Shown here: piece by piece, positions 1 through 47,562 of the stretch
How positions within the stretch are numbered: the first letter of the stretch is position 1
Layout of the letters: the number at the start of each line of letters is the position of its first letter
DNA from: Burkholderiales bacterium
Lineage (GTDB): Bacteria > Pseudomonadota > Gammaproteobacteria > Burkholderiales > Burkholderiaceae_C
Assembly (NCBI GenBank): GCA_947462065.1
Contig: CANHNO010000001.1
Coordinates: 1-47,562, forward strand
DNA: 47,562 bases
Direction: 5' to 3'
Translations under genes and position numbers: made by a program
Notes under the pieces: model-generated
Seen by the model: the letters and a program-made list of their open reading frames with translations, nothing else
Told to the model about the DNA's origin: nothing
Databases searched by the model: none

Positions 1-309
1 GTTGTCCGGATTGAAGTCGGTCGCGGCACCGAAGTTGATTTCCTTGTCGTCGATGCTGATCGACGTCAGTTTGCCGGTGCGGGCATTGGCGATGCCCTTC
101 TTCACGAGGTCGATCGTGTACTCGACCCGGAAGTCGCCCTTGCGTGGAGGGTCCAGTTCGGTGCCGTAGATGATCTCGACGGTTTCCACGCCGCTGCAGA
201 TCAGGTGCAGTACGGGCAAGGGGGTGGCGGCCTGGACTGTGGCGCTCAACGAAAGCCCCAGCAACGCGCCACACGCGAGGCGCGGAAACGATGTCGCGAA
301 TGCCTTCAT
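1..309 (-). CDS. hypothetical exported protein (3' end outside window)
   Basis: ATG at 309-307 with AAGGAG (revcomp of 318-323) upstream. The N-terminus MKAFATSFPRLACGALLGLSLSATVQA looks like a signal peptide. The frame stays open to the window edge. Confidence 0.55.
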   Translation of the reverse strand, partial: MKAFATSFPRLACGALLGLSLSATVQAATPLPVLHLICSGVETVEIIYGTELDPPRKGDFRVEYTIDLVKKGIANARTGKLTSISIDDKEINFGAATDFNPDN

Positions 310-336
310 GCCCTGGTCTCCTTGGTGAGGGGCGGG

Positions 337-648
337 TCAGCCGAAATGGCAGATGTAGTGCAGCGCGTCGGTTACTTCGATCTCGAACGACGACTGGCCG
401 GGCACGTTGAACGATTGGCCGCCCGCATAGTCGGCCCAGCTTTCGCTGCCTGACAACTTCACACGGCACACGCCGGCGACCAGTTCCATCACCTCGGGCG
501 CGCCGGTGTTGAAGGTCAGCCTGGAGGGCAGGATCACGCCGACGCTCTTCTTCGTGCCATCGGGCAGCGTGATGCTGTGCGAGACGCACTTGCCGTCGAA
601 GTACACATTGGCGCGGGTGGCGATGGAGGCAGTGATGTGGTCGGTCAT
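337..648 (-). CDS. ppnP: pyrimidine/purine nucleoside phosphorylase PpnP (YaiE/DUF1255 family)
   Basis: 103-aa [15 protein letters not shown] near the N-terminus and YICHF at the C-terminus fit my memory of this small cupin family. The size is typical. Confidence 0.8.
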
Positions 649-708
649 GGCGAGGCAGTCGAGATGTGGGTGATGGATTTGAAGCGATGAAGACGGGCCG
701 AGCGCAGC

Positions 709-2121
<1,413 letters not shown>

Positions 2122-2136
2122 CTATTCTCGCCGCTG

Positions 2137-2664
2137 TTACCCGGGCTCGGCAGAGCGCAGCTGGCGCAGCGTCATCTGCAGCAAGCGGGCATCCGAGCTA
2201 GCGCGGTGGCGCCGCAGGTTCAGTTCGTGCGCAACCTGGTCTTTGACCTGATGCCAACGGGCTGCGTCGCTGTCGGTCAGCAGGGCGCGCAGGTTCTCGA
2301 TGTGGAACGCCGGCGACAGGTCGGCAACATCGAACAGCGTGCCGATCCAGCTGTAGTCGTTGGCCCAGCCGTCGGTGTACACGGTCTGCCCGCGCAGAAC
2401 CTGGTTCAGGTGCCGTGCGATCTCGAGTGCTGGCCGACCGTGCAACAGCACGGTGTCGCGCGAGATGCCATGCAACTGTTGAGCCTCCGAGTCCCAGTGC
2501 GTCCAGGCCACTTCCGGGCGCACCAGCGTGCAGTAACCGCCGCCGTCGGGCAGCACGTAACCGATCTCGATCGGGTAGCTGTCGCGGCCGAAGCCTGAGG
2601 CCTCAATGTCGAGCACCGTCGGCAGCGCGACGTCGGTGGAAGATGCGGCGAGGGTGGTAACCAT
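2137..2664 (-). CDS. DEDDh-type 3'-5' exonuclease domain protein
   Basis: 175 aa. LDIEASGFG matches the Exo I DxE motif and HRASSDA matches the Exo III H-x4-D motif. Confidence 0.7.
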   Translation of the reverse strand: MVTTLAASSTDVALPTVLDIEASGFGRDSYPIEIGYVLPDGGGYCTLVRPEVAWTHWDSEAQQLHGISRDTVLLHGRPALEIARHLNQVLRGQTVYTDGWANDYSWIGTLFDVADLSPAFHIENLRALLTDSDAARWHQVKDQVAHELNLRRHRASSDARLLQMTLRQLRSAEPG

Positions 2665-2698
2665 GAACCAAGGCTAAGCACGGATCGTGAGAGATGCC

Positions 2699-4792
2699 TC
2701 AGTCTGCCTTACCCAACTGGCGCCACAGGTAGGCAAATTCCAGGGCCTGCAGGTGTGAGCGCTGGGAGTTGTCGGCCGCGCCGCCGTGACCGCCCTCGAT
2801 GTTTTCGTAATAGAGCAGCGCATGGCCCATCTCGCGCATGCGTGCGGCCATCTTGCGGGCATGCGCCGGGTGGACTCGGTCGTCGCGGGTCGAAGTGGTG
2901 AACAGCACCTCGGGATAGGTTCTGTCTGCGCTGAGGTTCTGATACGGGCTGTAGCGCGCGATGTGCGCCCAGTCCTCCGGCACATCGGGGTTGCCGAACT
3001 CGGCCATCCACGAGGCGCCGGCCAGCAGAGTGTGATAGCGCCGCATGTCGAGCAGCGGCACCTGGCAGACCACGGCGTTGAACAGATCGGGTCGCTGAGT
3101 GAAGGCGGCGCCCACCAGCAGACCGCCATTGCTACCGCCCATGATGCCGAGGTGCTGGGGGCTGGTGACACCGCCGGCGATCAGATCTTCGGCCACCGCG
3201 ATGAAGTCGTCGTAGCTGCGCTGCTTGTGCTCCCGGATGGCGGCCTGGTGCCAGGCCGGTCCGAACTCGCCACCGCCACGGATGTTGGCCACCACCAGCA
3301 CACCACCGCGTTCGAACCAGGCGAGGCCGTGGCCCGCCGGGTACCACGGGTTCAGCGCGATTTCAAAGCCGCCGTAGCCATACAACAGCGTCGGATTGCG
3401 CCCGTCTGCCTTGGCACCTCGTGGCCAGACAAGAAAGTAGGGCACGCGGGTGCCATCGGAGGAGGTGGCAAAACGCTGCTCCGTGCGCAGTCCGGTGGCG
3501 TCGAACAGGGCAGGGCGTGCTTTCAGCAGTTCGAGCGCGGGCGGGTCGGCGGAAATTCCCGAATCGGCTTCGGTCCTGCCGAGGAAGAGCGAATCCGGCG
3601 TCAGGAAATCGGTGTAGCCGAGCAGGTAGCTCTCGGCCAGAGGGTCGTGCAAGCGCATCGGATCGTGGATGCTGCGCACGCTCAATGTGCCGGGGCAGGG
3701 CGCGTCGATTGACCGTGGCTCGAAACCGCCCGGCGTGCGTCGCCACAATTCAAGGCGGCTGGCGACGTTGTCGAGCAGGTTGACGATCAGGTGCTCACGC
3801 GTCGGTGAATATCCCGCCAACGAACAGGTGGCCGTGGGTGTGAACAGCAGCGTGAACTGCCGCTCACCGGCCAGGTAAGCGAGCGCATCGGTGGCCAGCA
3901 GCGAGCCGCTGGCATGGGTCGAACCTGCCACCGTCCAGTCGCTGCGCAGCTCGATCAGCAAGGTGTCGGCCACGCTGCCTGCGTGGTTCCAGAAACTGAG
4001 CGACGCGTCGCTCGGCAGGTCGACGCTCACCAGCGCCTCGCCTTGCAGCAGGAAATGCTGCTGGTGGTAGAAATCGAGCGATCGACTGAAGATCGTGCGC
4101 TCGTGGCCCGGCGTCAGATCGACCGACACGCTGACCGACACATCGGTGGCTTCGCCCTCGAACACCGTCATCGCCGATGCCAGCGGGGTGCCGCGCGACC
4201 AGCGCTGGACGAGACGCGGGTAACCGGAGGCCGTCAGGCTGCCTGGGCCAATATCGGTGCCGACATACAGCGTGTTCTCATCGATCCACGTGACCGAAGA
4301 CTTGGCTTCGGGCAGCGCGAAGCCGTCTGCGATGAACTTCTTCGTGATGGTGTCGAACTCGCGCACCACTGTCGCATCGGCGCCGCCGCGCGACAGTGAA
4401 ACCAGGCAGCGATGCGGCGCGGTATCGAGCGCATCGGCACCGGACCAGACCCAGTTCTCGCCTTCGGTCGAGGCCAGTGCGTCGATGTCGAGCACGGTCT
4501 CCCAGCGCGGATTGGGCTGTCGGTATTCGTCGAGTGTGGTGCGGCGCCACAAGCCGCGCGGGTGGGTGTCATCGCGCCACAGGTTGTAGAAGTGATCGCC
4601 TCGCCGCGTGATCTGAGGGATGCGCTGCTTCGAGTTCAGCACTGCCAGCAACTGCTCGCGGATGGGTGCGTACTCGGGCCGCGCGGCCAGCAGCCCCTCG
4701 CTCTCGGCATTGCGTTCACGCACCCAGGCGAGCGCCTGCTCGCCGTGCACGTCTTCCAACCAGCGGTACGGATCCTCGTCAGTTGGGCTCAT
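2699..4792 (-). CDS. prolyl oligopeptidase family serine peptidase (S9)
   Basis: N-terminus DPYRWLED, catalytic GGSNGGLL (GxSxGG), and a C-terminal alpha/beta-hydrolase region with D and H. Start at ATG 4792; the upstream 79 codons of the track ORF are Arg/Pro-rich GC artefact. Confidence 0.88.
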   Translation of the reverse strand: MSPTDEDPYRWLEDVHGEQALAWVRERNAESEGLLAARPEYAPIREQLLAVLNSKQRIPQITRRGDHFYNLWRDDTHPRGLWRRTTLDEYRQPNPRWETVLDIDALASTEGENWVWSGADALDTAPHRCLVSLSRGGADATVVREFDTITKKFIADGFALPEAKSSVTWIDENTLYVGTDIGPGSLTASGYPRLVQRWSRGTPLASAMTVFEGEATDVSVSVSVDLTPGHERTIFSRSLDFYHQQHFLLQGEALVSVDLPSDASLSFWNHAGSVADTLLIELRSDWTVAGSTHASGSLLATDALAYLAGERQFTLLFTPTATCSLAGYSPTREHLIVNLLDNVASRLELWRRTPGGFEPRSIDAPCPGTLSVRSIHDPMRLHDPLAESYLLGYTDFLTPDSLFLGRTEADSGISADPPALELLKARPALFDATGLRTEQRFATSSDGTRVPYFLVWPRGAKADGRNPTLLYGYGGFEIALNPWYPAGHGLAWFERGGVLVVANIRGGGEFGPAWHQAAIREHKQRSYDDFIAVAEDLIAGGVTSPQHLGIMGGSNGGLLVGAAFTQRPDLFNAVVCQVPLLDMRRYHTLLAGASWMAEFGNPDVPEDWAHIARYSPYQNLSADRTYPEVLFTTSTRDDRVHPAHARKMAARMREMGHALLYYENIEGGHGGAADNSQRSHLQALEFAYLWRQLGKAD

Positions 4793-5103
4793 GCGCGCAG
4801 GTCCTGGGTGACTGCATGCCGTTGCATGTAGACCCGCACATAAGAGCACAGCGGATTGACCTTGAGGCCGTGTTCGCGAGCATGGGCCAGGGCGAAACGC
4901 ACCAGCGCTGCCGCGATGCCGCGGCCTTCGAGTGCAGGCGGCACCTCGGTGTGGTCGATGTGCATCACGTTGCCGATCAAACGGTAGTCGATGACGCAGC
5001 GCAGTCCGTCCGCCTGGCACTCGAAGCATGAGCCTACCGGGTCATGCCGGATGTCGAGGTCGGTGGCGCGGAGATGGGGGCGGGGTGCTGTCATCCGGCC
5101 CAT
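4789..5103 (-). CDS. GNAT-like N-acetyltransferase (small YjdJ-type)
   Basis: 104 aa containing HTEVPPALEGRGIAAALV. Its stop overlaps the peptidase start as ATGA at 4789-4792. Confidence 0.6.
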   Translation of the reverse strand: MGRMTAPRPHLRATDLDIRHDPVGSCFECQADGLRCVIDYRLIGNVMHIDHTEVPPALEGRGIAAALVRFALAHAREHGLKVNPLCSYVRVYMQRHAVTQDLRA

Positions 5104-5122
5104 TCTGGCCCCGATCGGTGGC

Positions 5123-5674
5123 TCAGGGATTCAACCGAATCGGCCGTACCTCGACGGAGCGCTCGCCTTCACCGATCCACGCCACGCCGTCCTGCACCGT
5201 CACTTGCAGCTGCATGCTGCGCTGAGCCAGTGCAGCAAGCGCCTGGCTCTGCTCAGCCTCGATTTGCCACACCGCCACATTGCGGGCGCGGGTGATGCGC
5301 GTCTCCAGCCCTTTCCACCACACCGGCGTGCTGTGGTTGAAGCTGATCACCGTGACCCGTTCGGCGCGCGGACCAGACTTCATGATGCGCCGCTCATCGG
5401 GCTGGCCGACATCGATCCAGTGCACGATCTGGCCGGTCAGGTCCTTGTGCCACAGGTCGGGCTCGTCGGTGTCCCATAGGCTCTTGGCCAATTCCAGCGT
5501 GCCATTTCGATGGTCGGCGGGCACGTTCAGCGCATAGGCCAGAACGCGGATCATCATCCGCTCGTCGGTTTCTGATGGATGGCGTGCGATGGTGAGCGCA
5601 TGTTCGCCATAGACATTGCGGTCCATGTCACTCAACTGCAGGCTGGCTTTGTGGATGGTGGCCTTCAGTGCCAT
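5123..5674 (-). CDS. yaeQ: YaeQ family protein
   Basis: 183 aa starting MALKATIHKASLQLSDMDRNVYGEHALTIARHPSETDERMM, the characteristic YaeQ N-terminus. Start at ATG 5674. Confidence 0.85.
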   Translation of the reverse strand: MALKATIHKASLQLSDMDRNVYGEHALTIARHPSETDERMMIRVLAYALNVPADHRNGTLELAKSLWDTDEPDLWHKDLTGQIVHWIDVGQPDERRIMKSGPRAERVTVISFNHSTPVWWKGLETRITRARNVAVWQIEAEQSQALAALAQRSMQLQVTVQDGVAWIGEGERSVEVRPIRLNP

Positions 5675-5783
5675 GGGGGGTGTGTCCTGTGGGGCGCGAA
5701 GAAATTCAGCGCAGCCGACGATTGTCGGCCACGCATGACAATCGAGGGCTGACGAACCTTCGCAGCGCACAGAGCACGACACC

Positions 5784-6071
5784 ATGAGCATGAAGAAGAC
5801 CGACCTGGTCAAGCACCTGGCCAAGAAGATCGATGGGCAGATGAAGGTGGCTGCGGTACCCGGCCGCTTCGGACAGGCCGCTGGCGCGGTCGTCGACAAG
5901 CGCGAGCAGCGCAGGCTGGATGCGCAGGCCGGTCTGCTGCCGTTTGCCTGCAAGCTGCCGGCTGAACTGGTGAGGCAACTCCACGATCGCGCGGTCAGCC
6001 ATGAGGGGGGCCTCAACGCACTGATCGCTCACTTGCTTGGGCAGTCCCTGCAGAACGACGCGAAGAGGTGA
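5784..6071 (+). CDS. hypothetical small protein
   Basis: 95-aa ORF with strongly GC3-biased codons. A hairpin terminator follows. Confidence 0.5.
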   Translation: MSMKKTDLVKHLAKKIDGQMKVAAVPGRFGQAAGAVVDKREQRRLDAQAGLLPFACKLPAELVRQLHDRAVSHEGGLNALIAHLLGQSLQNDAKR

Positions 6072-6086
6072 TTCGGCGCGGGAATG

Positions 6087-6111
6087 AAAAAACGCGGCCG
6101 AAGCCGCGTTT
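6087..6111. terminator. bidirectional intrinsic terminator
   Basis: AAAAAACGCGGC-cgaa-GCCGCGTTT. The GC stem has an A-run on one side and a T-run on the other. It lies between convergent genes ending at 6071 (+) and 6135 (-). Confidence 0.75.
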
Positions 6112-6134
6112 CGAAAGCTGATGTCGCGGCGCTT

Positions 6135-6344
6135 TTACAGCACGCGAATGTTGGCAGCTTGCAGGCCCTTCTGGCCTTGCTTGACTTCGAATTCGACCTT
6201 CTGGTTTTCGACCAGGGTCTTGAAGCCGCTGCCGGTGATGTCACGGAAGTGGGCGAAGAGGTCAGCGCCACCCGCGTCTTGAGCGATGAAGCCGTAGCCC
6301 TTGCTCTCGTTGAACCACTTCACGGTACCTGTTTGCGTCGTCAT
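6135..6344 (-). CDS. cspA: cold-shock protein, CspA family
   Basis: 69 aa [20 protein letters not shown]...DLFAHF, carrying the RNP1 and RNP2 motifs. Confidence 0.95.
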
Positions 6345-6626
6345 GGACGGTTTCCTATCAAATAACAAAATGATGCGACTGCACATGCAATCGCATGCAG
6401 AGACACTCAAGATCAACTGGAGATTTCTTGCGATCCCGCTTCAGAACAGAGACGGGTAGATGATCACTAGCAACCACGGTCTTGCGTATACCTGTCAACC
6501 TAATGTACCCCATTGCCTAGGCGGGCGCATACGTGTTTTTGGCGGGTTGGCGCCAATGACACAGAATCGCGCTCCCTTGATCACCATCATCCGAGCGGCC
6601 GGAGGGCGGCTCGAAACTGCCGAACG

Positions 6627-6878
6627 ATGCACCTGATTGATTTCGAATTGCGCGGTGAGCACATCACGCTCGATGCCTTGCTCAAGGCCACAGGTGTGTC
6701 GCCGAGTGGCGGTGCAGCGAAGGCCCTGGTGGCCGCCGGTGGCGTTCAGGTGGACGGGCGCGACGAGCTTCGCAAGACCTGCAAGATCAGGGCAGGCCAG
6801 GTGGTCGCCGTGGCGGGCAGTCGCATCAAGGTGATCGCACCCCCTACCGCAGCGGCTTCCCCGCTGACGCCGTCGTGA
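6627..6878 (+). CDS. S4-domain RNA-binding protein (YbcJ-like)
   Basis: 83 aa MHLIDFELRGEHITLDALLKATGVSPSGGAAKALVAAGGVQVDGRDELRKTCKIRAGQVV. Start at internal ATG 6627. Confidence 0.75.
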   Translation: MHLIDFELRGEHITLDALLKATGVSPSGGAAKALVAAGGVQVDGRDELRKTCKIRAGQVVAVAGSRIKVIAPPTAAASPLTPS

Positions 6879-7624
6879 TGACGCCTGCACCGCCGTCGAT
6901 CGCTGCTGCGGCCTTGCCGCAGGCCTTGATCGACCATGGCCACGCGGTGCTGGCACCGGAGGCCTTGCGCACGCTGATCGACATCGACGCCGCCCCGCTG
7001 ATGGCGCTGGTACCGAGCTGGTCCGACCTGCCACCTGACGCCTTCCTGCGTGACGGCGGCCGCTACCGGCGCCGCCGCCATTCTTGCTTCATCGTCGACG
7101 GCCCCCGGGTGCAGCAGGTGCCTCACCGGCCGCATTGGCAGCCGCTCGAATACAACGCGCTGCACGGCGGGCTCGAACGCATGTTCGACCCGATGAAGAC
7201 GGACATCACCGCCCAGCCGGCGTGGGTGGCACTGCTGCGCGGCTTGTCCGCGGTGTGCTCGCAGATCAAGGGCGCGCAGCCGTGGTTCGTGGAAGCGCAC
7301 CAGTTCCGCATCGACACCACTGACGGCATCGGCCGGCCAACACCGGAGGGCGCGCACCGCGATGGGGTTGATTTCGTCGTCGTCGCGCTGGTCGATCGCC
7401 GAGGCGTGAAAGGCGGCGAAACGCGCGTCTTCGACGCCGACGGGCCGACCGGCATCCGCTTCACGATGAGCGAGCCGTGGACGTTGCTGATGCTCGACGA
7501 CGCGCGGGTGATCCACGAGACCACGCCGATCCAGCCCCTGGAACCCGGCCGGCTGGACGGCCACCGCGACACGCTGGTGCTGACCTTCCGACAGGGTGGA
7601 TTTCAGGGGCCGGGCAGCGCTTGA
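6878..7624 (+). CDS. 2OG-Fe dioxygenase family protein
   Basis: About 248 aa with PEGAHRDGVDF (HxD iron ligands). The architecture fits the family I remember as PF10014. The ATG at 6878 overlaps the upstream TGA by 1 nt. Confidence 0.65.
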   Translation: MTPAPPSIAAAALPQALIDHGHAVLAPEALRTLIDIDAAPLMALVPSWSDLPPDAFLRDGGRYRRRRHSCFIVDGPRVQQVPHRPHWQPLEYNALHGGLERMFDPMKTDITAQPAWVALLRGLSAVCSQIKGAQPWFVEAHQFRIDTTDGIGRPTPEGAHRDGVDFVVVALVDRRGVKGGETRVFDADGPTGIRFTMSEPWTLLMLDDARVIHETTPIQPLEPGRLDGHRDTLVLTFRQGGFQGPGSA

Positions 7625-7637
7625 TACTGCCGCGGGA

Positions 7638-8417
7638 TCAGACCAGCCGGATGTCAGCCACCGCGTTGCTGCCGAAATCGTCGCGCGCCAGGTAGGCGAG
7701 GACACGGCGGGCCGTCTCTTCGGCACTCACCAGCTGGCCTTGTGCATGCAGTTGCTCGAAGTGCGCCTTGTCGGGGAAGCCCGCCTTGGCAGCGGCGCGT
7801 AATTGCGTCTGCAAGTCGGTATCGATGACGCCCGGCGCCAGCGACACGATGCGCGCTGCGTGGCTTTTGTCGCCTGCGGTCTCGGCGCGGTGCGCTTCGT
7901 CGAGCGCCACTACCCGCGAGTAGTGGTCCATGCCGGCCTTGGCTGCTCCGTAGATCGCGCTGCCCGCCATCGCCCGGCGGCCCAGGCCTGACGAGATGTT
8001 CAGCACACGACGATCGGCACGCCAGCCACCGGTTGCGCGAAGGAACGCGGCCGTCAGCAGGATGGTCGCTTCCAAGCCCAGGCGCAGCGCACTGGCCAGC
8101 TCGACGGAGGTGCTGCCGTCTGACGGGCCGACGGTCGCGATCACGCCGGCGTTGTTGATCAGTACCGCTTTGTCGAAGCGGTGCGCATCGAATTGGCGCA
8201 ACCATGCATCGACCTCGTCGGCCACGGTGATGCTGTCGGCCAGATCGCGCGGCCATTCCTCGAGCTGTGCCTGCGAGGCTGCGGCCCGTGTGGCCAGTGT
8301 CGGATGACGTCCTCGCGAAAGGCAGAGCATCACCGTGCCGGCATTCAGTAACTGCTCAGCCATCGCGGCGCCCAGGCCGCGCGAGGCGCCAGTGAGGATG
8401 ACGAGGCGTTGGGACAT
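7638..8417 (-). CDS. SDR family oxidoreductase
   Basis: TGASRGLG (Rossmann motif) and YGAAKAG (YxxxK). Confidence 0.85.
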   Translation of the reverse strand: MSQRLVILTGASRGLGAAMAEQLLNAGTVMLCLSRGRHPTLATRAAASQAQLEEWPRDLADSITVADEVDAWLRQFDAHRFDKAVLINNAGVIATVGPSDGSTSVELASALRLGLEATILLTAAFLRATGGWRADRRVLNISSGLGRRAMAGSAIYGAAKAGMDHYSRVVALDEAHRAETAGDKSHAARIVSLAPGVIDTDLQTQLRAAAKAGFPDKAHFEQLHAQGQLVSAEETARRVLAYLARDDFGSNAVADIRLV

Positions 8418-8468
8418 GGACTGGCTCCGGTGAGGCTAGGGCTGATTATTCTGGCGCGGCCGACAACT

Positions 8469-9140
8469 TCAGAACGCAGGCCTGCTCGTCAACGCCAGGG
8501 TCTGCGATGTCAGTGGATGCCGCAACTCCAGCCGCGTCGCGTGCAGCATCAGCCGTGTGACGGTGGGCATCTCAGCCGGTGCATACAAGGCATCGCCCAC
8601 GATCGGGTGCCCGATCGCCAGCAGGTGCACCCGCAACTGGTGCGTGCGCCCGGTCAGTGGCTGCAGTGCGAGCCGTGTGGCGCGTGCGGCAGTATCGCGG
8701 TGCAGCACGCGGTAGTGCGTCAGCGATGGCTTGCCCTGCAGCCGATCGACCTTCTGCCGGGGGCGTTGTGGCCAGTCGGCGAGCAGTGGCAGGTCGATCT
8801 CACCAAGGTCTTGCTCGACGAGGCCGTGTACCACCGCCTCGTAGTGCTTGTGCACCTCTCGGCTCTCGAACATGACGCTGATCGCACGCTGCATCGTGGC
8901 GCCACGGGCGAACAGCAGCAGCCCCGAAGTCGCCATGTCGAGCCGGTGCACGGTCTGCGCCTCGGGAAACTGCGCCTGGATTCGCGATACGGCGCAATCG
9001 GCCTTGTCAGCGCCACGACCCGGCACCGACAGCAGGCCGGCTGGCTTGTCGACTGCGACCAGCGCATCGTCGGCATGGACGATCACCAGCGGCGGCAATG
9101 GAGGGAGACTCGGGCGGGCAGACACCCGGCCATCATGCAT
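8469..9140 (-). CDS. RluA-family pseudouridine synthase
   Basis: Catalytic motif HRLDMATSGLLLFA, plus VDKPAGLL. Confidence 0.85.
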   Translation of the reverse strand: MHDGRVSARPSLPPLPPLVIVHADDALVAVDKPAGLLSVPGRGADKADCAVSRIQAQFPEAQTVHRLDMATSGLLLFARGATMQRAISVMFESREVHKHYEAVVHGLVEQDLGEIDLPLLADWPQRPRQKVDRLQGKPSLTHYRVLHRDTAARATRLALQPLTGRTHQLRVHLLAIGHPIVGDALYAPAEMPTVTRLMLHATRLELRHPLTSQTLALTSRPAF

Positions 9141-9157
9141 CGGCTACGCTTGACGGG

Positions 9158-11041
9158 ATGTTCTCAGCCTTCGAAAAACTGCTCGATCCCTATCCCGACG
9201 GGCAACCCACCCCGCCGCCGCGCGGGCTCTTTCCCTTCGTCTGGTCCTGCATCGCAGGGGCGCGCGGTCTGGTGCTTGGCATGATCCTGCTGACAGCATC
9301 GATCGGCATGTTCGAGGCCTACCTGTTCAGCATGCTGGGCGATGTGGTCGACTGGCTGGCGCGCGTGGAGCCGTCGCAGTTGTGGACACAGGAGCGAGAC
9401 CAGCTGCTGCTGCTCGCGGCCATCCTGATGGGCAGCCCGCTGTTGATTGCGCTGCAGACGCTGATCAAGCACCAGGCGCTCGCGGCCAACCTGCCGATGC
9501 GGCTGCGCTGGAATTTCCACCGGCTCATGCTCGGCCAGAGCATGTATTTTTATCAGGACGAGTTCGCAGGCCGCGTGGCTACCAAGGTGATGCAGACCGC
9601 GCTCGCCACCCGCGATGTGGTGATGATCATCTGCGACATCATGGTGTTCGTGGTGATCTATTTCGTCACCATCATCGCGCTGGTCGGCCGCTTCGATGCC
9701 TGGCTGCTGCTGCCCTTCGTCGGCTGGCTCACGCTGTATGCGCTGGCGATCTGGTACTTCGTGCCGCGTCTGGGCAAGGTCTCGAAGCTGCAGGCCGATG
9801 CGCGCTCGCTGATGACCGGGCGCATCACCGACGCGTACACCAACATCGCCACCGTCAAGCTGTTCTCCCACGCCGGGCGTGAGTCGGGTTATGTGCGCTC
9901 GGCGATGCAGGAATTCATCGTCACGGTGCATCGGCAGATGCGTCTGGTCAGCGGCTTCGAGGTGGTGAACCACCTGCTCAGCATGTTGCTGATCGCCAGC
10001 ACAGCGGGTGCCACGTTGTGGCTGTGGACGCGCGGCGAGCTGGGTGTGGGCGCTGTTGCCGCGGCGATCGCGATGGCCTTGCGCTTGAACGGCATCTCGC
10101 ACTGGGTGATGTGGGAAATGGCCTCCCTGTTCGAGCACATCGGCACCGTGCAGGACGGCATGAACACGCTGTCGCGCCCGCAACGCGTCACCGACCGGGC
10201 TGAGGCCGTGCCTTTGCAGGTCACGCGCGGCGACATCTGCTTCGACAACGTCCGCTTCGCCTACGGTGGCGAGACGCCAGTGATCGACGGCCTGTCGCTG
10301 CACATCCGCCCGGGCGAGAAGATCGGCCTGGTGGGTCGCTCTGGCGCCGGCAAGAGCACCATCGTCAACCTGCTGCTGCGCTTCTACGACGTGGAGTCGG
10401 GCCGGGTACTGATCGATGGCCAGGACGTCTCTGCAGTGACGCAAGACAGCCTGCGCTCGCAGGTGGGCATGGTCACGCAGGACACCTCGCTGCTGCATCG
10501 TTCTGTGCGCGACAACATTCTCTACGGTCGCCCCGAGGCTGGCGATCCCGAAATGATCTCCGCTGCACTGCGCGCCGAGGCGCACGATTTCATCGTCTCG
10601 CTGGCCGATCCGTCGGGGCGCACCGGTTACGACGCTCACGTGGGCGAACGAGGTGTGAAGCTCAGCGGTGGCCAGCGCCAGCGCATCGCGATCGCCCGCG
10701 TGATGTTGAAAGACGCGCCGATCCTGTTGCTCGACGAGGCCACCAGCGCGCTCGACAGCGAGGTCGAGGCTGCCATCCAGGCCAGCCTTTACCGCTTGAT
10801 GGAAGGCAAGACGGTGGTGGCCATCGCACACCGCCTGTCGACGATTGCCGCGATGGATCGGCTCATCGTGCTGGAGCACGGCCGCATCGTCGAGGAGGGC
10901 GACCACCAGAGCCTGCTGGCTCAAGGCGGGCTGTACGCGCGTCTCTGGGCGCACCAGAGCGGCGGATTTCTGGGGCTGGATTCGGGCGAAGTCGTCGAGC
11001 CGACGGCGGATAACGCCCCTCAGCGCAAGACGGGCACCTGA
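9158..11041 (+). CDS. ABC transporter, fused permease/ATP-binding exporter
   Basis: N-terminal six-TM region, Walker A GRSGAGKST, signature LSGGQRQR, Walker B ILLLDEATS. Start chosen at ATG 9158 (MFSAFEKLL). Confidence 0.9.
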   Translation: MFSAFEKLLDPYPDGQPTPPPRGLFPFVWSCIAGARGLVLGMILLTASIGMFEAYLFSMLGDVVDWLARVEPSQLWTQERDQLLLLAAILMGSPLLIALQTLIKHQALAANLPMRLRWNFHRLMLGQSMYFYQDEFAGRVATKVMQTALATRDVVMIICDIMVFVVIYFVTIIALVGRFDAWLLLPFVGWLTLYALAIWYFVPRLGKVSKLQADARSLMTGRITDAYTNIATVKLFSHAGRESGYVRSAMQEFIVTVHRQMRLVSGFEVVNHLLSMLLIASTAGATLWLWTRGELGVGAVAAAIAMALRLNGISHWVMWEMASLFEHIGTVQDGMNTLSRPQRVTDRAEAVPLQVTRGDICFDNVRFAYGGETPVIDGLSLHIRPGEKIGLVGRSGAGKSTIVNLLLRFYDVESGRVLIDGQDVSAVTQDSLRSQVGMVTQDTSLLHRSVRDNILYGRPEAGDPEMISAALRAEAHDFIVSLADPSGRTGYDAHVGERGVKLSGGQRQRIAIARVMLKDAPILLLDEATSALDSEVEAAIQASLYRLMEGKTVVAIAHRLSTIAAMDRLIVLEHGRIVEEGDHQSLLAQGGLYARLWAHQSGGFLGLDSGEVVEPTADNAPQRKTGT

Positions 11042-11431
11042 TCAGTCGTATTGCACGTACTTGTACTGAGCCTCGTCCGGCGTGCCCTCCAGCGCCGAGC
11101 CGGCCTGCCTGGCCGGTTGCCACATCACCAGCTCCTCGATCTTCAGCGCCAGTTCGAAGTCCTTGTTGGTGATGCCCTTGGCGCGGTGGTTCATCAGCTT
11201 GACGATGACCGACGGGTACGAGACCTCGAGGTCGGGGTGGTGCCAGGCGGCTTCGGCCAAGTGACCGATCGCATTGACGACCATCAGCGTGCCTTTCCAG
11301 CCGCTGGTCTTGTAATGGCGCCGCAGGTGGCCGTCTTGATGCGTCCAGGTCGGCAGATCCTGCTGCAGCCGGGCCGCAATCTCGCTGCCGGTGTACACCT
11401 CGTCGGGGGTTTTCTGGGTCCAGGCGCTCAT
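11042..11431 (-). CDS. 4a-hydroxytetrahydrobiopterin dehydratase (pterin-4-alpha-carbinolamine dehydratase)
   Basis: Contains GHLAEAAWHHPDLEVSY (HHPD motif). Start at ATG 11431 with a GGAG RBS. Confidence 0.8.
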   Translation of the reverse strand: MSAWTQKTPDEVYTGSEIAARLQQDLPTWTHQDGHLRRHYKTSGWKGTLMVVNAIGHLAEAAWHHPDLEVSYPSVIVKLMNHRAKGITNKDFELALKIEELVMWQPARQAGSALEGTPDEAQYKYVQYD

Positions 11432-11562
11432 CGCGGGCTCCTTTTGGGTTGTGCGCAAAGCATGTTCTCACGACACCACATGCCTGCGCCAACGGCCGCC
11501 TTTTCCAGTGGTCGCTCCCGGCTACGATCACCGCCAATCCCGCTGCCTCGAAAGAGTTTCTG

Positions 11563-12510
11563 ATGGCTTCCAGCCTGCTCGCCCTGATCGATGACATCGC
11601 AACAGTACTCGACGATGTCGCGCTGCTGACCAAGGTCGCCGCGAAGAAGACCGCCGGCGTGCTGGGCGACGACCTGGCCCTCAACGCGCAGCAGGTATCG
11701 GGCGTCAATGCCGATCGCGAACTGCCGGTGGTCTGGGCGGTGGCCAAGGGCTCGGCGATGAACAAGGCGATCCTGGTGCCGGCGGCACTCGCGATCAGCG
11801 CCTTCGCGCCCTGGGCCGTGACGCCGCTGCTGATGGTCGGTGGCCTTTTCCTCTGCTACGAAGGCTTCGAGAAGCTGGCGCACAAGTTCCTGCACGCCGC
11901 GTCGGAAGACGCAGCCCACCGCGAGCAGATGCTGCAGGCGCTGGCCGATCCGGCGGTGGACCTCGTCCAGTTCGAGAAAGACAAGATCAAGGGCGCGGTG
12001 CGCACCGACTTCATCCTGTCGGCGGAAATCATCGCCATCACGCTCGGCACCGTGCAGGATTCTCCTTTTGTCACCCAGGTGAGCGTGCTGGTCGGCATCG
12101 CAGTCGCGATGACGATCGGCGTCTACGGCCTGGTGGCTGGCATCGTCAAGCTCGATGACATGGGGTTGTGGCTCACGAAACGCCCGGGCAGCGGCGCGGG
12201 CGTGGCGCTGCCACACCGCATCGGCACGGCCATCCTGAAAGCCGCGCCGTACCTGATGCGAACGCTCACCGTGGTTGGCACCGCGGCGATGTTCCTGGTC
12301 GGTGGTGGCATCCTGACGCACGGCCTCGCCGCAGCGCACCACGCGATCGAGGCTGTCGCAGCGTTGGCCACCGACACGCTGGGAAGCTGGGTCGGTGCCG
12401 TAGTGCCTACCCTGCTTGACGGCCTGGTCGGCGTGGCCGCTGGCGCGCTGGTGCTGGTCGGCGTCACCGTGGGCCGCAAGCTTCTGGCCAAGCCCGCGCT
12501 GGCCGGATGA
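11563..12510 (+). CDS. DUF808 (YedI) family membrane protein
   Basis: Starts MASSLLALIDDIATVLDDVALLTKVAAKKTAGVLGDDLALNA, the typical DUF808 N-terminus, and has C-terminal TM helices. Confidence 0.8.
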   Translation: MASSLLALIDDIATVLDDVALLTKVAAKKTAGVLGDDLALNAQQVSGVNADRELPVVWAVAKGSAMNKAILVPAALAISAFAPWAVTPLLMVGGLFLCYEGFEKLAHKFLHAASEDAAHREQMLQALADPAVDLVQFEKDKIKGAVRTDFILSAEIIAITLGTVQDSPFVTQVSVLVGIAVAMTIGVYGLVAGIVKLDDMGLWLTKRPGSGAGVALPHRIGTAILKAAPYLMRTLTVVGTAAMFLVGGGILTHGLAAAHHAIEAVAALATDTLGSWVGAVVPTLLDGLVGVAAGALVLVGVTVGRKLLAKPALAG

Positions 12511-12554
12511 GACACCGGTTCAGCACGGCGCGCTGTCGCCTGACGATTCGCTGG

Positions 12555-12992
12555 TCAGTACAGCGAGATCGAGATCAGTTCTACCTCGAAGGTCAGCGTC
12601 GCATTCGGCGGAATCACATTGCCGGCACCGCGCGAACCGTAAGCAATCTGCGAAGGGCAGGTCAGCCGTGCCTTGCCGCCGACCTTCATCCGCTGCAGGC
12701 CTTCCGTCCAGCACCGGATCACGCCGTTCAGCGGGAAGGTTGCCGGCTGGCCGCGGCTGTACGAGCTGTCGAACTCCTTGCCATCGGCCAGCGTGCCGCG
12801 GTAATGCACCGTCACGCCGTCGATGGCGCGGGGGCTGGCGCCAGCCCCCTCCACCAGCACCCGGTAGACGAGGCCGCTGGCGGTGGTGACATCGCCCGAT
12901 TCCTTCGGCGCCGCTGGCGCTACACCGGATTGCGCCCAGGCGGCGCTCAGGCAGGAAAGCGCCAGCAGGCCGGCAAAAATTCTGATTTTCAA
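12555..12992 (-). CDS. FKBP-type peptidyl-prolyl cis-trans isomerase, exported
   Basis: Signal peptide MKIRIFAGLLALSCLSAAWA. FKBP core VHYRGTLADGKEFDSS...LTFEVELI. Confidence 0.9.
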   Translation of the reverse strand: MKIRIFAGLLALSCLSAAWAQSGVAPAAPKESGDVTTASGLVYRVLVEGAGASPRAIDGVTVHYRGTLADGKEFDSSYSRGQPATFPLNGVIRCWTEGLQRMKVGGKARLTCPSQIAYGSRGAGNVIPPNATLTFEVELISISLY

Positions 12993-13081
12993 GACAGGTC
13001 TCCTGAGGTGAAGAGCGACGTCGATCGCATCGCGGCCGCCATCATCGCCGCAATCGCAGCGCCTCGGAGCCCGGAACGGCC

Positions 13082-14065
13082 ATGACGCTGCTGCTCGCGC
13101 CCATGGAGGGCTTGCTCGACCACACGCTGCGCGACATCCTGACGCGCGTCGGCGGCATCGACCGCTGCGTGTCGGAGTTCATCCGTGTTTCCGGCACCCT
13201 GCTGCCCGAGCGCACCTTCTTGCGCGTGGTGCCCGAACTGCGCCAGGGCAGCCGTACCCGCGCCGGCGTGCCGGTGCGCGCGCAGCTGCTGGGCTCCGAC
13301 CCGAACTGCCTGGCCGAGAACGCCGCGCGGCTGGCGTCTCTCGGGCCGGATGGCATCGACCTGAACTTCGGCTGCCCGGCAAAGATCGTGAACCGGCACG
13401 GGGGTGGCGCTGCACTGCTGGATGACCCGGAACTGATCTCCCGCATCGTCAGCGCCGTGCGCCGTGCGGTGCCAGCGGCGATGCCGGTCACGGCAAAGAT
13501 GCGCCTCGGCCACCTCGACGACCGCCGCGCAGTTGAATGTGCACAGGCGATCGCCAGCGCCGGGGCCGACGAGCTGGTAGTGCACGCGCGCACCAAGGCC
13601 GATGGCTACCGGCCGCCCGCCTACTGGGAGCGCATTGCCGACATCCGCGCGTCGGTTCATCTGCCCATGGTGGCCAATGGCGAAATCTGGACGGTGGCCG
13701 ACGCGCTTCGCTGCCGCGAAGTCTCGGGCTGCCACGCGCTGATGCTGGGTCGCGGCATGGTTGCCAACCCGGGGCTGGCGCTGGCCATCGTGACGGCCAC
13801 GCGGGGCCCTTCCGCACTGCCGCGCGGAGAGCAGCCAGCCTTCACCTGGGTCGATTTGCGCCCACTCGTCGCCGATTTCTGGACGCTGGTTCTGGCGCGG
13901 GCCGACATTGCCGATCGCCACCGTGCCGGGCGGCTCAAGCAGTGGCTGCATCAGCTGCGCCGCCACCACCCGGAGGCCGAAGCCGTCTACCAGGCGGTGC
14001 GCACTGTCAACGATCCGGTACAGATCACCCGGCACCTGATGGCGGCCATGCTGCTCGCTGCCTGA
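13082..14065 (+). CDS. dusC: tRNA-dihydrouridine synthase (DusC-like)
   Basis: 327 aa, LLAPMEGLLD...IDLNFGCPAK...KMRLG; Dus-family TIM-barrel motifs. Confidence 0.85.
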   Translation: MTLLLAPMEGLLDHTLRDILTRVGGIDRCVSEFIRVSGTLLPERTFLRVVPELRQGSRTRAGVPVRAQLLGSDPNCLAENAARLASLGPDGIDLNFGCPAKIVNRHGGGAALLDDPELISRIVSAVRRAVPAAMPVTAKMRLGHLDDRRAVECAQAIASAGADELVVHARTKADGYRPPAYWERIADIRASVHLPMVANGEIWTVADALRCREVSGCHALMLGRGMVANPGLALAIVTATRGPSALPRGEQPAFTWVDLRPLVADFWTLVLARADIADRHRAGRLKQWLHQLRRHHPEAEAVYQAVRTVNDPVQITRHLMAAMLLAA

Positions 14066-14233
14066 CGATCCCCCGAGCCATCGCCCACACAAGTCCGCCA
14101 GAGGAACGGGCGGAAGTGCCCAAAACCGCACGCTCGGCTGGCGCAGAAGAAACGTCCTGATACGACTGCCGCACACCAGCCCAGGCACCGGCGCAACAAT
14201 TGGTCGTTGCTACTTGTTGGTGTCAACCAACCG

Positions 14234-14923
14234 ATGTCCATTCCCCGCCCGCCGGTCAAGACGCAGCTCGGAGTCGACGAGTTGCGCACCCGCACGCACG
14301 GCCTGAATCAGCGCCATCGGACCATGCTGTTCCTGGTGGATGGCTTGCGCCCGCTCAGCGAGGTGCTGGCGCTCGGGCTGCAAGCGGGTGCCCGAACGAC
14401 GCACTTTGCCGATCTGGTGCACCTGGGCATGGTCGATGTGGCGCTCGACCCCTCTGCCACTGCGTCACCTTCGGTGGACGCTGGCGACAGCGGTGGCAAT
14501 ACGCTGTCGGGCGTGCTCGCGGTGGACCTGGAAGCCCCCGTCAGGGTGCCGAAGTTCACGACCGAAGACTCCTCGCGCATGCCGCTGAAGCGCGCCGAGG
14601 GCAGCGAGGCCGTGGCCTACGCGCAGCGCCGCGCGCTCGCCAGGTCCGAGCAGGAAGATCTGCACCAGGAGGTGCGCGAGCTGTTGATCGACACCTTGCG
14701 AATCGACGCGCCGCTGTTCGCCGCCGTCACGCTGGTGCGGGTGCGCCGCGCGCACACGACTCGCGAGCTGATCAACCTGGTGTGGGAGATCGAGCGCCAC
14801 CTCGTTGCATCAAGGAAAAGCCAGGCCGAGATGCAGACGCTTCATCGCGCCCGCGAACTGCTCGGCATGGGCAACACACAGGTCAGCACCGACTCGCCGA
14901 CCGGCTTCGACGACAGCCGGTGA
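14234..14923 (+). CDS. hypothetical protein
   Basis: GC3-biased ORF with no family recognised. ATG 14234 preferred over the TTG at 14207. Confidence 0.5.
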   Translation: MSIPRPPVKTQLGVDELRTRTHGLNQRHRTMLFLVDGLRPLSEVLALGLQAGARTTHFADLVHLGMVDVALDPSATASPSVDAGDSGGNTLSGVLAVDLEAPVRVPKFTTEDSSRMPLKRAEGSEAVAYAQRRALARSEQEDLHQEVRELLIDTLRIDAPLFAAVTLVRVRRAHTTRELINLVWEIERHLVASRKSQAEMQTLHRARELLGMGNTQVSTDSPTGFDDSR

Positions 14924-15018
14924 AGGCCGATGGTTTGCCCTCCGCATCTGGCTCGGGATGGAGCTTGTTCGCATCGATGCTGACGCGACGGAGGGTCTAC
15001 CTGTCCTGTGAAGTTCGC

Positions 15019-16881
15019 TCACCAGCGTGACAAGTCGGAGTCGGCCGATTCGATCGCCACACCAACACGCTGAGCCTTCGCCTTGTGTTTTGCCCTGGCG
15101 GCGGCCGAGGCCACCTCTTCAGCCCGGCTGAACACCCCCGGGCGAACAGGTACCGCACCAATCGACAGCGTGGTGAAGTCGAAGAATCGCATCACGCCAT
15201 GCCGGTCTTCGGCATCGATGCCGCCTCTTTGGAGCGCCTCCTCGTCAAACAAGGAAAGCGCCTTTTCATTGAACATCGCCACGATGGCCTCGCAGCGGTC
15301 CATCCAGTCATCGCTCTGGAACAGCACGACGAAATCGTCGCCGCCGACGTGCCCGATGAAATCTCGACGCGGGTCGCAATGTGACGCCAGCGTTCGGGCC
15401 ACCAGCCGGATCATCTCGTCGCCGCGCCAATAGCCGTAATGGTCGTTGTAGGGCTTGAAGTCGTTCAAGTCGCAGTAGCAGGCGACGAACTCGCCACCGG
15501 ATGCCAGCAGCCGATCAATGTGTTCGCTGATCGGAATGTTGCCCGGCAAGAAGGTGAGCGGGTTGGCGTGGCGTGCGGCTTCCATGCGCACCTCGGTCAC
15601 GACCCGAACCAGTTGTTCCCCCGTGCCCAGGCCGAAGTAGCGACCGCCCTCTGTGACGATGAAGCCCTCGTTGAGATAGCGCTGGTCCGAAGACGTCAAA
15701 ACAGCAGTCAACGCCTCCAGGCCGGTGAACTTGTCCAGCAACAGTGGGGTGGTGTTGGCAAACACCAGGCATGGCTTGCGGCCGTAAACCTCCCTGAAAT
15801 AGGGCTTCGCATAGCGGTCGACGAAGGACTGGCGATTCAGCAGGCCGATGGGCTTGCCGTCATCGACCAGCGCGATGGAACGCAAGGTGGGGTCATTGTT
15901 GAAGGCCTGCGCGATGTCTTCGTTGGTGGCGTCCGACCCGAATGGCGGCACATGGACCGAAAGGCGCTGCACGGTGAAGTCGGACCCTGCTGCGCGCGTC
16001 AGCTCGGGCAAGACGGCGATCTTCACGTTGGTGAAGGTCTCGGCAGCAGCGTTCAAGACCGTCATGGCCGGCACAGGGCTGGGCCGTCCCAGGAAATAGC
16101 CTTGCCCGAAATCGATGCCGAGATCTCGCACGATCTGCAGTTCGGCCTCGGTCTCGATCCCTTCGGCGATCAGCGAGGTACCGAAGGTTTCAGCCAGGCG
16201 CATCAGTCCCCTGAGCGTTTGCACCTTGACCGCCTCGTTGTGCACGTTGCGGACAAAGTACTTGTCGATCTTGACGTACTCTGGAAGGAACTCGGCCCAC
16301 AGCCGCAGGCTGGATCGGCCGTCACCAAAATCGTCCAGTGCGAAGCGCATCCCCATGGCGTGCAGTTCGGACCCGACCTGGATCAAGCGTGACATGTCAG
16401 TGACGCGATCGTGCTCGGTGATCTCGATGACCAATGCTGAAGGCGCGATGCCCAGATCCTGCAGCGACTGCATCATCCCCGAGAGCGAGAACTGGTCCAC
16501 CATCGCGACCAGGGTCTGCGCGCTGAGATTGACGAACAACCTTTTGTCTTGCGCCCGACTCGCCCATGAACGCAAGCCCTCAACGATGCAGGCTTGCTCC
16601 AGTCGGAGCGTCAGTTCTTCAGAGCGCGCCGCCTCGAACAAGGCGTCCGGGAAGTGCAGTGGCGAGTCGAGAGGGCCGCGGATCAGGCTTTCGTGGCCCA
16701 TGACCTTGCCGGTCTTCAACTCGACGATCGGCTGGTAGTAGGCCTGCAACGCACGCCGCGCCAGAACTTGCGCAACGGTTTGGACGTTGAGAGCCTCGTC
16801 GACGCTTCGCCGCATGGCTTGCAGCGCCGCTGTGGACAGTGGGGCATTCACAGTGAAAACTCCTCTTGGTGCACCCTGCAA
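15019..16881 (-). CDS. EAL - CBS pair - degenerate GGDEF (GGDDF) c-di-GMP signalling protein
   Basis: EAL-domain motifs YYQPIV, ESLIRG, EITE, DDFGDG, KIDK, EGIETE, QGYF. Central CBS-like repeats. C-terminal NPLTFLPGN...GGDDFVVLF. Confidence 0.88.
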   Translation of the reverse strand: MQGAPRGVFTVNAPLSTAALQAMRRSVDEALNVQTVAQVLARRALQAYYQPIVELKTGKVMGHESLIRGPLDSPLHFPDALFEAARSEELTLRLEQACIVEGLRSWASRAQDKRLFVNLSAQTLVAMVDQFSLSGMMQSLQDLGIAPSALVIEITEHDRVTDMSRLIQVGSELHAMGMRFALDDFGDGRSSLRLWAEFLPEYVKIDKYFVRNVHNEAVKVQTLRGLMRLAETFGTSLIAEGIETEAELQIVRDLGIDFGQGYFLGRPSPVPAMTVLNAAAETFTNVKIAVLPELTRAAGSDFTVQRLSVHVPPFGSDATNEDIAQAFNNDPTLRSIALVDDGKPIGLLNRQSFVDRYAKPYFREVYGRKPCLVFANTTPLLLDKFTGLEALTAVLTSSDQRYLNEGFIVTEGGRYFGLGTGEQLVRVVTEVRMEAARHANPLTFLPGNIPISEHIDRLLASGGEFVACYCDLNDFKPYNDHYGYWRGDEMIRLVARTLASHCDPRRDFIGHVGGDDFVVLFQSDDWMDRCEAIVAMFNEKALSLFDEEALQRGGIDAEDRHGVMRFFDFTTLSIGAVPVRPGVFSRAEEVASAAARAKHKAKAQRVGVAIESADSDLSRW

Positions 16882-16946
16882 CCGTGTGCGTGAGCACTTG
16901 CCACACGGTTATCGGTGCACAAGAAAGCAAATTGACCAAGAAAGTC

Positions 16947-17315
16947 CTAGACGCCGACCAGTTTCTTGAACGAGCCGATCACCGCCGCGCCGTTGAAAGG
17001 TTTGACGATCCAGCCCTTCACGCCGGCAGCCTTGCCGCGTTCCTTCATCGAGGGCGAGTTCTCGGTGGTGAGCATGACGATGTTCACTGTCGAGTTGTTC
17101 AGCTCGCTGCGCACCTTCTCTGCCATCGTCAGGCCGTCCATGTTGGGCATGTTGACGTCGCAGACGATGAGCTTGAGCGACGAGTCGGCCTTGACCTTGC
17201 CGAGGCCGTCGCGGCCGTCCACTGCATAGGCCACGTCCAGCCCATTCTTCTTGAGGAACTCGCCGACCTCGGTTCTTACGGTGCTTGAGTCGTCGACAAC
17301 CAGTACCTGTGCCAT
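16947..17315 (-). CDS. CheY-like single-domain response regulator
   Basis: 122 aa with VVDDS, acceptor CDVNMP, LTTE and VKPF. Start at ATG 17315. Confidence 0.9.
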   Translation of the reverse strand: MAQVLVVDDSSTVRTEVGEFLKKNGLDVAYAVDGRDGLGKVKADSSLKLIVCDVNMPNMDGLTMAEKVRSELNNSTVNIVMLTTENSPSMKERGKAAGVKGWIVKPFNGAAVIGSFKKLVGV

Positions 17316-17335
17316 TTGATGTACTCCTTTTGGGG

Positions 17336-18310
17336 TTAGAAAAACTCGATCTCGCCTGTTTCCACAAGGGAATCCACTGACACTTGGTTCTCGTGGAAAT
17401 GTTCCGGCGACCAGTTCAGGTTGAAGACGAAGCGCTGCTGGATGATCAACGGTGGCAGGCTGTCGTCTTGCGGATCGGTCAAGGTGCAACGGAAGCAAAG
17501 TTGCGGGATGCCCGTGCCAAACGAGATGTAGCGGTGCAGGTGGTTGATGATCAGCGGCACCTGGGACCGATGTGAATCGATCGCCTGCACCGTGCTGAAG
17601 CGGTTGCGGAACTGTCCCCACACCAGATTGGTCAATTCGCCGAGGATCACATTCAGCGTGCGAAAGTCTTCTGCTTCGTCAGCGAGCAGGTGGGTCTTGC
17701 CCGCGCGAACGAACTGCTGCAGCGATGCCTCCTCGGCCTGCAGCGACATGTAGCCGCGGCACCAGTTGCTGTCGACCGGGATCAGCGAGAAGAGCTCGCC
17801 GAAGATGAGCCGGTCGCGCACGATGTAGGGTGTGTCGATGTGGACGGCGGTCCCCGGGAATTCGCTCATCAGCGCTGCCGCCGTCATCTCGATGATGCCG
17901 CGCACCATCTCCTGCGGAAAGACCGTGGCGAAGATCGCTTCCTCGACCTTGGGCCCGAGTTCGTCGATGTCGGCCAGGGTGAAGACGGTGGCGAACAGGG
18001 ACACGTCAGCGGGGGTCAATGCCGGCAGGACGACTTCTTGCTCTCGGCGGAAGAATATTGGCAGTTCAGGCCGGGCGGCATGAACCTGCCGCGCCAGCAC
18101 CAGGCCAGCAGTCGGATCGTCACCGAGCCGCTCTGACATCCAGATACCACCCAGGTCGACATTCGTTCGCAGCACCGACAGGATGTTGTTGCGTCCGACG
18201 CGCAGACCTTGCAAACGGTGCGCGTCACAGAAGCGGCGGATGTCTTCGGTCGCCTCGGTGTCGGTGTCGAGCACGAGCACCTTGCTGATGGGGAATTGAT
18301 CGTTGTTCAT
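17336..18310 (-). CDS. pseudo-receiver / CheX-like fusion protein
   Basis: The N-terminal ~120 aa has a REC-like pattern (VLVLDTD...PIFF) but no obvious acceptor Asp. The C-terminal half carries the CheC/CheX-type GELTNLVWG (E-x2-N) motif. Confidence 0.6.
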   Translation of the reverse strand: MNNDQFPISKVLVLDTDTEATEDIRRFCDAHRLQGLRVGRNNILSVLRTNVDLGGIWMSERLGDDPTAGLVLARQVHAARPELPIFFRREQEVVLPALTPADVSLFATVFTLADIDELGPKVEEAIFATVFPQEMVRGIIEMTAAALMSEFPGTAVHIDTPYIVRDRLIFGELFSLIPVDSNWCRGYMSLQAEEASLQQFVRAGKTHLLADEAEDFRTLNVILGELTNLVWGQFRNRFSTVQAIDSHRSQVPLIINHLHRYISFGTGIPQLCFRCTLTDPQDDSLPPLIIQQRFVFNLNWSPEHFHENQVSVDSLVETGEIEFF

Positions 18311-18341
18311 GGTGTGGGATGGGTGGTCGTTTGTGTTGTGG

Positions 18342-18896
18342 TCAGAACATTTCGAGCTCGCCGCAGACCTCGACCTCTGCTTCGGCCGTGGCTTCGAAAT
18401 CGAGCCTGTCGTAGGCGCACACGGCCAGGGAGCCGTGGAACCGGGTGTTGCCGTTCAGCGTCAGGCGCGCGTGGGAGCAGTGGCCGTGTTGCAGCAGATG
18501 CAGGTGTGCCAGGCTCTTGCAGTCGAGCACGTACGGCGTGGACATGCCCACGTGCGGAAACGTCCGTCCCAGTCCGCGATTGAGCGCGCCGCAAGCCATG
18601 TTGCCGCACTCGTTGATGGCATCGTTGAAGGCTTGCCCGGACATCTGATCGAGCGAGACACCGTGAAGGCGAGCGAAGTGTTCGCGCGTTGCGGCGTCGG
18701 GCTCGAAGTGGATCCACATCATCAGCCGGAATCGGTACGACGACACCACCAGCATCACCGCAAGGCTCTCGGCGATGTCGTCCATGCTGGCCACCGGAAC
18801 GATGTCGGTGACGCTGTCGTCCGGCCCGGTAAAGGCGCTGCGCAGGCCCTGGTGAAGCAGCTGGTCGAATCCCTGACGGGCGGAGCTGCTGATCAT
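18342..18896 (-). CDS. CheX-like chemotaxis phosphatase family protein
   Basis: 184 aa with AINECGNMACGALNR (E-x2-N motif). ATGA overlap with the upstream gene. Confidence 0.6.
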   Translation of the reverse strand: MISSSARQGFDQLLHQGLRSAFTGPDDSVTDIVPVASMDDIAESLAVMLVVSSYRFRLMMWIHFEPDAATREHFARLHGVSLDQMSGQAFNDAINECGNMACGALNRGLGRTFPHVGMSTPYVLDCKSLAHLHLLQHGHCSHARLTLNGNTRFHGSLAVCAYDRLDFEATAEAEVEVCGELEMF

Positions 18897-19642
18897 GGCT
18901 GCGCACCCTGCTGCGGTGCAAGGGTCTCCATCGCATTGCGCTGCGCCAGATCCAGCCCGACCAGCGCACCCATGATCATCTTGCCGCCAGCCTGCAGGTC
19001 CTGGAAGGTCGCCGTGGTGATCAAGTCGTTTTCGTACAGGCTCTTGCGGTAGTCGGTCGAGAGGGTCTCTGCGCGCGCGGCCAGACTGCGCATTTCTTCG
19101 GCGACGACGGCAAACCCACGACCCTCCGCACCAGCGCGCGCTGCCTCGATGGATGCGTTGAGGGTCACGATCGTCATCTGTCGAACGATGAGCGTGAAGT
19201 CATCGTTCTTGCGGTGCATGCCGCCGTTGTGGGTGAGCACGCCATCCATCGCCGCGTGCCAGCGCTCGAAGGTCTTGTCGACCTGCATCAGCTCCTGCAA
19301 GCCGCGCGCAAGTTCGCCGATCTGCGCCTGCGCCTGCCGCGATGCGCTGTTGGCGGCGGCGACCTCCCGTCGAGTCTCTGCCGTGAGCCTGGCGTGCTCG
19401 GCGGCGGCGCTTCGGGCCGCGGACTCCAGGTCCCGGCAGCGATCCTCGGCCGCTTCGCGCTCCCAGTGAGCCTGCTCGAGTTGCGCGTGCAGTCGTTCGA
19501 TCTCTGCCGACAACGCGGCCTTCTCGGCCACCGCTTCGGGTGAAGGATGGCGCTGCCAGGGCCAGCGGATGTTGCGCGCATCAGGAGGCGTCGCCAGGCC
19601 TGCGGCCTGTGGCAGAGCTTCCGCCATTGCGGTGTCAGACAT
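18893..19642 (-). CDS. soluble minimal MCP-like protein (signalling-tip domain only)
   Basis: 249 aa with no TM segment. N-terminal coiled coil, then TLNASIEAARAGAEGRGFAVVAEEMRSLA, the invariant MCP hairpin tip. Confidence 0.75.
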   Translation of the reverse strand: MSDTAMAEALPQAAGLATPPDARNIRWPWQRHPSPEAVAEKAALSAEIERLHAQLEQAHWEREAAEDRCRDLESAARSAAAEHARLTAETRREVAAANSASRQAQAQIGELARGLQELMQVDKTFERWHAAMDGVLTHNGGMHRKNDDFTLIVRQMTIVTLNASIEAARAGAEGRGFAVVAEEMRSLAARAETLSTDYRKSLYENDLITTATFQDLQAGGKMIMGALVGLDLAQRNAMETLAPQQGAQP

Positions 19643-22001
19643 GTGACACCGCCGTCTGGTGCGTTTCGACCAGACGCACGGCCAACTCGGCTGGCAGCGT
19701 CACGACGGTCCTGAAGGTCACGAAGCCTTCGGCGTTCTCGCCGTCTTGCAGCTCCAGCGCCACCTGCCCACCCTCGCTTTCGACGAACGCCTTCACGGCG
19801 TCCAGGCCGACGCCACGCCCGGAGACTTCCGTCACCTGCTCTGCGGTGGAGAAGCCAGGGCGGAAGATCAACGAAGCCACCGACTGGGGGGACAGCGATT
19901 CGCCAGCGCTCACCAGGCCTGCCGCCTCCGCCTTGTCGCGGATGCGCTTGAGGTTGAGGCCGCGGCCATCGTCTTGCAGCACCAGGCGCAGACCTGCGAC
20001 GTCCAGTGCCGCACTCAGCGTGAGGTGACCGGCGGCGGCCTTGCCCGCGGCCTGGCGTACTTCTGGCGTTTCGATGCCGTGATCCAGCGCATTGCGCAAG
20101 AGATGCATGTAGGTGTTGCGCAGGAGGCCGGCGACCTGGCTGCGAACGACCACGCCGTTGTCATTGATGGTGACCACTGGCTGGACCTTACCCAACTCGC
20201 GCGCCAGCGGCGGCAACGAGTTCAGCACGCCCGACAGCGCGTCCTCGATGCGCTCGGTACCGATGCGCTTGACCGTCTGCCGTGCCTCGATCACAGCGTT
20301 CTGCAGTGACTTGCCGTCATGCAGATCTGCCTGATCCAGCGTCTGGATGAGACGCTGCACCTGCTCCCTGGCAACCATGAAGAACTTGTCGACGCTGCCT
20401 CGGCGACCCGGACCGCTCCGACCCAGCTTCTCCTGATTGAGCGTGTCGTACTCGGTGACGACGACGCGCGCTTCGTTCAGTTCGGTGTTCAGGCGCTCTT
20501 TGTCCCACTCGGCTGTGCCCTTGCGCAGTGCGTCGTAGGTTTCCTCGATGCGGTGCACCACATCAGCCAACTGCAGCAGGCCATGCGTGCGTGCATTGCC
20601 CTTCACGGTGTGCATGTTGCGGAACAGCAGGCCCACCACATCGCTGCGTGATGCATCGTCGGCGGCTGCCGCACCCCGGGAAATCAGGCTGGCGTTCTGC
20701 TCGACGAACTGGACCGCGCCGTCGATGAAGGTCTGGAATTTCTCCTGAGGCACGGCGAGGATTTCGCCGATCAGGGCCAGTTCGCGGCGTCCGGCCTCGG
20801 CGGCGCGCGCCAGGGCTCGCAATTCGGTGACATCGCGCAGGCACAACAGCAATCGTGTGACGTTGCCGGCTCCGTCGGTCATCGGCGCCCAGTGCAGGTC
20901 AAGCACCTTCACCGCGCCGCTGGGCAGGGTCTTCTCGATCTCGGTGGGCAGCAGGTGCGAGTTGAACTCGAAGTTCATCTCGTCCTCGCCGATGCATGCG
21001 GCGATGGACGCGTCGGCCTGAGAAAGCGCATCGGCGCCCAGACCGCTGCTTTCGAAGAGGACGGCGTTGACGTTCTGGCCGGCAAAGCCGTCGGCCTCGA
21101 GGATGGACTTGAGCTGTTCCGAGTATTCAGGGTGGATGCGTCCGCCCGCCTCGATGGTCAGGATGCCCTGCGGGATCGAGTGCAGCATGGCGTGGATGTC
21201 TGCCGTCTTCTGCCGCACCTGCTCGGCACTCTCCTGGATCTTCTCGATCATCTTGTTGAAGGCCACAACGGAGCGACCGACCTCGTCCATGCGCTTGACC
21301 GGCAAGCGCTGGCTGAAGTCCTGGCTGGTCGCGATGGCGGTCATCTTGTTCTCCATGGCGCCGATGGGCAGCACCACCTGCCGGTACAGCAGAAAGCCCA
21401 GCAAGCCCAGACCCAGCGCGGCGCCGACGCTGACCATGGTCAGCGTGGTCTGCGTGTCCTCGAGCTTGGCGTTCAGTGACGCGATGGCGGTATCGCGGCT
21501 GCGGGTCTTTTCAACCTGGAGCGCGGTCATGGCCTCGCCCAACGTGCGCAGGTACTGGTCGACATTGGCGGCGAGCGTGACTTCGGCCAGCTCCTGCTGC
21601 CCTTCGAGCTTGAACTTGGCGGTCTCGTCGATGGCGGCGAAGTAGTTCTTCATGTCGTCCAGCGCAAACCGCACCAGCCCGCGCTGGGCTTCGTTGTCTG
21701 CCGAGGCCGACTGGGCCTCGAGTGCGCCTTGCAGTTCGGACTTGCGCTGGGAAAGCGCTTTATGACCCTCCTCGACGCTGGCGTTGTCGACGGCCGAAAC
21801 CATGCCGAGCGCCGTGATCTGCACGTCCTTCAGCTGGGTCATCAGGGAGATGGCCTTGGCGGAGCTGGGCACCACGCCCTCTGTGACCGATTTCACGTCG
21901 ATGGCGCCAGAGCGAGCCTGGAAAACGGCGAATCCTCCAACGAAGCCCAATGCCACGAAGGCCACGAGCACGAGAAAGATGATGCGTTGGCGAATATTCA
22001 C
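19635..22001 (-). CDS. membrane sensor kinase: periplasmic helical domain - HAMP - PAS-like - Hpt - CheA-type ATPase, no CheW-like domain
   Basis: Two TM segments flank a ~165-aa periplasmic helical domain. HAMP (PIGAMENKMTAIA...). PAS-like (SIPQGILTIEAGG). Hpt (LFRNMHTVKGNAR). CheA-type N, G1 and G2 boxes (LLRNALDHGIE, DDGRGL, SGRGVGLDAV). The protein ends about 40 aa after G2. Confidence 0.8.
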   Translation of the reverse strand: MNIRQRIIFLVLVAFVALGFVGGFAVFQARSGAIDVKSVTEGVVPSSAKAISLMTQLKDVQITALGMVSAVDNASVEEGHKALSQRKSELQGALEAQSASADNEAQRGLVRFALDDMKNYFAAIDETAKFKLEGQQELAEVTLAANVDQYLRTLGEAMTALQVEKTRSRDTAIASLNAKLEDTQTTLTMVSVGAALGLGLLGFLLYRQVVLPIGAMENKMTAIATSQDFSQRLPVKRMDEVGRSVVAFNKMIEKIQESAEQVRQKTADIHAMLHSIPQGILTIEAGGRIHPEYSEQLKSILEADGFAGQNVNAVLFESSGLGADALSQADASIAACIGEDEMNFEFNSHLLPTEIEKTLPSGAVKVLDLHWAPMTDGAGNVTRLLLCLRDVTELRALARAAEAGRRELALIGEILAVPQEKFQTFIDGAVQFVEQNASLISRGAAAADDASRSDVVGLLFRNMHTVKGNARTHGLLQLADVVHRIEETYDALRKGTAEWDKERLNTELNEARVVVTEYDTLNQEKLGRSGPGRRGSVDKFFMVAREQVQRLIQTLDQADLHDGKSLQNAVIEARQTVKRIGTERIEDALSGVLNSLPPLARELGKVQPVVTINDNGVVVRSQVAGLLRNTYMHLLRNALDHGIETPEVRQAAGKAAAGHLTLSAALDVAGLRLVLQDDGRGLNLKRIRDKAEAAGLVSAGESLSPQSVASLIFRPGFSTAEQVTEVSGRGVGLDAVKAFVESEGGQVALELQDGENAEGFVTFRTVVTLPAELAVRLVETHQTAVSHV

Positions 22002-22556
22002 TCAGTACTCCTTCAGTAAAAACAACGTACGTCCTGCGGCTACGGCAGAGTCGTCTGGTACCGCCATGCGGACTGCGATGAGCGCACACATCCGAACAGT
22101 GATCACGGCGACGTCTTGGCCAGGAATCGCTAAAGCGCCACTCTTTTCGACCGACGAGGCGGGGGCTTTAGAGCATCTGAGGTGATGTCACGAAAAATTC
22201 ATATTCGGGTGAAGGGCTCCCGTGTCGCGTACCGCTCGCGCCAGCCCGCATACCCTGTTCTGATGCGGTATCGAGCGAGATGTGACCAAAGGCGGTGGGG
22301 ACTCGCCCACGCTGCGTGAGTCAAGGCGTTGAATTCAAGGCGAATTCGACGATCAGCTGCTGCGTTTCAGCGCATTGAATTTGCGCGACATCCGGCTTCC
22401 ATCGCGCTGATTCGGGCCGCCGCGACCGGCCGACGCAACGGTCGGTTTCCTCGCCGTCAGGCGAGGACCTTCATGCCGGGCTCAGCCTTTGAATTGATCT
22501 GGGGTCGAGCCGGGTGACTGCCACCTGGCACGGGTTGCGCACTTGCGAGCGGTGCG

Positions 22557-23360
22557 CTATGGCCGCTGCAGCTCGAAGGAGCGCGCGTTGATGCGCTGAA
22601 ACTCACCGCGCTCGCCACTGAAATCCCAGCGTTCGATGTTGCAGCGGGTGGCCCCTGAGGTGTCGTGGCGGATCACGTTCACCGAGTTGGGTGCATCGCG
22701 GCGCAGCCGGCTCGACAGGGCGGTGCCGGCCTGCGCGATGACGATGCGGGCGCCGCTGGCGCCCGGGGGTGTCAGCTCGGCCACATAGGGCAGGTGGATG
22801 TGCCCGCCCAGCACGACATCGGCACCGGCCTCAGCCCACACCGACAGCGCGGCGTCTCGGCCGCGCAGCAGGTGTTTCGCCTCGGCGCCGCCTTCGACGT
22901 GCATCGGCTGGTGCACCACCACCACCCGCAATTGCTCGGGTCGCGCCTGGCGCAGCCGTGCGGCCACGCGCTGCACTTGCGCGGCGTTCACTTCGCCTTC
23001 GATGTGGCGCCACCAGCGCGTCGTCTTCACGCACTGCACCAGCAGCCCGGCGCTCTCGTGCACCGGCTCCAGTTCATCGCCGAAGGTGCCCCGATAGCCG
23101 GTGTAAGGCGCCAGCAGCCGCTTCAGCGGGTTCAGCACCGTGAGGTCGTGGTTGCCTGGGATGCTGACGAAGGGCAGGGCGAGGCGATCGATGAAGCGCC
23201 GCGCAGCAGCGAACTGGGCCGCCCGCGCGCGCTGCGTGATGTCGCCAGAGATCACCAGCAGTTGGGGCGAAAGCTGAGCTGCCAGCGCCGCCAGCGCTTC
23301 GACGACGGGCGGTTGCTCGGTGCCGAAGTGGGTGTCGGAGATGTGCAGCAGCGTGGTCAC
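22557..23360 (-). CDS. metallophosphoesterase
   Basis: Motifs ISDTHFG, SGDITQRA and PGNHD. A GTG start at 23360 gives a GTGA overlap with the upstream stop; the ATG at 23390 is an alternative. Confidence 0.8.
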   Translation of the reverse strand: MTTLLHISDTHFGTEQPPVVEALAALAAQLSPQLLVISGDITQRARAAQFAAARRFIDRLALPFVSIPGNHDLTVLNPLKRLLAPYTGYRGTFGDELEPVHESAGLLVQCVKTTRWWRHIEGEVNAAQVQRVAARLRQARPEQLRVVVVHQPMHVEGGAEAKHLLRGRDAALSVWAEAGADVVLGGHIHLPYVAELTPPGASGARIVIAQAGTALSSRLRRDAPNSVNVIRHDTSGATRCNIERWDFSGERGEFQRINARSFELQRP

Positions 23361-24280
23361 TGCGTCTGCTGGATGCCTGCAATGGCCCACTGTCCGCCCG
23401 CGCTCGGCTTGACCAGGTGCCAGACCTCATCGAAGGCCGCTACCGGGCCGTCAGCCTCCTCGCGGATCGTGCCGTGGTAGCGAACGCTGACCACCTGACG
23501 ATCCGACTCTTCGACCACATCGATCACCTCGGCGTCCACGTGGGTCACGTCGGTGCGCTGCTCGCTGTGCGGGCGCTCCTGCAGGTCGAGCTTGATCGCG
23601 GCATACATCTCCGGCGTGGTGAACTGCCGCAGGTCGTTCAGGTCGGCCGTGTCGTTGGCGGCCTGCATGCGGATGAAGGTGAGCTTCGCAATGCGCTCAA
23701 ACGCCTCCTGATCAAATCCGGCGGGCAGCAGGGTCGGGCGGGCGAGGGCCACTGCGTTCGCGGCCACAGGCGGCATGGCAGCAGCAGCGCTCCAGCCTGA
23801 ACCCGAGCCCGAGCCGCTCGCTGCGCCCGCGTTCTCGCCAGCGAATTGCAGGCCGTTGAAGCCAGGGGCGGTCTGTTTCGCCGGCGAGCCACGCATGCGG
23901 CTCATCACGAATCGGATCGCCACGAAAGCGACGATGCCCAACAGCAGCATCATGATCAGGTTGCCGAACTCAGCGCCCATGCCGAGGTGGCTCATCAGGG
24001 CGGCGATGCCCAGACCGGCTGCGAGGCCGGCGATCGGACCCATCCAAGAGCGCTTGGGTGCTGCCGCCGCCGCTGCGCCAGCGGTGGGCGCGGTGGTCGG
24101 GTTGGCCTGAGCGGGCTTGGCCGGGGTCGGCGTGGGGGCCGGGGCGGGCGTGCTGCGCGGCGGCATCTGGCGCTGCATGCCTGAAGAACCGCCGCTACCA
24201 AGACGCTTGGCATCGACGCTCAGGGGCGAGAAGCCCGCCGCCGACACCGCCACCGACAAAGCCAGGATCCAGGATTTCAT
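23357..24280 (-). CDS. Tim44-like domain membrane protein
   Basis: Signal/TM segment MKSWILALSVAVSAAG, Pro/Ala-rich linker, TM segment, and a C-terminal Tim44-like domain (FDQEAFERIAKLTFIRMQAA...WAIAGIQQ). Start at ATG 24280. Confidence 0.75.
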   Translation of the reverse strand: MKSWILALSVAVSAAGFSPLSVDAKRLGSGGSSGMQRQMPPRSTPAPAPTPTPAKPAQANPTTAPTAGAAAAAAPKRSWMGPIAGLAAGLGIAALMSHLGMGAEFGNLIMMLLLGIVAFVAIRFVMSRMRGSPAKQTAPGFNGLQFAGENAGAASGSGSGSGWSAAAAMPPVAANAVALARPTLLPAGFDQEAFERIAKLTFIRMQAANDTADLNDLRQFTTPEMYAAIKLDLQERPHSEQRTDVTHVDAEVIDVVEESDRQVVSVRYHGTIREEADGPVAAFDEVWHLVKPSAGGQWAIAGIQQTQ

Positions 24281-24490
24281 CAGTTTGTCCTTTTCATGCA
24301 GATGCCGCAGATGTGCGGGCTGAAACTGTCTGTGCAAGGTGCATTGTGCTTGGCGCCGGTGCGGCCCGTCCGGCGTGTGGTCGTATTGACCGAAAAATCG
24401 GAAAAAGCGCCCGATCACTCGCACAATGAGTCCATCTATCCCGGACGCCGCATCCTGCGGCCTCAGGCCTCGCTGGAGGAGCTGCGCTCG

Positions 24491-25924
24491 ATGACACACG
24501 CCTTGATCGTCGATGACGATGTGGGTTCGGCGTCCACCCTGAAGGCGCTGATCATGGCCGAGCACTGCACGGTCGCGGTGGTGCACAACCTGCGCGATGC
24601 CCGACGCCAGATCGCCCTGCAGCAACCCGAGCTGGTGCTGCTCGACCTGCAGCTGCCCGACGGCAACGGCATGGACCTGTTCGCCGAGCCCGAGTTGCTG
24701 GCCAATTCAGAGGTGGTGCTGATCACCGGCCACGCCTCGCTGGAGACCTCGATCCAGGCGCTGCGACTGGGTGCTGCTGACTACCTTGTGAAACCCATCA
24801 ACCTGCGTCAGCTGCAGGGTGTGCTGTCGCGGGTGACGAAGCCGGCGCTGCTCAAGGCCGAGGTCGAGACGCTGGCCGCGCAGGTGGCGCCGAGTGGCCA
24901 CTTCGGCGCGCTGTGGGGCCGCGCGCCGGCGATGCTGCGGCTCTATGAGCAGATCGCCCGGGTGGCGTTGACCAGCGTGACGGTGTTCATCACCGGCGAA
25001 AGCGGCAGCGGCAAGGAGGTCGTCGCGCAGACGGTGCACGACCTGAGCCGCCGCCGCAAGCAGCCGTTTCTGGCTGTCAATTGCGGTGCGATCTCGCCCA
25101 ACCTCATCGAAAGCGAGATCTTCGGCCACGAGAAAGGCAGCTTCACCGGTGCCGATCGCCAGCACCTGGGATTTTTCGAGCGTGCCAGCGGCGGCACGCT
25201 GTTCCTCGACGAGATCACCGAAATGCCGATGGAGCTGCAGGTCAAGCTGCTGCGCGTGCTGGAGACGGGCTGCTTCATGCGCGTGGGCTCGACACAGATG
25301 CAGGCGGCCGATGTGCGGGTGCTGGCCGCCACCAACCGCCGTCCCGAGCAAGCGGTCGCCACCGGCAAGCTGCGCGAAGACCTGCTGTACCGGCTGAATG
25401 TGTTCCCGATCGAGCTGCCGCCGCTGCGCGAGCGGCTCAGCGACGTCGGTCTGCTGGCGCAGCATTTCCTGAACGCTTTTGGCGTCCAGGAAGGGCAGGC
25501 CAAGCATTTCACTTCAGCCGCACTGGATCGGCTCCTGCAATATCGCTGGCCCGGCAATGTGCGCGAGCTGCGCAATGCGGTGCAGCGCGCCTATGTGATG
25601 GCTGCAGGCGATGTGATCGACCCGCAATGGTTGCCTCAGCCTTCGCCGCTGACCGAGCCGACTGTTGGCGCTCAGGTGGCGGCAATTCCGTCGGCCATCC
25701 GGCGAACTGCTTCGGCGTCCGACGACGCATTCGAGCAGGAGTCGGTCACGCTGTCCATCGGCACCTCGCTGGCGACGGCCGAGCGCACGCTGATCCTAGC
25801 CACGCTGCGCCACCACCACCACCAGAAGGAGCGCACGGCGGCGGCGCTGGGCATCAGCCTGAAGACGCTTTACAACCGTTTGAAGGAGTACGCCGCCGAC
25901 GGCCTGGACCATGCGGCGCATTGA
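24491..25924 (+). CDS. sigma-54-dependent response regulator (NtrC family: REC - AAA+ - Fis HTH)
   Basis: REC domain (IVDDD...[11 protein letters not shown]), Walker [15 protein letters not shown] loop, GGTLFLDEI, and a C-terminal [18 protein letters not shown]. Confidence 0.92.
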
Positions 25925-25959
25925 CGCCCACGTCGAGCCGAAGGCTCGCAGCTGTGACT

Positions 25960-26631
25960 TCAGCCTTTCAGCGCTGCCGTGCTTTCCCCCAGTGGAAGCC
26001 GACTGTGGCGGTCGGCCAGGATCAGCGGCGTCACCGCTTCCCAGCCAGTGCAGCTGCTGTGCGGCGTGCGAAGCGGCGAGCGGCGCCATTTGGTTTCGCG
26101 CCCGGTGTCCAGCAGCAGCGCGCGACAGCCCGCGCGGCGCCCGGCCTCGATGTCGTCGAGCGTGTCACCGACCATCCAGGATGCTGCCAGGTCGATTCGG
26201 TGGGCACGCGCCGCCCGGATCAGCATGCCGGGAGCCGGTGTGCGGCACAGGCAAGCGGGCTGGCCTCCGGCTGTCGGTGTGTGCGGGCACACCACGAAGT
26301 CGGTCAGCGTGATGCCTGCAGCCTCGCTCAGGTGACGCTCCAGCACTGCTTGCAACTGCGAGAACTCCCAGCGGGTGAAGCGCCCGAGCGACAGGCCGCT
26401 CTGGTTGGTCACCACGATCAAGGCCATTCCGGTCGCCGCCAGCGCGGCCAGCGAATCGCAGGCGCCGGTCCGAAAGCGCAGCTGCGTCGGGTCGGCGTTG
26501 GGTTGCAGAGGGTTGAGCAGGGCCCCGTCCTGGTCGATGAACACTGCTGCCCGTGCCGCAACGGGGCTGCGGGCAACCGTGGGGATGCTCGGGCGGGCGA
26601 TCATGTCGTGCGTGGAGGCGGTGCGTGGCAT
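25960..26631 (-). CDS. HAD-IIIA family phosphatase (GmhB-like)
   Basis: Motifs FIDQDGAL, VVTNQSG and MVGDTLDDIEAG. The start is uncertain (26631 or 26604). Confidence 0.7.
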   Translation of the reverse strand: MPRTASTHDMIARPSIPTVARSPVAARAAVFIDQDGALLNPLQPNADPTQLRFRTGACDSLAALAATGMALIVVTNQSGLSLGRFTRWEFSQLQAVLERHLSEAAGITLTDFVVCPHTPTAGGQPACLCRTPAPGMLIRAARAHRIDLAASWMVGDTLDDIEAGRRAGCRALLLDTGRETKWRRSPLRTPHSSCTGWEAVTPLILADRHSRLPLGESTAALKG

Positions 26632-26742
26632 GAGGCCGTCGTGGCAATCGGCGTACCGGCTGCGTCAAGTGCCGCAGGGCGTCGCGGCAGGAGCGCCGAT
26701 TGCCACGCTGCAAGCCTTCTCCTGCTGCGCGTCCGGCCTTTG

Positions 26743-27411
26743 ATGCCTAACCCCCACCTTCTGCATGCCTTGGCGAAGCATGTGCGATACCGGCTGATGG
26801 CTGCTGGCCTCGCACTGATCGCTGCATCGGCCACCGCTGAACCGGTGGTGGCGCTGACCAGCGATGCGCGCGAGCTGGTCGGCCACGTCAGGCAATCGAG
26901 CGACCACCACGATGCGCCCTTTCTGGTGCTCGACAAGCGAGCCGCCCGCCTCTGGGTGTTTGATGCGCAGGCGCGGCTGCTCGGCAGCGCGCCGGTGCTG
27001 CTGGGCCTGGCCGTGGGCGACGACACCGTGCCCGGCGTGGCCGAACTGCCGCTGTCTGAGATCGTTGATGCCGCGCGAACCACACCCGCGGGCCGATTCG
27101 TCATCGAGCCTGGGCGTAATCTGCATGGCGATGACATCCTGTGGATCGACTACGCGACGGCCGTGTCGATGCACCGTGTGCGCTCGGTGAACGCAGGCGA
27201 ACGCCGCCTGGCCCGGCTGGCCTCGCCCCGCGCGGCCGACAGACGCATTTCCTACGGCTGCATCAATGTGCCGGTGGCCTTCTTCAACCGCGTGCTGATG
27301 CCTTTTTTCGCCGAGTCCCGCGCCATCGCCTATGTGCTGCCGGAGACGCGGCCGATGGCCGCGGTCTTCCCATTCATGGCGGCGCCGTTCCCGATCGCCG
27401 AGTCGCGCTGA
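26743..27411 (+). CDS. L,D-transpeptidase-like (YkuD fold) exported protein
   Basis: 222 aa with a signal-like segment RLMAAGLALIAASATA and a catalytic-type RISYGCINV. Only the last 222 codons of the 776-aa track ORF are credible. Confidence 0.65.
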   Translation: MPNPHLLHALAKHVRYRLMAAGLALIAASATAEPVVALTSDARELVGHVRQSSDHHDAPFLVLDKRAARLWVFDAQARLLGSAPVLLGLAVGDDTVPGVAELPLSEIVDAARTTPAGRFVIEPGRNLHGDDILWIDYATAVSMHRVRSVNAGERRLARLASPRAADRRISYGCINVPVAFFNRVLMPFFAESRAIAYVLPETRPMAAVFPFMAAPFPIAESR

Positions 27412-27463
27412 ACCGTTGGGCGCGCCTGCGCGTTGCGGGCCGGCTCGCCAGCGGCGAAGAGGC

Positions 27464-27490
27464 GCCTTGCGGCGACCTTCGCCGCAAGGC
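27464..27490. terminator. hairpin between convergent genes
   Basis: GCCTTGCGGCGA-cct-TCGCCGCAAGGC, a perfect 12-bp stem directly after the minus-strand stop at 27491. No clear U-tract. Confidence 0.45.
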
Positions 27491-27907
27491 TCAACCGCGG
27501 TCGCGACGTGCCGGGCGGGCCATGGGCACCGGTGCTGCCATGGGGGCAGGTGTTGCCATCGGCACCGGTGTTGCCATCGGCGCGGGTGTCGCCATGCGCT
27601 CGGTCTTCATGTCGGCAGAAGGCATTGCGGTGGTCGACGGGCTGCCATTGACCATCGAATCCGATGCCGGGGTCGGGTTGCGCATCGTGCGGCTCGACCC
27701 TGTGCCGGTTCCGGGTGTCTGTTCGCCATGGGCCGAGTTCGGCTCCCCATCGATCGGCCGGACCTGAAGCGGGTTCGGGCTCGTGGTGGAGTTCATCCTG
27801 CCTGGCACCGATGGCGCCGTGTCGTCACCGCTTTGTGCGCCGGCCAGGCCTGCGGCCACGAGCAGCGCCGCGGCAATGGCTGCCTTGTGATGGATGGGTT
27901 GATGCAT
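27491..27907 (-). CDS. exported Met/Pro-rich repeat protein
   Basis: 138 aa with a signal peptide MHQPIHHKAAIAAALLVAAGLAGA. The C-terminus is MATPAPMATPVPMATPAPMAAPVPMA. GGAG RBS. Confidence 0.6.
   Translation of the reverse strand: MHQPIHHKAAIAAALLVAAGLAGAQSGDDTAPSVPGRMNSTTSPNPLQVRPIDGEPNSAHGEQTPGTGTGSSRTMRNPTPASDSMVNGSPSTTAMPSADMKTERMATPAPMATPVPMATPAPMAAPVPMARPARRDRG
27521..27592. repeat. 4 x 18-bp tandem repeat inside the CDS
   Basis: Units catgggcaccggtgctgc, catgggggcaggtgttgc, catcggcaccggtgttgc, catcggcgcgggtgtcgc. They encode M-A-[TA]-P-[AV]-P hexapeptides on the minus strand. Confidence 0.85.
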
Positions 27908-27986
27908 GAGGGTGTCTCCAAATGGTTGAACGCGTCGCGCGTCGCCGCCGGAATGTGGCGGCGTGCAACGTCGTACACACATGGCG

Positions 27987-28001
27987 GCAAGCGATGTTCC
28001 C
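27987..28001 (-). promoter_or_regulatory. sigma-54-like -24/-12 element (weak -24)
   Basis: Minus-strand reading GGGAACA-tcgc-TTGC. GG-N10-GC spacing is correct. It lies 80 nt upstream of ATG 27907. Confidence 0.3.
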
Positions 28002-28017
28002 GCCGCCCGAAGCGAGG

Positions 28018-28032
28018 GGGAACACCGCTTGC
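28018..28032 (+). promoter_or_regulatory. sigma-54-like -24/-12 element (weak -24)
   Basis: GGGAACA-ccgc-TTGC, the mirror copy of the 27987-28001 element. It lies 53 nt upstream of ATG 28085. Confidence 0.3.
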
Positions 28033-28084
28033 CGTCCCAGACTGAAGGGCGACACTGCCAGCTCGCCCGAGAAGAAAGCAGGCC

Positions 28085-28276
28085 ATGAATACCCCGACTC
28101 CATCCGACGCTGCCGACCCTGCGGTGCCGACAGACGCATCCAGCCAGGATCAGACGATCCGATGGCACGCTGGAACGCTCGCAGATGACGACCTGACTGT
28201 TCTTGAAGGCGATGATCCAGACGCTGGATTTGTCTTTCTCGATCCCAAGGCATCCAGCCCGAGCGAGGGTAGCTAG
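28085..28276 (+). CDS. hypothetical acidic 63-aa protein (doubtful)
   Basis: ORF with only moderate GC3 bias and no clear RBS. Supported only by the promoter-like element upstream. Confidence 0.3.
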   Translation: MNTPTPSDAADPAVPTDASSQDQTIRWHAGTLADDDLTVLEGDDPDAGFVFLDPKASSPSEGS

Positions 28277-28316
28277 GCGGTGTAGCCAGCCAGGCGACAG
28301 TGCCGGCGCCCCATTG

Positions 28317-28333
28317 CCGTGCCGGGGGCACGG
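28317..28333. terminator. hairpin after the hybrid kinase stop
   Basis: CCGTGCC-ggg-GGCACGG, immediately downstream of the minus-strand stop at 28337. Confidence 0.35.
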
Positions 28334-28336
28334 AGT

Positions 28337-29854
28337 TCACGGGTGCGCGGCAGGGCCTTCAATGGCGCCATGCAGTGCGGCGACCAGCTCCGCCGGCTGA
28401 CACGGTTTGTCCAGCACGATGAAGTCTTCCCCGGCCAGGGTTTTTGCCGCGTAACCGCTGATCAGTACCACGGGCAGATCGGGGCAGGCGTCTCGCAGCA
28501 CGCGCGCCAGGCCCAGACCGTCCATGCCACCGGGCATCTTGATGTCCGACAGCACCACATCGAAAGCGGGTTCGTCGGCGATCAGGCGCAACGCGCCTTG
28601 CGGATCGACGACGCGACTCACCTCGCAGCCTAGCCGACTGAGCAGGGCCTCGGTCACTTCGGCAAGGTCGTCGTTGTCTTCCACCAGCAGCAATCGCGCG
28701 CCTTCGATCGAGGGTGCGGGGCTGTCGGGTTCCGCTGCGCCCAGGGGCGCCATGGCGTCCTCGCAGGCGGGTAGCAGCAGGGACACGGTGGTGCCCAACC
28801 CCTCGGTGCTGGTCAGCCGCGCGGTGCCGCCCGCCTGCACGCAGAAGCCCATCACCTGGGCCAGACTCAGTCCGGTGCCCTGGCCTGCTTCCTTGGTGGT
28901 GAAGAAGGGCTCGAAAACACGCCCGGCCACCTCGTCGTCGATGCCAAGGCCATCGTCGCTGACGGTGATCAGCACATAGTCGCCGTCCGGCAGGTCGGGC
29001 ACCTCATCGTCGTGCGCGCGTCTTGCCTGCAGGCGCAGGTGCCCGCCCAGGGGCATGGCATCGCGCGCATTCAGGCTCAGGTTGGTCAGCGCGAGCTCGA
29101 GTTCATGGGCGTCCACCCGGACCAGGGGTGTGCCCGGCGCCACCGCCACCGTGACCTCGGTGCGCGCGCCCGTCACCGTTTGCAGCAGATCCCGCAGCTC
29201 ATGCAGTGCGCCCGCCAGATCAATCGGCCTGGCGCATCCCGGCTGCTGCGCTGCGAAGCGCAGCAGCTGCTTTGTCAGACGGCTGCCGACGGCCACGGCC
29301 CGCAAGGTGGCGGCCAACGGTGCCTGCAGTTCGGCAGCGGCGGACTGGCGCTGCATCAGGTGGGCGCTGTTGCTGATCACGCCCAGCAGGTTGTTGAAAT
29401 CGTGCGCGACGCCGCCGGTCAGGCGTCCCAGCGCCTCGATGTGCTGGCTGCGCGAAATGCGCTGCTCGGCCTCGCGCGTTCGTGTCAAAGCTGCGGCGAC
29501 CTCGAGCTCGAGCTTGCTGCGGGAACTGCGCAATCCGTCGGCGGCCTGGGTCAGTGCCGCAGCGACTTCGTTGCATTCCGCGATTCCGGTGGCCTGTGTT
29601 GCCACCAACTCGCCGGCCTGCATGCGGTCTGCGGCCTGCTTCAGAGAGTGCAGCGGTGCGGTGATACGGCCTGCCATCCAGAAGGCAGCCCACATCGCCA
29701 GGCCCAGCAACAGCAGCGAACCTGCCGCAAGCTTCTGCACCGATTGCGGGTCGGCGGCGTCGTTGTCGATGACGAACCAAAGGACCGCCACCACGCCCGG
29801 CACCCAGACCGACATGACGAGCAGCAACAGGCGGGAGCGGATGGAAAGGGTCAT
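28337..29854 (-). CDS. hybrid sensor histidine kinase / response regulator
   Basis: Two TM segments with a short loop, HAMP-like linker, H-box GGVAHDFNNLL, HATPase (DDGLGI, GQGTGLSLAQV) and a C-terminal REC domain (LLLVEDNDD...SDIKMPGGMDG). Confidence 0.9.
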   Translation of the reverse strand: MTLSIRSRLLLLVMSVWVPGVVAVLWFVIDNDAADPQSVQKLAAGSLLLLGLAMWAAFWMAGRITAPLHSLKQAADRMQAGELVATQATGIAECNEVAAALTQAADGLRSSRSKLELEVAAALTRTREAEQRISRSQHIEALGRLTGGVAHDFNNLLGVISNSAHLMQRQSAAAELQAPLAATLRAVAVGSRLTKQLLRFAAQQPGCARPIDLAGALHELRDLLQTVTGARTEVTVAVAPGTPLVRVDAHELELALTNLSLNARDAMPLGGHLRLQARRAHDDEVPDLPDGDYVLITVSDDGLGIDDEVAGRVFEPFFTTKEAGQGTGLSLAQVMGFCVQAGGTARLTSTEGLGTTVSLLLPACEDAMAPLGAAEPDSPAPSIEGARLLLVEDNDDLAEVTEALLSRLGCEVSRVVDPQGALRLIADEPAFDVVLSDIKMPGGMDGLGLARVLRDACPDLPVVLISGYAAKTLAGEDFIVLDKPCQPAELVAALHGAIEGPAAHP

Positions 29855-29957
29855 CGAAGCGTTGCCGAATGTGAATCAACGTGCCACGCGAGCATGTCCC
29901 AGCGAGCGGGCCGGTTCTTGCAGGCATCGCAAGGCGTGCCTCAAGCCGTGCCACACG

Positions 29958-29972
29958 GCAATTGTCGTTCCC
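29958..29972 (-). promoter_or_regulatory. sigma-54-like -24/-12 element (weak -24)
   Basis: Minus-strand reading GGGAACG-acaa-TTGC. It lies 104 nt upstream of ATG 29854. Confidence 0.3.
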
Positions 29973-30015
29973 GGCCTGCACGCCAGCGCCGCGCGTGCAG
30001 GTATTTCTCGTGCGC

Positions 30016-30945
30016 TCAGCGTGCGGCGAGGTGTCCTTCGGCGTCGGAGAACAGCACTTCGACGCGACGGTTGCGCTGCCGACCCGCCGCGCTACCGTTG
30101 TCGGCCACCGGATTGGCCTCGCCCCAGGCGCGCACCTCGATGCGTTCGGCTGCGATGCCGCCGTTCATCAGCTCACGCTGGAAGGTTTGAGCCCGGCGCT
30201 GCGACAGCCTCATGTTCATCTCTTCTCTGCCCACGCTGTCGGTGAAGCCTTCGATCAGCACCCTGCGTTCGGGGTGACGGATCAGCACCTGCACCAGTTG
30301 TGCCACGCTGCGCTGAGCACCCGGTTGCAGGGTGGACTTGCCGGTGTCGAACAGCACGTCACCCAGCGTCACCACCATGCCACGGTCGGTCTTCTGGGCC
30401 TTCAGGTCGGCCAGATCGCGCTCGAGCCCTTCGGCACGGCCGGATTGCTTGAGCGCCAGCAGTCTTGCGGCGTCGGCTTGCTCCCTCGATATCTGCGAGT
30501 CGGTTTGTGCGTTGCGCGCATCGGCCTGCGCATCACGCGCATCGGCTTCTGCTGCGTGGGCGCTGGCGGTCGCCATATCCGCCTCGCTGGTGCGAGCCTG
30601 CAGCCGGACCTTTTCGCGCTCGGCAGTGAATTGCTGCACACGTTCGTCGGACTGCGCCTGCGTACCGATTGCCAACGCGATGTCGGCGCGCTTGCGCGCC
30701 AGGTAGGCGAGGTGTCGCGTCTGCTCCACATCGTGATCTGCGGCCCAGGCGGCTTCGGCGCGGGTCATCGCCTGCTGGGCGCTCTGCAACTCGACGGCGC
30801 CGCTGCGCCCGACGTAGGGGTTGCTGTTCGCCTGGTCCAGCGAACTGCGCGCGGCGACCAGGTCGGGATTCGGGCCGGGGGTGGTCTGGCAGGCGGCAAG
30901 TGCCAGCAGCGTGGCGGTGGCAATCAGGGTGCGGGTGGTGTTCAT
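30016..30945 (-). CDS. DUF4398 - OmpA-family lipoprotein
   Basis: Lipobox LLALAAC. N-terminal DUF4398-like helical domain. C-terminal OmpA_C (FDTGKSTL...GFTDSVG...NRRVEV). Start at ATG 30945 (MNTTRT). Confidence 0.85.
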   Translation of the reverse strand: MNTTRTLIATATLLALAACQTTPGPNPDLVAARSSLDQANSNPYVGRSGAVELQSAQQAMTRAEAAWAADHDVEQTRHLAYLARKRADIALAIGTQAQSDERVQQFTAEREKVRLQARTSEADMATASAHAAEADARDAQADARNAQTDSQISREQADAARLLALKQSGRAEGLERDLADLKAQKTDRGMVVTLGDVLFDTGKSTLQPGAQRSVAQLVQVLIRHPERRVLIEGFTDSVGREEMNMRLSQRRAQTFQRELMNGGIAAERIEVRAWGEANPVADNGSAAGRQRNRRVEVLFSDAEGHLAAR

Positions 30946-30972
30946 GGTGTGTTCCGTCAGTTCATGCAAAGG

Positions 30973-31362
30973 TCAGGGCATCGGGCGGGGGGCTTGCTTC
31001 GCCGCCGCGCGGTTGAGTTCGTCGCGCAGCGTCTGCAGGCCGGTTTCCAACTCGGCGACCGCCAGTCGCGAGCGTTCCGAGCCGGCCTTGGCTCGGGCGA
31101 GCTGGGCATCGACATCCGCCTGCTCGGCCATGCGCATCGCAGCCCGGTCGTCGCCAGCAGCGGCCAGCGCACGAGCCTTCTCCAGCTTGTTGCGCGCTTC
31201 GTTCAGATCGACGGCATCGAGCTCCGGCGCACCGGCCGAGCGGGCGGCTTCCACCGAAGCGGCGCCCGCGGCAATGGACGGCGCCGCCGAGGGCGCGCTG
31301 CCGCAACTGGCCAAGGCGATGGCGCAGGTGGCCAGCACGGTGGTGAGGATCAGTGTCTTCAT
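30973..31362 (-). CDS. DUF4398-like lipoprotein
   Basis: 129 aa with lipobox ALASCGS. The helical body resembles the N-terminal domain of the next gene. GGAG RBS. Confidence 0.7.
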   Translation of the reverse strand: MKTLILTTVLATCAIALASCGSAPSAAPSIAAGAASVEAARSAGAPELDAVDLNEARNKLEKARALAAAGDDRAAMRMAEQADVDAQLARAKAGSERSRLAVAELETGLQTLRDELNRAAAKQAPRPMP

Positions 31363-31406
31363 GCGATGTCTCCAGGGAGTGTTCAAAGGGTTGTTTCTTC
31401 GCTGGG

Positions 31407-31421
31407 GCAATCGACGCGCCC
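31407..31421 (-). promoter_or_regulatory. sigma-54-type promoter candidate
   Basis: Minus-strand reading GGGCGCG-tcga-TTGC. It lies 45 nt upstream of ATG 31362. Confidence 0.45.
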
Positions 31422-31653
31422 GGGTCAACATCGGGCCGTGCAGGAGCGGCATTTGCCGTCCATCGGCATTCGCATGTCCGGTGGTGTCCTCTCCAGGGCG
31501 GCGCAGTTGCAGGCGCATGCGCAGATCGAGATGGAACCGTTCTACCCGGCGCTGGACCTGGACACGCTCGGCGCCGGCATGGCCGTGCGCCGCGGTGAAT
31601 TGCCGGGCGAGCAGGGCTCGGACTGAGCAGCCCCGGGCCTTGGCCGCCGCGAC

Positions 31654-33312
31654 TCAGGCGGGTTGCTGCGGGCTGGCCTCGACCGTCACGGGCGCGAGAG
31701 GCAGCGTGACGACGAATTCGCTGCCCATGCCCTTGCCGGCGCTGTGTGCCGTGACGGTGCCGCCATGCGCTTTCACCAGTTCTTCCACCACCGTCAGGCC
31801 CAGCCCCAGCCCGTTGGTGTTGAACTTGTGGGCAGCCTCGTCCTGCATGAACGGCTCGAAGATGTGCGGGAGGGCTCGCTCATGGATGCCAATGCCGTTG
31901 TCGCGCACCGTCAGCACCACCGCGTCGACGCTGCGGCTCATCGACAACACGATCTCGCCCGAAATCGGCGTGTACTTCGATGCGTTGTCCAGCAGGTTGC
32001 GCAGCACCTGCGCCAGCCGTACCGGGTCGCAGTTCAACGCCAACTCGCCCGGCTGCAGATGCACCAGGAAGTGTTGCAGCCGGGTGTCGATCGCCGGACG
32101 GCTGGCCTCGACCACGTCGTTGATGAGTGTGATCAGATTCACCTCACTGAGCTCCAGCCGCAGCTTGCTGCCTTGCGCACGCGACACATCGAGCAGGTCA
32201 CTGACCAGCCGTGACATCTGTGCCGCCTGTCGCTCGATCACTGCATTTATCCGTGGCAGTGGAGGTGGAATGTCTTCGCTGGCGATCAGCGCGGATGCGT
32301 TGCGGATCGCCGTCAATGGCGAACGCAACTCGTGAACCGCTTGTGCCATTCGCAGGTTGTGCCGCTTCAGTGCTTTCTCGGCAGCGTCCTGCAGCCGTTT
32401 TGCATCGAGTGCGCCGAGCAGCAACTTCTCGTTGGCCTCCTGGAGCAATTGGTGCCGCTCCACATGCGCGTTGATGGCCTCCTGGGAACTGGTCACGGGC
32501 AGGCGCAGCGACTCGGGAAAGGCGACTTGCAATGCGTGGCCGGAAACAGGATCGGAAGCCTTGGACACCGCATAGCCCAAGCCCCGCCGCTTTGCCTCGT
32601 ACATGGCGGCGTCTGCCGCGTCGATCAGCGTGGTCACATCTTCACCATCGTCGGGGTACACGCTGATGCCGATGCTGGCGCTCAAGCGCAGCACATGTCC
32701 GGCGAGTTGCGTCGGCACAGCGAGCGCGGCATTGATCTTGTCGGCAATGGCGCCGGCATCGCTGGCGTGCGCCACATCGTCGAGCAGGATCAGGAATTCA
32801 TCGCCCCCAAAGCGACTGACGGTGTCCGAGGCGCGAACGACCGAAACCATGCAACGGGCGGCCAGTTGCAAAACCTGATCGCCGAAGTGGTGTCCCAGCG
32901 CGTCGTTGACCTGCTTGAAGCCATTCAGGTCGACAAACAGCACTGCCATGCGGCGATTGCGACGTCGCCCCCCGGCGATGGCCTGGGTGAAACGGTCGAG
33001 GAACAGCATCCGGTTGGGCAGCTGTGTCAGTGCGTCGAGCGCGGCCACACGAGACATTTCCAACATCGAACGCATCGCCTCGTCGGATTCGACCTTCGAC
33101 TGCATCAGCGCCAGCACCAGCTGCTCGTTGGCTTCCAGCAGATCGGAGGCCTTGCCGGAGTCGGCCACAGGGCTTCGCGCCTCAGACCTGTCATCCCGCA
33201 GGGACTGCAGTGCCCTGCGCGCCCTGTCTACCTCGGTGCGCAATTCGAGCAACTCAAGCCTGGCGCGGACCAACTCTGCGTTGTCGGCGTCGCTGTGACC
33301 CGGATCGTTCAT
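31654..33312 (-). CDS. GGDEF diguanylate cyclase fused to a HisKA-HATPase histidine kinase
   Basis: N-terminal coiled coil. An apparently intact GGDEF domain (RASD I-site-like RxxD five residues before RFGGDEF). H-box HELRSPLTAI. N box LLDNASKYT, G boxes DNGIGI and GLGLGL. Confidence 0.88.
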   Translation of the reverse strand: MNDPGHSDADNAELVRARLELLELRTEVDRARRALQSLRDDRSEARSPVADSGKASDLLEANEQLVLALMQSKVESDEAMRSMLEMSRVAALDALTQLPNRMLFLDRFTQAIAGGRRRNRRMAVLFVDLNGFKQVNDALGHHFGDQVLQLAARCMVSVVRASDTVSRFGGDEFLILLDDVAHASDAGAIADKINAALAVPTQLAGHVLRLSASIGISVYPDDGEDVTTLIDAADAAMYEAKRRGLGYAVSKASDPVSGHALQVAFPESLRLPVTSSQEAINAHVERHQLLQEANEKLLLGALDAKRLQDAAEKALKRHNLRMAQAVHELRSPLTAIRNASALIASEDIPPPLPRINAVIERQAAQMSRLVSDLLDVSRAQGSKLRLELSEVNLITLINDVVEASRPAIDTRLQHFLVHLQPGELALNCDPVRLAQVLRNLLDNASKYTPISGEIVLSMSRSVDAVVLTVRDNGIGIHERALPHIFEPFMQDEAAHKFNTNGLGLGLTVVEELVKAHGGTVTAHSAGKGMGSEFVVTLPLAPVTVEASPQQPA

Positions 33313-33335
33313 GGATTCACTCCGGTCGCTCTGCT

Positions 33336-34871
33336 TCAGAGAAGCCCGCGTTCGGGATCGGAGCGAGTCATCGCAGCCACGGTCTTTTGGGTCGGTCGAC
33401 CGCCCAGTAGCCCTTCCTGGTCAACGAGCCTGCTGCCAATGTGAATGCCGTCGCCTTCGATGTGGAACTCGCGCAGTTCGTCGGAATGCGCGCTGGCACG
33501 CACCTTCACCACGGCCATCACGCGACGCAGGCGACTGTCGACCTCGATGTAGCGCTGCACGATGATCGCGTCGGTCATGAACGCGGTGCCATAGGGGCTG
33601 AAGCGCAGGTCGGTGTAGCGGTCCTCGAGCTCGGAGGTCATCAGCATCGTCACGCCGGCCCCGGTCATCGCCTTCACCAGTCGCGACATCGACTCGCGGA
33701 AGTCGTCTCGGAAGGTCGGGGCGACCGACAGCTCGAAGCTGGAGAGCGAATCAATGACGACGCGCGTGGCCTTCAGTCGGCGGATCTCGTCGAGCAGCAG
33801 CATCACGATCTCGTCGATCGACAGATCGGGCGCGCGGCTGTCCACCACGCCGACCTGGCCGCTGGCGATCAGTTCGGTGACCAGCCGGTTGCGCGAGCGG
33901 TTCGGGTGCTGCTCGAACACCGCGATGACGCCGGTCTCGCCGAGGCGCGCGCCTTCGGCGAGGAACGCGGCTGCGAGGATGCTCTTGCCCGAACCGGATG
34001 GTCCGGCGACCAGCAGCGAATAACCCCGTGGCAGTCCGCCGCCCATCATCTCGTCGAGGTGCGGCACCCCCATCGGGACGCGCGAACTCGATGTCGACGC
34101 GGGTGCGGCTGACGGGGCCGCGAGCGCGATCGAGCCGGCAGTGTCCTCGCCCTGTGGTTGCGAGATGGCAGGCGCGAAAACGCGCACGCCGCTCGGGTCG
34201 ATGCGAAAGGTATGCAGCCCGGGCAGCGTGGGCTGGCCGCGCATCTTCATGATCTCCATCTTGCGCACCACCGAATTGCGCATCACGCTCTGACGCATCC
34301 AGATCAGGCCGTCGGCCACAGTGAACACCGGGTTTGCGTCCGTCTCGTCGAAGCACTCTCCGATCAGGAAGGTGGTGGCCTGCCAGCTGGTCATCAGCAT
34401 GCCGAGCTGCTGCACGAACGATTGGAGATTCGTACGTGGATCGGGCGCGGTCTGCTGGGCAGCGTTGGCCAGCACCACCGAGCGGAACGAGTCGACGAAC
34501 ACCAGCGACGGGCCGTGGGTGGTCACTTCTTCGACGATGCGGCGCAGCACACGGTCGAGATCGCCGGCCATGGCCTCCTCGGACAGGTTGATGAAGCGGA
34601 TCGCGCGCGTCACCGCCTCGGTGTCGAAGAAATCGAACTGCTGCTGGTAGCGAAGCATCTTCAGCGGCGGCTCGCCCAGCACGGTGAAGTACAGCGCAGG
34701 TCGTTCGGGCGTTGCCAGCGCAAACATGATCTGGTGAGCGAGCGTGGTCTTGCCGCAGCCGGGCTGCCCGGCTATCAGGTTGAACGAGAACTCCGGCAGC
34801 CCACCGCCGAGCACCTCGTCCAGCCCCGGCACGCCGGTGCGCAGGCGGTTGATGGTCACTTTGGTGTTCAT
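33336..34871 (-). CDS. KaiC-like double RecA-domain ATPase
   Basis: 511 aa. TGVPGLDEVLGGGLP with Walker A GQPGCGKTT in domain 1. GVPHLDEMMGGGLP with GPSGSGKS in domain 2. Start at ATG 34871. Confidence 0.85.
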   Translation of the reverse strand: MNTKVTINRLRTGVPGLDEVLGGGLPEFSFNLIAGQPGCGKTTLAHQIMFALATPERPALYFTVLGEPPLKMLRYQQQFDFFDTEAVTRAIRFINLSEEAMAGDLDRVLRRIVEEVTTHGPSLVFVDSFRSVVLANAAQQTAPDPRTNLQSFVQQLGMLMTSWQATTFLIGECFDETDANPVFTVADGLIWMRQSVMRNSVVRKMEIMKMRGQPTLPGLHTFRIDPSGVRVFAPAISQPQGEDTAGSIALAAPSAAPASTSSSRVPMGVPHLDEMMGGGLPRGYSLLVAGPSGSGKSILAAAFLAEGARLGETGVIAVFEQHPNRSRNRLVTELIASGQVGVVDSRAPDLSIDEIVMLLLDEIRRLKATRVVIDSLSSFELSVAPTFRDDFRESMSRLVKAMTGAGVTMLMTSELEDRYTDLRFSPYGTAFMTDAIIVQRYIEVDSRLRRVMAVVKVRASAHSDELREFHIEGDGIHIGSRLVDQEGLLGGRPTQKTVAAMTRSDPERGLL

Positions 34872-35311
34872 GGCTTGGGATCCTTGGCAGCGGAGTCGCT
34901 CGACGTGGCGACCCACACAGGGCGTATCAGTCGCTCGGTCAACGAGGGCCCGACCACGCTGGACAACAGATCGTGGAAGGTGGTGAAAAGCGTGGTGGCA
35001 CCAGCCATGGCAGCAACGGCGCTCTGCTGGCAAAGCAGTGGGGTCAATTCGGAGAAGTCGGCGACGGCTGGTGCGACGTCATCAGCCACGCTCAGCCACT
35101 GGTGGTCTTGCGCGGTGATGTGGACGCTGCGCTGGTAGAGCGCAGCCAAACCGCGTTTGCCGATGATCGGCACCAACACCGCATCAATTCCGCCCCAGGT
35201 GACGAGGACGGCGTCTGCAATCTGTGCGCTATCGGCGCTCGGCGGGACCCTGCTCGCGAAATGGGTTGCTACCGAAACGCCCAACGGGTTTTCCGTGGAC
35301 ATCGTCAGCAA
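34868..35311 (-). CDS. hypothetical protein, first gene of the KaiC-like operon
   Basis: 147 aa (or 144 aa from ATG 35302) with GC3-biased codons. ATGA overlap with the KaiC-like start. No family recognised. Confidence 0.55.
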   Translation of the reverse strand: MLTMSTENPLGVSVATHFASRVPPSADSAQIADAVLVTWGGIDAVLVPIIGKRGLAALYQRSVHITAQDHQWLSVADDVAPAVADFSELTPLLCQQSAVAAMAGATTLFTTFHDLLSSVVGPSLTERLIRPVWVATSSDSAAKDPKP

Positions 35312-35389
35312 TCTTTCTGTGCGTGGACTTTGATACTAAGCGTCGTGCCCGCGATCGGGAACAAAAAATGTGTCACGGTTTGATTCACA

Positions 35390-35404
35390 GCAAACGGCGT
35401 GCCG
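35390..35404 (-). promoter_or_regulatory. sigma-54-type promoter
   Basis: Minus-strand reading CGGCACG-ccgt-TTGC(T), a near-consensus match to TGGCACG-N4-TTGCW. It lies about 80 nt upstream of start 35311. Confidence 0.6.
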
Positions 35405-35485
35405 CGGCGGCGCATGAACCCGACTTGCTTTTTTTGGGAAGGGCGTTTGGCACGCGCAAATCGGCAAGATTTACCGCAAGGCTCT

Positions 35486-35508
35486 CCGCATCGGTAAACG
35501 CGATGCGG
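35486..35508. promoter_or_regulatory. palindrome midway between divergent sigma-54 promoters (candidate activator site)
   Basis: CCGCATCG-gtaaacg-CGATGCGG. It lies about 95-115 bp from both -12 elements. Confidence 0.3.
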
Positions 35509-35605
35509 CCGCGGCGCTTGCTCACTGCGGTGCGCTCCCGCATCACAGTCCAAACGCCGGGCGTGCGGGCTGTTTGGGCGACGAGGGCTGCGCCTGGCCT
35601 CGGCA

Positions 35606-35620
35606 CGGCACGGGGGTTGC
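35606..35620 (+). promoter_or_regulatory. sigma-54-type promoter upstream of the rpoN paralog
   Basis: CGGCACG-gggg-TTGC(G), 64 nt upstream of TTG 35684. Confidence 0.55.
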
Positions 35621-35683
35621 GATCAGAAACACCAAAGACGAGCCAAACGGCTGGTCTCTCAACACTCCTTCAGGAGCCTCCCG

Positions 35684-37147
35684 TTGTCATCGCTGCATTT
35701 CTTGGCCGACACGCGACACGCACAGACGCTGTCGCCACGCTTTCAGCATGCGGTGCGTCTGCTGCAGCTGTCTTCGATGGACTTCGCCGCGACGGTGCGC
35801 GATGTGTTGGGCCAGAACCCATTCCTCGAACTCGAAGAGGGCCTGTCCGACGGTGACGGTTCAGGCGACGATGGCGAGGCTGACCGCAGCGACGACGAGC
35901 GTGTCGAGGCGGACGCGCCCTATGACGGCAACACGCTGTCCGCTGCCATGGACGGGATGTCCGATGAGCGGAGTGACGACCGAGAGCTGTGGCAGGTCGA
36001 TGCGCCGTCGTCGCAGCGGCCGGCGGGTGACGGCGATCTGTCGGCGCTGGACATGATGGCGGTCGAAACGCCGTTGAATGCGCACCTCAACGCCCAGCTC
36101 GATCTGCAGCCCTTGGCCACCCGGGAGCGGTGGCTCGCGCGCACCATCGTCGAATCGCTCGACGACGACGGCTACCTGCGTGCATCGCTGGCTGAACTGT
36201 GCGAGCTGTGCGAGTTGAGCCCGCCGATCCGGCTGTCTGAGATGCAGGCGGCATTGGTGCGTGTGCAGGCGCTGGACCCGGCGGGTGTGGCGGCGTGCAG
36301 TGTGGCCGAGTGCCTTCGGCTGCAACTGCCATCGATCGAATGCCCGCAGCTGCGCGCACTGGCTGAGCGCGTGTTGAACCAGCACCTGGGGCTGCTGGCG
36401 GCACGCGATGTCCCTGCGCTGGCGCGCTCGCTGGGTGAGCCCGTGTCGAGGATGCAGCAGGTGTGCGATCGCATTCGTCGACTCGATCCGCGGCCGGGCT
36501 GGCGGTTCAGCTCGACGCGCATTGCCTATGTGGTGCCCGATGTGGTGGTGAAGAAAGTTCGCGGCGAATGGCGGGTGCACCTGAACCCGTCGGTGATCCC
36601 TCGCGTTCGCCTCAATCAGATGTATGCCGACCTGTTCAAGCGTCACCGCACCCCATCCCACGCCGACATGGCGAGTCAGTTGCAGGAAGCGCGGTGGACC
36701 GTCAAGAACGTCGAGCAGCGCTTTTCGACCATCCTCGACGTCGCCGAAGCGATCGTCAGGCGGCAGCGGCATTTCCTCGAGTTCGGACCGATGGCGATGA
36801 AGCCCCTGGGCCTGAAGGAGATCGCCGACGAACTCGGCATCCATGAATCGACCGTCTCGCGGGTGACCAACAACAAGTTCATCGCCACACCCAGTGGCGT
36901 GTTCGAGCTGAAGCACTTCTTCTCCCGAGCGATGGTCACGGCCAATGGCAGCACGTGCTCCGGCACCGCGATCCGCGGTTTGCTCAAGGACATGATCGCT
37001 GCAGAGGCACCGCAGTCGCCGCTGTCCGACGCCGAGATCACGCGGCAACTGGCGCAGCAGGGGCTGGTGGTCGCACGTCGCACCGTCACCAAGTACCGGC
37101 AGTTGCTGCGCATCGATGCGGTCGAGCGCCGGCGCCGGCAGGCCTGA
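35684..37147 (+). CDS. rpoN: RNA polymerase sigma-54 factor (probable second copy)
   Basis: Region I TLSPRFQHAVRLLQLSS, acidic region II, HTH GIHESTVSRVTNNKF, and RpoN box ARRTVTKYR. TTG start as given by the ORF track. Confidence 0.9.
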   Translation: MSSLHFLADTRHAQTLSPRFQHAVRLLQLSSMDFAATVRDVLGQNPFLELEEGLSDGDGSGDDGEADRSDDERVEADAPYDGNTLSAAMDGMSDERSDDRELWQVDAPSSQRPAGDGDLSALDMMAVETPLNAHLNAQLDLQPLATRERWLARTIVESLDDDGYLRASLAELCELCELSPPIRLSEMQAALVRVQALDPAGVAACSVAECLRLQLPSIECPQLRALAERVLNQHLGLLAARDVPALARSLGEPVSRMQQVCDRIRRLDPRPGWRFSSTRIAYVVPDVVVKKVRGEWRVHLNPSVIPRVRLNQMYADLFKRHRTPSHADMASQLQEARWTVKNVEQRFSTILDVAEAIVRRQRHFLEFGPMAMKPLGLKEIADELGIHESTVSRVTNNKFIATPSGVFELKHFFSRAMVTANGSTCSGTAIRGLLKDMIAAEAPQSPLSDAEITRQLAQQGLVVARRTVTKYRQLLRIDAVERRRRQA

Positions 37148-37168
37148 CCGTGCGGTGGGCGCTCCATG

Positions 37169-37183
37169 CGGCACGTCGCTTGC
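37169..37183 (+). promoter_or_regulatory. sigma-54-type promoter
   Basis: CGGCACG-tcgc-TTGC(C), 22 nt after the rpoN stop and 82 nt upstream of ATG 37265. Confidence 0.6.
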
Positions 37184-37264
37184 CAATGGTTACATCGACA
37201 GCGGTACCGAGCCCTTGCTGCCGCGTCGGATGGTTTGCCGTGCCTTGAACCCTGGAGTACCCCA

Positions 37265-37855
37265 ATGAACACCGACATGGATCTGATCAAGCGCTGGCCG
37301 CAGGCGGTCACGCTGGATATCGCCGTTCACTACGAACGCAGCGCGCCCGACCGGCGGACCTATCGCCTTGCACCCTGCGATCGCACGCCGCTGGTTCGGG
37401 TGATGACTCCCCAGCACCGTGGGTCCCCGCTTGAACTGCAGCGAATGAATTGGTCGCAGTTGCCGGGCCGCACGCTGTACCTGCGCAGCCTGGGTGTGCT
37501 GGCGGTTCACTTGTTTGGCGAAGCGGCGATGCCGCCGCGTGCGCGCGGCGCGCCGCTGTGGCAACACATCAGCGCCGGCATCTCGACCGATCAGAACGCT
37601 GCCCACCAGATCTACTTCGAACTGGATGCGGTTGACGACGCGCAGGCGGTGCTGCGTTACCGCTGCTCCGAAACTCAGCCGCCGGTCCGGCGGGTGGTCG
37701 CGCTCGATGTGCTCGACGCTGATCCGCTTCGCGCGCTGTTGCGCATTGGCATGGCGCGGGTCCGGCCGGTCCTGATGAGCAATGCAACGCTCGCGCCCTC
37801 TGCGCCGCATACCAGGCACGTTCATGTGGCGCCTGAGCTGGCGCAGCAAGCGTGA
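37265..37855 (+). CDS. hypothetical protein
   Basis: 196 aa from ATG 37265 (MNTDMDLIKRW). No family recognised. Confidence 0.5.
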   Translation: MNTDMDLIKRWPQAVTLDIAVHYERSAPDRRTYRLAPCDRTPLVRVMTPQHRGSPLELQRMNWSQLPGRTLYLRSLGVLAVHLFGEAAMPPRARGAPLWQHISAGISTDQNAAHQIYFELDAVDDAQAVLRYRCSETQPPVRRVVALDVLDADPLRALLRIGMARVRPVLMSNATLAPSAPHTRHVHVAPELAQQA

Positions 37856-37880
37856 CCCGTTCCCCGCATCAGCTGCTGCC

Positions 37881-38564
37881 ATGATTGCCGTGATCATCTC
37901 GGCACGCAACGACGAGGCGCACCTCGGTACCTGCCTGCGGTCGGTGCGCGAGGCCTCGCGCCGACGCCGCCTGGGCGGCGAGGCGGTGCTGAGGCTGGTT
38001 GTGCTCGACACCTGTACCGACGGCAGCGCGGCCATCGCCCGCGATGGCGGTGCGCACACGCTGAGGCTGCAGACGGGCAACATCGGGGCGGCGCGGGCGC
38101 AGGGCGCGCAGTGGGCTGTAGACCGCAGCGCACGCTGGCTGGCGTTCACCGATGCCGAGTCTGTCGTGGCCCCCGACTGGCTGTCGATCCAGGTGGCGCT
38201 CGGCACCGATGTGGTCTGCGGGACGGTCGGTGTGCGGGACTGGGGCGAGGACGGCGAGCGCCTGCGTCGCCACTACGACGCCCACTACACCGATGCCGAT
38301 GGGCACCAGCACATCCATGGTGCCAATCTGGGTGTCAGCGCCGATGCCTATCGCCGCGCAGGCGGCTTCCATCCGATGGCGATCAGCGACGATGTGGCGC
38401 TGGTGCGCGCGCTGCAGGCCAGTGGGGCGACGATCGCCTGGTCGGCGGCGCCCCGGGTATCGACCAGCGCCCAGCGCCTGTTCAGCGCACCAGTCGGCTT
38501 CGGCGCGACCGCTCAGCGAATCGATGCCGAGAACCGCGCTTTTGGCACGGGGGCCGCTGCGTGA
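37881..38564 (+). CDS. glycosyltransferase family 2 protein
   Basis: MIAVIISARNDEAHLGTCL...DTCTDGS...FTDAES, GT-A/GT2 N-terminal signatures including a DxD-like DAE. Confidence 0.75.
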   Translation: MIAVIISARNDEAHLGTCLRSVREASRRRRLGGEAVLRLVVLDTCTDGSAAIARDGGAHTLRLQTGNIGAARAQGAQWAVDRSARWLAFTDAESVVAPDWLSIQVALGTDVVCGTVGVRDWGEDGERLRRHYDAHYTDADGHQHIHGANLGVSADAYRRAGGFHPMAISDDVALVRALQASGATIAWSAAPRVSTSAQRLFSAPVGFGATAQRIDAENRAFGTGAAA

Positions 38565-38788
38565 ATGCGATACGCACGCTCAGCAGTGAAGCTGCTGACA
38601 CCCTGCTGCCCGGACCGCTTCGCTGGAACCCGACACTGGTGCGCCTGCGCGCCTGCCTGCTGGCGCAACGGCCTGACCGCGACGCGGTGGAGGAGGTCTG
38701 CAGCCGCCTGCTGACCCCAGCCCGCTCAGGCGCGGATGACCTGGCCACGACCAGCCCGGCGGTGCCGTTGGGCGCCCGGTCAGACTGA
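38561..38788 (+). CDS. hypothetical small protein (doubtful)
   Basis: The GTG at 38561 overlaps the GT2 stop as GTGA. 75 aa with no homology recognised. Confidence 0.3.
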   Translation: MNAIRTLSSEAADTLLPGPLRWNPTLVRLRACLLAQRPDRDAVEEVCSRLLTPARSGADDLATTSPAVPLGARSD

Positions 38789-38856
38789 GAGGTCCGGTAC
38801 CGATCCTGCCGGGTTGGTCCGATCGCTCGCCACATTCGACGCAACCCTCTCTGGGC

Positions 38857-38871
38857 CGGCATGTCGTTTGC
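38857..38871 (+). promoter_or_regulatory. sigma-54-type promoter
   Basis: CGGCATG-tcgt-TTGC(C), 51 nt upstream of ATG 38922. Confidence 0.5.
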
Positions 38872-38921
38872 CATGGTCAGGCATGAAGTGCCATTGCGAA
38901 ACCCCATCCTCCCGCTTTGCG

Positions 38922-39668
38922 ATGCCCGCCCCGTTGCGCAGTGCAGCGTTGGACATCAGCCAAAGTGCCCACAAGAATCGCCTGCTGGCGCGGCTGCCTG
39001 ATGAGGCATGGCAGCGCTGGCTTCCGCAGCTCGAATGGGTCGATTTTCAGCAGGGACAGGTATTGCACGAGTCGGGCACCTTGCCCAGCCACGCCTACTT
39101 CCCGACAACGGCCATCCTGTCGCTGCTCAACGTGACGCAGGATGGCGCCTCGACCGAAATCGCTGCTGTCGGCAATGAGGGATTGGTCGGGGTGTCGCTG
39201 TTCATGGGCGGTGTCTCGACCTGCAGCCGTGCCGTGGTTCAAAGCGCTGGCTTCGGGTTGCGACTGAGGGCGCAGGCGATGCGGGCCGAGTTCGAGCGGT
39301 CTCCCGAGGTGATGCAGGTTCTGCTGCGCTACACCCAGGCACTGATGACGCAGATGGGCCAGACGGCAGTGTGCAACCGCCACCATTCGATCGAGCAGCA
39401 ACTGTGCCGCTGCCTGCTGTTGAACCTGGACCGGCTGGGGGGCAATGAGATCGTCATGACCCATGAGCTGATCGCCGGCACGCTGGGCGTGCGCCGCGAG
39501 GGGGTCACCGAAACGGCACTCAAGCTGCAGGCGGCCGGCTTGATCCGCTACGCGCGTGGGCACATCACCGTGCTCGATCGCCGCGGGCTGGAGAGCCGCG
39601 CCTGCGAGTGCTATGAGGTGGTGAGGAAGGAATACGATCGATTGCTGACGGACAGAATGGCCGCTTGA
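38922..39668 (+). CDS. Crp/Fnr family transcriptional regulator
   Basis: cNMP-binding-like beta-barrel (NRLLARLP...YFPTTAILSLL...VGNEGLVG) and a C-terminal HTH (THELIAGTLGVRREGVTETALKLQAAGLI). Alternative ATG at 38883. Confidence 0.85.
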   Translation: MPAPLRSAALDISQSAHKNRLLARLPDEAWQRWLPQLEWVDFQQGQVLHESGTLPSHAYFPTTAILSLLNVTQDGASTEIAAVGNEGLVGVSLFMGGVSTCSRAVVQSAGFGLRLRAQAMRAEFERSPEVMQVLLRYTQALMTQMGQTAVCNRHHSIEQQLCRCLLLNLDRLGGNEIVMTHELIAGTLGVRREGVTETALKLQAAGLIRYARGHITVLDRRGLESRACECYEVVRKEYDRLLTDRMAA

Positions 39669-39828
39669 TCGGGCCCGAAGCACTGGCTGGTGCTGTGTGA
39701 GGGAACTTCGCTGAACCGCGGCGACTCACTCCCCGGCGCACGACGGCCCGATATCATTGACCGAGCCTTTTTTGTATCAGTGCCACGGCGGCCTCCGCCG
39801 CATCCCGAGAGTCCGCCTTTTACCGCCC

Positions 39829-41127
39829 ATGTTGCGTCCGATCACCGCTGCCACCGCCCGATTCTTCATCGCTGCATGGGCCGCTCTGGCGGTTTCCTTC
39901 GCCCTTACTTCCGCCGCACAAGCCCAGCTTCGGGTCGAAATGTCGGGCGTCGGCGCTTCGCAGGTGCCGATCGCGGTGGTGGGTTTTCGCAACGAGCAAT
40001 CTGTCCCGCAGTCACTGTCGCAGATCGTGCGTGCCGACCTGGAGCGCAGCGGACTGTTTCGTGGCGTTGAAGCGTCGGGCGTGCTCGACGAGACCGCCCA
40101 ACCGGCGATGGCCGACTGGCGTCGCCGCGCCGCGGATGCACTCGTCGGCGGTTCAGTGACCCGACTGGCCGATGGCCGCTACGACGTGCGCTTCAAGCTG
40201 TGGGATGTCGTCAAGGGCACTGAGCTTGGCGCTCAGAGCACGGTGGTAGTAGCCGCCGATCTTCGACTGGCGGCACACCGCATCGCCGATTTCATCCACG
40301 AGAAGCTGACCGGGCAGAAGGGCGTGTTCTCGACGCGCATCGCCTACGTCACCCGGATGGGCAAGCGCTACACGCTGAACATCGCCGATGCCGACGGTGA
40401 AGGCGGTCAGATCGCGCTGAACAGCGCCGAGCCGATCATTTCGCCGGCTTGGTCACCCGATGGTCGCGAACTGGCGTATGTGTCGTTCGAGACCCAGAAG
40501 GCGGTGGTCTATGTGCAGGAGGTCGCCAGCGGCAAGCGGCGCGCGGTGGCGAACTTCCGCGGCTCGAACAGCGCGCCGGCGTGGTCGCCCGATGGCCAGA
40601 CGCTGGCCGTGACGCTGTCGCGCGACGGTGGCTCGCAGATCTACCTGATGGGGCGCAACGGCGACAACGTTCGCCGCCTGACGCAAAGCATCGGCATCGA
40701 TACCGAGCCGGTGTTCTCGCCCGACGGTCGCAGCATCTATTTCGTCAGCGACCGCAGCGGCGGCCCGCAGGTCTATCGCATCCCGGCCGCCGGAGGCGCT
40801 GCGGAGCGCATTACATTTGCCGGCAGCTACAACATCAGCCCGACCATCAGCCCCGACGGGCGAACCCTGGCCTACGTGTCGCGCGAAAGCAATGCCTTCC
40901 GGCTGTACGTGCAGGACCTGACTGGCGGCACGCCGATGTCCGTCAGTGACACGAGTGACGATGAGAGCCCGAGCTTTGCGCCGAACAGCCGTTTGATCAT
41001 CTACGCGTCGCGCGCGCAAGGCCGCGACGTGTTGCTCACCACCTCTCTGGACGGCAAGATCAAGTCGAGACTGGTGTCGTCCCTGGCCGATGTGCGGGAG
41101 CCGGTCTGGGGCCCGTACGGACGTTGA
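39829..41127 (+). CDS. tolB: Tol-Pal system beta-propeller protein TolB
   Basis: Signal peptide, N-terminal TolB domain, then repeated PxWSPDG propeller motifs (PAWSPDGRELAYVS, PAWSPDGQTLA, PVFSPDGRSIYF, PTISPDGRTLAY). Confidence 0.93.
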   Translation: MLRPITAATARFFIAAWAALAVSFALTSAAQAQLRVEMSGVGASQVPIAVVGFRNEQSVPQSLSQIVRADLERSGLFRGVEASGVLDETAQPAMADWRRRAADALVGGSVTRLADGRYDVRFKLWDVVKGTELGAQSTVVVAADLRLAAHRIADFIHEKLTGQKGVFSTRIAYVTRMGKRYTLNIADADGEGGQIALNSAEPIISPAWSPDGRELAYVSFETQKAVVYVQEVASGKRRAVANFRGSNSAPAWSPDGQTLAVTLSRDGGSQIYLMGRNGDNVRRLTQSIGIDTEPVFSPDGRSIYFVSDRSGGPQVYRIPAAGGAAERITFAGSYNISPTISPDGRTLAYVSRESNAFRLYVQDLTGGTPMSVSDTSDDESPSFAPNSRLIIYASRAQGRDVLLTTSLDGKIKSRLVSSLADVREPVWGPYGR

Positions 41128-41220
41128 TGTCTGCCACCGATCGAAGCATTCCGAATCAGACCGTTTGTTGTTCCATTACCTTTCACCGCTGATAATTTCT
41201 TAACTTGACAAGGAGTCCCC

Positions 41221-41775
41221 ATGACCTCGAATTCGACCTCATTCCGCCCGACACAAAAGCTTCTGTGGGCTGCGCTTTGCGCAGCTGCATTGGCAGGTTG
41301 CGGCTCCAACGTGAAACTTGACGACAAGAACGTGCCCGTCGAGTCGCGCACGGGCTCTGGCGCCGACAGCAATGCCTCTGGCGCCGCCCAATCGCAAGTC
41401 ACCCCGGTTGACCTGACCAAGAACGGCGGCGCTGGCGTGTTCGCCGGTACCGGCAAGGTCGTGTATTTCGACTTCGACAGCTACACGGTGCGCGATGACG
41501 CACGCCCGGTGATCGACGCTAACGCCAAGGTGCTGGCGGCCAACAAGACGGCAAAACTGGCGGTGGAAGGTCACACCGACGAACGCGGTGGCCGCGAGTA
41601 CAACCTGTCTCTGGGTCAGAAGCGTGCTGAAGCGGTGGTGCGTGCACTGACGCTGGCAGGCGCCACCGATGGCCAACTCGAGCCCACCAGCTTCGGCAAG
41701 GAGCGCCCTGCGGTTTCCGGCAGCGATGAAGCGGCTTATGCGAAGAACCGCCGCGTCGAACTGGTGACCCGCTGA
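41221..41775 (+). CDS. pal: peptidoglycan-associated lipoprotein Pal
   Basis: Lipobox ALAGCGS. OmpA_C domain VYFDFDSYTV...EGHTDERGGREYNLSLGQKRA...NRRVEL. Confidence 0.93.
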   Translation: MTSNSTSFRPTQKLLWAALCAAALAGCGSNVKLDDKNVPVESRTGSGADSNASGAAQSQVTPVDLTKNGGAGVFAGTGKVVYFDFDSYTVRDDARPVIDANAKVLAANKTAKLAVEGHTDERGGREYNLSLGQKRAEAVVRALTLAGATDGQLEPTSFGKERPAVSGSDEAAYAKNRRVELVTR

Positions 41776-41785
41776 GGTTGGGTTG

Positions 41786-42571
41786 ATGAGCGCCGCGCCC
41801 GCCAGTCGGAGCAACGGATGGTTTGCCTGGGCGGGCGCTGCCTGCCTGATGCTGGCGCTCTCGGCGCCGGCGGCGCGGGCGGGCCTGTTTGATGACGACG
41901 AGGCGCGCAGGGCCATCCTCTATCTGCGGCAGAAGCTCGAGCAGAGCAACGAGCAGTCCCGTGCGGCCCAAGCCGAGCAGATCGGGCAGTTGCGCGCCGC
42001 CCTGGCTGACTTGAGCAGCCAAATCGACCTGATGCGCACCGAAAACGCTAGCCTGCGAGCCGAGGTCGAGCAAGTGGCGCGAGGCGTTGCCCTGCTGCAG
42101 GTTCAGCTGAAGGACATGAAGCAGGATTACGACGAGCGTCTGATTCGCATCGAGCCTCAAAAAGCCTCGGTCGACGGGCGCGAATTCATGGCTGATGCCG
42201 AGGAAATCCGGCAGTACGACGCTGCGATGGCGAAGGTTCGCAGCGGTGATTTCGCGGCAGCGGCAGCGGCGCTTGCGGTGTTCCGCAGTCGCTACCCGAG
42301 CAGTGGCTATGGTCAGTCGGTGCTGTTCTGGCTGGGCAATGCGCAGTACGGCAATCGCAGCTACGCCGACGCCATTTCGTCATTTCGCAGCTTCGCCATC
42401 AGCTATCCGGGCGATCTGCGCGCACCCGAGGCGTTGCTGGCCATCGCGAACTGCCAGTTCGAGTTGAAAGAAACCAAGGCCGCGCGCAAGGTGCTTGATG
42501 AGCTGTTCAAGACCTACCCAGACTCCGAGGCAGCGCAGGCGGGCAAGGCACGGCTGGCCGCGCTGAAGTGA
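41786..42571 (+). CDS. cpoB: cell division coordinator CpoB (YbgF)
   Basis: Signal peptide, coiled coil, and a C-terminal TPR region (YDAAMAKVRSGDFAAAAAAL...). Position is directly after pal. Confidence 0.85.
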   Translation: MSAAPASRSNGWFAWAGAACLMLALSAPAARAGLFDDDEARRAILYLRQKLEQSNEQSRAAQAEQIGQLRAALADLSSQIDLMRTENASLRAEVEQVARGVALLQVQLKDMKQDYDERLIRIEPQKASVDGREFMADAEEIRQYDAAMAKVRSGDFAAAAAALAVFRSRYPSSGYGQSVLFWLGNAQYGNRSYADAISSFRSFAISYPGDLRAPEALLAIANCQFELKETKAARKVLDELFKTYPDSEAAQAGKARLAALK

Positions 42572-43353
42572 GTCCCGCTCTGGTCATCGACAACGCGTCG
42601 GTGGCCGATCTCGAACGCCGCTTTGGCGGTCTGCGGCGCTTGCACGGCGACGCGTCCTACGAGCGGCTGCGCGCGACACGCGTCGCAGTGGTCGGGCTGG
42701 GTGGGGTGGGCTCCTGGGCCGCCGAAGCCCTGGCGCGTTGCGGTGTGGCCGAGCTCACGCTGATCGACCTAGATCATGTGTCGGAAGGCAATATCAACCG
42801 CCAGGTTCAGGCGCTCGGCCGCACGGTCGGCCAGGCCAAGGTACTGGCCTTGTGCGAACGACTCACCGACATCCATCCGGGTTGTCTGTTGCGGCCCATC
42901 GAGGAATTCGTCGATGCCGAAAACTGGCCAGCGCTGTTGACGCATCCGATCGATGCGCTGATCGACGCGTGCGATCAGGTGCGCGCGAAAGCGGCACTCG
43001 CTGCCTGGGCCATCGACACCGGAATCGCCTTCGTCAGCGTGGGCGCGGCGGGTGGCAAGCAACGCCCACAGGCCGTCGAGGTCAGCGATCTGGCCGACGC
43101 CACCCACGATCCACTTCTGGCATCGCTGCGTCAGCGATTGCGTCAGCATCATGGCGCCGCACGCCACGGGCCCCTTGGCGTTCACTGTGTCTATTCCCGC
43201 GAGGCCGTTCGTCAACCGGAACAGGCTTGCGATACTGAAGGCAACCTGAACTGCCACGGCTACGGTTCGAGCGTGACCGTCACGGCCACCTTTGGCATGG
43301 TCGCCGCAAGTGAAGTCATGCGAGCGTGGCTGAGCCGCCGAGTGCCGTGCTGA
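42568..43353 (+). CDS. tcdA: tRNA threonylcarbamoyladenosine dehydratase (ThiF/E1-like)
   Basis: VAVVGLGGVGSWAAEALARCGVAELTLIDLDHVSEGNINRQ. The GTG start overlaps the cpoB stop. Confidence 0.85.
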   Translation: MSPALVIDNASVADLERRFGGLRRLHGDASYERLRATRVAVVGLGGVGSWAAEALARCGVAELTLIDLDHVSEGNINRQVQALGRTVGQAKVLALCERLTDIHPGCLLRPIEEFVDAENWPALLTHPIDALIDACDQVRAKAALAAWAIDTGIAFVSVGAAGGKQRPQAVEVSDLADATHDPLLASLRQRLRQHHGAARHGPLGVHCVYSREAVRQPEQACDTEGNLNCHGYGSSVTVTATFGMVAASEVMRAWLSRRVPC

Positions 43354-43412
43354 CCCGCACCACTCCTCTTCAAAACGCCTGGAAGTCGGGCTACAATTTA
43401 AGGCTGCTCCGG

Positions 43413-43488
43413 GGGTTGTTAGCTCAGTTGGTAGAGCAGCGGACTTTTAATCCGTAGGTCGTGGGTTCGAGTCCCGCACAACCCACCA
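43413..43488 (+). tRNA. tRNA-Lys (anticodon UUU)
   Basis: Hand-folded cloverleaf with acceptor GGGTTGT/ACAACCC, D-arm AGCTCAGTTGGTAGAGC, anticodon loop ACTTTTAAT, T-arm GTGGGTTCGAGTCCCGC, and encoded CCA. Confidence 0.9.
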
Positions 43489-43526
43489 CCGGCACAAATC
43501 GTTTTCATCCGAAGGCGTCAAGCTTC

Positions 43527-43602
43527 GGGCTCTTAGCTCAGTTGGTAGAGCAGCGGACTCTTAATCCGTAGGTCGAGTGTTCGAGTCACTCAGGGCCCAC
43601 CA
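43527..43602 (+). tRNA. tRNA-Lys (anticodon CUU)
   Basis: Acceptor GGGCTCT/AGGGCCC (one G-U pair), anticodon loop ACTCTTAAT, T-arm GAGTGTTCGAGTCACTC, and encoded CCA. Confidence 0.88.
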
Positions 43603-43620
43603 AAATTAAGAAAAGAAATC

Positions 43621-43660
43621 AAGGACTTAGCGGCGAAAGCCTCTGAGTCCTTTTTCTTTG
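43621..43660 (+). terminator. intrinsic terminator after the tRNA pair
   Basis: AAGGACTTAG-cGGC-gaaa-GCCt-CTGAGTCCTT followed by TTTTTCTTT. Confidence 0.8.
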
Positions 43661-44237
43661 GTTTTGCGACTTGGGGTGTCATGTAGCCACCATGTAGCCA
43701 CTGGTACGGGGTCTTTCACCATGTGCACCCCAGCAGCACCGGCACGGTCAGCGCCCTACTGAACCACAGCCCCCATCAAAACGTTGTCCGTCGAGGCACT
43801 GGAAATCTCGCCAAGTCCAGACCCCACCCACTACCCACCCCCTTTTTCCTGCCGAACAGCCCCGGTCTGTATCGATCACTGTTCGTCACAAGTACGGCAG
43901 AAATTTCTGGGTGTGTGTCTAACGGTAGACAACGTTTCGACGGCTGTCAGCATCAACTCGGAGGGGGGTACCCCATGCGTTTTCCAGCAAAGCCGACCCC
44001 ACCGTACCCCCACCACCCCGAATTGCTGCGATGGGACCCAAATCACCCCTACACACTGTTTTGCACGAGCGATTTCGAAATCTTGGGATGAGCACGGTAC
44101 GGCGGTTCAAACGCGACGGTGAGCGAGGTTCAGATGGGCGCGCACGCCTGGGCTAGCGCAGCTCGCGACTGGGTAGCATTAGCATTAAAAACATCAGCAC
44201 CACCCCCCATAGCGTGCTTCAACCCAAACGATCGGCA

Positions 44238-46862
44238 ATGAAGTCGCCAGGAAAGCTCGTTGTTGACGAGTTTTATGTCCACCTCTCCTCGATCCATGAG
44301 GTCCAGAACGAAGAGGTCGTGACTGCGGTCCAGCGTGTTGCGACCGGCTTGCCTCGCTCCGGTGACCTGGAGCCGAACATCGCCAAGGTAAACCTGCGCA
44401 GCGGTCGAGTCTCCCTGCTTGCCTACCCCGAGTTTTTCGACGATCCGTTTCCCGCGCTTGCAGCCGCGTGGGTCTATCAGCCCGGGGCAACGTCGCCATC
44501 GTCGTTCCGAAGGTACGACGACACTCTCAATCCGCCGATCCTGCACCGTAAGGAACGGCTGATCTCAGCCAGACATCCTGATCGCGCACGTTGGGAGGAG
44601 ACAACCAAAGCAGCAGAAGCCATCGGTCTTTTTGACGAAACGTCCACTATCGGCTTTCGCCTCAACTGGGAGCGCCTTGTCGCCAGCAAAGGCTACAGGC
44701 TTGTAAACGCCGAGTTCATGCCAGTAGGCAACGACGACACATCGGATGTCGTCAGCGAATCGGGCGCCCCAGGTCTTCGGGTGCAGCGCCACCTTACCGC
44801 TCTCTCTCGCACCGCGCTGTCAGCGCCTGTGCAACTCCTCATTCGGCATGGTCTGCTTTCGCCAGCGCAGACCTTGTTTGACTATGGATGTGGTCGCGGC
44901 GGTGATGTTGCCGGACTCTGCGCTGAGGGATACGACGCGAGGGGCTGGGACCCGCACTTCGCTCCGGGTGCACCCCGGGCCGAGGCCGACCTTGTCAATC
45001 TGGGCTTTGTAGTCAACGTCATTGAAGACCCGGCTGAGCGTGTCGAGGCCCTCGTCGGCGCCTTCAAGCTCGCAAGAAGAGCATTGGTCGTGGGTGTCAT
45101 GCTGTGCGGTAACGACACACCAGGCAAGCCATTCCTCGACGGCTTCCTCACGTCACGCAACACGTTCCAGAAGTACTTCACTCAGGCCGAGTTCAAGGAC
45201 TATCTGGAGCATGTACTTGCTCGACCTGCTTTCATGGTCGGTCCTGGTGTTGCGTTCATTTTCGCCAGCTCTGAAGCCGAACAGCAGTTCAGCGCCGGCC
45301 GATACCGAAGCAATGGCTTAGCGGCGCGGTTGCTCGCTACGCGGGCACCTAAGGTGCGCGTGGTCGGCGAACCTAGGCCACCGAAGGAGCCCCGACCTGC
45401 AAAAGCGCCAAAGCCTGGAGGGGCGCCACGGGAAGTACGCCCGTCACAAGCTGAGTTGGAATTTGTCGCCGCCCGACCTGTGCTCGAAACCTTGTGGGCT
45501 CAGGCGCTCGACCTCGGCCGCTTTGCCGAGCCAGAAGAAGTTGCCGACCTTCCTGCGGTGCTACAAATCCTTGGCAGCCTCACCAGGGCTGCGAGGCTGC
45601 TTGCCAACCACTATGACTTCACTTTGCTTCAGTCCGCCAAGAAGACACGCACGGACGATCTTCGGCTCTTCATGGCGACCCAGCAATTTGCGAAGCGTCC
45701 GGCGTACCGACAGCTTGAGCCACGACTTCAGCGGGACATCAAAGCCTTCTTCGGCGGCTACAAGTCAGCACAAGACTCCGGGCTGCGCCTGCTCGCCGAG
45801 GCTGCAGAGCCAGCAAACATCCTTGCAGCTTGTAAGGACGCCGCTGCCCGGGGGCATGGATGGCTCGACGGGGAGCATTCACTTCAGCTCCATCTGTCGA
45901 TGGTCGAGCGGCTGTCCGCCGTACTGCGCGCCTACGTAACTTGCGGCTTGATCCTCTGGGATTCACTTACCGATGTTCAGCTCGTCAAGATTCATATCCG
46001 CTCTGGCAAGCTCACCTTAATGGAGTTCGACGGCTTCGACGAATCTCCCATACCCTTGCTCCGGCGACGCATAAAGGTCCACGTTCGTCGCCTCAACTAC
46101 GAGGTCTTTGAATACGGTAGTGCCGCGTTTCCAAAGCCAGCACTCTATCGAAAGAGCCGCTACCTAAATGAAGACTATCCAGGCTACGCCGAGCAGCTTG
46201 CATTCGACGAGGCATTGGAACGACATGGATTGATCTCCGCCGACGACCATGGTCCGTCACCCGACCGGCTTTCTGCGTTGCTGGAAGAGAAGCGCCTAGC
46301 TATCAGAGGCATCTGCCTCATCCGAAGCGAGTCAATTCCGGACCTCGATTCACGATGCGGTGCCAATTTTCGCTACCGCGACTTCATAGAGTGCGGGGAG
46401 ACCCAAAAACGTCTCGGCGTGCAAAACGTGCCACTACGGGCTGAGACGTACAACGCCATCTTCGACCTGGCAACAGAGATTCTCGACCCGTTAATTGACT
46501 ACTTCGGCTCCATACGCCTCACCTACGGCTTCGCCTCGGCTGGGCTAACCAAGCACATCGCGCAGGGGATAGCGCCCAGGCTCGATCAACACGCAGCGTG
46601 CGAGCACAGCACCCGCCGAACGCTCGTTTGTGATCGTGGAGGCGCGTCCTGCGACTTCATCGTGGAGGACGAAGACATGAAAGAAGTCGCCGACTGGATC
46701 GTTCGGAGCCTCCCGTTCGACCGGCTGTACTACTACGACCCTGGCCGCCCCGTTCACGTCAGCTTCTGTCCGACGCCGGCCAGCGAAGCTTTCGCGATGG
46801 TTCGTAGCCGAGCTGGGCGGCTCATGCCCCGCCCGTTTGTGATCGCTGAGACCGCACCTTAG
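44238..46862 (+). CDS. large multi-module protein with a DNA-phosphorothioation-associated putative methyltransferase core
   Basis: 874 aa from ATG 44238. RHLTALSRTALSAPVQLL...LFDYGCGRGGDVAGL...GWDPHF...ADLVNLGFVVNVIEDPAERVEAL matches my memory of the Dnd-associated methyltransferase family (SAM motif I DxGCGxG). A Pro/Lys-rich linker (nt 45360-45443) leads to a further ~460-aa region. Confidence 0.7.
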   Translation: MKSPGKLVVDEFYVHLSSIHEVQNEEVVTAVQRVATGLPRSGDLEPNIAKVNLRSGRVSLLAYPEFFDDPFPALAAAWVYQPGATSPSSFRRYDDTLNPPILHRKERLISARHPDRARWEETTKAAEAIGLFDETSTIGFRLNWERLVASKGYRLVNAEFMPVGNDDTSDVVSESGAPGLRVQRHLTALSRTALSAPVQLLIRHGLLSPAQTLFDYGCGRGGDVAGLCAEGYDARGWDPHFAPGAPRAEADLVNLGFVVNVIEDPAERVEALVGAFKLARRALVVGVMLCGNDTPGKPFLDGFLTSRNTFQKYFTQAEFKDYLEHVLARPAFMVGPGVAFIFASSEAEQQFSAGRYRSNGLAARLLATRAPKVRVVGEPRPPKEPRPAKAPKPGGAPREVRPSQAELEFVAARPVLETLWAQALDLGRFAEPEEVADLPAVLQILGSLTRAARLLANHYDFTLLQSAKKTRTDDLRLFMATQQFAKRPAYRQLEPRLQRDIKAFFGGYKSAQDSGLRLLAEAAEPANILAACKDAAARGHGWLDGEHSLQLHLSMVERLSAVLRAYVTCGLILWDSLTDVQLVKIHIRSGKLTLMEFDGFDESPIPLLRRRIKVHVRRLNYEVFEYGSAAFPKPALYRKSRYLNEDYPGYAEQLAFDEALERHGLISADDHGPSPDRLSALLEEKRLAIRGICLIRSESIPDLDSRCGANFRYRDFIECGETQKRLGVQNVPLRAETYNAIFDLATEILDPLIDYFGSIRLTYGFASAGLTKHIAQGIAPRLDQHAACEHSTRRTLVCDRGGASCDFIVEDEDMKEVADWIVRSLPFDRLYYYDPGRPVHVSFCPTPASEAFAMVRSRAGRLMPRPFVIAETAP

Positions 46863-47111
46863 AGGTGCGGGGGCATACGTACCGGTACCTGAGGCAGATT
46901 TAGCGGAGCCCTCGCCTCTCGCCACGCCAAAGGAGGCACGTCTCGATCGCTGGCAAGCGTTGTCCCGAGGCGAAGCGCCGTCAGGCTGGGGTACCATCCG
47001 ACCGGGCAGAGTTTTCGAGTGGCCCCATCAGTAGCGTGGCAGCTCGCTTTATCGAGCGCTAGCAACTTTTATGGTTGTCCTCGTTCCGCTGACGTTTTTG
47101 CGTGAGAGTGC

Positions 47112-47562
47112 ATGTCAGAAATTGTCGAGCGACCAGTAGCGGATCGATGGCGGGACATTGTCCGCATGGTCAAGGACGAGTACCTGTCTGCGGCGCAGCA
47201 TTACCCTTGGATCATCGGCTTCTCCGGGGGCAAGGACTCGTCGCTCGTGGCGCACGCCGTCTTTGAAGCGTTGCAGGCCGTACCGCCGTCTGCACGCACA
47301 CGACCGGTTCACATCGTCTCCAACGACACGCTCGTGGAGAGCCCGTTCGTCATGGCCCACCTGAACAAGGTGACGGTTCAGATCGAGAAGGCTGCCGACG
47401 ACATGGGTTTGCCGATCGTGGTCAGGCGCACGCGGCCTGATCTCGACAAGACTTTTTGGGTGCTGCTCATCGGCAAGGGCTATCCGAGTCCCAACTCTCA
47501 GATGCGATGGTGCACGGACAGGCTCAAGATTCAGCCGACCAGCACCTACATCCGCGAAAACA
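47112..47562 (+). CDS. dndC: DndC-like DNA phosphorothioation sulfurtransferase (PAPS-reductase/ATP-pyrophosphatase fold), 5' part
   Basis: Manual translation from ATG 47112 gives MSEIVERPVADRWRDIVRMVKDEYLSAAQHYPWIIGFSGGKDSSLVAHAV...HIVSNDTLVESP...TFWVLLIGKGYPSPNSQMRWCTDRLKIQP. It carries the SGGKDS PP-loop and the RWCT(D/E)RLKI motif typical of DndC. The frame is open to the window end. Confidence 0.8.
   Translation, partial: MSEIVERPVADRWRDIVRMVKDEYLSAAQHYPWIIGFSGGKDSSLVAHAVFEALQAVPPSARTRPVHIVSNDTLVESPFVMAHLNKVTVQIEKAADDMGLPIVVRRTRPDLDKTFWVLLIGKGYPSPNSQMRWCTDRLKIQPTSTYIREN

Follow-up and report, generated by a model that had tools for sequence, protein, structure and literature searches.

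Five adjacent minus-strand genes at positions 16947-22001 of a 47,562-nucleotide stretch of DNA from a Burkholderiales bacterium (the window) most likely encode a CheW-independent phosphorelay, which would run from a sensor-kinase to a CheY and be reset by two differently targeted phosphatases (Table 1). Their arrangement is a real conserved unit and far exceeds what chance would produce. The gene for the kinase, K788, overlaps the T249 gene by 8 nt and the T249 gene overlaps the X184 gene by 4 nt; gaps of 31 nt and 20 nt then precede RX324 and Y122. These ORF positions, the strand and the spacings are exactly those given in an earlier reading of the letters alone (the sequence-only reading). 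Domains were called with Pfam and NCBIfam.

Table 1. Positions of the five genes, the domains of the kinase and the downstream neighbour in the window
Feature	Positions	Strand	Description and basis
K788	19635-22001	minus	Predicted sensor-fused CheA-type histidine kinase, 788 aa
K788 residues 1-213	21363-22001	minus	TM1, periplasmic four-helix-bundle sensor, TM2; hydropathy and 4HB_MCP_1
K788 residues 204-257	21231-21392	minus	HAMP; Pfam 30.4 bits, above cut-off
K788 residues 275-400 (about)	20802-21179	minus	PAS-like cytoplasmic domain; sub-threshold PAS matches
K788 residues 420-520 (about)	20442-20744	minus	P1/Hpt, putative phospho-acceptor His464; Pfam Hpt 33.5 bits
K788 residues 542-775	19677-20378	minus	P3-like helix and P4 ATP-binding domain, no P5 after; PDB profile alignment
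T249	18893-19642	minus	Sensorless mini-MCP: helical hairpin and canonical signalling tip
X184	18342-18896	minus	Stand-alone CheX-type phosphatase (predicted), C-terminal GELEMF tail; start overlaps T249 stop by 4 nt
RX324	17336-18310	minus	Pseudo-receiver (residues 8-125) and CheX domain (residues 133-300), C-terminal GEIEFF tail
Y122	16947-17315	minus	CheY-like single-domain response regulator; start is an internal ATG of a 224-aa ORF
EAL-(CBS)-GGDEF gene	15019-16881		Directly downstream of the operon; Pfam EAL and GGDEF

The sensor-kinase K788 and the receiver Y122

Pfam finds HAMP, Hpt and HATPase_c in K788, together with weak 4HB_MCP_1 and PAS matches. Hydropathy places the hydrophobic segments at residues 1-30 and 185-213; the 4HB_MCP_1 match lies on residues 1-161 (E 3e-5), and a precomputed PF12729 match is present in most homologues. 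Sub-threshold PAS matches are seen in 15 of 19 orthologues, the strongest at E 5.5e-5, and are accompanied by a weak PDB match to the PAS sensor 3mxq. Within P1, the MHTVKG motif occupies residues 463-468, with H464, K467 and G468 invariant in a homologue alignment (n = 20), and a PDB profile search aligns this domain with the CheA P1 structures 8c5v_C, 1i5n and 1tqg. The same search aligns the P3-P4 region with residues 305-498 of E. coli CheA (E 3e-50) and with chain positions 23-250 of T. maritima CheA 1b3q (E 2e-40); P3 is aligned in part only, and Pfam H-kinase_dim goes undetected there. The N (633-642), G1 (677-681), F (716-720) and G2 (728-734) boxes are all invariant across 20 homologues. 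K788 thus has the features of a CheA-type (class II) kinase: a histidine on an Hpt rather than a DHp domain, and a P3/P4 region with all four boxes. HisKA was without a Pfam match.

The protein ends 54 aa after the G2 box, rather than the roughly 40 aa of the sequence-only reading; this is a normal P4 end, and 20 of 20 aligned homologues stop at the same point. The PDB profile alignment ends with P4, with no CheW-like domain seen, and CheW, P2 and H-kinase_dim are all without a match in Pfam/NCBIfam even at E<=1. Profile-HMM annotation, which had been suggested as a check, therefore uncovers neither a cryptic CheW-like domain (P5) nor P2, and the earlier description of a fusion of sensor, HAMP, PAS-like domain, Hpt and CheA-type ATPase that lacks P5 is borne out, with 4HB_MCP_1 and PAS as its weaker parts. 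Our comparisons support the prediction that in K788 a receptor-like sensor is joined to a CheA-type P1-P3-P4 core without P5 or P2. Canonical CheA is controlled through P5, CheW and the receptor tip, and we know of no precedent for a sensor upstream of P1 that controls a P3-P4 core.

Y122 matches Response_reg with 81.7 bits, and CheY is its top NCBIfam match. The complete receiver active site (D8, D9, D53, T83 and K105) is invariant in 30 orthologues, in agreement with the earlier call of a canonical CheY. Trp102 stands at the position of E. coli Tyr106. With orthologues 69-87% identical, Y122 is the most conserved protein of the operon.

Conservation of the operon and the genes around it

The K788 family is confirmed in 568 species genomes, and the operon occurs in Burkholderia (including the Burkholderia cepacia complex), Paraburkholderia, Ralstonia, Acidovorax and Chromobacterium. 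This gene set recurs in about 70 of the best 80 related loci, spread over the Betaproteobacteria, so the search for co-occurrence proposed earlier confirms a conserved unit. Abbreviating the genes as K, T, X, RX and Y, the orders are K-T-X-RX-Y (34 loci), K-T-X-Y (27), K-RX-Y-T-X (7), K-Y-T-X (2) and K-RX-Y (2); the minimum retained is thus the kinase, the CheY and one phosphatase. In complete loci, X always comes next after T and Y after RX, and T without X is never seen. The T-X junction is the tightest (median -4 nt, overlapping in 41 of 71 loci), and T directly follows K in 61 loci, overlapping it in 12. No further conserved gene family was found around the operon in the 80 related loci: K-T-X-(RX)-Y is the only gene set conserved there.

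A tblastn search with E. coli CheW as the query gave no match below E 0.7, either in the 47.5-kb window or in the 80 related loci including their 8-kb flanks. For CheR and CheB, there was no Pfam match in the flanking genes tested in the window, and no such family is conserved across the 80 loci. The earlier statement that CheW, CheR and CheB are missing thus stands for the locus only, and the canonical chemotaxis genes of the host may supply CheW from elsewhere in the genome. P5 on CheA, an encoded CheW and CheR/CheB adaptation, the marks of a chemosensory class, are all three absent here. The mismatch with the classical Che layout proposed earlier is upheld, and neither a cryptic CheW-like domain, nor an already described chemosensory class for the cluster, nor a lack of conservation as a unit in relatives was found.

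From the next gene, which encodes the EAL-(CBS)-GGDEF protein, the sequence-only reading had proposed a c-di-GMP, non-motility output. Phosphorylated Y122 would then regulate this neighbour as PdcC acts on the cyclase PdcA in Burkholderia thailandensis, where PdcABC pairs a CheC/CheX phosphatase with a single-domain regulator acting as inhibitor of a diguanylate cyclase. We consider this very improbable. The weak PilZ ORF that precedes the kinase gene in one relative would fit, but it is absent from the window and the other loci, and in translation the neighbour has GGDDF in place of the GGDEF motif. RX324 has a single match per Burkholderia replicon searched, always at the K-T-X-RX-Y operon, and hence no detectable relationship to PdcB. 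The operon has no conserved diguanylate cyclase: EAL matches are weak, occur in 12 of 80 loci at varying positions and on varying strands, and are at about background density by a rough estimate. With an EAL-GGDEF neighbour that lacks conservation, the proposal of a c-di-GMP output has no support.

The putative CheX-type phosphatases and the mini-receptor T249

X184 scores 22 bits against the CheX Pfam family, below the cut-off; its profile matches the CheX structures 6vpw, 3h2d, 3iic and 1squ across the catalytic helix. E96, N99, GMSTP and P121 are invariant, giving an E-x2-N motif (present in 69 of 71 orthologues) with a proline about 22 residues on. The family is small and distinct (272 clusters at 50% identity) and has a conserved N-terminus. 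RX324 reaches 33 bits against CheX, and its profile also matches CheX structures. Its AlphaFold2 model (pLDDT 83, pTM 0.81) consists of a (beta-alpha)5 domain and a CheX domain, for which Foldseek returns receivers (TM 0.77-0.79) and the CheX structures 3hm4, 3h4y and 3iic (TM about 0.70). E225, N228 and P252 are invariant, and the motif is found in 44 of 44 orthologues. Where the phospho-acceptor Asp aligns, the receiver domain has S, A, H, Y or G, and it lacks the conserved Thr and Lys too, which makes it a pseudo-receiver. Taking this together, the hallmark of CheC, CheX and FliY (E-x2-N with a downstream Pro on a CheX fold) is seen in RX324 by model and profile and in X184 by profile, and both may be regarded as putative CheY-P phosphatases with intact catalytic motifs. 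The earlier assignments hold: X184 as CheX-like, on its catalytic residues and structure matches, and RX324 as a pseudo-receiver-CheX fusion, on which model and Foldseek agree. Nearly all orthologues of X (70 of 71) and of RX (43 of 44) share a C-terminal tail of the form G[ED]L[ED][LFM]F; by analogy with the C-terminal peptide of CheZ, which binds CheY, it is probably a docking peptide.

In T249, Pfam MCPsignal covers only residues 152-194 (54 bits). A profile search against solved MCP structures (E 3e-22) gives an alignment that runs along the N-arm, through the tip and about 35-50 aa into the C-arm, and the AlphaFold2 model (pLDDT 80) shows a helix at 35-173, a turn at 174 and a helix at 175-245. 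The arms are thus unequal: a 139-aa N-arm, as in a full-length MCP, faces a 71-aa C-arm. This amends the earlier description of T249 as essentially only the MCP tip, and the adaptation region would therefore, according to the model, be without a partner helix. Pfam finds neither an input domain nor HAMP, and the paired methylation helices of an MCP are absent as well. The earlier statement that T249 is soluble is correct for the clade of the window, where the anchor has been lost; a hydrophobic anchor is present at the N-terminus of 56 of 72 orthologues.

The signalling tip (LNASIEAARAG..GRGFAVVA.EVR.LA) is that of an MCP: its residues are invariant in the family alignment and near-identical to the universal consensus, including positions that we take to be the trimer contacts of E. 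coli Tsr. Such a tip could enter the receptor trimers or CheW rings of the host and bring along X184 and perhaps K788, so that the operon would be an accessory branch of the canonical array and Y122 would compete at the flagellar motor or serve as a phosphate sink. In the anchored orthologues, judging by helix length, the N-arm would carry the tip about as deep as in a 36H receptor. A published survey reports that CheX co-occurs with CheZ in Burkholderia, hence with canonical chemotaxis genes, and RNA-seq in one Burkholderia study shows a gene annotated as CheX, a candidate member of the operon, falling in step with flagellar genes. We nevertheless regard this branch as unlikely: without P5, K788 cannot enter CheW/P5 rings; the membrane anchor of T249 is gone in the clade of the window; two loci consist of K-RX-Y without T-X; no sigma-28 promoter motif was found in 79 regions upstream of the kinase gene; and Y122, aligned by hand with E. 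coli CheY, departs from it at several FliM-contact positions, with, for instance, Lys at the Ile95 position.

T249 also carries two family-specific invariant motifs absent from ordinary MCPs, KTFERWH (123-129) and TFQDxQAGGKMI (212-223), which lie opposite each other about 45-50 residues from the tip. This collar could bind K788 P3-P4 and activate or cluster the kinase in CheW-free assemblies, T249 thereby standing in for both CheW and P5. The frequent K-T adjacency described above and the fact that most T249 orthologues are membrane-anchored, like the kinase, would suit such a role. It is quite improbable, however, in view of the permuted gene orders, where T stays with X and not with K, of the K-RX-Y loci that dispense with T, and of the finding that no K-T fusion protein is present among the homologues listed.

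Proposed mechanism and relation to known systems

We lean slightly towards a self-contained betaproteobacterial module, in which chemotaxis parts are wired without CheW or P5. K788 would sit in the inner membrane and sense through its periplasmic four-helix bundle, and perhaps its PAS-like domain, with the signal passing through HAMP. Its P4 domain would phosphorylate its own P1 at His464, from which the phosphoryl group would be passed to Asp53 of the dedicated Y122. X184 and RX324 would then hydrolyse phosphorylated Y122 at their E-x2-N sites; we propose that the signal would therefore follow the stimulus quickly, with no methylation-based adaptation. Each phosphatase may have its own targeting or regulatory partner: RX324 its fused pseudo-receiver, and X184 the T249 protein, whose gene would be translationally coupled to that of X184. 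The GELELF-type tails of both phosphatases probably act as docking peptides.

Several points count against this scheme: X184 lies under the Pfam CheX cut-off, and control of P3-P4 by such a sensor is unprecedented. In addition, the near-consensus tip of T249 is easier to explain by contact with canonical partners (other MCPs, CheW or the P5 of CheA); if those partners are encoded elsewhere, the module is not truly self-contained. As a tentative and somewhat doubtful proposal, a transmembrane sensor may control a CheA-type kinase by a covalent link to P1, without a receptor-CheW-P5 interface, while the MCP tip is reused in a sensorless mini-receptor as a CheX scaffold or regulator, or as an array plug. 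If this is true, chemosensory-type pathways would have a second, previously unrecognised mode of construction, found in several hundred species of Betaproteobacteria. The host genera include tractable ones and ones of clinical or agricultural relevance, and the operon offers a simple system for studying regulation of a CheA core without P5, the role of the invariant MCP tip outside a classical array, and the targeting of paired CheX phosphatases by GELELF tail and pseudo-receiver.

The operon seems to be unstudied so far, and we found no functional study of K-T-X-RX-Y in the literature. Frederick et al. 2026 (PMC12887009) devoted one sentence to the genes typically found ahead of 3265 betaproteobacterial CheX homologues, a "4HB MCP domain protein" and an "MCP"; that neighbourhood is the K-T-X operon, the kinase being unrecognised and the system unanalysed there. 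PdcABC of B. thailandensis (Wang et al. 2022), as far as the summary in PMC9899790 describes it, is similar in that a CheC/CheX-type phosphatase resets a single-domain regulator outside classical chemotaxis. Unlike in our operon, the target of that regulator is a diguanylate cyclase, and the summary's account of the system names no kinase or MCP-like gene.

With canonical chemosensory pathways (F1-F17, ACF and Tfp; Wuichet and Zhulin), the operon shares P1, P3, P4, an MCP tip, a CheY-like receiver and CheC/CheX-family phosphatases. It differs from them in a kinase without P5 and P2, in a locus without CheW or conserved CheR/CheB, and in a sensor that is fused to the kinase and not to the MCP signalling domain; T249, unlike canonical MCPs, has no sensor, HAMP or paired methylation helices. 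X184 and RX324 share the E-x2-N helix and downstream Pro with the CheX proteins of Thermotoga maritima, Borrelia burgdorferi (CheX-CheY3) and Vibrio vulnificus (6vpw), from which they are set apart by the conserved N-terminus and GELELF tail of X184 and by the phosphorylation-incompetent receiver added in RX324. According to a recent survey of its architectures, CheA lacks a sensor domain, always combines four core domains and is coupled to receptors through P5 and CheW, so K788 appears to fall outside that account. The operon breaks both rules, the lack of a sensor domain and the coupling through P5/CheW, yet it is strongly conserved in several hundred species. The split or atypical kinases CheA3 and CheA4 of Rhodobacter sphaeroides retain P5 and operate together with CheW and clusters of cytoplasmic MCPs, and to our knowledge no kinase of this kind has a transmembrane sensor fused to P1. 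What the operon kinase and CheA3/CheA4 have in common is that both depart from the five-domain CheA layout.

Composition and conservation of the operon

The five-gene operon is real and widespread, and represents an uncharacterised variant on the design of chemosensory pathways; our analysis firmly shows its composition and conservation. Its minus-strand genes encode a sensor-fused kinase (K788), a mini-MCP (T249), a CheX-like protein (X184), a pseudo-receiver-CheX protein (RX324) and a CheY-like protein (Y122), and their positions and junctions are exactly those of the sequence-only reading. GC3-based gene calling backed four of the five; the exception is Y122, a short gene within an ORF that did not pass the filter. 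Scanning the operon for promoters and terminators gave nothing useful, and Rfam and tRNA scans had no match within its region. From the kinase start to the metallophosphoesterase gene, 555 nt carry no convincing ORF, Rfam match or recognisable promoter; this stretch presumably holds the regulatory region of the operon.

Table. Positions of the operon genes and of other features of the window
Feature	Positions	Strand	Remarks
238-aa ORF	14207-14923	+	between Dus and EAL-GGDEF genes; good GC3, no Pfam match
EAL, weak CBS-like stretch, GGDEF	15019-16881	-	next after operon
Y122	16947-17315	-	
RX324	17336-18310	-	junction to Y122 +20 nt
X184	18342-18896	-	junction to RX324 +31 nt
T249	18893-19642	-	junction to X184 -4 nt
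K788	19635-22001	-	junction to T249 -8 nt
LGRxGPGRRG motif of K788	about 20397-20426	-	residues 526-535
Presumed regulatory region	22002-22556		
NtrC-type sigma-54 activator (REC, AAA+, HTH_8)	24296-25924	+	few kb upstream of operon
HAMP-HisKA-HATPase-REC hybrid kinase	28337-29854	-	few kb upstream of operon
GGDEF-HisKA-HATPase_c protein	31654-33312	-	
KaiC-like double-domain ATPase	33336-35033	-	directly upstream of preceding entry
RpoN	35684-37147		
Two adjacent tRNA-Lys genes	43413-43602	+	anticodons TTT and CTT

With two kinase-specific peptides, we found relatives of K788 in at least 568 species genomes. The best 80 of these loci are nearly all from Betaproteobacteria (Comamonadaceae, Burkholderia, Paraburkholderia, Caballeronia, Ralstonia, Pandoraea, Chromobacterium, Herbaspirillum, Herminiimonas, Rhodocyclaceae, Gallionellales and Methylophilaceae), with a few MAG contigs labelled otherwise. 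In tblastn comparisons of these 80 loci, T249, Y122 and X184 have matches in 74, 73 and 71, respectively, and RX324 in 44, which bears out the idea that the set is conserved as a unit. Writing K, T, X, RX and Y for the five families, the gene order is K-T-X-RX-Y in 34 loci, K-T-X-Y in 27, K-RX-Y-T-X in 7, and K-Y-T-X and K-RX-Y in 2 each. The kinase stands alone in 6; a contig end cuts 2 of these, and at least one other (L008) is a second kinase copy, lying in the same Hylemonella MAG as a full operon (L003). Besides L008, the kinase gene is without T, X and Y nearby at L009, L020 and L025, which include two Rhodoferax MAGs; an “Akkermansia” MAG contig among these four loci is probably mis-binned. 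Extra lone kinases may represent several sensors feeding one CheY.

When the ORFs of the 80 loci were clustered all against all, no other conserved gene families emerged, the remaining clusters being antisense ORFs over the operon genes. CheW was found nowhere in these best 80 loci, and Pfam detected no CheW, CheR or CheB among 20 further predicted proteins flanking the operon on both sides, whose functions are unrelated (among them Dus-family enzyme, DUF808, ABC transporter, metallophosphoesterase, Tim44-like, NtrC-type regulator, hybrid kinase, KaiC, RpoN). A decayed remnant of a chemotaxis cluster can be rejected, since no catalytic motif varies across dozens of orthologues and the genes are of uniform length.

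The kinase, the CheY-like protein and the putative phosphatases

The chain of K788 runs from sensor through HAMP, a PAS-like domain, P1 (Hpt) and an LGRxGPGRRG linker to a P3-like domain and P4 (ATPase). Pfam and NCBIfam recognise HAMP, Hpt and HATPase_c, with weak matches to 4HB_MCP_1 and PAS; hydropathy places membrane segments at residues 1-30 and 185-213 with a four-helix-bundle sensor between them, and the HAMP-to-P1 stretch has sub-threshold PAS matches in 15 of 19 orthologues. In a search of PDB sequences, a profile built from 20 homologues matched CheA P1 at positions 422-519 and CheA P3-P4 at positions 542-775 (E 3e-50 for E. coli CheA residues 305-498; E 2e-40 for T. maritima CheA), and nothing else. 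No variation occurs at His464 (in MHTVKG) or in the N, G1, F and G2 boxes. K788 ends 54 residues beyond G2, and all homologues stop shortly past P4. Neither Pfam at E<=1 nor NCBIfam nor the PDB profile search detected a cryptic CheW-like P5 domain past P4. With every part of the chain assigned, no stretch is left that could hide a P2 or P5, and the kinase indeed lacks both, as had been read from the sequence. At the place taken in canonical CheA by P2 and flexible linkers, K788 has only a short stretch, with its nearly invariant LGRxGPGRRG motif, to join P1 to the P3-like domain.

Y122 matches Pfam Response_reg, with CheY as top NCBIfam match, and retains every receiver active-site residue, with Trp at the Tyr106 position. 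At 69-87% identity, it is the most conserved of the five proteins.

X184 falls below the Pfam cut-off for CheX, and RX324 lies above it. In X184, Glu96, Asn99 and GMSTP are invariant, and its profile matches CheX structures across the catalytic helix. The X184 family is small and distinct: among 1.84 billion representatives, it accounts for 272 clusters at 50% identity. The members listed are nearly all stand-alone proteins of ~180 aa, the remainder being shorter fragments. In RX324, Glu225, Asn228 and Pro252 are invariant, and the profile matches CheX structures at E 1e-6. Its predicted structure (pLDDT 83, pTM 0.81), for which, as for the other model, alignments were built from database homologues, contains a (beta-alpha)5 domain and a CheX domain; its Foldseek matches are receiver domains (TM 0.77-0.79) and CheX structures (TM ~0.70). 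Profile-profile alignment with the CheY orthologues places S/A/H/Y/G at the phospho-acceptor position, and the “pseudo-receiver” call was therefore correct; the predicted structure confirms the fusion to CheX. A C-terminal G[ED]L[ED][LFM]F tail, which had escaped the sequence-only reading, is present in 70 of 71 X and 43 of 44 RX orthologues. CheY is bound by the C-terminal peptide of CheZ, and by analogy this tail is a putative docking peptide.

Kinase, CheY and a single CheX-type phosphatase form the minimal conserved set. This set points to a phosphorylate-and-reset relay, which would be fast and have the sensor-kinase as its direct driver.

A possible role of the mini-MCP

In T249, Pfam recognises MCPsignal at residues 152-194 only. 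Its alignment to MCPs covers the N-arm, the tip and just ~35-50 residues of the C-arm; input domain, HAMP and paired methylation helices are all absent. Its AlphaFold2 model (pLDDT 80) is a hairpin of two helices (35-173 and 175-245) with a turn at 174. Invariant family-specific motifs, KTFERWH (123-129) and TFQDxQAGGKMI (212-223), lie opposite one another ~45-50 residues from the tip, a level that we take to be roughly that of the glycine hinge of E. coli Tsr.

The T249 tip hardly departs from the general MCP consensus, and this near-perfect conservation, like the arm length, favours the main rival explanation, in which the canonical tip docks into the host's ordinary receptor arrays and CheW comes from elsewhere. 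Such docking is harder to reconcile with a kinase without P5 or with the loss, in the window's clade, of an N-terminal hydrophobic anchor present in 56 of 72 T249 orthologues. The absence of a sigma-28 promoter pattern also argues against it, and against membership of a flagellar regulon; neither this pattern nor a conserved sigma-54 pattern occurs in 79 upstream regions, a weak negative from simple consensus patterns only.

The arrangement of the genes suggests another partner. In complete loci among the best 80, T is invariably paired with X, as RX is with Y, and the T-to-X junction is the tightest (median -4 nt). No fusion proteins joining K, T or X occur among the homologues listed. The pairing suggests that T249 partners X184, for which it would serve as a scaffold or regulator, in parallel to the pseudo-receiver fused to a second CheX domain. 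A second rival to this T249-X184 partnership is that T249 couples directly to the kinase, replacing CheW.

Neighbouring genes and comparison with known systems

The adjoining EAL-GGDEF gene, a c-di-GMP enzyme, had been read as a sign of a non-motility output. Its matches in the relatives are weak and scattered (12 of 80 loci); the neighbour is therefore not a conserved partner, and a c-di-GMP output is not supported. The GGDEF domain has GGDDF as its signature, which may mean an inactive cyclase. The listed start of the gene is the TTG at 16881, but a GTG near 16851, with AAGAGGAG in front of it, looks like the better choice. In Azohydromonas australica (L083, 7456-7824), the kinase gene has a small ORF with a weak PilZ match 176 nt upstream of it; neither the window nor any other locus of the 80 contains this ORF.

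Elsewhere in the window, the KaiC-like ATPase and the GGDEF-HisKA-HATPase_c protein resemble a KaiC-linked signalling pair, here outside the cyanobacteria. No link was found between the operon and the NtrC-type activator, the hybrid kinase or RpoN. At the tRNA-Lys pair, GC content falls towards the window end.

Public records label the operon genes generically (“HAMP domain-containing protein,” “chemotaxis protein,” “hypothetical protein,” “response regulator”), and full-text searches of the literature turned up no functional study of the operon. In Frederick et al. 2026 (PMC12887009), one sentence on synteny covers the operon, which is there seen and left uninterpreted. A survey of CheA architectures describes CheA without a sensor domain and with four core domains that invariably co-occur; the sensor-fused K788 appears to fall outside this description. 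In each Burkholderia replicon searched, RX324 has a single detectable match, which lies at the operon; therefore, PdcB of the B. thailandensis PdcABC system is not its detectable relative. As summarised in PMC9899790, PdcABC comprises a CheC/CheX phosphatase and a single-domain regulator inhibiting a diguanylate cyclase; it is the nearest functional analogue of the operon.

Follow-up and report, generated by a model that had tools for sequence, protein, structure and literature searches.

A putative regulatory island around a non-housekeeping sigma-54 gene and clustered sigma-54-type promoter elements in a Rubrivivax-like member of the Burkholderiales

The window analysed here, the whole 47,562-nt stretch of contig CANHNO010000001.1 from a Rubrivivax-like member of the Burkholderiales, contains a regulatory island (24.5-39.7 kb) with an apparently specialised, non-housekeeping sigma-54 at its centre. 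In a 13-kb stretch of the island, at least 11 GG-N10-GC elements were found, each lying ahead of and pointing at a gene or operon. Rubrivivax gelatinosus and 80 related genomes showed the same arrangement of elements around rpoN.

The sigma-54 gene (35684..37147, plus strand, TTG start) encodes a complete protein with all three domains (Pfam AID, CBD and DBD), the HTH and the RpoN box, and it matched solved sigma-54 structures at 2e-86. Its lineage forms separate clusters with a signature of its own, SPRLQH, VTNNK and ARRTVTKYR, where canonical representatives have TPQLQQ, VTTQK and ARRTVAKYR, and invariant changes affect all of Region I, HTH and RpoN box. LptB, HPF or PtsN adjoined rpoN in 0 of 82 loci of the island lineage, and a canonical-type protein sits in the order kdsD-kdsC-lptC-lptA-lptB-rpoN-ptsN-hprK. 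The island sigma-54 is a distinct, non-housekeeping lineage, and domains, signature and context confirmed that the elements cluster at a complete sigma-54 gene of this kind. Lineage and context also suggest that this rpoN is a paralog, as originally named.

An NtrC-type enhancer-binding protein (24491..25924, plus; start probably ATG 24491) is encoded just outside the stretch in which the original prediction had placed the promoter cluster. It contains a REC domain, a sigma-54 interaction AAA+ domain with a GSFTGA loop and a Fis-type HTH (Pfam Sigma54_activat 5.8e-68, Response_reg and HTH_8), and it reached no NCBIfam equivalog cut-off. An orthologue with 57-97% identity was located at most 10 kb from rpoN in 40 of 80 loci, and no activator gene was found within 10 kb of the rpoN copy of R. 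gelatinosus. Near rpoN, many distant loci encode homologues (about 50% identity) of the hybrid histidine kinase (28337..29854, minus; Pfam HAMP, HisKA, HATPase_c and REC). Both the NtrC-type activator and several hybrid kinases show genomic linkage to rpoN.

The gene identities originally assigned were correct. On the minus strand, hyp144 (34868..35302), without a family match and syntenic in 12 loci, is the first gene of an operon with a two-domain KaiC-like ATPase (33336..34870; Pfam KaiC 2.4e-67, under the NCBIfam KaiC cut-offs), whose true start is ATG 34870 according to the ATGA overlap with the hyp144 stop and GC3 by frame. A GGDEF-HisKA-HATPase_c protein (31654..33312, minus; Pfam) follows, and then a DUF4398 lipoprotein (30973..31362, minus; Pfam), with its true start at ATG 31362 behind a conserved GGAGAC Shine-Dalgarno sequence, and a DUF4398-OmpA protein (30016..30969, minus; Pfam). 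Further left lie a 63-aa acidic protein (28085..28276, plus; 83% identical in related locus L001), a Met-rich secreted protein with a signal peptide, MATPxPMA repeats and no Pfam match (27491..27907, minus), the 222-aa hyp222 (26743..27411, plus), without a family match in Pfam or NCBIfam, and a HAD-IIIA (GmhB/histidinol-phosphatase-like) hydrolase (25960..26631, minus; Pfam, NCBIfam; start uncertain, 26631 or 26604) with orthologues in L004, L008, L039 and L040. Downstream of rpoN, all on the plus strand, are the orphan protein hyp196 (37265..37855; 41 family members, fold predicted as beta4-alpha x2), a family 2 glycosyltransferase (37782..38564; Pfam), a 75-aa ORF (38561..38788) coupled to the glycosyltransferase gene by a GTGA overlap, and a Crp/Fnr-family regulator (38883..39668; Pfam HTH_Crp_2 and cNMP_binding) starting with MKCHCE. 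The ATG and the MKCxCE N-terminus of this regulator were conserved and in frame in 12 loci.

All eight elements of the original prediction were present in the sequence at the places and on the strands given, and the case proved stronger than had been noted; the site list was incomplete, as three more were found. Four elements surround rpoN and the genes downstream. Site A (GGCACG-CCGT-TTGC(T), 35390..35403, minus; 19.4 bits in the lineage matrix described below) lies 88 nt upstream of hyp144 and was found in 8 of 13 syntenic sources. Site B (CGGCACG-GGGG-TTGC-GA, 35607..35620, plus), 64 nt upstream of rpoN, was kept in all 13, with 96% identity versus 39% in the flanks; a strict site preceded rpoN in 67 sources, and an unsupervised motif search in 66 non-syntenic rpoN upstream regions returned tGGCAyGGgnGTTGCrt. 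Site C (GGCACG-TCGC-TTGCC, 37170..37184, plus; 20.5 bits), with the rpoN stop 22 nt behind it and hyp196 82 nt ahead, was kept in 12 of 12 loci. Site D (GGCATG-TCGT-TTGCC, 38858..38872, plus), the best lineage-matrix match of the window (22.2 bits), was kept in 12 of 13 sources. The predicted distance of 45-104 nt to the start codon did not hold for site D, whose GC lies 11 nt ahead of the conserved Crp-family ATG 38883; the distance was 11-12 nt in every source that keeps the site.

In the left part, site E (GGCGCG-TCGA-TTGCC, 31406..31420, minus; 15.8 bits) lies 45 nt upstream of the DUF4398 lipoprotein gene, with fixed positions identical in 6 of 7 loci and flanks 42% identical. Back to back with it is site E' (GGAGCG-GCAT-TTGCC, 31443..31457, plus; 8.6 bits), the first of the three missed elements, kept in L001, L004, L003 (GGAACAGTCTTTGCC) and L007; behind it lies a 50-aa hemerythrin gene remnant (31474..31626, plus; hemerythrin HHE motif by tblastn), with fuller copies in L002, L006 and L007. 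Site F (GGAACG-ACAA-TTGCC, 29957..29971, minus; 14.0 bits), 104 nt ahead of the hybrid kinase gene, was kept only in close relatives (the window, L001 and L057); in L004 it has lost the GC, and L003 lacks the site. Sites G (GGAACA-TCGC-TTGCC, 27986..28000, minus; 80 nt to the ATG of the Met-rich protein) and H (GGAACA-CCGC-TTGCC, 28019..28033, plus; 53 nt to the ATG of the 63-aa acidic protein gene), both of 15.1 bits, are back-to-back divergent elements, each forming one arm of a 16-nt inverted repeat. Site H was kept in L001 and L004, and L004 also keeps a divergent partner, GGAGCGTCGATTGCC. The other two missed elements are class II-like. The element at 26643..26657 (GGTACG-CCGA-TTGCC, minus) faces the HAD gene, is the fourth best lineage-matrix match (17.2 bits) and has a full match in the L004 orthologue, GGCATGCCGCTTGCC. 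The element at 26690..26704 (GGAGCG-CCGA-TTGCC, plus) faces hyp222 and is weak (11.0 bits), with GGCACATGGTTTGCC as its orthologue in L004; in 4 other loci, homologues of hyp222 (cluster 15) follow strict sites. Sites F and E' and the element at 26690 are either weak or conserved in close relatives only.

Conservation in orthologous loci, as the original prediction expected, was found for the rpoN, hyp196, Crp-family and DUF4398 sites, with fixed positions 92-100% identical and flanks 34-42%, and for site F only in close relatives. Five of the at least 11 elements are phylogenetic footprints. That orthologous loci keep the fixed positions while the flanks diverge argues for conserved, directional sigma-54-type promoter elements, as had been predicted.

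Raw motif counts by themselves are modest evidence. The motif GGCACG-N4-TTGC, thought to occur by chance well under once, was expected 0.43 times, in fair agreement, and occurs three times (at least three in 0 of 100 shuffles). The corresponding figures were 4 versus 0.80 expected for GGCAYG-N4-TTGC (at least four in 1 of 100 shuffles) and 11 versus 1.52 expected for GGNRYR-N4-TTGCC (at least 11 in 0 of 100 shuffles). The original prediction was to fall if a matrix scored the sites no better than background. With a generic E. coli-style sigma-54 matrix, our own approximation, the sites did not rise above the coding background of the window, so with that matrix the finding would fail this test. 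In contrast, a lineage matrix trained on 203 sites solely from distant non-syntenic relatives placed its best 11 matches in the window all in intergenic sequence, which makes up about 12% of it; these were the eight reported sites, 26641-26659 (minus), 26688-26706 (plus) and a doubtful match at 46950-46968. With a cut-off of 12 bits, 10 matches were seen versus 2.98 expected (none of 300 simulations reached 10), and with one of 15 bits, 7 versus 0.44 (0 of 300). Related loci contained 299 strict sites within 1.34 Mb, and R. gelatinosus had 6 sites versus 0.19 expected, all of them upstream of called genes. Downstream of the elements, the start codon lay either 11-13 nt away or no closer than 30 nt, which fits a transcription start about 12 nt past the GC, and divergent intergenic regions held one site for each direction.

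The elements fell into two classes. Class I, before rpoN, reads [T/C]GGCAYG-GGnG-TTGC followed by G, A or T, and class II reads GGCAYG-nCGn-TTGCC without a T ahead of GG. A C directly after the GC was found in 0 of 67 class I sites versus 207 of 238 (87%) class II sites, and a T ahead of GG in 51% versus 7%, although class I sites are mutually orthologous, so that this contrast comprises fewer independent events than the counts suggest. We infer that class I may be read by one sigma-54 and class II by the other. Furthermore, a palindromic upstream element, GGCAAGATTTACCGCAA with the core GGCAA-N3-TTRCC (35463..35479), is a conserved block in 12 syntenic loci, sits 100-150 nt upstream of the rpoN promoter and was recovered de novo from 306 upstream regions. 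Of its 78 places, 54, from 54 of 82 sources, fall between 100 and 330 nt ahead of the rpoN start; this zone amounts to 1.3% of the sequence. The element has one copy in the whole window, which by itself does not account for activation of the other ten promoters, and it is a candidate activator-binding site common to sites A and B. The regulon had been called self-contained, which is doubtful: the rpoN promoter is of a different, more canonical class with its own palindrome, and start-up by another sigma-54 fits this better than a closed loop.

These features suggest a cascade. An island kinase would phosphorylate the NtrC-type activator, which would bind the palindrome between the divergent promoters A and B and switch on rpoN via the class I promoter, probably with housekeeping sigma-54 present beforehand. 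The new island sigma-54 would then guide RNA polymerase to the class II promoters, which would require an ATPase activator too, and these may drive the KaiC-like/GGDEF-kinase operon, the DUF4398/OmpA lipoproteins, the hybrid kinase, the small secreted proteins, the hyp196-glycosyltransferase operon and the Crp-family regulator.

Alternatively, the ordinary sigma-54 might read all promoters, the island copy being a spare, or a titrator of core polymerase or activators, without promoter preference. The island protein does retain the residues that read GG and GC (HTH E and R, RpoN box arginines), the two classes have an identical fixed core, and rpoN2 of R. solanacearum likewise stands behind a canonical sigma-54 site, TTGGCACAGCCTTTGCAT. 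Nevertheless, class II departs from the canonical consensus exactly where class I agrees, the Region I, HTH and RpoN box changes are invariant in the lineage, and rpoN stays beside these promoters in at least 82 genomes, and we consider this explanation unlikely. It is more improbable still that the island rpoN is the only copy of the genome, moved from lptB, with the cluster as a dense part of a general sigma-54 regulon. Neither the window nor any 21-kb related locus contained a second rpoN; however, related metagenome genomes have the canonical type in its lptB-ptsN context, the island lineage clusters apart, a sigma-54-dependent promoter before the sole sigma-54 gene would pose a start-up problem, and the lptB-rpoN cluster is, to our knowledge, near-universal in Betaproteobacteria. 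That the class II elements are bound by a dimeric transcription factor and are not promoters is scarcely credible: GGCA-N7-TGCC is nearly palindromic, the C after GC raises the symmetry and the palindrome shares the GGCAA/TTGCC half-site, but the halves are without exception GGCAY on the left and TTGCC on the right, every element turns its TTGCC end to the gene, a divergent gene pair has two elements instead of a single one, the GG-N10-GC spacing is strict, start codons keep the distances given above and the elements cluster at rpoN and an AAA+ activator gene.

The original interpretation was supported in its elements and sigma-54 context, and not in its self-containment or its label, as envelope/signalling proved too narrow. 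In relatives, genes behind such promoters encode BON, hemerythrin, catalase, lipocalin, Transgly_assoc, DUF2383, PNPOx-like and CBS proteins, and this promoter-driven cargo is a general-stress-type set. Specialised sigma-54 copies are already known in other bacteria; we know of no account of this sigma-54 lineage or of its promoter flavour or gene set. The best explanation for the whole, which we regard as probable from the sequence comparisons, is an island with a specialised sigma-54, its activator, two promoter classes and a cascade of the kind proposed. The promoter cluster, the second-type rpoN and the matching activator look like a dedicated stress/envelope switch, whose output would be a stress, envelope and second-messenger programme.

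The gene at the centre of the island, the 24.5-39.7 kb part of the window, encodes a protein (35684-37147, plus strand) in which all three sigma-54 domains were detected (PF00309, 1.9e-8; PF04963, 6.3e-53; PF04552, 1.2e-57), together with the helix-turn-helix (HTH) motif HESTVSRVT and the RpoN box ARRTVTKYR. It aligned end to end with solved sigma-54 structures (2.3e-86) and passed the TIGR02395 rpoN_sigma model (407.6 bits, cut-off 277), which identifies it as a sigma-54 (RpoN) protein. Its domain architecture is identical to that of the housekeeping factor encoded in lptC-lptA-lptB-rpoN-hpf/ptsN-hprK, whereas it scored under the cut-offs of the PRK05932-type equivalog models. Two cleanly separated signatures were found among 150 cluster representatives. 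Region I reads [ST]PRLQ[HQR]AVRLLQ in the island lineage and TPQLQQ[AS]IRLLQ in the canonical type, the HTH reads HESTVSRVTNNK and HESTISRVTTQK, and the RpoN box ARRTVTKYR and ARRTVAKYR, respectively. The canonical-type protein of a 5.3-Mb Burkholderiales contig lies in the context kdsD-kdsC-lptC-lptA-lptB-rpoN-ptsN-hprK-rapZ. By contrast, the housekeeping context, with lptB upstream and hpf/ptsN downstream, was missing in 82/82 island-type loci: tblastn gave no match to HPF or PtsN in any of them and no adjacent LptB in any (0/82), the sole LptB matches being ABC-type ATPases several kb from rpoN. In the window, rpoN is flanked by a KaiC-like operon and hyp196-GT2. Given its own signature, and a housekeeping context absent from the 82 loci and present for the canonical type, the island rpoN is a member of a separate, non-housekeeping lineage. 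No genome with both a canonical and an island-type rpoN was found in the representative, cluster and homologue searches or on the contig of the canonical-type protein. Since the lptB-rpoN cluster is, to our knowledge, near-universal, a second, housekeeping rpoN in the same genome is very likely, and we infer that the island gene is a paralog.

The original prediction had named eight GG-N10-GC elements around this gene, and all eight are present in the window on the predicted strands. As in -24/-12 promoters, GG and GC are exactly 10 nt apart within GGCAYR-N4-TTGC; four window sites match this pattern in full and seven others deviate once in the -24 hexamer. The canonical flanks (T before GG, A or T after GC; TGGCAC-N5-TTGCW) are not those of most island elements. 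GGCACG-N4-TTGC was found 3 times (0.43 expected), GGCAYG-N4-TTGC 4 times (0.80 expected) and GGNRYR-N4-TTGCC 11 times (1.52 expected), counts that were reached in 0, 1 and 0 of 100 dinucleotide-preserving shuffles, respectively. With a generic sigma-54 matrix, our approximation of the published consensus, the sites scored only 8.5-11.8 of 24.6 bits and were not separated from coding background in the window scan. Neither the counts nor the generic scores would suffice alone to carry the finding. When a matrix was derived from the rpoN-upstream class instead, with the spacer kept neutral, four window matches reached at least 13 bits against 2.6 expected. From the 225-nt regions preceding rpoN in 66 non-syntenic loci, unsupervised expectation-maximisation recovered the motif tGGCAyGGgnGTTGCrt de novo.

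Because generic scoring is uninformative in this genome (the window has 65% G+C), the generic matrix was replaced by a lineage matrix, trained on 203 other strict sites from non-syntenic loci only and then applied to the window. Its best 11 window matches were all intergenic, although intergenic sequence makes up about 12% of the window, and they comprised the eight predicted sites, two sites at 26.6 kb and a doubtful one at 46950. Matches of at least 12 bits numbered 10 against 2.98 expected, and those of at least 15 bits 7 against 0.44, neither count being equalled in 300 simulations. A position weight matrix scan had been proposed as a check on the cluster; in the window it set the sites apart with the lineage-appropriate matrix and left them in the background with the generic one. 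On the lineage matrix, therefore, the sites do not score like background. Three further elements had escaped the original prediction: 26643-26657 (minus) and 26690-26704 (plus), both with a full match in the related locus L004, and 31443-31457 (plus), kept in L001, L003, L004 and L007. The match at 46950-46968 was left out, as it lies in a low-G+C stretch after two tRNA-Lys genes and faces the 3' end of an ORF. A search for sigma-70 promoters and terminators at 24-40 kb gave nothing exceeding shuffle expectation, and an Rfam search of the window returned two tRNAs and nothing else.

Conservation was measured in orthologous upstream regions anchored on the motif: pairwise identities were averaged for the ten fixed positions and, separately, for the flanks. 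The fixed positions reached 96% against 39% in the flanks upstream of rpoN (present in 13/13 sources), 94% against 39% upstream of hyp196 (12/12), 97% against 34% upstream of the Crp-family gene (12/13) and 100% against 42% upstream of the DUF4398 lipoprotein gene (6/7). The conservation expected of real promoters in orthologous loci was thus borne out in these four site groups. The element of hyp144 (site A) was present in 8/13 sources, that of the hybrid kinase gene was confined to close relatives, and the divergent pair at about 28.0 kb, between the genes of the Met-rich and the 63-aa protein, had counterparts in L001 and L004. At all sites the TTGC(C) end points to the adjacent gene. Where two genes diverge, at 26.6, 28.0, 31.4 and 35.4-35.6 kb, there are two back-to-back elements. 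In R. gelatinosus, whose complete genome (CP181388.1) has its island copy at 1,167,394-1,188,827, six strict sites were found against 0.19 expected (0/100 shuffles), all just upstream of a called gene and correctly oriented. A symmetric transcription-factor site would be an alternative reading of such repeated elements; one oriented element per gene, and two where genes diverge, argue against it. The elements are intergenic, face genes and are conserved in orthologous loci, as expected of -24/-12 promoters. In the back-to-back pairs at 27986-28033, 31406-31457 and 26643-26704, the GG ends are a mere 19-33 nt apart, a space too small for an activator site, and two polymerase complexes could hardly occupy one pair simultaneously.

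The strict sites fall into two classes, class I being the promoter of rpoN itself (n=67) and class II every other strict site (n=238). The base before GG is T in 51% and C in 40% of class I sites, against T in 7% of class II; the spacer reads GGnG in class I and nCGn in class II; and GC is followed by G (57%), A (24%) or T (19%) in class I, against C in 87% of class II. A C after GC was thus found in 0/67 class I and 207/238 class II sites (Fisher 1e-43), and since the class I sites are orthologues, the number of independent observations is smaller than these counts imply. Despite this orthology, G, A and T each occur after GC in class I and C never does. All window sites other than A and B, the elements of hyp144 and rpoN, end in TTGCC, and most have CG in the spacer, features that the original prediction had left unfixed. 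As read from these sequences, class II may be a promoter subclass used privately by the island sigma-54.

Spacing to the start codon gave indirect information on where transcription begins. The Crp-family gene (38883-39668, plus) starts at ATG 38883: this ATG and the N-terminus MKCxCE were invariant in 12 loci, and the frame stayed open across variable sequence with in-frame indels. The ATG at 38922 was not conserved. The -12 GC of the element before this gene sits 11-12 nt ahead of the conserved ATG in 12/12 loci (window 38858-38885), and the bases between them are unconserved, often with no Shine-Dalgarno sequence. Around 309 strict sites, the ATGs of long ORFs with strong codon bias peaked 11-13 nt after GC (18 cases), were almost lacking at 5-10 and 14-30 nt, and reappeared from about 30 nt. 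Crp orthologues account for 12 of the 18. The PoxB-like gene of L044 (14314-14342) has the same geometry as an independent case, its Pfam N-terminal domain beginning at residue 4 and no Shine-Dalgarno sequence preceding its ATG; the remaining cases are doubtful. The same geometry was rejected for the HAD gene and in L038, L039 and L046, where the real starts are probably further downstream. Should transcription start 12 nt after the C of GC, as it usually does with sigma-54, the Crp-family and PoxB-like mRNAs are predicted to be leaderless transcripts of sigma-54-type promoters; read-through from upstream into the Crp-family gene is possible. We know of no described leaderless transcript from a sigma-54 promoter. 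Start codons placed either 11-13 or at least 30 nt after GC lend indirect support to a transcription start about 12 nt after GC.

An NtrC-class enhancer-binding protein is encoded at 24491-25924 (plus), beyond the stretch covered by the original prediction. It combines a receiver domain (REC, PF00072), an AAA+ domain (PF00158, 5.8e-68) with the loop GSFTGA, one conservative change from GAFTGA, and a Fis-type HTH (PF02954); no named equivalog model in NCBIfam attained its cut-off. An orthologue (57-97% identity) lies at most 10 kb from rpoN in 40/80 loci. In Caldimonas-type loci rpoN is followed by a PAS-HisKA-HATPase-REC kinase gene with its own sigma-54-type promoter and then by the activator gene, and in three loci the activator and rpoN are divergently adjacent. 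By genomic linkage, the activator is a candidate cognate partner of the island rpoN. A second motif, GGCAAnAnTT[AG]CCGCAA with the core palindrome GGCAA-N3-TTRCC, emerged de novo from 306 promoter-upstream regions. Of its 78 places, 54 (in 54/82 sources) fall within a zone 100-330 nt ahead of the rpoN start codon that accounts for 1.3% of the sequence. In the window it occurs once, even with up to three mismatches allowed, as GGCAAGATTTACCGCAA at 35463-35479, where 68 nt separate it from site A and 136 nt from site B. It was therefore rejected as an upstream site common to all island promoters, being tied across loci to rpoN alone. Its position and shape fit a site for an enhancer-binding protein, for which the linked activator is a candidate.

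The gene identities of the original prediction proved correct by Pfam, NCBIfam and sequence reading. Between the activator gene and rpoN, the minus strand carries the genes of a HAD-IIIA hydrolase (25960-26631), the Met-rich secreted protein (27491-27907), a hybrid kinase (28337-29854), a DUF4398-OmpA protein (30016-30969), a DUF4398 lipoprotein (30973-31362), a GGDEF-HisKA-HATPase protein (31654-33312), a two-domain KaiC-like ATPase (33336-34870) and hyp144 (34868-35302), and the plus strand those of hyp222 (26743-27411) and a 63-aa acidic protein (28085-28276). Downstream of rpoN, all on the plus strand, are hyp196 (37265-37855), GT2 (37782-38564), a 75-aa ORF (38561-38788), the Crp-family gene and tolB-pal-cpoB (39757-42571). 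The cargo of the window promoters comprises signalling proteins (KaiC-like ATPase, GGDEF kinase, hybrid kinase, Crp-family regulator), envelope proteins (DUF4398/OmpA, GT2, HAD phosphatase) and small secreted proteins. The KaiC-like protein scored 206.8 bits against a cut-off of 408 (NF006799) and 113.9 against 546 (TIGR02655), and the Pfam/NCBIfam gene map has no KaiB-like gene among its neighbours; it is therefore named KaiC-like only. Its true start overlaps the hyp144 stop at 34868-34871 (ATGA); if the KaiC-like ORF is extended to 35033, third-position G+C within the overlap is poor (0.58, compared with 0.78 for the hyp144 frame). The first gene after rpoN, hyp196, belongs to an orphan family of 41 proteins only, none of them named. 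AlphaFold predicts a beta4-alpha x2 topology for it with good confidence (pLDDT 82), and its best fold matches, Whirly proteins, are weak (E 7e-3, TM ~0.2). The secreted protein at 27491-27907 (minus) has Met-rich repeats MATPAPMATPVPMATPAPMAAPVPMA and no family match, and is reminiscent of Met-rich metal-binding periplasmic proteins. The DUF4398 pair (30016-31362, minus) presumably resembles the PA3691-lptF operon of Pseudomonas aeruginosa, which is under envelope-stress control. A 50-aa hemerythrin gene remnant (31474-31626, plus) lies behind its own conserved promoter-like element at 31443-31457, with fuller copies in L002, L006 and L007. Outside the island, a chemotaxis-like set on the minus strand (17336-22001) encodes a CheX-domain protein, a short MCP signalling-domain protein and a 4HB-HAMP-Hpt-HATPase (CheA-like) protein, and adjoins an EAL-GGDEF protein gene (15019-16881). 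At 43413-47562, two tRNA-Lys genes (UUU and CUU anticodons) precede a fall in G+C to ~0.59-0.60 up to the window end, with an 882-aa ORF (44214-46862) that has no Pfam match; this region may be an integrated island.

A scan with the sigma-54 protein, one genome per species, gave 80 related loci from Rubrivivax, other Sphaerotilaceae, Hydrogenophaga, Caldimonas, Delftia, Comamonas, Ideonella and Aquabacterium, the closest relative being a Rubrivivax MAG (95% identity). Synteny with the window was seen in twelve loci; the others have rpoN alone in common, often plus the activator and hybrid kinase genes. In the relatives, class II sites precede genes for BON-domain lipoproteins, hemerythrins, a KatE-type catalase, lipocalin, Transgly_assoc (YeaQ-like) and Phage_holin_3_6 family proteins, DUF2383, PNPOx-like and CBS proteins, topoisomerase IB, PLD, an OmpA-like barrel, GT4 and a PoxB-like enzyme. 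General stress regulons are those of RpoS in Gammaproteobacteria, SigB in Firmicutes and EcfG in Alphaproteobacteria, and their typical cargo comprises BON/OsmY-like proteins, KatE-type catalase, Blc lipocalin, YeaQ/Transgly_assoc, DUF2383, PNPOx-like 'general stress protein', PoxB-like, CBS and hemerythrin proteins. By its overlap with this content, the class II cargo of the relatives can be regarded as a general-stress-type set. RpoS, SigB and EcfG are sigma-70-family factors, which work without an ATPase activator; unlike theirs, the island promoters are of the -24/-12 type, and an AAA+ activator together with a sigma-54 would form the switch.

Several known systems have secondary sigma-54 factors. 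Rhodobacter sphaeroides has more than one sigma-54 type, each with its own activators, and its RpoN paralogues have promoter subsets distinguished at the position beside the -12 GC. These specialised paralogues, RpoN1-4, were reportedly described by Poggio and colleagues in 2002 and 2006. Similarly, the two promoter classes of the island differ most sharply beside the -12 GC, and a dedicated activator is linked to its rpoN, although here promoter specificity is deduced from sequence. The island differs in lying in another phylum branch, the Betaproteobacteria, in carrying stress, envelope and signalling genes instead of nif or fli cargo, and in that a sigma-54 promoter, which has an upstream palindrome of its own, precedes the sigma gene itself. 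In Rhizobium etli, rpoN2 is NifA- and RpoN1-dependent. Like this gene and the megaplasmid rpoN2 of Ralstonia solanacearum, the island rpoN, a probable secondary copy, is preceded by a sigma-54-type promoter and has the gene of an enhancer-binding protein a few kb off. In R. solanacearum, TTGGCACAGCCTTTGCAT lies ~65 nt upstream of rpoN_2 (L081 megaplasmid, 6879-6892) and a 'sigma-54-dependent Fis family regulator' gene 3 kb from it; on a Comamonadaceae plasmid (L082, 7905-7918), an element precedes another secondary rpoN, again with an enhancer-binding-protein gene nearby. In both, the GGCAYR-N4-TTGC element is 40-65 nt upstream of the rpoN start. A secondary rpoN behind a sigma-54 promoter is thus a known, recurring theme. 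Membership of the island gene in the Ralstonia rpoN2 orthologous group was rejected: the R. solanacearum protein is 44% identical to that of the window, no closer than other sigma-54 proteins, and it departs from the island lineage in the HTH and in the RpoN box, which reads ARRTVAKYR. Its locus, with 2 sites in 15 kb, also lacks the dense promoter cluster. We know of no description of the island lineage with its TTGCC promoter class, palindrome, stress-type cargo and abutting start codons.

The original prediction had proposed a self-contained sigma-54 regulon. This is supported in part: the cluster is real, and at its centre is a specialised sigma-54 to which an activator is linked, whereas "self-contained" is doubtful, since the distinct class I promoter points to a cascade that would need another sigma-54 for start-up. 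For Sphaerotilaceae and Comamonadaceae we tentatively propose a two-step sigma-54 cascade, which, taken jointly with activator start-up, a private promoter class, a stress programme and leaderless transcripts, we consider rather unlikely to be right in every part. Under stress, a phosphorylated NtrC-type activator would bind GGCAA-N3-TTRCC, and the housekeeping sigma-54 would transcribe the gene of the second. The latter, with altered Region I, HTH and RpoN box residues, would favour the private class GGCAYG-nCGn-TTGCC and drive a general-stress, envelope and c-di-GMP programme, elsewhere the job of RpoS, SigB or EcfG. Some of its promoters (Crp-family regulator, PoxB-like enzyme) would abut the start codon and yield leaderless sigma-54 transcripts. 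The link to the KaiC-like ATPase and the GGDEF kinase suggests ways in which timing or feedback of the programme could work.

Sigma-54 is usually viewed as a single factor per cell that serves many unrelated activators, and we know of few cases of a second copy with its own promoters and activators. If the proposal is true, the contrast between the two classes would be a natural system for how sigma-54 reads the bases that adjoin the -12 GC and precede the -24 GG, and in culturable species this contrast, the leaderless prediction and the KaiC/GGDEF link would become directly testable. Many environmental Burkholderiales (Rubrivivax, Hydrogenophaga, Caldimonas, Delftia, Ideonella and others) would then run a general-stress-type programme through an ATP-dependent, tightly off/on sigma-54 switch in place of a stress sigma factor of the sigma-70 family.

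What the first reader, a model, noticed from the sequence alone, without database searches (positions are those of the whole stretch)
33336..35311. KaiC-like ATPase operon without KaiA or KaiB, led by an uncharacterised 147-aa protein
A double-domain KaiC homolog with two Walker A sites (GQPGCGKTT and GPSGSGKS) is translationally coupled to an upstream 147-aa ORF through an ATGA overlap at 34868-34871. I cannot assign that ORF to any family; it does not look like the thioredoxin-like KaiB. The operon sits behind a near-consensus sigma-54 promoter and continues into a GGDEF-histidine kinase. Non-cyanobacterial KaiC homologs are mostly uncharacterised. A KaiC-like ATPase feeding a c-di-GMP and phosphorelay output would be a new wiring.
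Basis: partly seen in the sequence, partly recalled or inferred. Interest (0 to 1): 0.65.

Follow-up and report, generated by a model that had tools for sequence, protein, structure and literature searches.

The report
KaiC-like signalling operon with unknown partner
A small helical protein of no known family is encoded, overlapping by four bases, in front of a clock-protein-like ATPase that lacks the clock's phosphorylation sites and is followed by a c-di-GMP synthase/histidine kinase; the gene set recurs across several bacterial phyla, and I found no description of the small protein in the papers I could search.

Summary
On the minus strand lie a 144-aa ORF (35302-34868), a 511-aa double-domain KaiC-like ATPase (34871-33336, ATGA overlap) and a 552-aa coiled-coil-GGDEF-HisKA-HATPase protein (33312-31654).

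The small protein is real and conserved. Its family has 2,656 cluster representatives and 165 loci in species-representative genomes. It has no Pfam, NCBIfam or PDB sequence match. Its confident all-helical model matches no solved fold, so it is not detectably KaiA, KaiB or RecX.

In 80 loci seeded on the small protein and 3 seeded on KaiC, small gene -> KaiC-like -> output gene is almost invariant. The 4-base overlap is kept in about 70 of 80.

The ATPase is a KaiC-family paralogue, not a clock KaiC. S431/T432 are Ala/Phe in 71 of 71 sequences, each domain keeps one catalytic Glu, and it scores below the KaiC equivalog cut-offs.

Outputs are modular (GGDEF+HK 54, GGDEF 10, HK 3) behind a shared N-terminal coiled coil. 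Two loci put the small protein directly before, or fused to, the coiled-coil-GGDEF without KaiC.

Best reading: a stoichiometric signalling complex in which the small protein links the ATPase state to the output dimer. The sigma-54 promoter is specific to one lineage. A particular Crp-like regulator is a frequent fourth partner.

New variant of a known kind.

The parts
34868..35302 (-). Small 144-aa all-helical protein of an undescribed family (the alternative TTG start at 35311 gives 147 aa). It is the first gene of the module.
   Evidence: ORF and sequence. Homologues of matching length down to about 35% identity. Family size of 2,656 representatives. 165 genomic loci. No Pfam, NCBIfam, PADLOC or PDB sequence hit. 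AF2 models with pLDDT 79-81 and pTM 0.74-0.76, all alpha. No Foldseek PDB match (best E 0.5-1.1, TM at most 0.38).
33336..34871 (-). KaiC-like double RecA-type ATPase of 511 aa, the phosphosite-less 'AF' clade. Its ATG overlaps the small gene's TGA (ATGA at 34868-34871).
   Evidence: Two PF06745 domains. Below the KaiC equivalog cut-offs (206 against 408; 114 against 546). Alignment to solved KaiC structures. Motif conservation in 71 sequences. 8,000+ close clusters, named 'circadian clock protein KaiC' or 'ATPase domain-containing protein' by their sources.
31654..33312 (-). Output protein of 552 aa. It has an N-terminal coiled coil ending in LLEANEQLVLAL, a GGDEF domain (intact GGDEF plus an RxxD I-site), a second EANEKLL helix, then HisKA and HATPase_c. 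It has no receiver domain.
   Evidence: Pfam and NCBIfam. Conservation profile. Architectures among 67 loci and GGDEF/RxxD counts.
35389..35404 (-). Sigma-54-type -24/-12 promoter element, CGGCACGCCGTTTGCT, 86 nt upstream of the small gene's ATG.
   Evidence: It is conserved in L007, L008, L031, L025, L010 and L011. It is absent from the other rpoN-linked loci and from all non-rpoN loci.
35460..35497 (.). Conserved intergenic block, TTACCGATGCGG...TTGCGGTAAATCTTGCCGAT, lying between the two divergent sigma-54-type promoters. It is a candidate regulator or enhancer binding site.
   Evidence: Conserved in all 8 aligned intergenic regions, including L004, which has lost the promoter towards the small gene. 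Function not tested.
38736..39668 (+). Crp/Fnr-like transcription factor (the true start is probably about 150 nt inside this ORF). It is a candidate fourth component of the module.
   Evidence: HTH_Crp_2 plus a weak cNMP_binding match. Very close homologues (E 1e-90 to 1e-160) lie within 7 kb of the module in 37 of 83 loci, often immediately upstream or downstream. Only remote solved relatives.

Best explanation
The three genes encode a stoichiometric cytoplasmic signalling complex. The KaiC-like protein is assumed to be a hexamer, as solved KaiCs are. It has two nucleotide sites per subunit but no S431/T432 acceptor residues. I propose it acts as an ATP-binding and slowly hydrolysing conformational switch, reporting energy charge, temperature or elapsed time, and not as a phosphorylation clock.

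The small helical protein is made in fixed ratio with the ATPase through translational coupling. I propose it is the adaptor that binds both the ATPase and the N-terminal coiled coil of the dimeric output protein. In role this resembles the KaiB-like N-domain of SasA, but with an unrelated fold. The nucleotide state of the ATPase would thereby set the register or dimer geometry of the coiled coil. That in turn would set diguanylate cyclase and/or histidine kinase activity.

The c-di-GMP made would be read by effectors, possibly the co-located Crp-like regulator, by analogy with Xanthomonas Clp and Burkholderia Bcam1349. The kinase would feed an unlinked response regulator. In this lineage the operon is additionally placed under a sigma-54 promoter next to a second rpoN gene.

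Shown here: gene order, gene coupling, family membership, residue conservation, modular outputs, the KaiC-less variants, and promoter conservation. Inferred: every physical interaction, the direction of signal flow, and the nature of the input.
For: Co-occurrence. In 80 loci seeded on the small protein, the order small -> KaiC-like -> GGDEF/HK holds wherever enough sequence is present. Three loci seeded on KaiC also carry the small gene with the same overlap.

Coupling. The 4-base ATGA overlap is present in about 70 of 80 loci across Burkholderiales, Xanthomonadales/Lysobacterales, Pseudomonas, Rhodocyclales, Nitrosomonadales, Chromatiaceae and Gemmatimonadota.

Link between the small protein and the output. 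In L085 the small gene overlaps a coiled-coil-GGDEF gene by 4 nt, with no KaiC between them. P0135/L087 is a single ORF of small domain, a roughly 25-aa Pro/Gly/Ser linker, coiled coil and GGDEF, with no KaiC within 6 kb.

Modular output. The architectures are GGDEF+HK 54, GGDEF only 10 and HK only 3. A common N-terminal coiled coil carrying an xANExLV motif is found in 58 of 67. The coiled coil is therefore the constant element that receives the signal.

ATPase competence. The Walker A Lys/Thr, the Walker B Asp and one catalytic Glu per domain are invariant in 71 sequences, whereas S431/T432 are Ala/Phe in all of them.

No sensor. None of the three proteins has a sensor domain. The small protein has no conserved His or Cys.

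Precedent. Pseudomonas KaiC homologues bind their neighbouring histidine kinases through the kinase N-terminal domain in two-hybrid and co-IP assays (bioRxiv 10.1101/2022.01.26.477890).
Against: No interaction was tested or modelled. The structure tool returns no coordinates or PAE, so a complex could not be evaluated.

Only two KaiC-less loci were seen. The P0135 fusion could be an indel artefact of a long-read assembly. Those genomes may also hold a KaiC-like gene elsewhere.

Tight coupling to kaiC, together with a well-conserved A-loop-like segment (EGLLGGRPT), fits equally well a protein that acts only on the ATPase.

The Crp-like regulator is also adjacent to HK-only variants. That weakens the idea that it reads c-di-GMP made by the module.
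Confidence: 0.45

Rival explanations
1. The small protein regulates the ATPase only, as a functional analogue of KaiA or KaiB. It would bind the CII C-terminal or A-loop-like segment, or the CI ring, to change nucleotide exchange or hydrolysis. The KaiC-like hexamer itself would contact the coiled coil of the output protein.
For: Translational coupling to kaiC is near-universal. The A-loop-like EGLLGGRPT segment is highly conserved in 71 sequences. KaiC homologues bind their kinases directly in Pseudomonas. KaiA is also an all-helical dimer at its KaiC-binding domain (general knowledge).
Against: There is no sequence or fold similarity to KaiA or KaiB. The small protein also occurs beside or fused to the GGDEF protein without KaiC. 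An ATPase-only regulator would have no role there.
Confidence: 0.3
2. The small protein is the detached sensory or input domain of the cyclase/kinase, binding a small ligand or another protein. The KaiC-like ATPase would be an accessory that resets or gates it.
For: There is a fusion of the small domain to a GGDEF protein and a KaiC-less pair. The output protein has no sensor domain of its own. All-helical bundles are common sensor modules (general knowledge).
Against: No cofactor- or metal-type residues (His, Cys) are conserved. The invariant positions are mostly Leu, Ala, Gly and Pro, plus R58 and the TER motif, which looks like an interface rather than a pocket. About 97% of sampled loci contain the ATPase, and the ATPase is the most conserved of the three proteins. 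That is odd for an accessory.
Confidence: 0.17
3. The locus is not a signalling module. The ATPase would be a RecA/RadA-type DNA repair or anti-phage protein, and the neighbouring genes would be unrelated.
For: Weak matches to RadA, RecA and DnaB models, and weak P-loop-only matches to PADLOC models (mad8 at E 5e-11 over about 57 residues).
Against: KaiC models and KaiC structures score far better than RecA or RadA. There is no zinc finger, Lon or DNA-binding domain. The partners are signalling enzymes in every phylum sampled. The flanks are housekeeping genes that differ from locus to locus, not defence islands.
Confidence: 0.03

Closest known systems
Cyanobacterial KaiC with its output kinase SasA (KaiB-like N-domain plus HisKA/HATPase) and partners KaiA and KaiB
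   Same: A double-domain KaiC-fold ATPase (two PF06745 domains). The best solved relatives are KaiC hexamers. It lies next to, and probably controls, a histidine kinase. A small partner protein is encoded beside it.
   Different: It lacks S431/T432 (Ala/Phe). It has one instead of two catalytic Glu per domain (LGE in CI, FEQ in CII). The B-loop region is shortened. It scores below the KaiC equivalog cut-offs. There is no KaiA or KaiB. The partner is all-helical with no KaiA, KaiB or thioredoxin-like fold. The output carries a GGDEF domain and a coiled-coil N-terminus in place of a KaiB-like one.
Pseudomonas KaiC-like 'group II' (Terrettaz et al., bioRxiv 10.1101/2022.01.26.477890) and the 'black group / AF' KaiCs of De Luca et al. 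2011 (PMC3164672)
   Same: Probably the same KaiC clade. Both lack phosphorylatable residues at positions 431/432 and have nearby Thr residues. Closest relatives are in Xanthomonadales, and the gene is followed by a histidine kinase. P. taetrolens and P. morbosilactucae carry the module.
   Different: Neither paper, in the parts I read or term-searched, mentions the upstream 140-aa gene. The Pseudomonas preprint also has no occurrence of 'GGDEF', 'diguanylate' or 'hypothetical'. Group II was not studied experimentally. That it is the same clade is inferred from the published description, not from a shared tree.
KaiA (C-terminal KaiC-binding domain)
   Same: A small helical partner of a KaiC-type ATPase. 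The ATPase here keeps a conserved A-loop-like segment that KaiA would bind in cyanobacteria.
   Different: There is no Pfam KaiA hit for any of 20 family members at E up to 5. No KaiA chain appears in the listed top 50 Foldseek matches for either model. The helix topology differs: one 40-residue helix plus four or five shorter ones.
Coiled-coil-regulated diguanylate cyclases and Clp/Bcam1349-type Crp-family c-di-GMP receptors
   Same: An N-terminal coiled coil directly precedes an intact GGDEF domain with an RxxD I-site. A Crp/Fnr-family regulator recurs beside the module.
   Different: The cyclase is fused to a complete histidine kinase. The input is a KaiC-like ATPase plus an unknown protein, not a receiver or PAS domain. 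c-di-GMP binding by this Crp-like subfamily is untested, and the regulator also accompanies HK-only variants.

Membership tests
KaiC superfamily (Pfam PF06745, double-domain) | Two tandem KaiC/RecA-like ATPase domains, each with Walker A and Walker B motifs | tested here: met
   PF06745 at E 1.5e-67 with 2 stretches. Walker A Lys/Thr and Walker B Asp are invariant in 71 sequences. The top PDB hits are all KaiC.
Circadian clock KaiC (NCBIfam equivalogs NF006799 and TIGR02655) | Score above the curated equivalog cut-off | tested here: not met
   206.4 bits against a cut-off of 408, and 114.5 bits against a cut-off of 546.
Circadian clock KaiC | Phosphorylatable S431 and T432 in CII | tested here: not met
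   The HMMER alignment to 7dy1 maps S431 to A430 and T432 to F431. Ala/Phe occurs in 71 of 71 clade members. The T426 equivalent is an invariant Ser.
Circadian clock KaiC | Paired catalytic glutamates in CI (E77/E78) and in CII (E318/E319) | tested here: not met
   CI reads LGE and CII reads FEQ, so only one Glu is kept in each domain. Both motifs are invariant or nearly so.
Circadian clock KaiC | kaiB (and kaiA) adjacent or present | tested here: inconclusive
   None of the annotated neighbours is KaiA- or KaiB-like. The rest of the genome cannot be seen.
KaiA | KaiA domain (Pfam PF07688) or the KaiA C-terminal four-helix-bundle fold | tested here: not met
   No Pfam hit for 20 members at E up to 5. 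No KaiA chain appears in the listed top 50 Foldseek PDB matches for two models; the best match has probability 0.2 or less.
KaiB / SasA N-domain | Thioredoxin-like alpha/beta fold | tested here: not met
   Both AF2 models are all-helical with no strands, at pLDDT 79-81. There is no Pfam KaiB hit.
RadA/Sms or RecA recombinases | A single RecA domain with a zinc finger and Lon-like domain (RadA), or a RecA equivalog score | tested here: not met
   RadA TIGR00416 scores 55 bits against a cut-off of 403, and RecA scores 31 against 325. The architecture is two KaiC domains only.
Diguanylate cyclase (GGDEF) | GGDEF domain with an intact GG(D/E)EF active-site motif | tested here: met
   PF00990 at E 1.1e-46. 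RxxD-x5-GGDEF is present in the window protein and in 61 of 64 GGDEF-bearing homologues. Enzyme activity was not tested.
HisKA-type histidine kinase | HisKA domain with the phospho-accepting His, plus HATPase_c | tested here: met
   PF00512 at E 6.7e-11 and PF02518 at E 3.3e-28. The H-box HELRSPL is present. No cognate receiver is encoded in the operon.
Sigma-54-dependent operon | A GG-N10-GC -24/-12 element at a suitable distance, plus a bEBP | tested here: inconclusive
   The element matches 10 of the 11 specified consensus positions, lies 86 nt upstream, and is conserved in 6 relatives. An NtrC-type bEBP is encoded at 24296-25924. No transcription data are available. The element is absent from most loci of the family.

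The most novel reading that the evidence does not exclude
The 140-aa helical protein founds a new class of KaiC-binding partner, unrelated in fold to KaiA and KaiB. Together with a phosphosite-less KaiC paralogue it forms a purely ATPase-driven timer or energy sensor. That sensor would control c-di-GMP synthesis, a phosphorelay and a dedicated Crp-like regulator in thousands of soil and freshwater Proteobacteria and Gemmatimonadota. It would be a second, independent solution for coupling a KaiC-type engine to cellular output.
Probability: 0.3. Interest if true: 0.8.

Novelty: new variant of a known kind. Interest (0 to 1): 0.6.

Why it matters
Most KaiC homologues lie outside cyanobacteria, and what they do, and through which partners, is largely open. 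It is also conserved to 70-80% identity across phyla, and it lacks the phosphorylation sites on which the clock mechanism rests.

Finding an obligate, translationally coupled partner of unknown fold, interchangeable cyclase and kinase outputs behind one coiled coil, and a recurring Crp-like regulator gives a concrete three- or four-protein system to reconstitute. Cultured hosts are available: Pseudomonas taetrolens, P. morbosilactucae, Marilutibacter alkalisoli, Luteimonas suaedae, Pseudaquabacterium terrae and Variovorax ginsengisoli.

The system would test whether a KaiC-type ATPase can signal without phosphorylation. It would also link this family to c-di-GMP control of lifestyle. Finally, the small protein family deserves a family definition in the domain databases.

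Tried and rejected
1. Sequence searches of the small protein found nothing meaningful. These covered Pfam (single sequence, and 20 members at E up to 5), NCBIfam, PADLOC and a PDB profile search. The best results were chance-level hits to Nitro_FeMo-Co, FCD and an ATP-grasp fragment.

2. Two AF2 models were built, from 20-sequence and 119-sequence alignments. Each was searched with Foldseek against the PDB. There was no match with probability above 0.2 or TM above 0.38. KaiA, KaiB, RecX and four-helix sensor folds are therefore not supported.

3. A complex prediction of the small protein with KaiC, or with the output coiled coil, was considered and dropped. The structure tool returns neither coordinates nor PAE, and it accepts only native sequences.

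4. My first sigma-54 scan indexed the GC dinucleotide wrongly. It was redone.

5. The sigma-54 site as a general feature of the module was rejected. It is found only in part of the rpoN-linked clade.

6. The defence-system reading was rejected (and the flanks seen).

7. A response regulator as a conserved neighbour was rejected. Receiver-domain hits lie near only about 12 of 83 loci and at varying positions.

8. One literature search with genus names returned nothing useful. Searches for KaiC+GGDEF, KaiC+c-di-GMP and KaiC+Xanthomonas found no paper on this module.

9. No intrinsic terminator or sigma-70 promoter was found by the simple scans.
Full report
**1. What is there**

The window is a complete 47,562-bp contig of an uncultured Burkholderiales bacterium; its closest relatives are MAGs labelled Rubrivivax and Burkholderiales. 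On the minus strand lie three tightly packed genes.

- A small ORF runs 35302-34868 (144 aa from the ATG). Most homologues start at the position of the ATG.
- A 511-aa ORF runs 34871-33336. Its ATG overlaps the TGA of the small ORF, reading ATGA at 34868-34871.
- A 552-aa ORF runs 33312-31654, starting 23 nt after the second stop and preceded by GGAG.

Pfam gives two KaiC domains for the second protein (PF06745, E 1.5e-67). It gives GGDEF + HisKA + HATPase_c for the third, and nothing for the first.

**2. The small protein is a real, widespread, undescribed family**

- A word-indexed search found 19 clusters of 138-147 aa down to 42% identity. All are unnamed or 'hypothetical protein'.
- An exhaustive profile search found 2,656 cluster representatives at E up to 1e-3 and 1,493 at E up to 1e-10. 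Of the 150 best listed, all but one are stand-alone proteins of about 113-240 aa; the exception is the 452-aa P0135.
- A scan of one genome per species found 165 loci. They lie in Burkholderiales, Rhodocyclales, Nitrosomonadales, Xanthomonadales/Lysobacterales, Pseudomonas, Marinobacterium, Chromatiaceae and Gemmatimonadota.
- Conserved motifs are PIIGxRG(L/V)AALYxRS and GxSLTERLLRxVW. No His or Cys is conserved.
- Pfam, NCBIfam, PADLOC and a PDB profile search give nothing.
- Two AlphaFold2 models, from 20 and 119 sequences, agree on an all-helical protein: one 40-residue helix plus four or five shorter ones, with pLDDT 79-81 and pTM 0.74-0.76.
- Foldseek against the PDB finds no match. The best hits have E 0.5-1.1, probability 0.2 or less, and TM 0.38 or less.

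The protein is therefore not detectably KaiA, KaiB/SasA-N (thioredoxin-like) or RecX.

**3. The gene set is conserved far beyond chance**

- In three divergent metagenomic contexts the small gene is followed by a KaiC-like gene and a GGDEF-HK gene, while the flanks differ.
- In the 80 genome loci, tblastn finds the KaiC-like gene immediately downstream wherever the contig continues. There is one clear exception (L085) and one truncated copy (L068). A GGDEF and/or HK gene follows.
- The small-gene stop and the KaiC start overlap by 4 nt (ATGA; GTGA once) in about 70 of 80 loci.
- As an independent sample, I seeded on the KaiC-like protein instead. Three loci, from Pseudomonas taetrolens, Marilutibacter alkalisoli and a 511-kb MAG contig, each have a 139-144-aa homologue of the small protein upstream with the same overlap.

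**4. What kind of KaiC this is**

- The best solved relatives are KaiC hexamers (8zn5 at E 2.5e-53; Thermosynechococcus and Synechococcus KaiC at about 1e-43 to 1e-36). RecA scores 7e-14 and RadA about 1e-5.
- The protein scores well below NCBI's KaiC equivalog cut-offs: 206 against 408, and 114 against 546.
- Residue mapping through the HMMER alignment, checked across 71 clade members, gives the following:
  - CI Walker A, G(Q/P)PG(C/S)GKTT, and Walker B are invariant.
  - The CI 'FEE' pair is LGE, so the first Glu is lost.
  - CII Walker A, GPSGSGKS, and Walker B are invariant.
  - CII E318/E319 is E-Q.
  - S431/T432 are Ala/Phe in 71 of 71.
  - The T426 equivalent is an invariant Ser, and T434 is kept.
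  - The A-loop-like EGLLGGRPT segment is strongly conserved.
  - The region aligned to the KaiB/SasA-binding B-loop is shorter.
  - The last ~10 residues are not conserved.
- The clade is very large and slow-evolving. 8,000 or more clusters passed E 1e-20 (the cap), and the top 120 are all at least 69% identical. Identity is 70-80% between Burkholderiales and Gemmatimonadota, whereas the small protein is about 40% identical.

This matches published descriptions. One is the 'black group', which includes an 'AF' phosphosite pattern (De Luca et al. 2011, PMC3164672). The other is the uncharacterised Pseudomonas 'group II': no phosphorylatable residues, relatives in Xanthomonadales, associated only with a histidine kinase (Terrettaz et al. 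preprint). In the sections and term searches I ran, neither paper mentions the upstream small gene.

**5. The output protein and its variants**

- The window protein has an intact GGDEF motif with an RxxD I-site five residues upstream. It also has a normal H-box (HELRSPL) and HATPase_c. It has no receiver and no PAS or GAF domain.
- Among 67 complete third genes, 54 are GGDEF+HK, 10 are GGDEF only and 3 are HK only. Pseudaquabacterium terrae carries two paralogous modules with different outputs (L021 and L036).
- What all variants share is an N-terminal coiled coil of about 85 aa ending in an (L)LEANEQLV(L)AAL-type motif, found in 58 of 67. The motif recurs before the HisKA domain.

The coiled coil is therefore the constant, signal-receiving element, and the catalytic outputs are interchangeable.

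**6. A link between the small protein and the output that does not need KaiC**

- In L085 (a Rhizobacter MAG) the small gene overlaps a coiled-coil-GGDEF gene directly by 4 nt.
- P0135/L087 is one ORF: small domain, a Pro/Gly/Ser-rich linker of about 25 aa, coiled coil and GGDEF. No KaiC-like gene lies within 6 kb.
- The fusion may be an assembly indel, but in either case the genes are adjacent.

This 'Rosetta stone' pattern argues that the small protein acts on or with the output protein. The near-universal translational coupling argues that it also works with the ATPase. The simplest reconciliation is an adaptor.

**7. Regulation and wider context in this lineage**

- The element CGGCACGCCGTTTGCT (35389-35404, minus strand) fits the sigma-54 -24/-12 consensus. 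Alone it is not above chance.
- It is kept 85-187 nt upstream of the small gene in L007, L008, L031, L025, L010 and L011. It is lost in L004/L009, L012, L020, L027 and L028, and absent outside this clade.
- These loci all carry a divergently transcribed rpoN paralogue (window 35684-37147). That gene has its own sigma-54-type element (35606-35621, plus strand), conserved in all 13 rpoN-linked loci checked.
- A strongly conserved block (35460-35497) lies between the two promoters.
- An NtrC-type activator (24296-25924) and a hybrid kinase (28337-29854) lie nearby.
- Independently of this lineage, a specific Crp/Fnr-like regulator (window 38736-39668) has near-orthologues (E 1e-90 to 1e-160) within 7 kb of the module in 37 of 83 loci. 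They often lie directly downstream of the third gene or directly upstream of the first, including next to HK-only variants. Receiver domains are not consistently nearby.

**8. Mechanism proposed**

See the best explanation and its rivals. Established here are the anatomy, conservation, coupling, residue states and modularity. Inferred are complex formation, the adaptor role of the small protein, an ATPase state (not phosphorylation) as the signal, c-di-GMP read-out by the Crp-like protein, and feeding of an unlinked response regulator. In this lineage that regulator could be the NtrC-like activator, which would close a loop onto the sigma-54 promoters. Precedent for KaiC-kinase contact comes from Pseudomonas two-hybrid and co-IP data.

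**9. Verdict**

The finding is real and well observed. The system belongs to the known kind 'KaiC-like ATPase coupled to two-component or c-di-GMP output'. It is a distinct variant of that kind: it lacks the phosphosites, it has an obligate partner of unknown fold, its outputs are modular, and a Crp-like regulator recurs beside it. No paper on this module turned up in the searchable literature. Interest is 0.6.

Noticed in passing
window 35684-37147 (+) and 35606-35621 (+): An rpoN (sigma-54) gene lies outside the usual lptB-rpoN-hpf context, so it is probably a second copy. It has its own sigma-54-type element, CGGCACGGGGGTTGCG, 62 nt upstream. A near-identical element is conserved 39-69 nt upstream of rpoN in all 13 rpoN-linked loci checked (one more diverged, at 85 nt, in L025), which suggests auto-regulation or cross-regulation.
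   Followed up: partly
window 35460-35497: A strongly conserved intergenic block, TTACCGATGCGG..TTGCGGTAAATCTTGCCGAT, contains the inverted repeat TTACCG-N15-CGGTAA. It lies between the two divergent sigma-54-type promoters. It is kept even in L004, where the promoter towards the small gene is lost. It is a candidate binding site for an activator or for the Crp-like regulator.
   Followed up: partly
window 38736-39668 (+); e.g. L002 5111-5833, L090 2536-3141: A specific Crp/Fnr-like regulator subfamily has only remote solved relatives. It recurs beside the small/KaiC-like/output module in 37 of 83 loci, including next to HK-only variants.
   Followed up: partly
window 24296-25924 (+), 28337-29854 (-), 19635-22001 (-): An NtrC-type sigma-54 activator (REC-AAA+-HTH_8), a HAMP hybrid histidine kinase, and a 4HB_MCP-HAMP-Hpt-HATPase kinase lie near the module. 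The hybrid kinase is conserved downstream in the close relatives (L004, L008, L009, L031).
   Followed up: no
window 37166-37855 (+), 37782-38564 (+): A Pfam-less protein of about 196 aa and a family-2 glycosyltransferase sit between rpoN2 and the Crp-like gene, as does a 68-aa ORF in L004. The 196-aa protein was found in 12 of 83 loci and the glycosyltransferase in 6 of 83.
   Followed up: no
L085 1-1878; L087 6001-7359 (P0135): These are KaiC-less variants. In L085 the small gene overlaps a coiled-coil-GGDEF gene by 4 nt. In L087 the small domain is fused to the coiled-coil-GGDEF in one ORF, which could be a long-read indel artefact.
   Followed up: partly
window 31654-33312 (-), residues 58-69 and 289-300: The motif (L)LEANE(Q/K)L(V/L)L occurs twice, once before the GGDEF domain and once before the HisKA domain. 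It is conserved across the family. It looks like a repeated signalling-helix element.
   Followed up: partly
L021 and L036 (Pseudaquabacterium terrae S2, two contigs): One genome carries two paralogous modules. One has an HK-only output and the other a GGDEF-HK output.
   Followed up: no
L068 7405-7803; L001 6429-7496; L022 3398-3895: In a few MAG loci the KaiC-like gene is truncated or frameshifted (132, 355 and 165 aa) while the flanking small and output genes look intact. This could be decay or an assembly error.
   Followed up: no
window 30016-30969 (-), 30973-31518 (-): A DUF4398 protein and a DUF4398-OmpA protein lie directly downstream of the output gene. No terminator was detected between them and the output gene. 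They are conserved only in the close relatives.
   Followed up: no

Follow-up and report, generated by a model that had tools for sequence, protein, structure and literature searches.

Bacteria that carry several sigma-54 copies pose an old question: how the copies are kept apart, and what purpose the extra ones serve. The locus described here brings that question to a single intergenic region: what switches on a sigma-54 gene that itself appears to stand behind a sigma-54 promoter? A sequence-only reading of the region had proposed back-to-back sigma-54 promoters around a central palindrome, and had left open whether the sigma-54 gene forms an autoregulatory loop or depends on the housekeeping RpoN. 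We compared the window (the whole 47.5-kb stretch of DNA that was analysed) with 83 homologous loci, in which RpoN is 44–95% identical to the window protein, and within a set of 12 syntenic loci, namely the window, L001–L010 and L057. The best overall explanation, to which we give a probability of about 0.7, is a shared control region in which an activator would bind at 35462–35497 and the housekeeping sigma-54 would start a sigma cascade. The features discussed are collected in Table 1.

The rpoN paralog

Sigma54_AID (PF00309), Sigma54_CBD (PF04963) and Sigma54_DBD (PF04552) all score above the Pfam cut-offs in ORF 35684–37147, and in the alignment region I, HTH and RpoN box are all intact (LSPRFQHAVRLLQL, HESTVSRVTNNKF and ARRTVTKYR). 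Pfam domains also agree with the earlier gene calls on both flanks, the sigma-54 ORF and the KaiC-like operon. The start position is kept across the syntenic loci as TTG, GTG or ATG, and each of the best 120 matches listed in the RpoN protein search was at least 61% identical. Accessory sigma-54 genes are recognized by their placement outside the conserved lptB-rpoN-hpf-ptsN context, and the window gene lies outside it: tblastn searches with E. coli LptA, LptB, Hpf and PtsN found none of these proteins close to rpoN, whether in the window or in any of 82 loci; the sole matches were two unrelated ABC-ATPases at 27–29% identity. From the gene content of the window, we infer that this rpoN is an accessory paralog. 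Several copies are also known elsewhere: Aquincola, which belongs to the family of the Rubrivivax-like bacterium studied here, carries four RpoN paralogues (PMC9850573), Ralstonia has both rpoN1 and rpoN2, and one Comamonadaceae strain carries an rpoN copy on a plasmid. A literature search on rpoN2 in Comamonadaceae genera turned up nothing relevant.

Table 1. Coordinates of genes, putative promoters and conserved elements in the window.
Feature	Position	Strand	Remarks
Enhancer-binding protein, REC-AAA+-HTH_8, GSFTGA loop	24491–25924	+	Pfam domains
Sigma-54-like motif CGGTACGCCGATTGCC, C at -11	26643–26658	-	directly ahead of HAD-hydrolase ORF 25960–26631
Hybrid histidine kinase-receiver protein, candidate sensor for the activator	28337–29854	-	Pfam domains
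GGDEF-histidine kinase fusion, third operon gene	31654–33312	-	Pfam GGDEF, HisKA, HATPase_c
KaiC-like double-domain ATPase	33336–34871	-	Pfam KaiC, E = 2e-67
orf147, first gene of divergent operon	34868–35302	-	144 aa from ATG 35302
Conserved TAnnAT (TAGTAT), -10-like hexamer	35333–35338	-	~30 nt upstream of orf147 ATG
Degenerate tandem copy of minus-strand promoter, GGGCACGACGCTTAG	35338–35352	-	-12 GC changed to AG
P_orf147/kaiC, sigma-54 type, CGGCACGCCGTTTGC(T)	35390–35404	-	core match; partial conservation
Enhancer-like palindrome CGGCAAGATTTACCG followed by CAA	35462–35479		palindrome 35462–35476
Second conserved block CCGCATCGGTAA	35486–35497		conserved in 12 syntenic loci
Palindrome CCGCATCG-N7-CGATGCGG	35486–35508		arms 35486–35493 and 35501–35508; perfect, 7 nt apart
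P_rpoN, sigma-54 type -24/-12, CGGCACGGGGGTTGCG, G at -11	35606–35621	+	exact core match, conservation
rpoN paralog	35684–37147	+	487 aa; TTG start; AGGAG 35672–35676, 7 nt upstream of start
P_o196, third sigma-54 type promoter, CGGCACGTCGCTTGCC, C at -11	37169–37184	+	22 nt past rpoN stop; exact core match
o196, conserved ORF, no family match	37265–37855	+	196 aa
Family-2 glycosyltransferase gene	37782–38564		after o196
P_crp, fourth sigma-54 type promoter, CGGCATGTCGTTTGCC, C at -11	38857–38872	+
Crp/Fnr-family regulator	38883–39668	+	Pfam cNMP_binding, HTH_Crp_2

A conserved sigma-54 promoter ahead of rpoN

Sigma-54 promoters are defined by GG and GC doublets at exact spacing in a TGGCAC-N5-TTGC frame; transcription starts about 12 nt past the GC and needs both sigma-54 and an AAA+ activator. 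The two motifs of the earlier reading are present as described, one on the minus strand and one on the plus strand at 35606–35620 (CGGCACGGGGGTTGC), which ends 63–64 nt before the TTG start. Both read CGGCACG-N4-TTGC with exact GG/GC spacing, and in both a C precedes the GG where the consensus has T. The predicted transcription starts are at about 35632 for P_rpoN, giving a 5'UTR of about 52 nt, and at about 35378 for P_orf147.

In a genome of 65% G+C, relaxed sigma-54 patterns arise randomly at a low rate, and the motifs might be such random matches. The counts and the conservation leave this reading a practically negligible probability. The core GGCACG-N4-TTGC occurs three times in the window against 0.43 expected, a number that none of 100 shuffles reached, and all three copies (the third at 37170–37183) fall inside 1.8 kb around rpoN. 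P_rpoN is an invariant block in 12/12 syntenic loci, amid intergenic DNA with a per-column identity of just 41%. A motif equivalent to it is found 30–160 nt upstream of rpoN in 74 of the 83 homologous loci, from Sphaerotilaceae and Comamonadaceae, where random expectation is about 2% per upstream region. Since the promoter is conserved at both depths, the idea that the window rpoN is sigma-54-dependent is well founded. Both of the proposed back-to-back sigma-54 promoters thus have support from conservation (P_orf147 is kept in 7/12 syntenic loci).

The motif could also act in the opposite sense, with unactivated sigma-54 holoenzyme sitting ahead of rpoN and repressing it. Negative autoregulation of this kind has been reported for single-copy rpoN in some rhizobia, R. 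leguminosarum among them, according to a mention in PMC3538637. We consider it very improbable at this locus, where a conserved enhancer-type palindrome lies at activation distance and whose Ralstonia homologue is positively sigma-54-dependent. No sigma-70 promoter was seen overlapping the -24/-12 motif either; the consensus scan of 35250–35750 for sigma-70-type promoters was negative, although a scan this simple is weak evidence. No terminator was detected in the same interval, and the intergenic region matched no Rfam family at gathering score (best E-value 0.08).

The divergent operon and further sigma-54 promoters in the cluster

The distance from the end of P_orf147 to the orf147 ATG is 87 nt. 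The promoter is kept in the window and in L001–L006, degenerate in L057 and absent in L007–L010; more widely, a divergent sigma-54 motif is found upstream of rpoN in about 36 of 80 loci. Its base at -11 in the window is T, not C. The degenerate tandem copy was recognized from direct repeats (D1, D2) spaced 50–54 bp. Closer to orf147 lies the TAGTAT hexamer, around which the columns G/A/T..T/A at 35332–35338 are invariant in 12/12 loci, including those that have no sigma-54 promoter. No -35 partner was found for the hexamer. It is possible, judging by its conservation, that TAGTAT is a sigma-70-type proximal promoter of the orf147-kaiC operon. Because P_orf147 is missing from 4/12 syntenic loci and degenerate in one, and because the TAnnAT element is closer to orf147, a promoter other than P_orf147 may be the main driver of the operon.

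The orf147 protein is conserved (tblastn identity 42–92% in 11 syntenic loci), the ATG of the KaiC-like gene overlaps the orf147 stop codon (ATGA), and the GGDEF-histidine kinase gene is syntenic in L001–L008 and L057. Neither orf147 nor o196 has a sequence match in Pfam, NCBIfam or PDB.

Two further sigma-54-type promoters lie downstream of rpoN. P_o196 is conserved in 11/11 other syntenic loci. P_crp precedes the Crp-like gene in the window and likewise in 9/11 other syntenic loci. In L003 and L006, whose available sequence there does not include a Crp-like gene, the search gave no copy, so that the promoter is seen in every syntenic locus whose sequence includes that gene. The Crp-like gene has an in-frame ATG 12 nt past the -12 GC of P_crp, and the motif GCATGAAGTGCC is conserved.

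A candidate enhancer beside the central palindrome

The sequence-only reading had placed the enhancer at the inverted repeat 35486–35508. The repeat is indeed perfect, with a 7-nt gap between its arms, and as an enhancer or another regulator's operator it would have its attractions: a perfect 8-bp dyad 95–110 bp from both -12 elements, with the word CCGCATC or its complement occurring three times in 60 bp. Yet when the 381-bp region was simulated with a first-order Markov model, 17% of the sequences contained a perfect inverted repeat with arms of 8 bp or longer and a loop no longer than 20 nt. Among the other syntenic loci, only L001 retains the right arm, and L002 has it with one mismatch (these are the two closest relatives, with RpoN 93–95% identical); in the remaining nine it is absent or unalignable. 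The left arm is conserved, but as part of a different block, CCGCATCGGTAA, which overlaps that arm and the loop and accounts for its conservation. The repeat might still be a lineage-specific extra site, and the clade-wide element is a neighbouring palindrome at 35462–35476. We therefore regard 35486–35508 as a real palindrome that is not the conserved element, and consider a role as enhancer quite unlikely; the alignments do not support it.

The neighbouring element matches CGGCAA-N3-TTRCCG. Its block, 35462–35479, is conserved in 12/12 syntenic loci, and the clade consensus from 69 loci is CGGCAAnAtTT[G/A]CCGCAA (CGGCAAnAtTTgCCGCAA). Searching 30–260 bp upstream of P_rpoN for CGGCAA-N3-TTGCCG with at most two mismatches, we found the palindrome in 54/73 loci, where the background rate is 0.03 per 230 bp; in these 54 it lies 65–186 bp upstream of the -24 motif. 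In the window, CGGCAAGATTTACCG is the sole copy with one mismatch, and copies with two mismatches are at chance level (nine against 4.8 expected). Across loci, copies with no or one mismatch are mostly upstream of rpoN and not of other promoters, with three stray one-mismatch copies.

Upstream activator sequences are expected within roughly 70–200 bp of their promoters. The window palindrome begins 145 bp ahead of the P_rpoN -24 motif, and the centre of the candidate enhancer is about 150 bp upstream of the P_rpoN -12 and about 78 bp upstream of the P_orf147 -12. The CCGCATCGGTAA block includes a third half-site, CGGTAA (35492–35497), 30 bp from the first; an inverted repeat TTTACCG/CGGTAAA involving this half-site was detected as well, and blocks like CCGCATCGGTAA (ATCGGTAA) occur in L024, L028, L030, L033 and L034. 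Enhancer–promoter distances cluster near 104, 115, 137, 146 and 156 bp; a Rayleigh test of unique distances for helical phasing at a 10.5-bp period was negative (p = 0.33). The element 35462–35476 was also considered as a sigma-54 site, since it resembles GGCA...TTGC, and was rejected on its GG-to-GC spacing, which is 2 nt short.

A linked GSFTGA activator

The suggestion that the activator encoded at 24491–25924 deserves testing gained weight from the comparison. Orthologues with 58–70% identity and the same loop are encoded within about 4.5 kb of rpoN in 31/80 loci. Orthologues also lie beside rpoN in L082 and in Ralstonia. The window protein is 56% identical to the Ralstonia enhancer-binding protein (EBP) beside rpoN2 and 61% identical to the EBP beside rpoN on the Comamonadaceae plasmid, where a perfect CGGCAATATTTGCCG lies 88 bp upstream of the -24 motif. 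Linkage in the window is loose, the activator gene being 10 kb from the enhancer. Because its orthologues adjoin rpoN in Ralstonia and 31 further loci, this activator is the likely binder of 35462–35497, a pairing drawn from co-occurrence. The Crp-like regulator, considered as a binder too, was judged less likely: it is found only in the syntenic subgroup, whereas the enhancer is clade-wide. In 13 other loci, an orthologue of the hybrid kinase (44–60% identity) is encoded no more than a few kb from rpoN.

Two promoter classes favour a cascade

To see which sigma-54 might read which promoter, we consider the base at -11, a position that sets sigma-54 paralog specificity in Cereibacter sphaeroides (PMC11999139; PMC3162934). 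Among 74 loci, P_rpoN has G in 42, A in 19, T in 13 and C in none, whereas the other ORF-preceding sigma-54 motifs of the same loci have C in 134/169 (79%); Fisher's test gives p = 1e-35, a value inflated by shared ancestry as the sequences are not independent. The classes also differ at -26, where T is found in 51% of P_rpoN and 9% of neighbouring promoters, and in the spacer, which is G-rich in P_rpoN and CCG in its neighbours. The P_rpoN class (GGCACGGnnGTTGC then G, A or T) is thus distinct from the neighbour class (CGGCACGYCGNTTGCC, C at -11). A search for a common enhancer upstream of 166 promoters with C at -11, by 5-mer dyads and 7-mers, found no shared site; the sole recurring words were rpoN coding sequence (TVTKYR) preceding P_o196.

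These classes bear on the choice that had been left open. In a closed positive loop, the accessory sigma-54 would read its own promoter and, once triggered, lock on without the housekeeping sigma-54. The accessory protein has the intact DNA-binding domain and RpoN box that this takes, and in the window P_rpoN and its neighbours share the unusual CGGCAC -24 core. Against it, P_rpoN is of a class that never carries the C found in most neighbours, the homologous Ralstonia promoter needs RpoN1, and a strictly self-dependent sigma gene cannot get started. Since P_rpoN never has C at -11, a cascade is favoured over simple self-activation; and since it is of a different class, the housekeeping sigma-54 more probably initiates it. 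Of the two earlier options, dependence on the housekeeping RpoN is thus the one towards which the promoter classes lean, and the loop, which we consider unlikely, is the less favoured; a cascade start followed by self-reinforcement would be compatible with the data.

In the cascade that we propose, 35303–35683 would be a shared control region with two divergent, enhancer-dependent sigma-54 promoters: P_rpoN (35606–35621) would serve the accessory sigma-54 gene, and P_orf147 (35404–35390) would serve orf147, the KaiC-like ATPase and the GGDEF-histidine kinase. The enhancer would consist of CGGCAAGATTTACCG (35462–35476) and the CGGTAA half-site, and its most likely binder would be the GSFTGA receiver-domain activator (24491–25924), probably phosphorylated by the linked hybrid kinase. 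The housekeeping sigma-54 would more probably start P_rpoN, as shown for Ralstonia rpoN2, and the accessory sigma-54 would most likely read the second class (CGGCACGYCGNTTGCC, C at -11), members of which precede both o196 with the glycosyltransferase gene and the Crp-like regulator gene, and also occur on the divergent side. The outcome would be a sigma cascade and not a closed self-activating loop. The motifs, their conservation, the linkage of activator gene and rpoN, and the two promoter classes are observed here; the binder of the enhancer, the assignment of sigma-54 to promoters and the direction of regulation are inferred from them.

Comparison with known systems

The arrangement had been called uncommon, but it has precedents. 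A sigma-54 promoter stands 63 nt ahead of rpoN2 in R. solanacearum, and loss of rpoN1 by mutation abolishes rpoN2 expression (PMC4371752); Lundgren et al. list Ralstonia GSFTGA activators with rpoN2 as predicted target (PMC4676750). Like the window, the Ralstonia module (RSp1671; EBPs RSp1667 and RSp1668) has an accessory sigma-54 outside lptB-rpoN-hpf, a -24/-12 promoter some 60 nt ahead of the start codon (TGGCACAGCCTTTGCA in Ralstonia, RpoN1-dependent by experiment), a linked GSFTGA activator, with the window protein 56% identical to the RSp1667-like one, and an RpoN whose top NCBIfam model is NF009118. The two differ in other respects. Their RpoN proteins are just 44% identical, Ralstonia has two activators directly upstream where the window has one at a distance, and upstream of Ralstonia rpoN2 there is no CGGCAA-N3-TTGCCG match at two or fewer mismatches. 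The neighbouring genes differ as well (KaiC-like, GGDEF kinase and Crp-like in the window), and the neighbour promoter ends in TTGCA in Ralstonia and in TTGCC in the window.

The rhizobial prxS-rpoN2 operons, which are NifA- and sigma-54-dependent, likewise place a second rpoN under an EBP-requiring sigma-54 promoter, in Rhizobium etli and Mesorhizobium loti (PMC3538637); for the window rpoN, sigma-54 dependence is predicted from sequence. Unlike in the window, the activator there is NifA and the purpose symbiotic nitrogen fixation, rpoN2 is the second operon gene with a weak internal promoter, and the lineage is alphaproteobacterial with an unrelated context. In Cereibacter (Rhodobacter) sphaeroides, each of RpoN1–4 has its own activator and promoter subclass, distinguished at -11, which is also where the two promoter classes found here differ most sharply. 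Specificity in the window is suggested by sequence statistics, and the paralog lineages are not orthologous.

Implications

The window locus is a well-supported new example, not a new kind of circuit. As sigma-54 control of a sigma-54 gene is already established, what the locus adds is detail and breadth, with no new concept. Comparison with some 80 relatives turns the locus into testable wiring: one enhancer sequence, one candidate activator and two promoter classes, those of the sigma gene and of its neighbours, which differ at a position known to separate paralogs in Cereibacter. With the enhancer assignment corrected, binding and mutation experiments can be aimed at the right 15 bp.

A broader reading, which we put forward tentatively and at less than even odds, is that the accessory sigma-54 defines a promoter dialect of its own (CGGCACGYCGNTTGCC, C at -11, rarely T at -26) in Sphaerotilaceae and Comamonadaceae. 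The housekeeping sigma-54 would turn its gene on via a dedicated GSFTGA response-regulator activator at CGGCAA-N3-TTGCCG, and the protein would in turn control a scattered set of genes of signalling and stress type. Proposed members are the KaiC-like ATPase, the GGDEF kinase and the Crp-like regulator here and, in Rubrivivax gelatinosus, BON, hemerythrin, DUF2383, phospholipase-D, CBS and transglycosylase-associated proteins. To our knowledge, the Ralstonia rpoN2 copy has no known phenotype. If the dialect reading is true, it would give such 'enigmatic' rpoN2-type paralogs a function, and would amount to a sigma-54 cascade of two tiers whose promoter code can be read.

A conserved sigma-54 promoter precedes the rpoN paralog

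The product of the rpoN paralog retains Region I, the HTH and the RpoN box, all intact in alignment, and its TTG start (35684) has an AGGAG 7 nt upstream. The two sigma-54 cores that the sequence-only reading had placed on opposite strands of the divergent region were read directly at 35404..35390 and 35606-35620. Three copies of the core GGCACG-N4-TTGC are present in the window, where 0.43 would be expected, and 0 of 100 shuffles yield as many as three; all copies lie within 1.8 kb, the third just past the rpoN stop (37170-37183). A sigma-70 promoter, a terminator and an Rfam family were looked for in the divergent region, and none explains it.

Features of the rpoN paralog locus
Feature	Coordinates	Strand	Description
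KaiC-like ATPase gene	33336-34871		Second gene of divergent operon
orf147	34868-35302		First gene of divergent operon; conserved, family not recognised
GGDEF-histidine kinase gene			Third gene of divergent operon
Degenerate tandem promoter copy	35352..35338	-	GGGCACGACGCTTAG; encloses TAnnAT
Divergent sigma-54 promoter	35404..35390	-	CGGCACGCCGTTTGC
Inverted repeat	35486-35493 and 35501-35508		CCGCATCG / CGATGCGG; perfect, 7-nt loop
rpoN promoter core	35606-35620	+	CGGCACGGGGGTTGC; ends 63-64 nt before TTG 35684
rpoN paralog	35684-37147	+	All three sigma-54 Pfam domains matched
Third sigma-54 promoter	37169-37184		22 nt past rpoN stop; before conserved 196-aa ORF (o196) and glycosyltransferase gene
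Fourth sigma-54 promoter	38857-38872		Before Crp-like regulator gene

A scan of one genome per bacterial species found 80 loci encoding relatives 52-95% identical to the window RpoN, exclusively in Burkholderiales (genera include Rubrivivax, Rhizobacter, Hydrogenophaga, Ideonella, Aquabacterium, Caldimonas, Delftia and Comamonas). Eleven of them (L001-L010 and L057) have the gene order orf147-kaiC-GGDEF/HK <> rpoN-o196-(GT2)-crp-tolB in common. When these and the window were aligned as 12 syntenic intergenic regions, CGGCACGGGGGTTGCGAT proved essentially invariant, against a mean column identity of 41%. In about 71 of the 80 loci, a relaxed -24/-12 pattern finds a match 46-137 nt ahead of rpoN. 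With the window, Ralstonia, a Comamonadaceae plasmid and R. gelatinosus added, a sigma-54 motif precedes rpoN in 74 of 83, where chance would give about 2% per upstream region; the motif is thus a trait of the whole lineage. Together with the invariant block, this supports the proposal that the paralog would be sigma-54-dependent. Two overlapping GGCAC words (CGGCACGGCACG) lie at 35601-35612, ahead of the promoter spacer, a doubling also seen in L003, L005, L006 and L010.

The housekeeping rpoN is flanked by lptA, lptB, hpf and ptsN in E. coli, as it is in other Proteobacteria. None of these genes was found near rpoN in 82 loci or the window, and four RpoN paralogues occur in Aquincola tertiaricarbonis, which belongs to the same family (PMC9850573). 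The window gene is therefore a putative accessory paralog, an assignment with good support.

The rarity previously attributed to a sigma-54 gene under a sigma-54 promoter was overstated. R. solanacearum GMI1000 carries TGGCACAGCCTTTGCA 63 nt upstream of rpoN2, a gene that loses its expression in an rpoN1 mutant and whose product is still described as enigmatic in function (PMC4371752); the neighbouring RSp1667 and RSp1668 are GSFTGA activators predicted to have rpoN2 among their targets (PMC4676750). Rhizobial prxS-rpoN2 operons are NifA- and sigma-54-dependent (PMC3538637). These precedents make the arrangement established biology. Ralstonia RpoN2, from the retrieved locus, is 44% identical to the window RpoN, NCBIfam NF009118 scores best for both, and the RSp1667-like activator is 56% identical to that of the window. 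The window locus is a homologous further example of it.

A conserved element replaces the proposed enhancer

The inverted repeat at 35486-35508, earlier proposed as the enhancer, exists as described. L001 keeps its right arm intact and L002 keeps it with one mismatch; these two are very close relatives, and in the other nine syntenic loci of the 12-region alignment the arm is not alignable. When the region was simulated with a Markov model, 17% of the simulated sequences held a repeat of this quality. The lost arm and this chance rate make it an unlikely enhancer.

Kept in all 12 syntenic loci is the block 35462-35497, consisting of CGGcAagAttTaCcGcAA, six variable bases and CCGcaTCGGtAA, the first part of which was seen in most loci when all upstream regions were inspected. 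In 54 of 73 loci, CGGCAA-N3-TTGCCG is present with at most two mismatches 65-186 bp 5' of the -24 motif (background, 0.03 per equal stretch), and 69 loci yield the consensus CGGCAAnAtTT[G/A]CCGCAA. The sole one-mismatch copy in the window is at 35462-35476; in other loci, good copies are found mostly upstream of rpoN and not before other promoters. The left arm of the rejected repeat overlaps the second conserved block, where a third half-site, CGGTAA, lies 30 bp from the first. Significant phasing of element-to-promoter distances was looked for and not found.

A linked candidate activator

The sole enhancer-binding protein in the window is a REC-AAA+-HTH_8 protein (24491-25924) with the sigma-54 contact loop GSFTGA. 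In 31 of the 80 loci, proteins with the same loop and 58-70% full-length identity have their genes no more than about 4.5 kb from rpoN, and 13 further loci pair rpoN with an orthologue of the hybrid kinase at 28337-29854. On the Comamonadaceae plasmid (RpoN, 45% identical to that of the window), the gene for a 61% identical activator points away from rpoN, the two being separated by one small ORF; this plasmid carries a perfect CGGCAATATTTGCCG and a sigma-54 promoter 52 nt before rpoN. This co-occurrence argues that the 24491-25924 activator would act at the conserved palindrome, probably fed by the hybrid kinase.

In L050 and similar Caldimonas-type loci (~7400-10500), a TTGCC-class promoter and then a histidine kinase gene come after rpoN, and the GSFTGA activator gene converges on the kinase gene. 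This arrangement suggests that the paralog feeds back on the signalling that controls it.

The divergent operon

The window and L001-L006 retain the divergent sigma-54 promoter, L057 has a degenerate version and L007-L010 lack it; about 36 of the 80 loci have some divergent sigma-54 motif ahead of rpoN. Nearer orf147, all 12 syntenic loci, including those lacking the sigma-54 promoter, keep an unchanged TAnnAT hexamer (35338..35333, minus strand), which may be a sigma-70-type -10 element and lies inside the degenerate promoter copy. The orf147 operon may thus have two promoters. The minus-strand promoter region (35329-35404) is tandemly duplicated at a spacing of 50-54 bp; the proximal unit has lost the -12 GC and carries the invariant TAnnAT. 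The orf147 stop overlaps the KaiC-like ATG (ATGA, 34868-34871), implying translational coupling, and orf147, which has no detectable family, may encode a partner of the KaiC-like ATPase.

Elsewhere in the window, a chemotaxis-like cluster (17336-22001, minus strand) comprises a CheX-like protein, a short MCP-signalling-domain match and a HAMP-Hpt-HATPase kinase. Two tRNA genes lie 114 bp apart (43413-43599), after which G+C falls from about 65% to about 60% through to the window end.

Two classes of sigma-54 promoter

The third and fourth promoters are both conserved among the syntenic loci, the fourth in every one with a Crp-like gene. The in-frame ATG of that gene (38883; window 38857-38892) follows the C of the -12 GC (38871) at a distance of exactly 12 nt, which suggests that a sigma-54 promoter gives rise to a leaderless mRNA here. 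Syntenic loci with the gene keep the word GCATGAAGTGCC at about the same distance. A HAD-hydrolase ORF adjoining the activator gene has its ATG (26631) 12-13 nt past the end of a sigma-54-like motif, CGGTACGCCGATTGCC (26629-26658, minus strand), and may give a second leaderless transcript.

The Rubrivivax gelatinosus locus (L084, CP181388.1, 1-21434) has nine sigma-54 motifs, mostly TTGCC-ending, each 40-90 nt ahead of a gene around its rpoN paralog. These genes code for BON, hemerythrin, DUF2383, phospholipase-D-like, CBS and transglycosylase-associated proteins, a set that resembles a stress-type regulon.

The tabulated sigma-54 motifs fall into two classes. Among the 74 rpoN promoters, position -11 is G in 42, A in 19, T in 13 and C in none, T precedes GG in 51% and the spacer is G-rich; among 169 other ORF-preceding motifs, -11 is C in 134, T in 22, A in 8 and G in 5, T precedes GG in 9% and the spacer is CCG. 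The -11 difference has a Fisher p of 1e-35, inflated by sequence relatedness. The published consensus reads TTGCW (quoted in PMC4371752), and in Cereibacter sphaeroides the -11 base is one determinant of the RpoN paralog that uses a promoter (PMC11999139, PMC3162934). On the simplest reading, the accessory sigma-54 would read TTGCC-class promoters, and another holoenzyme, most likely that of the housekeeping sigma-54, would start transcription of its own gene. An enhancer common to the TTGCC-class promoters was searched for and none was found.

Two findings are added, a clade-wide enhancer sequence with a linked activator and a division of promoters into two classes; together they make a sigma-54 cascade directly testable.
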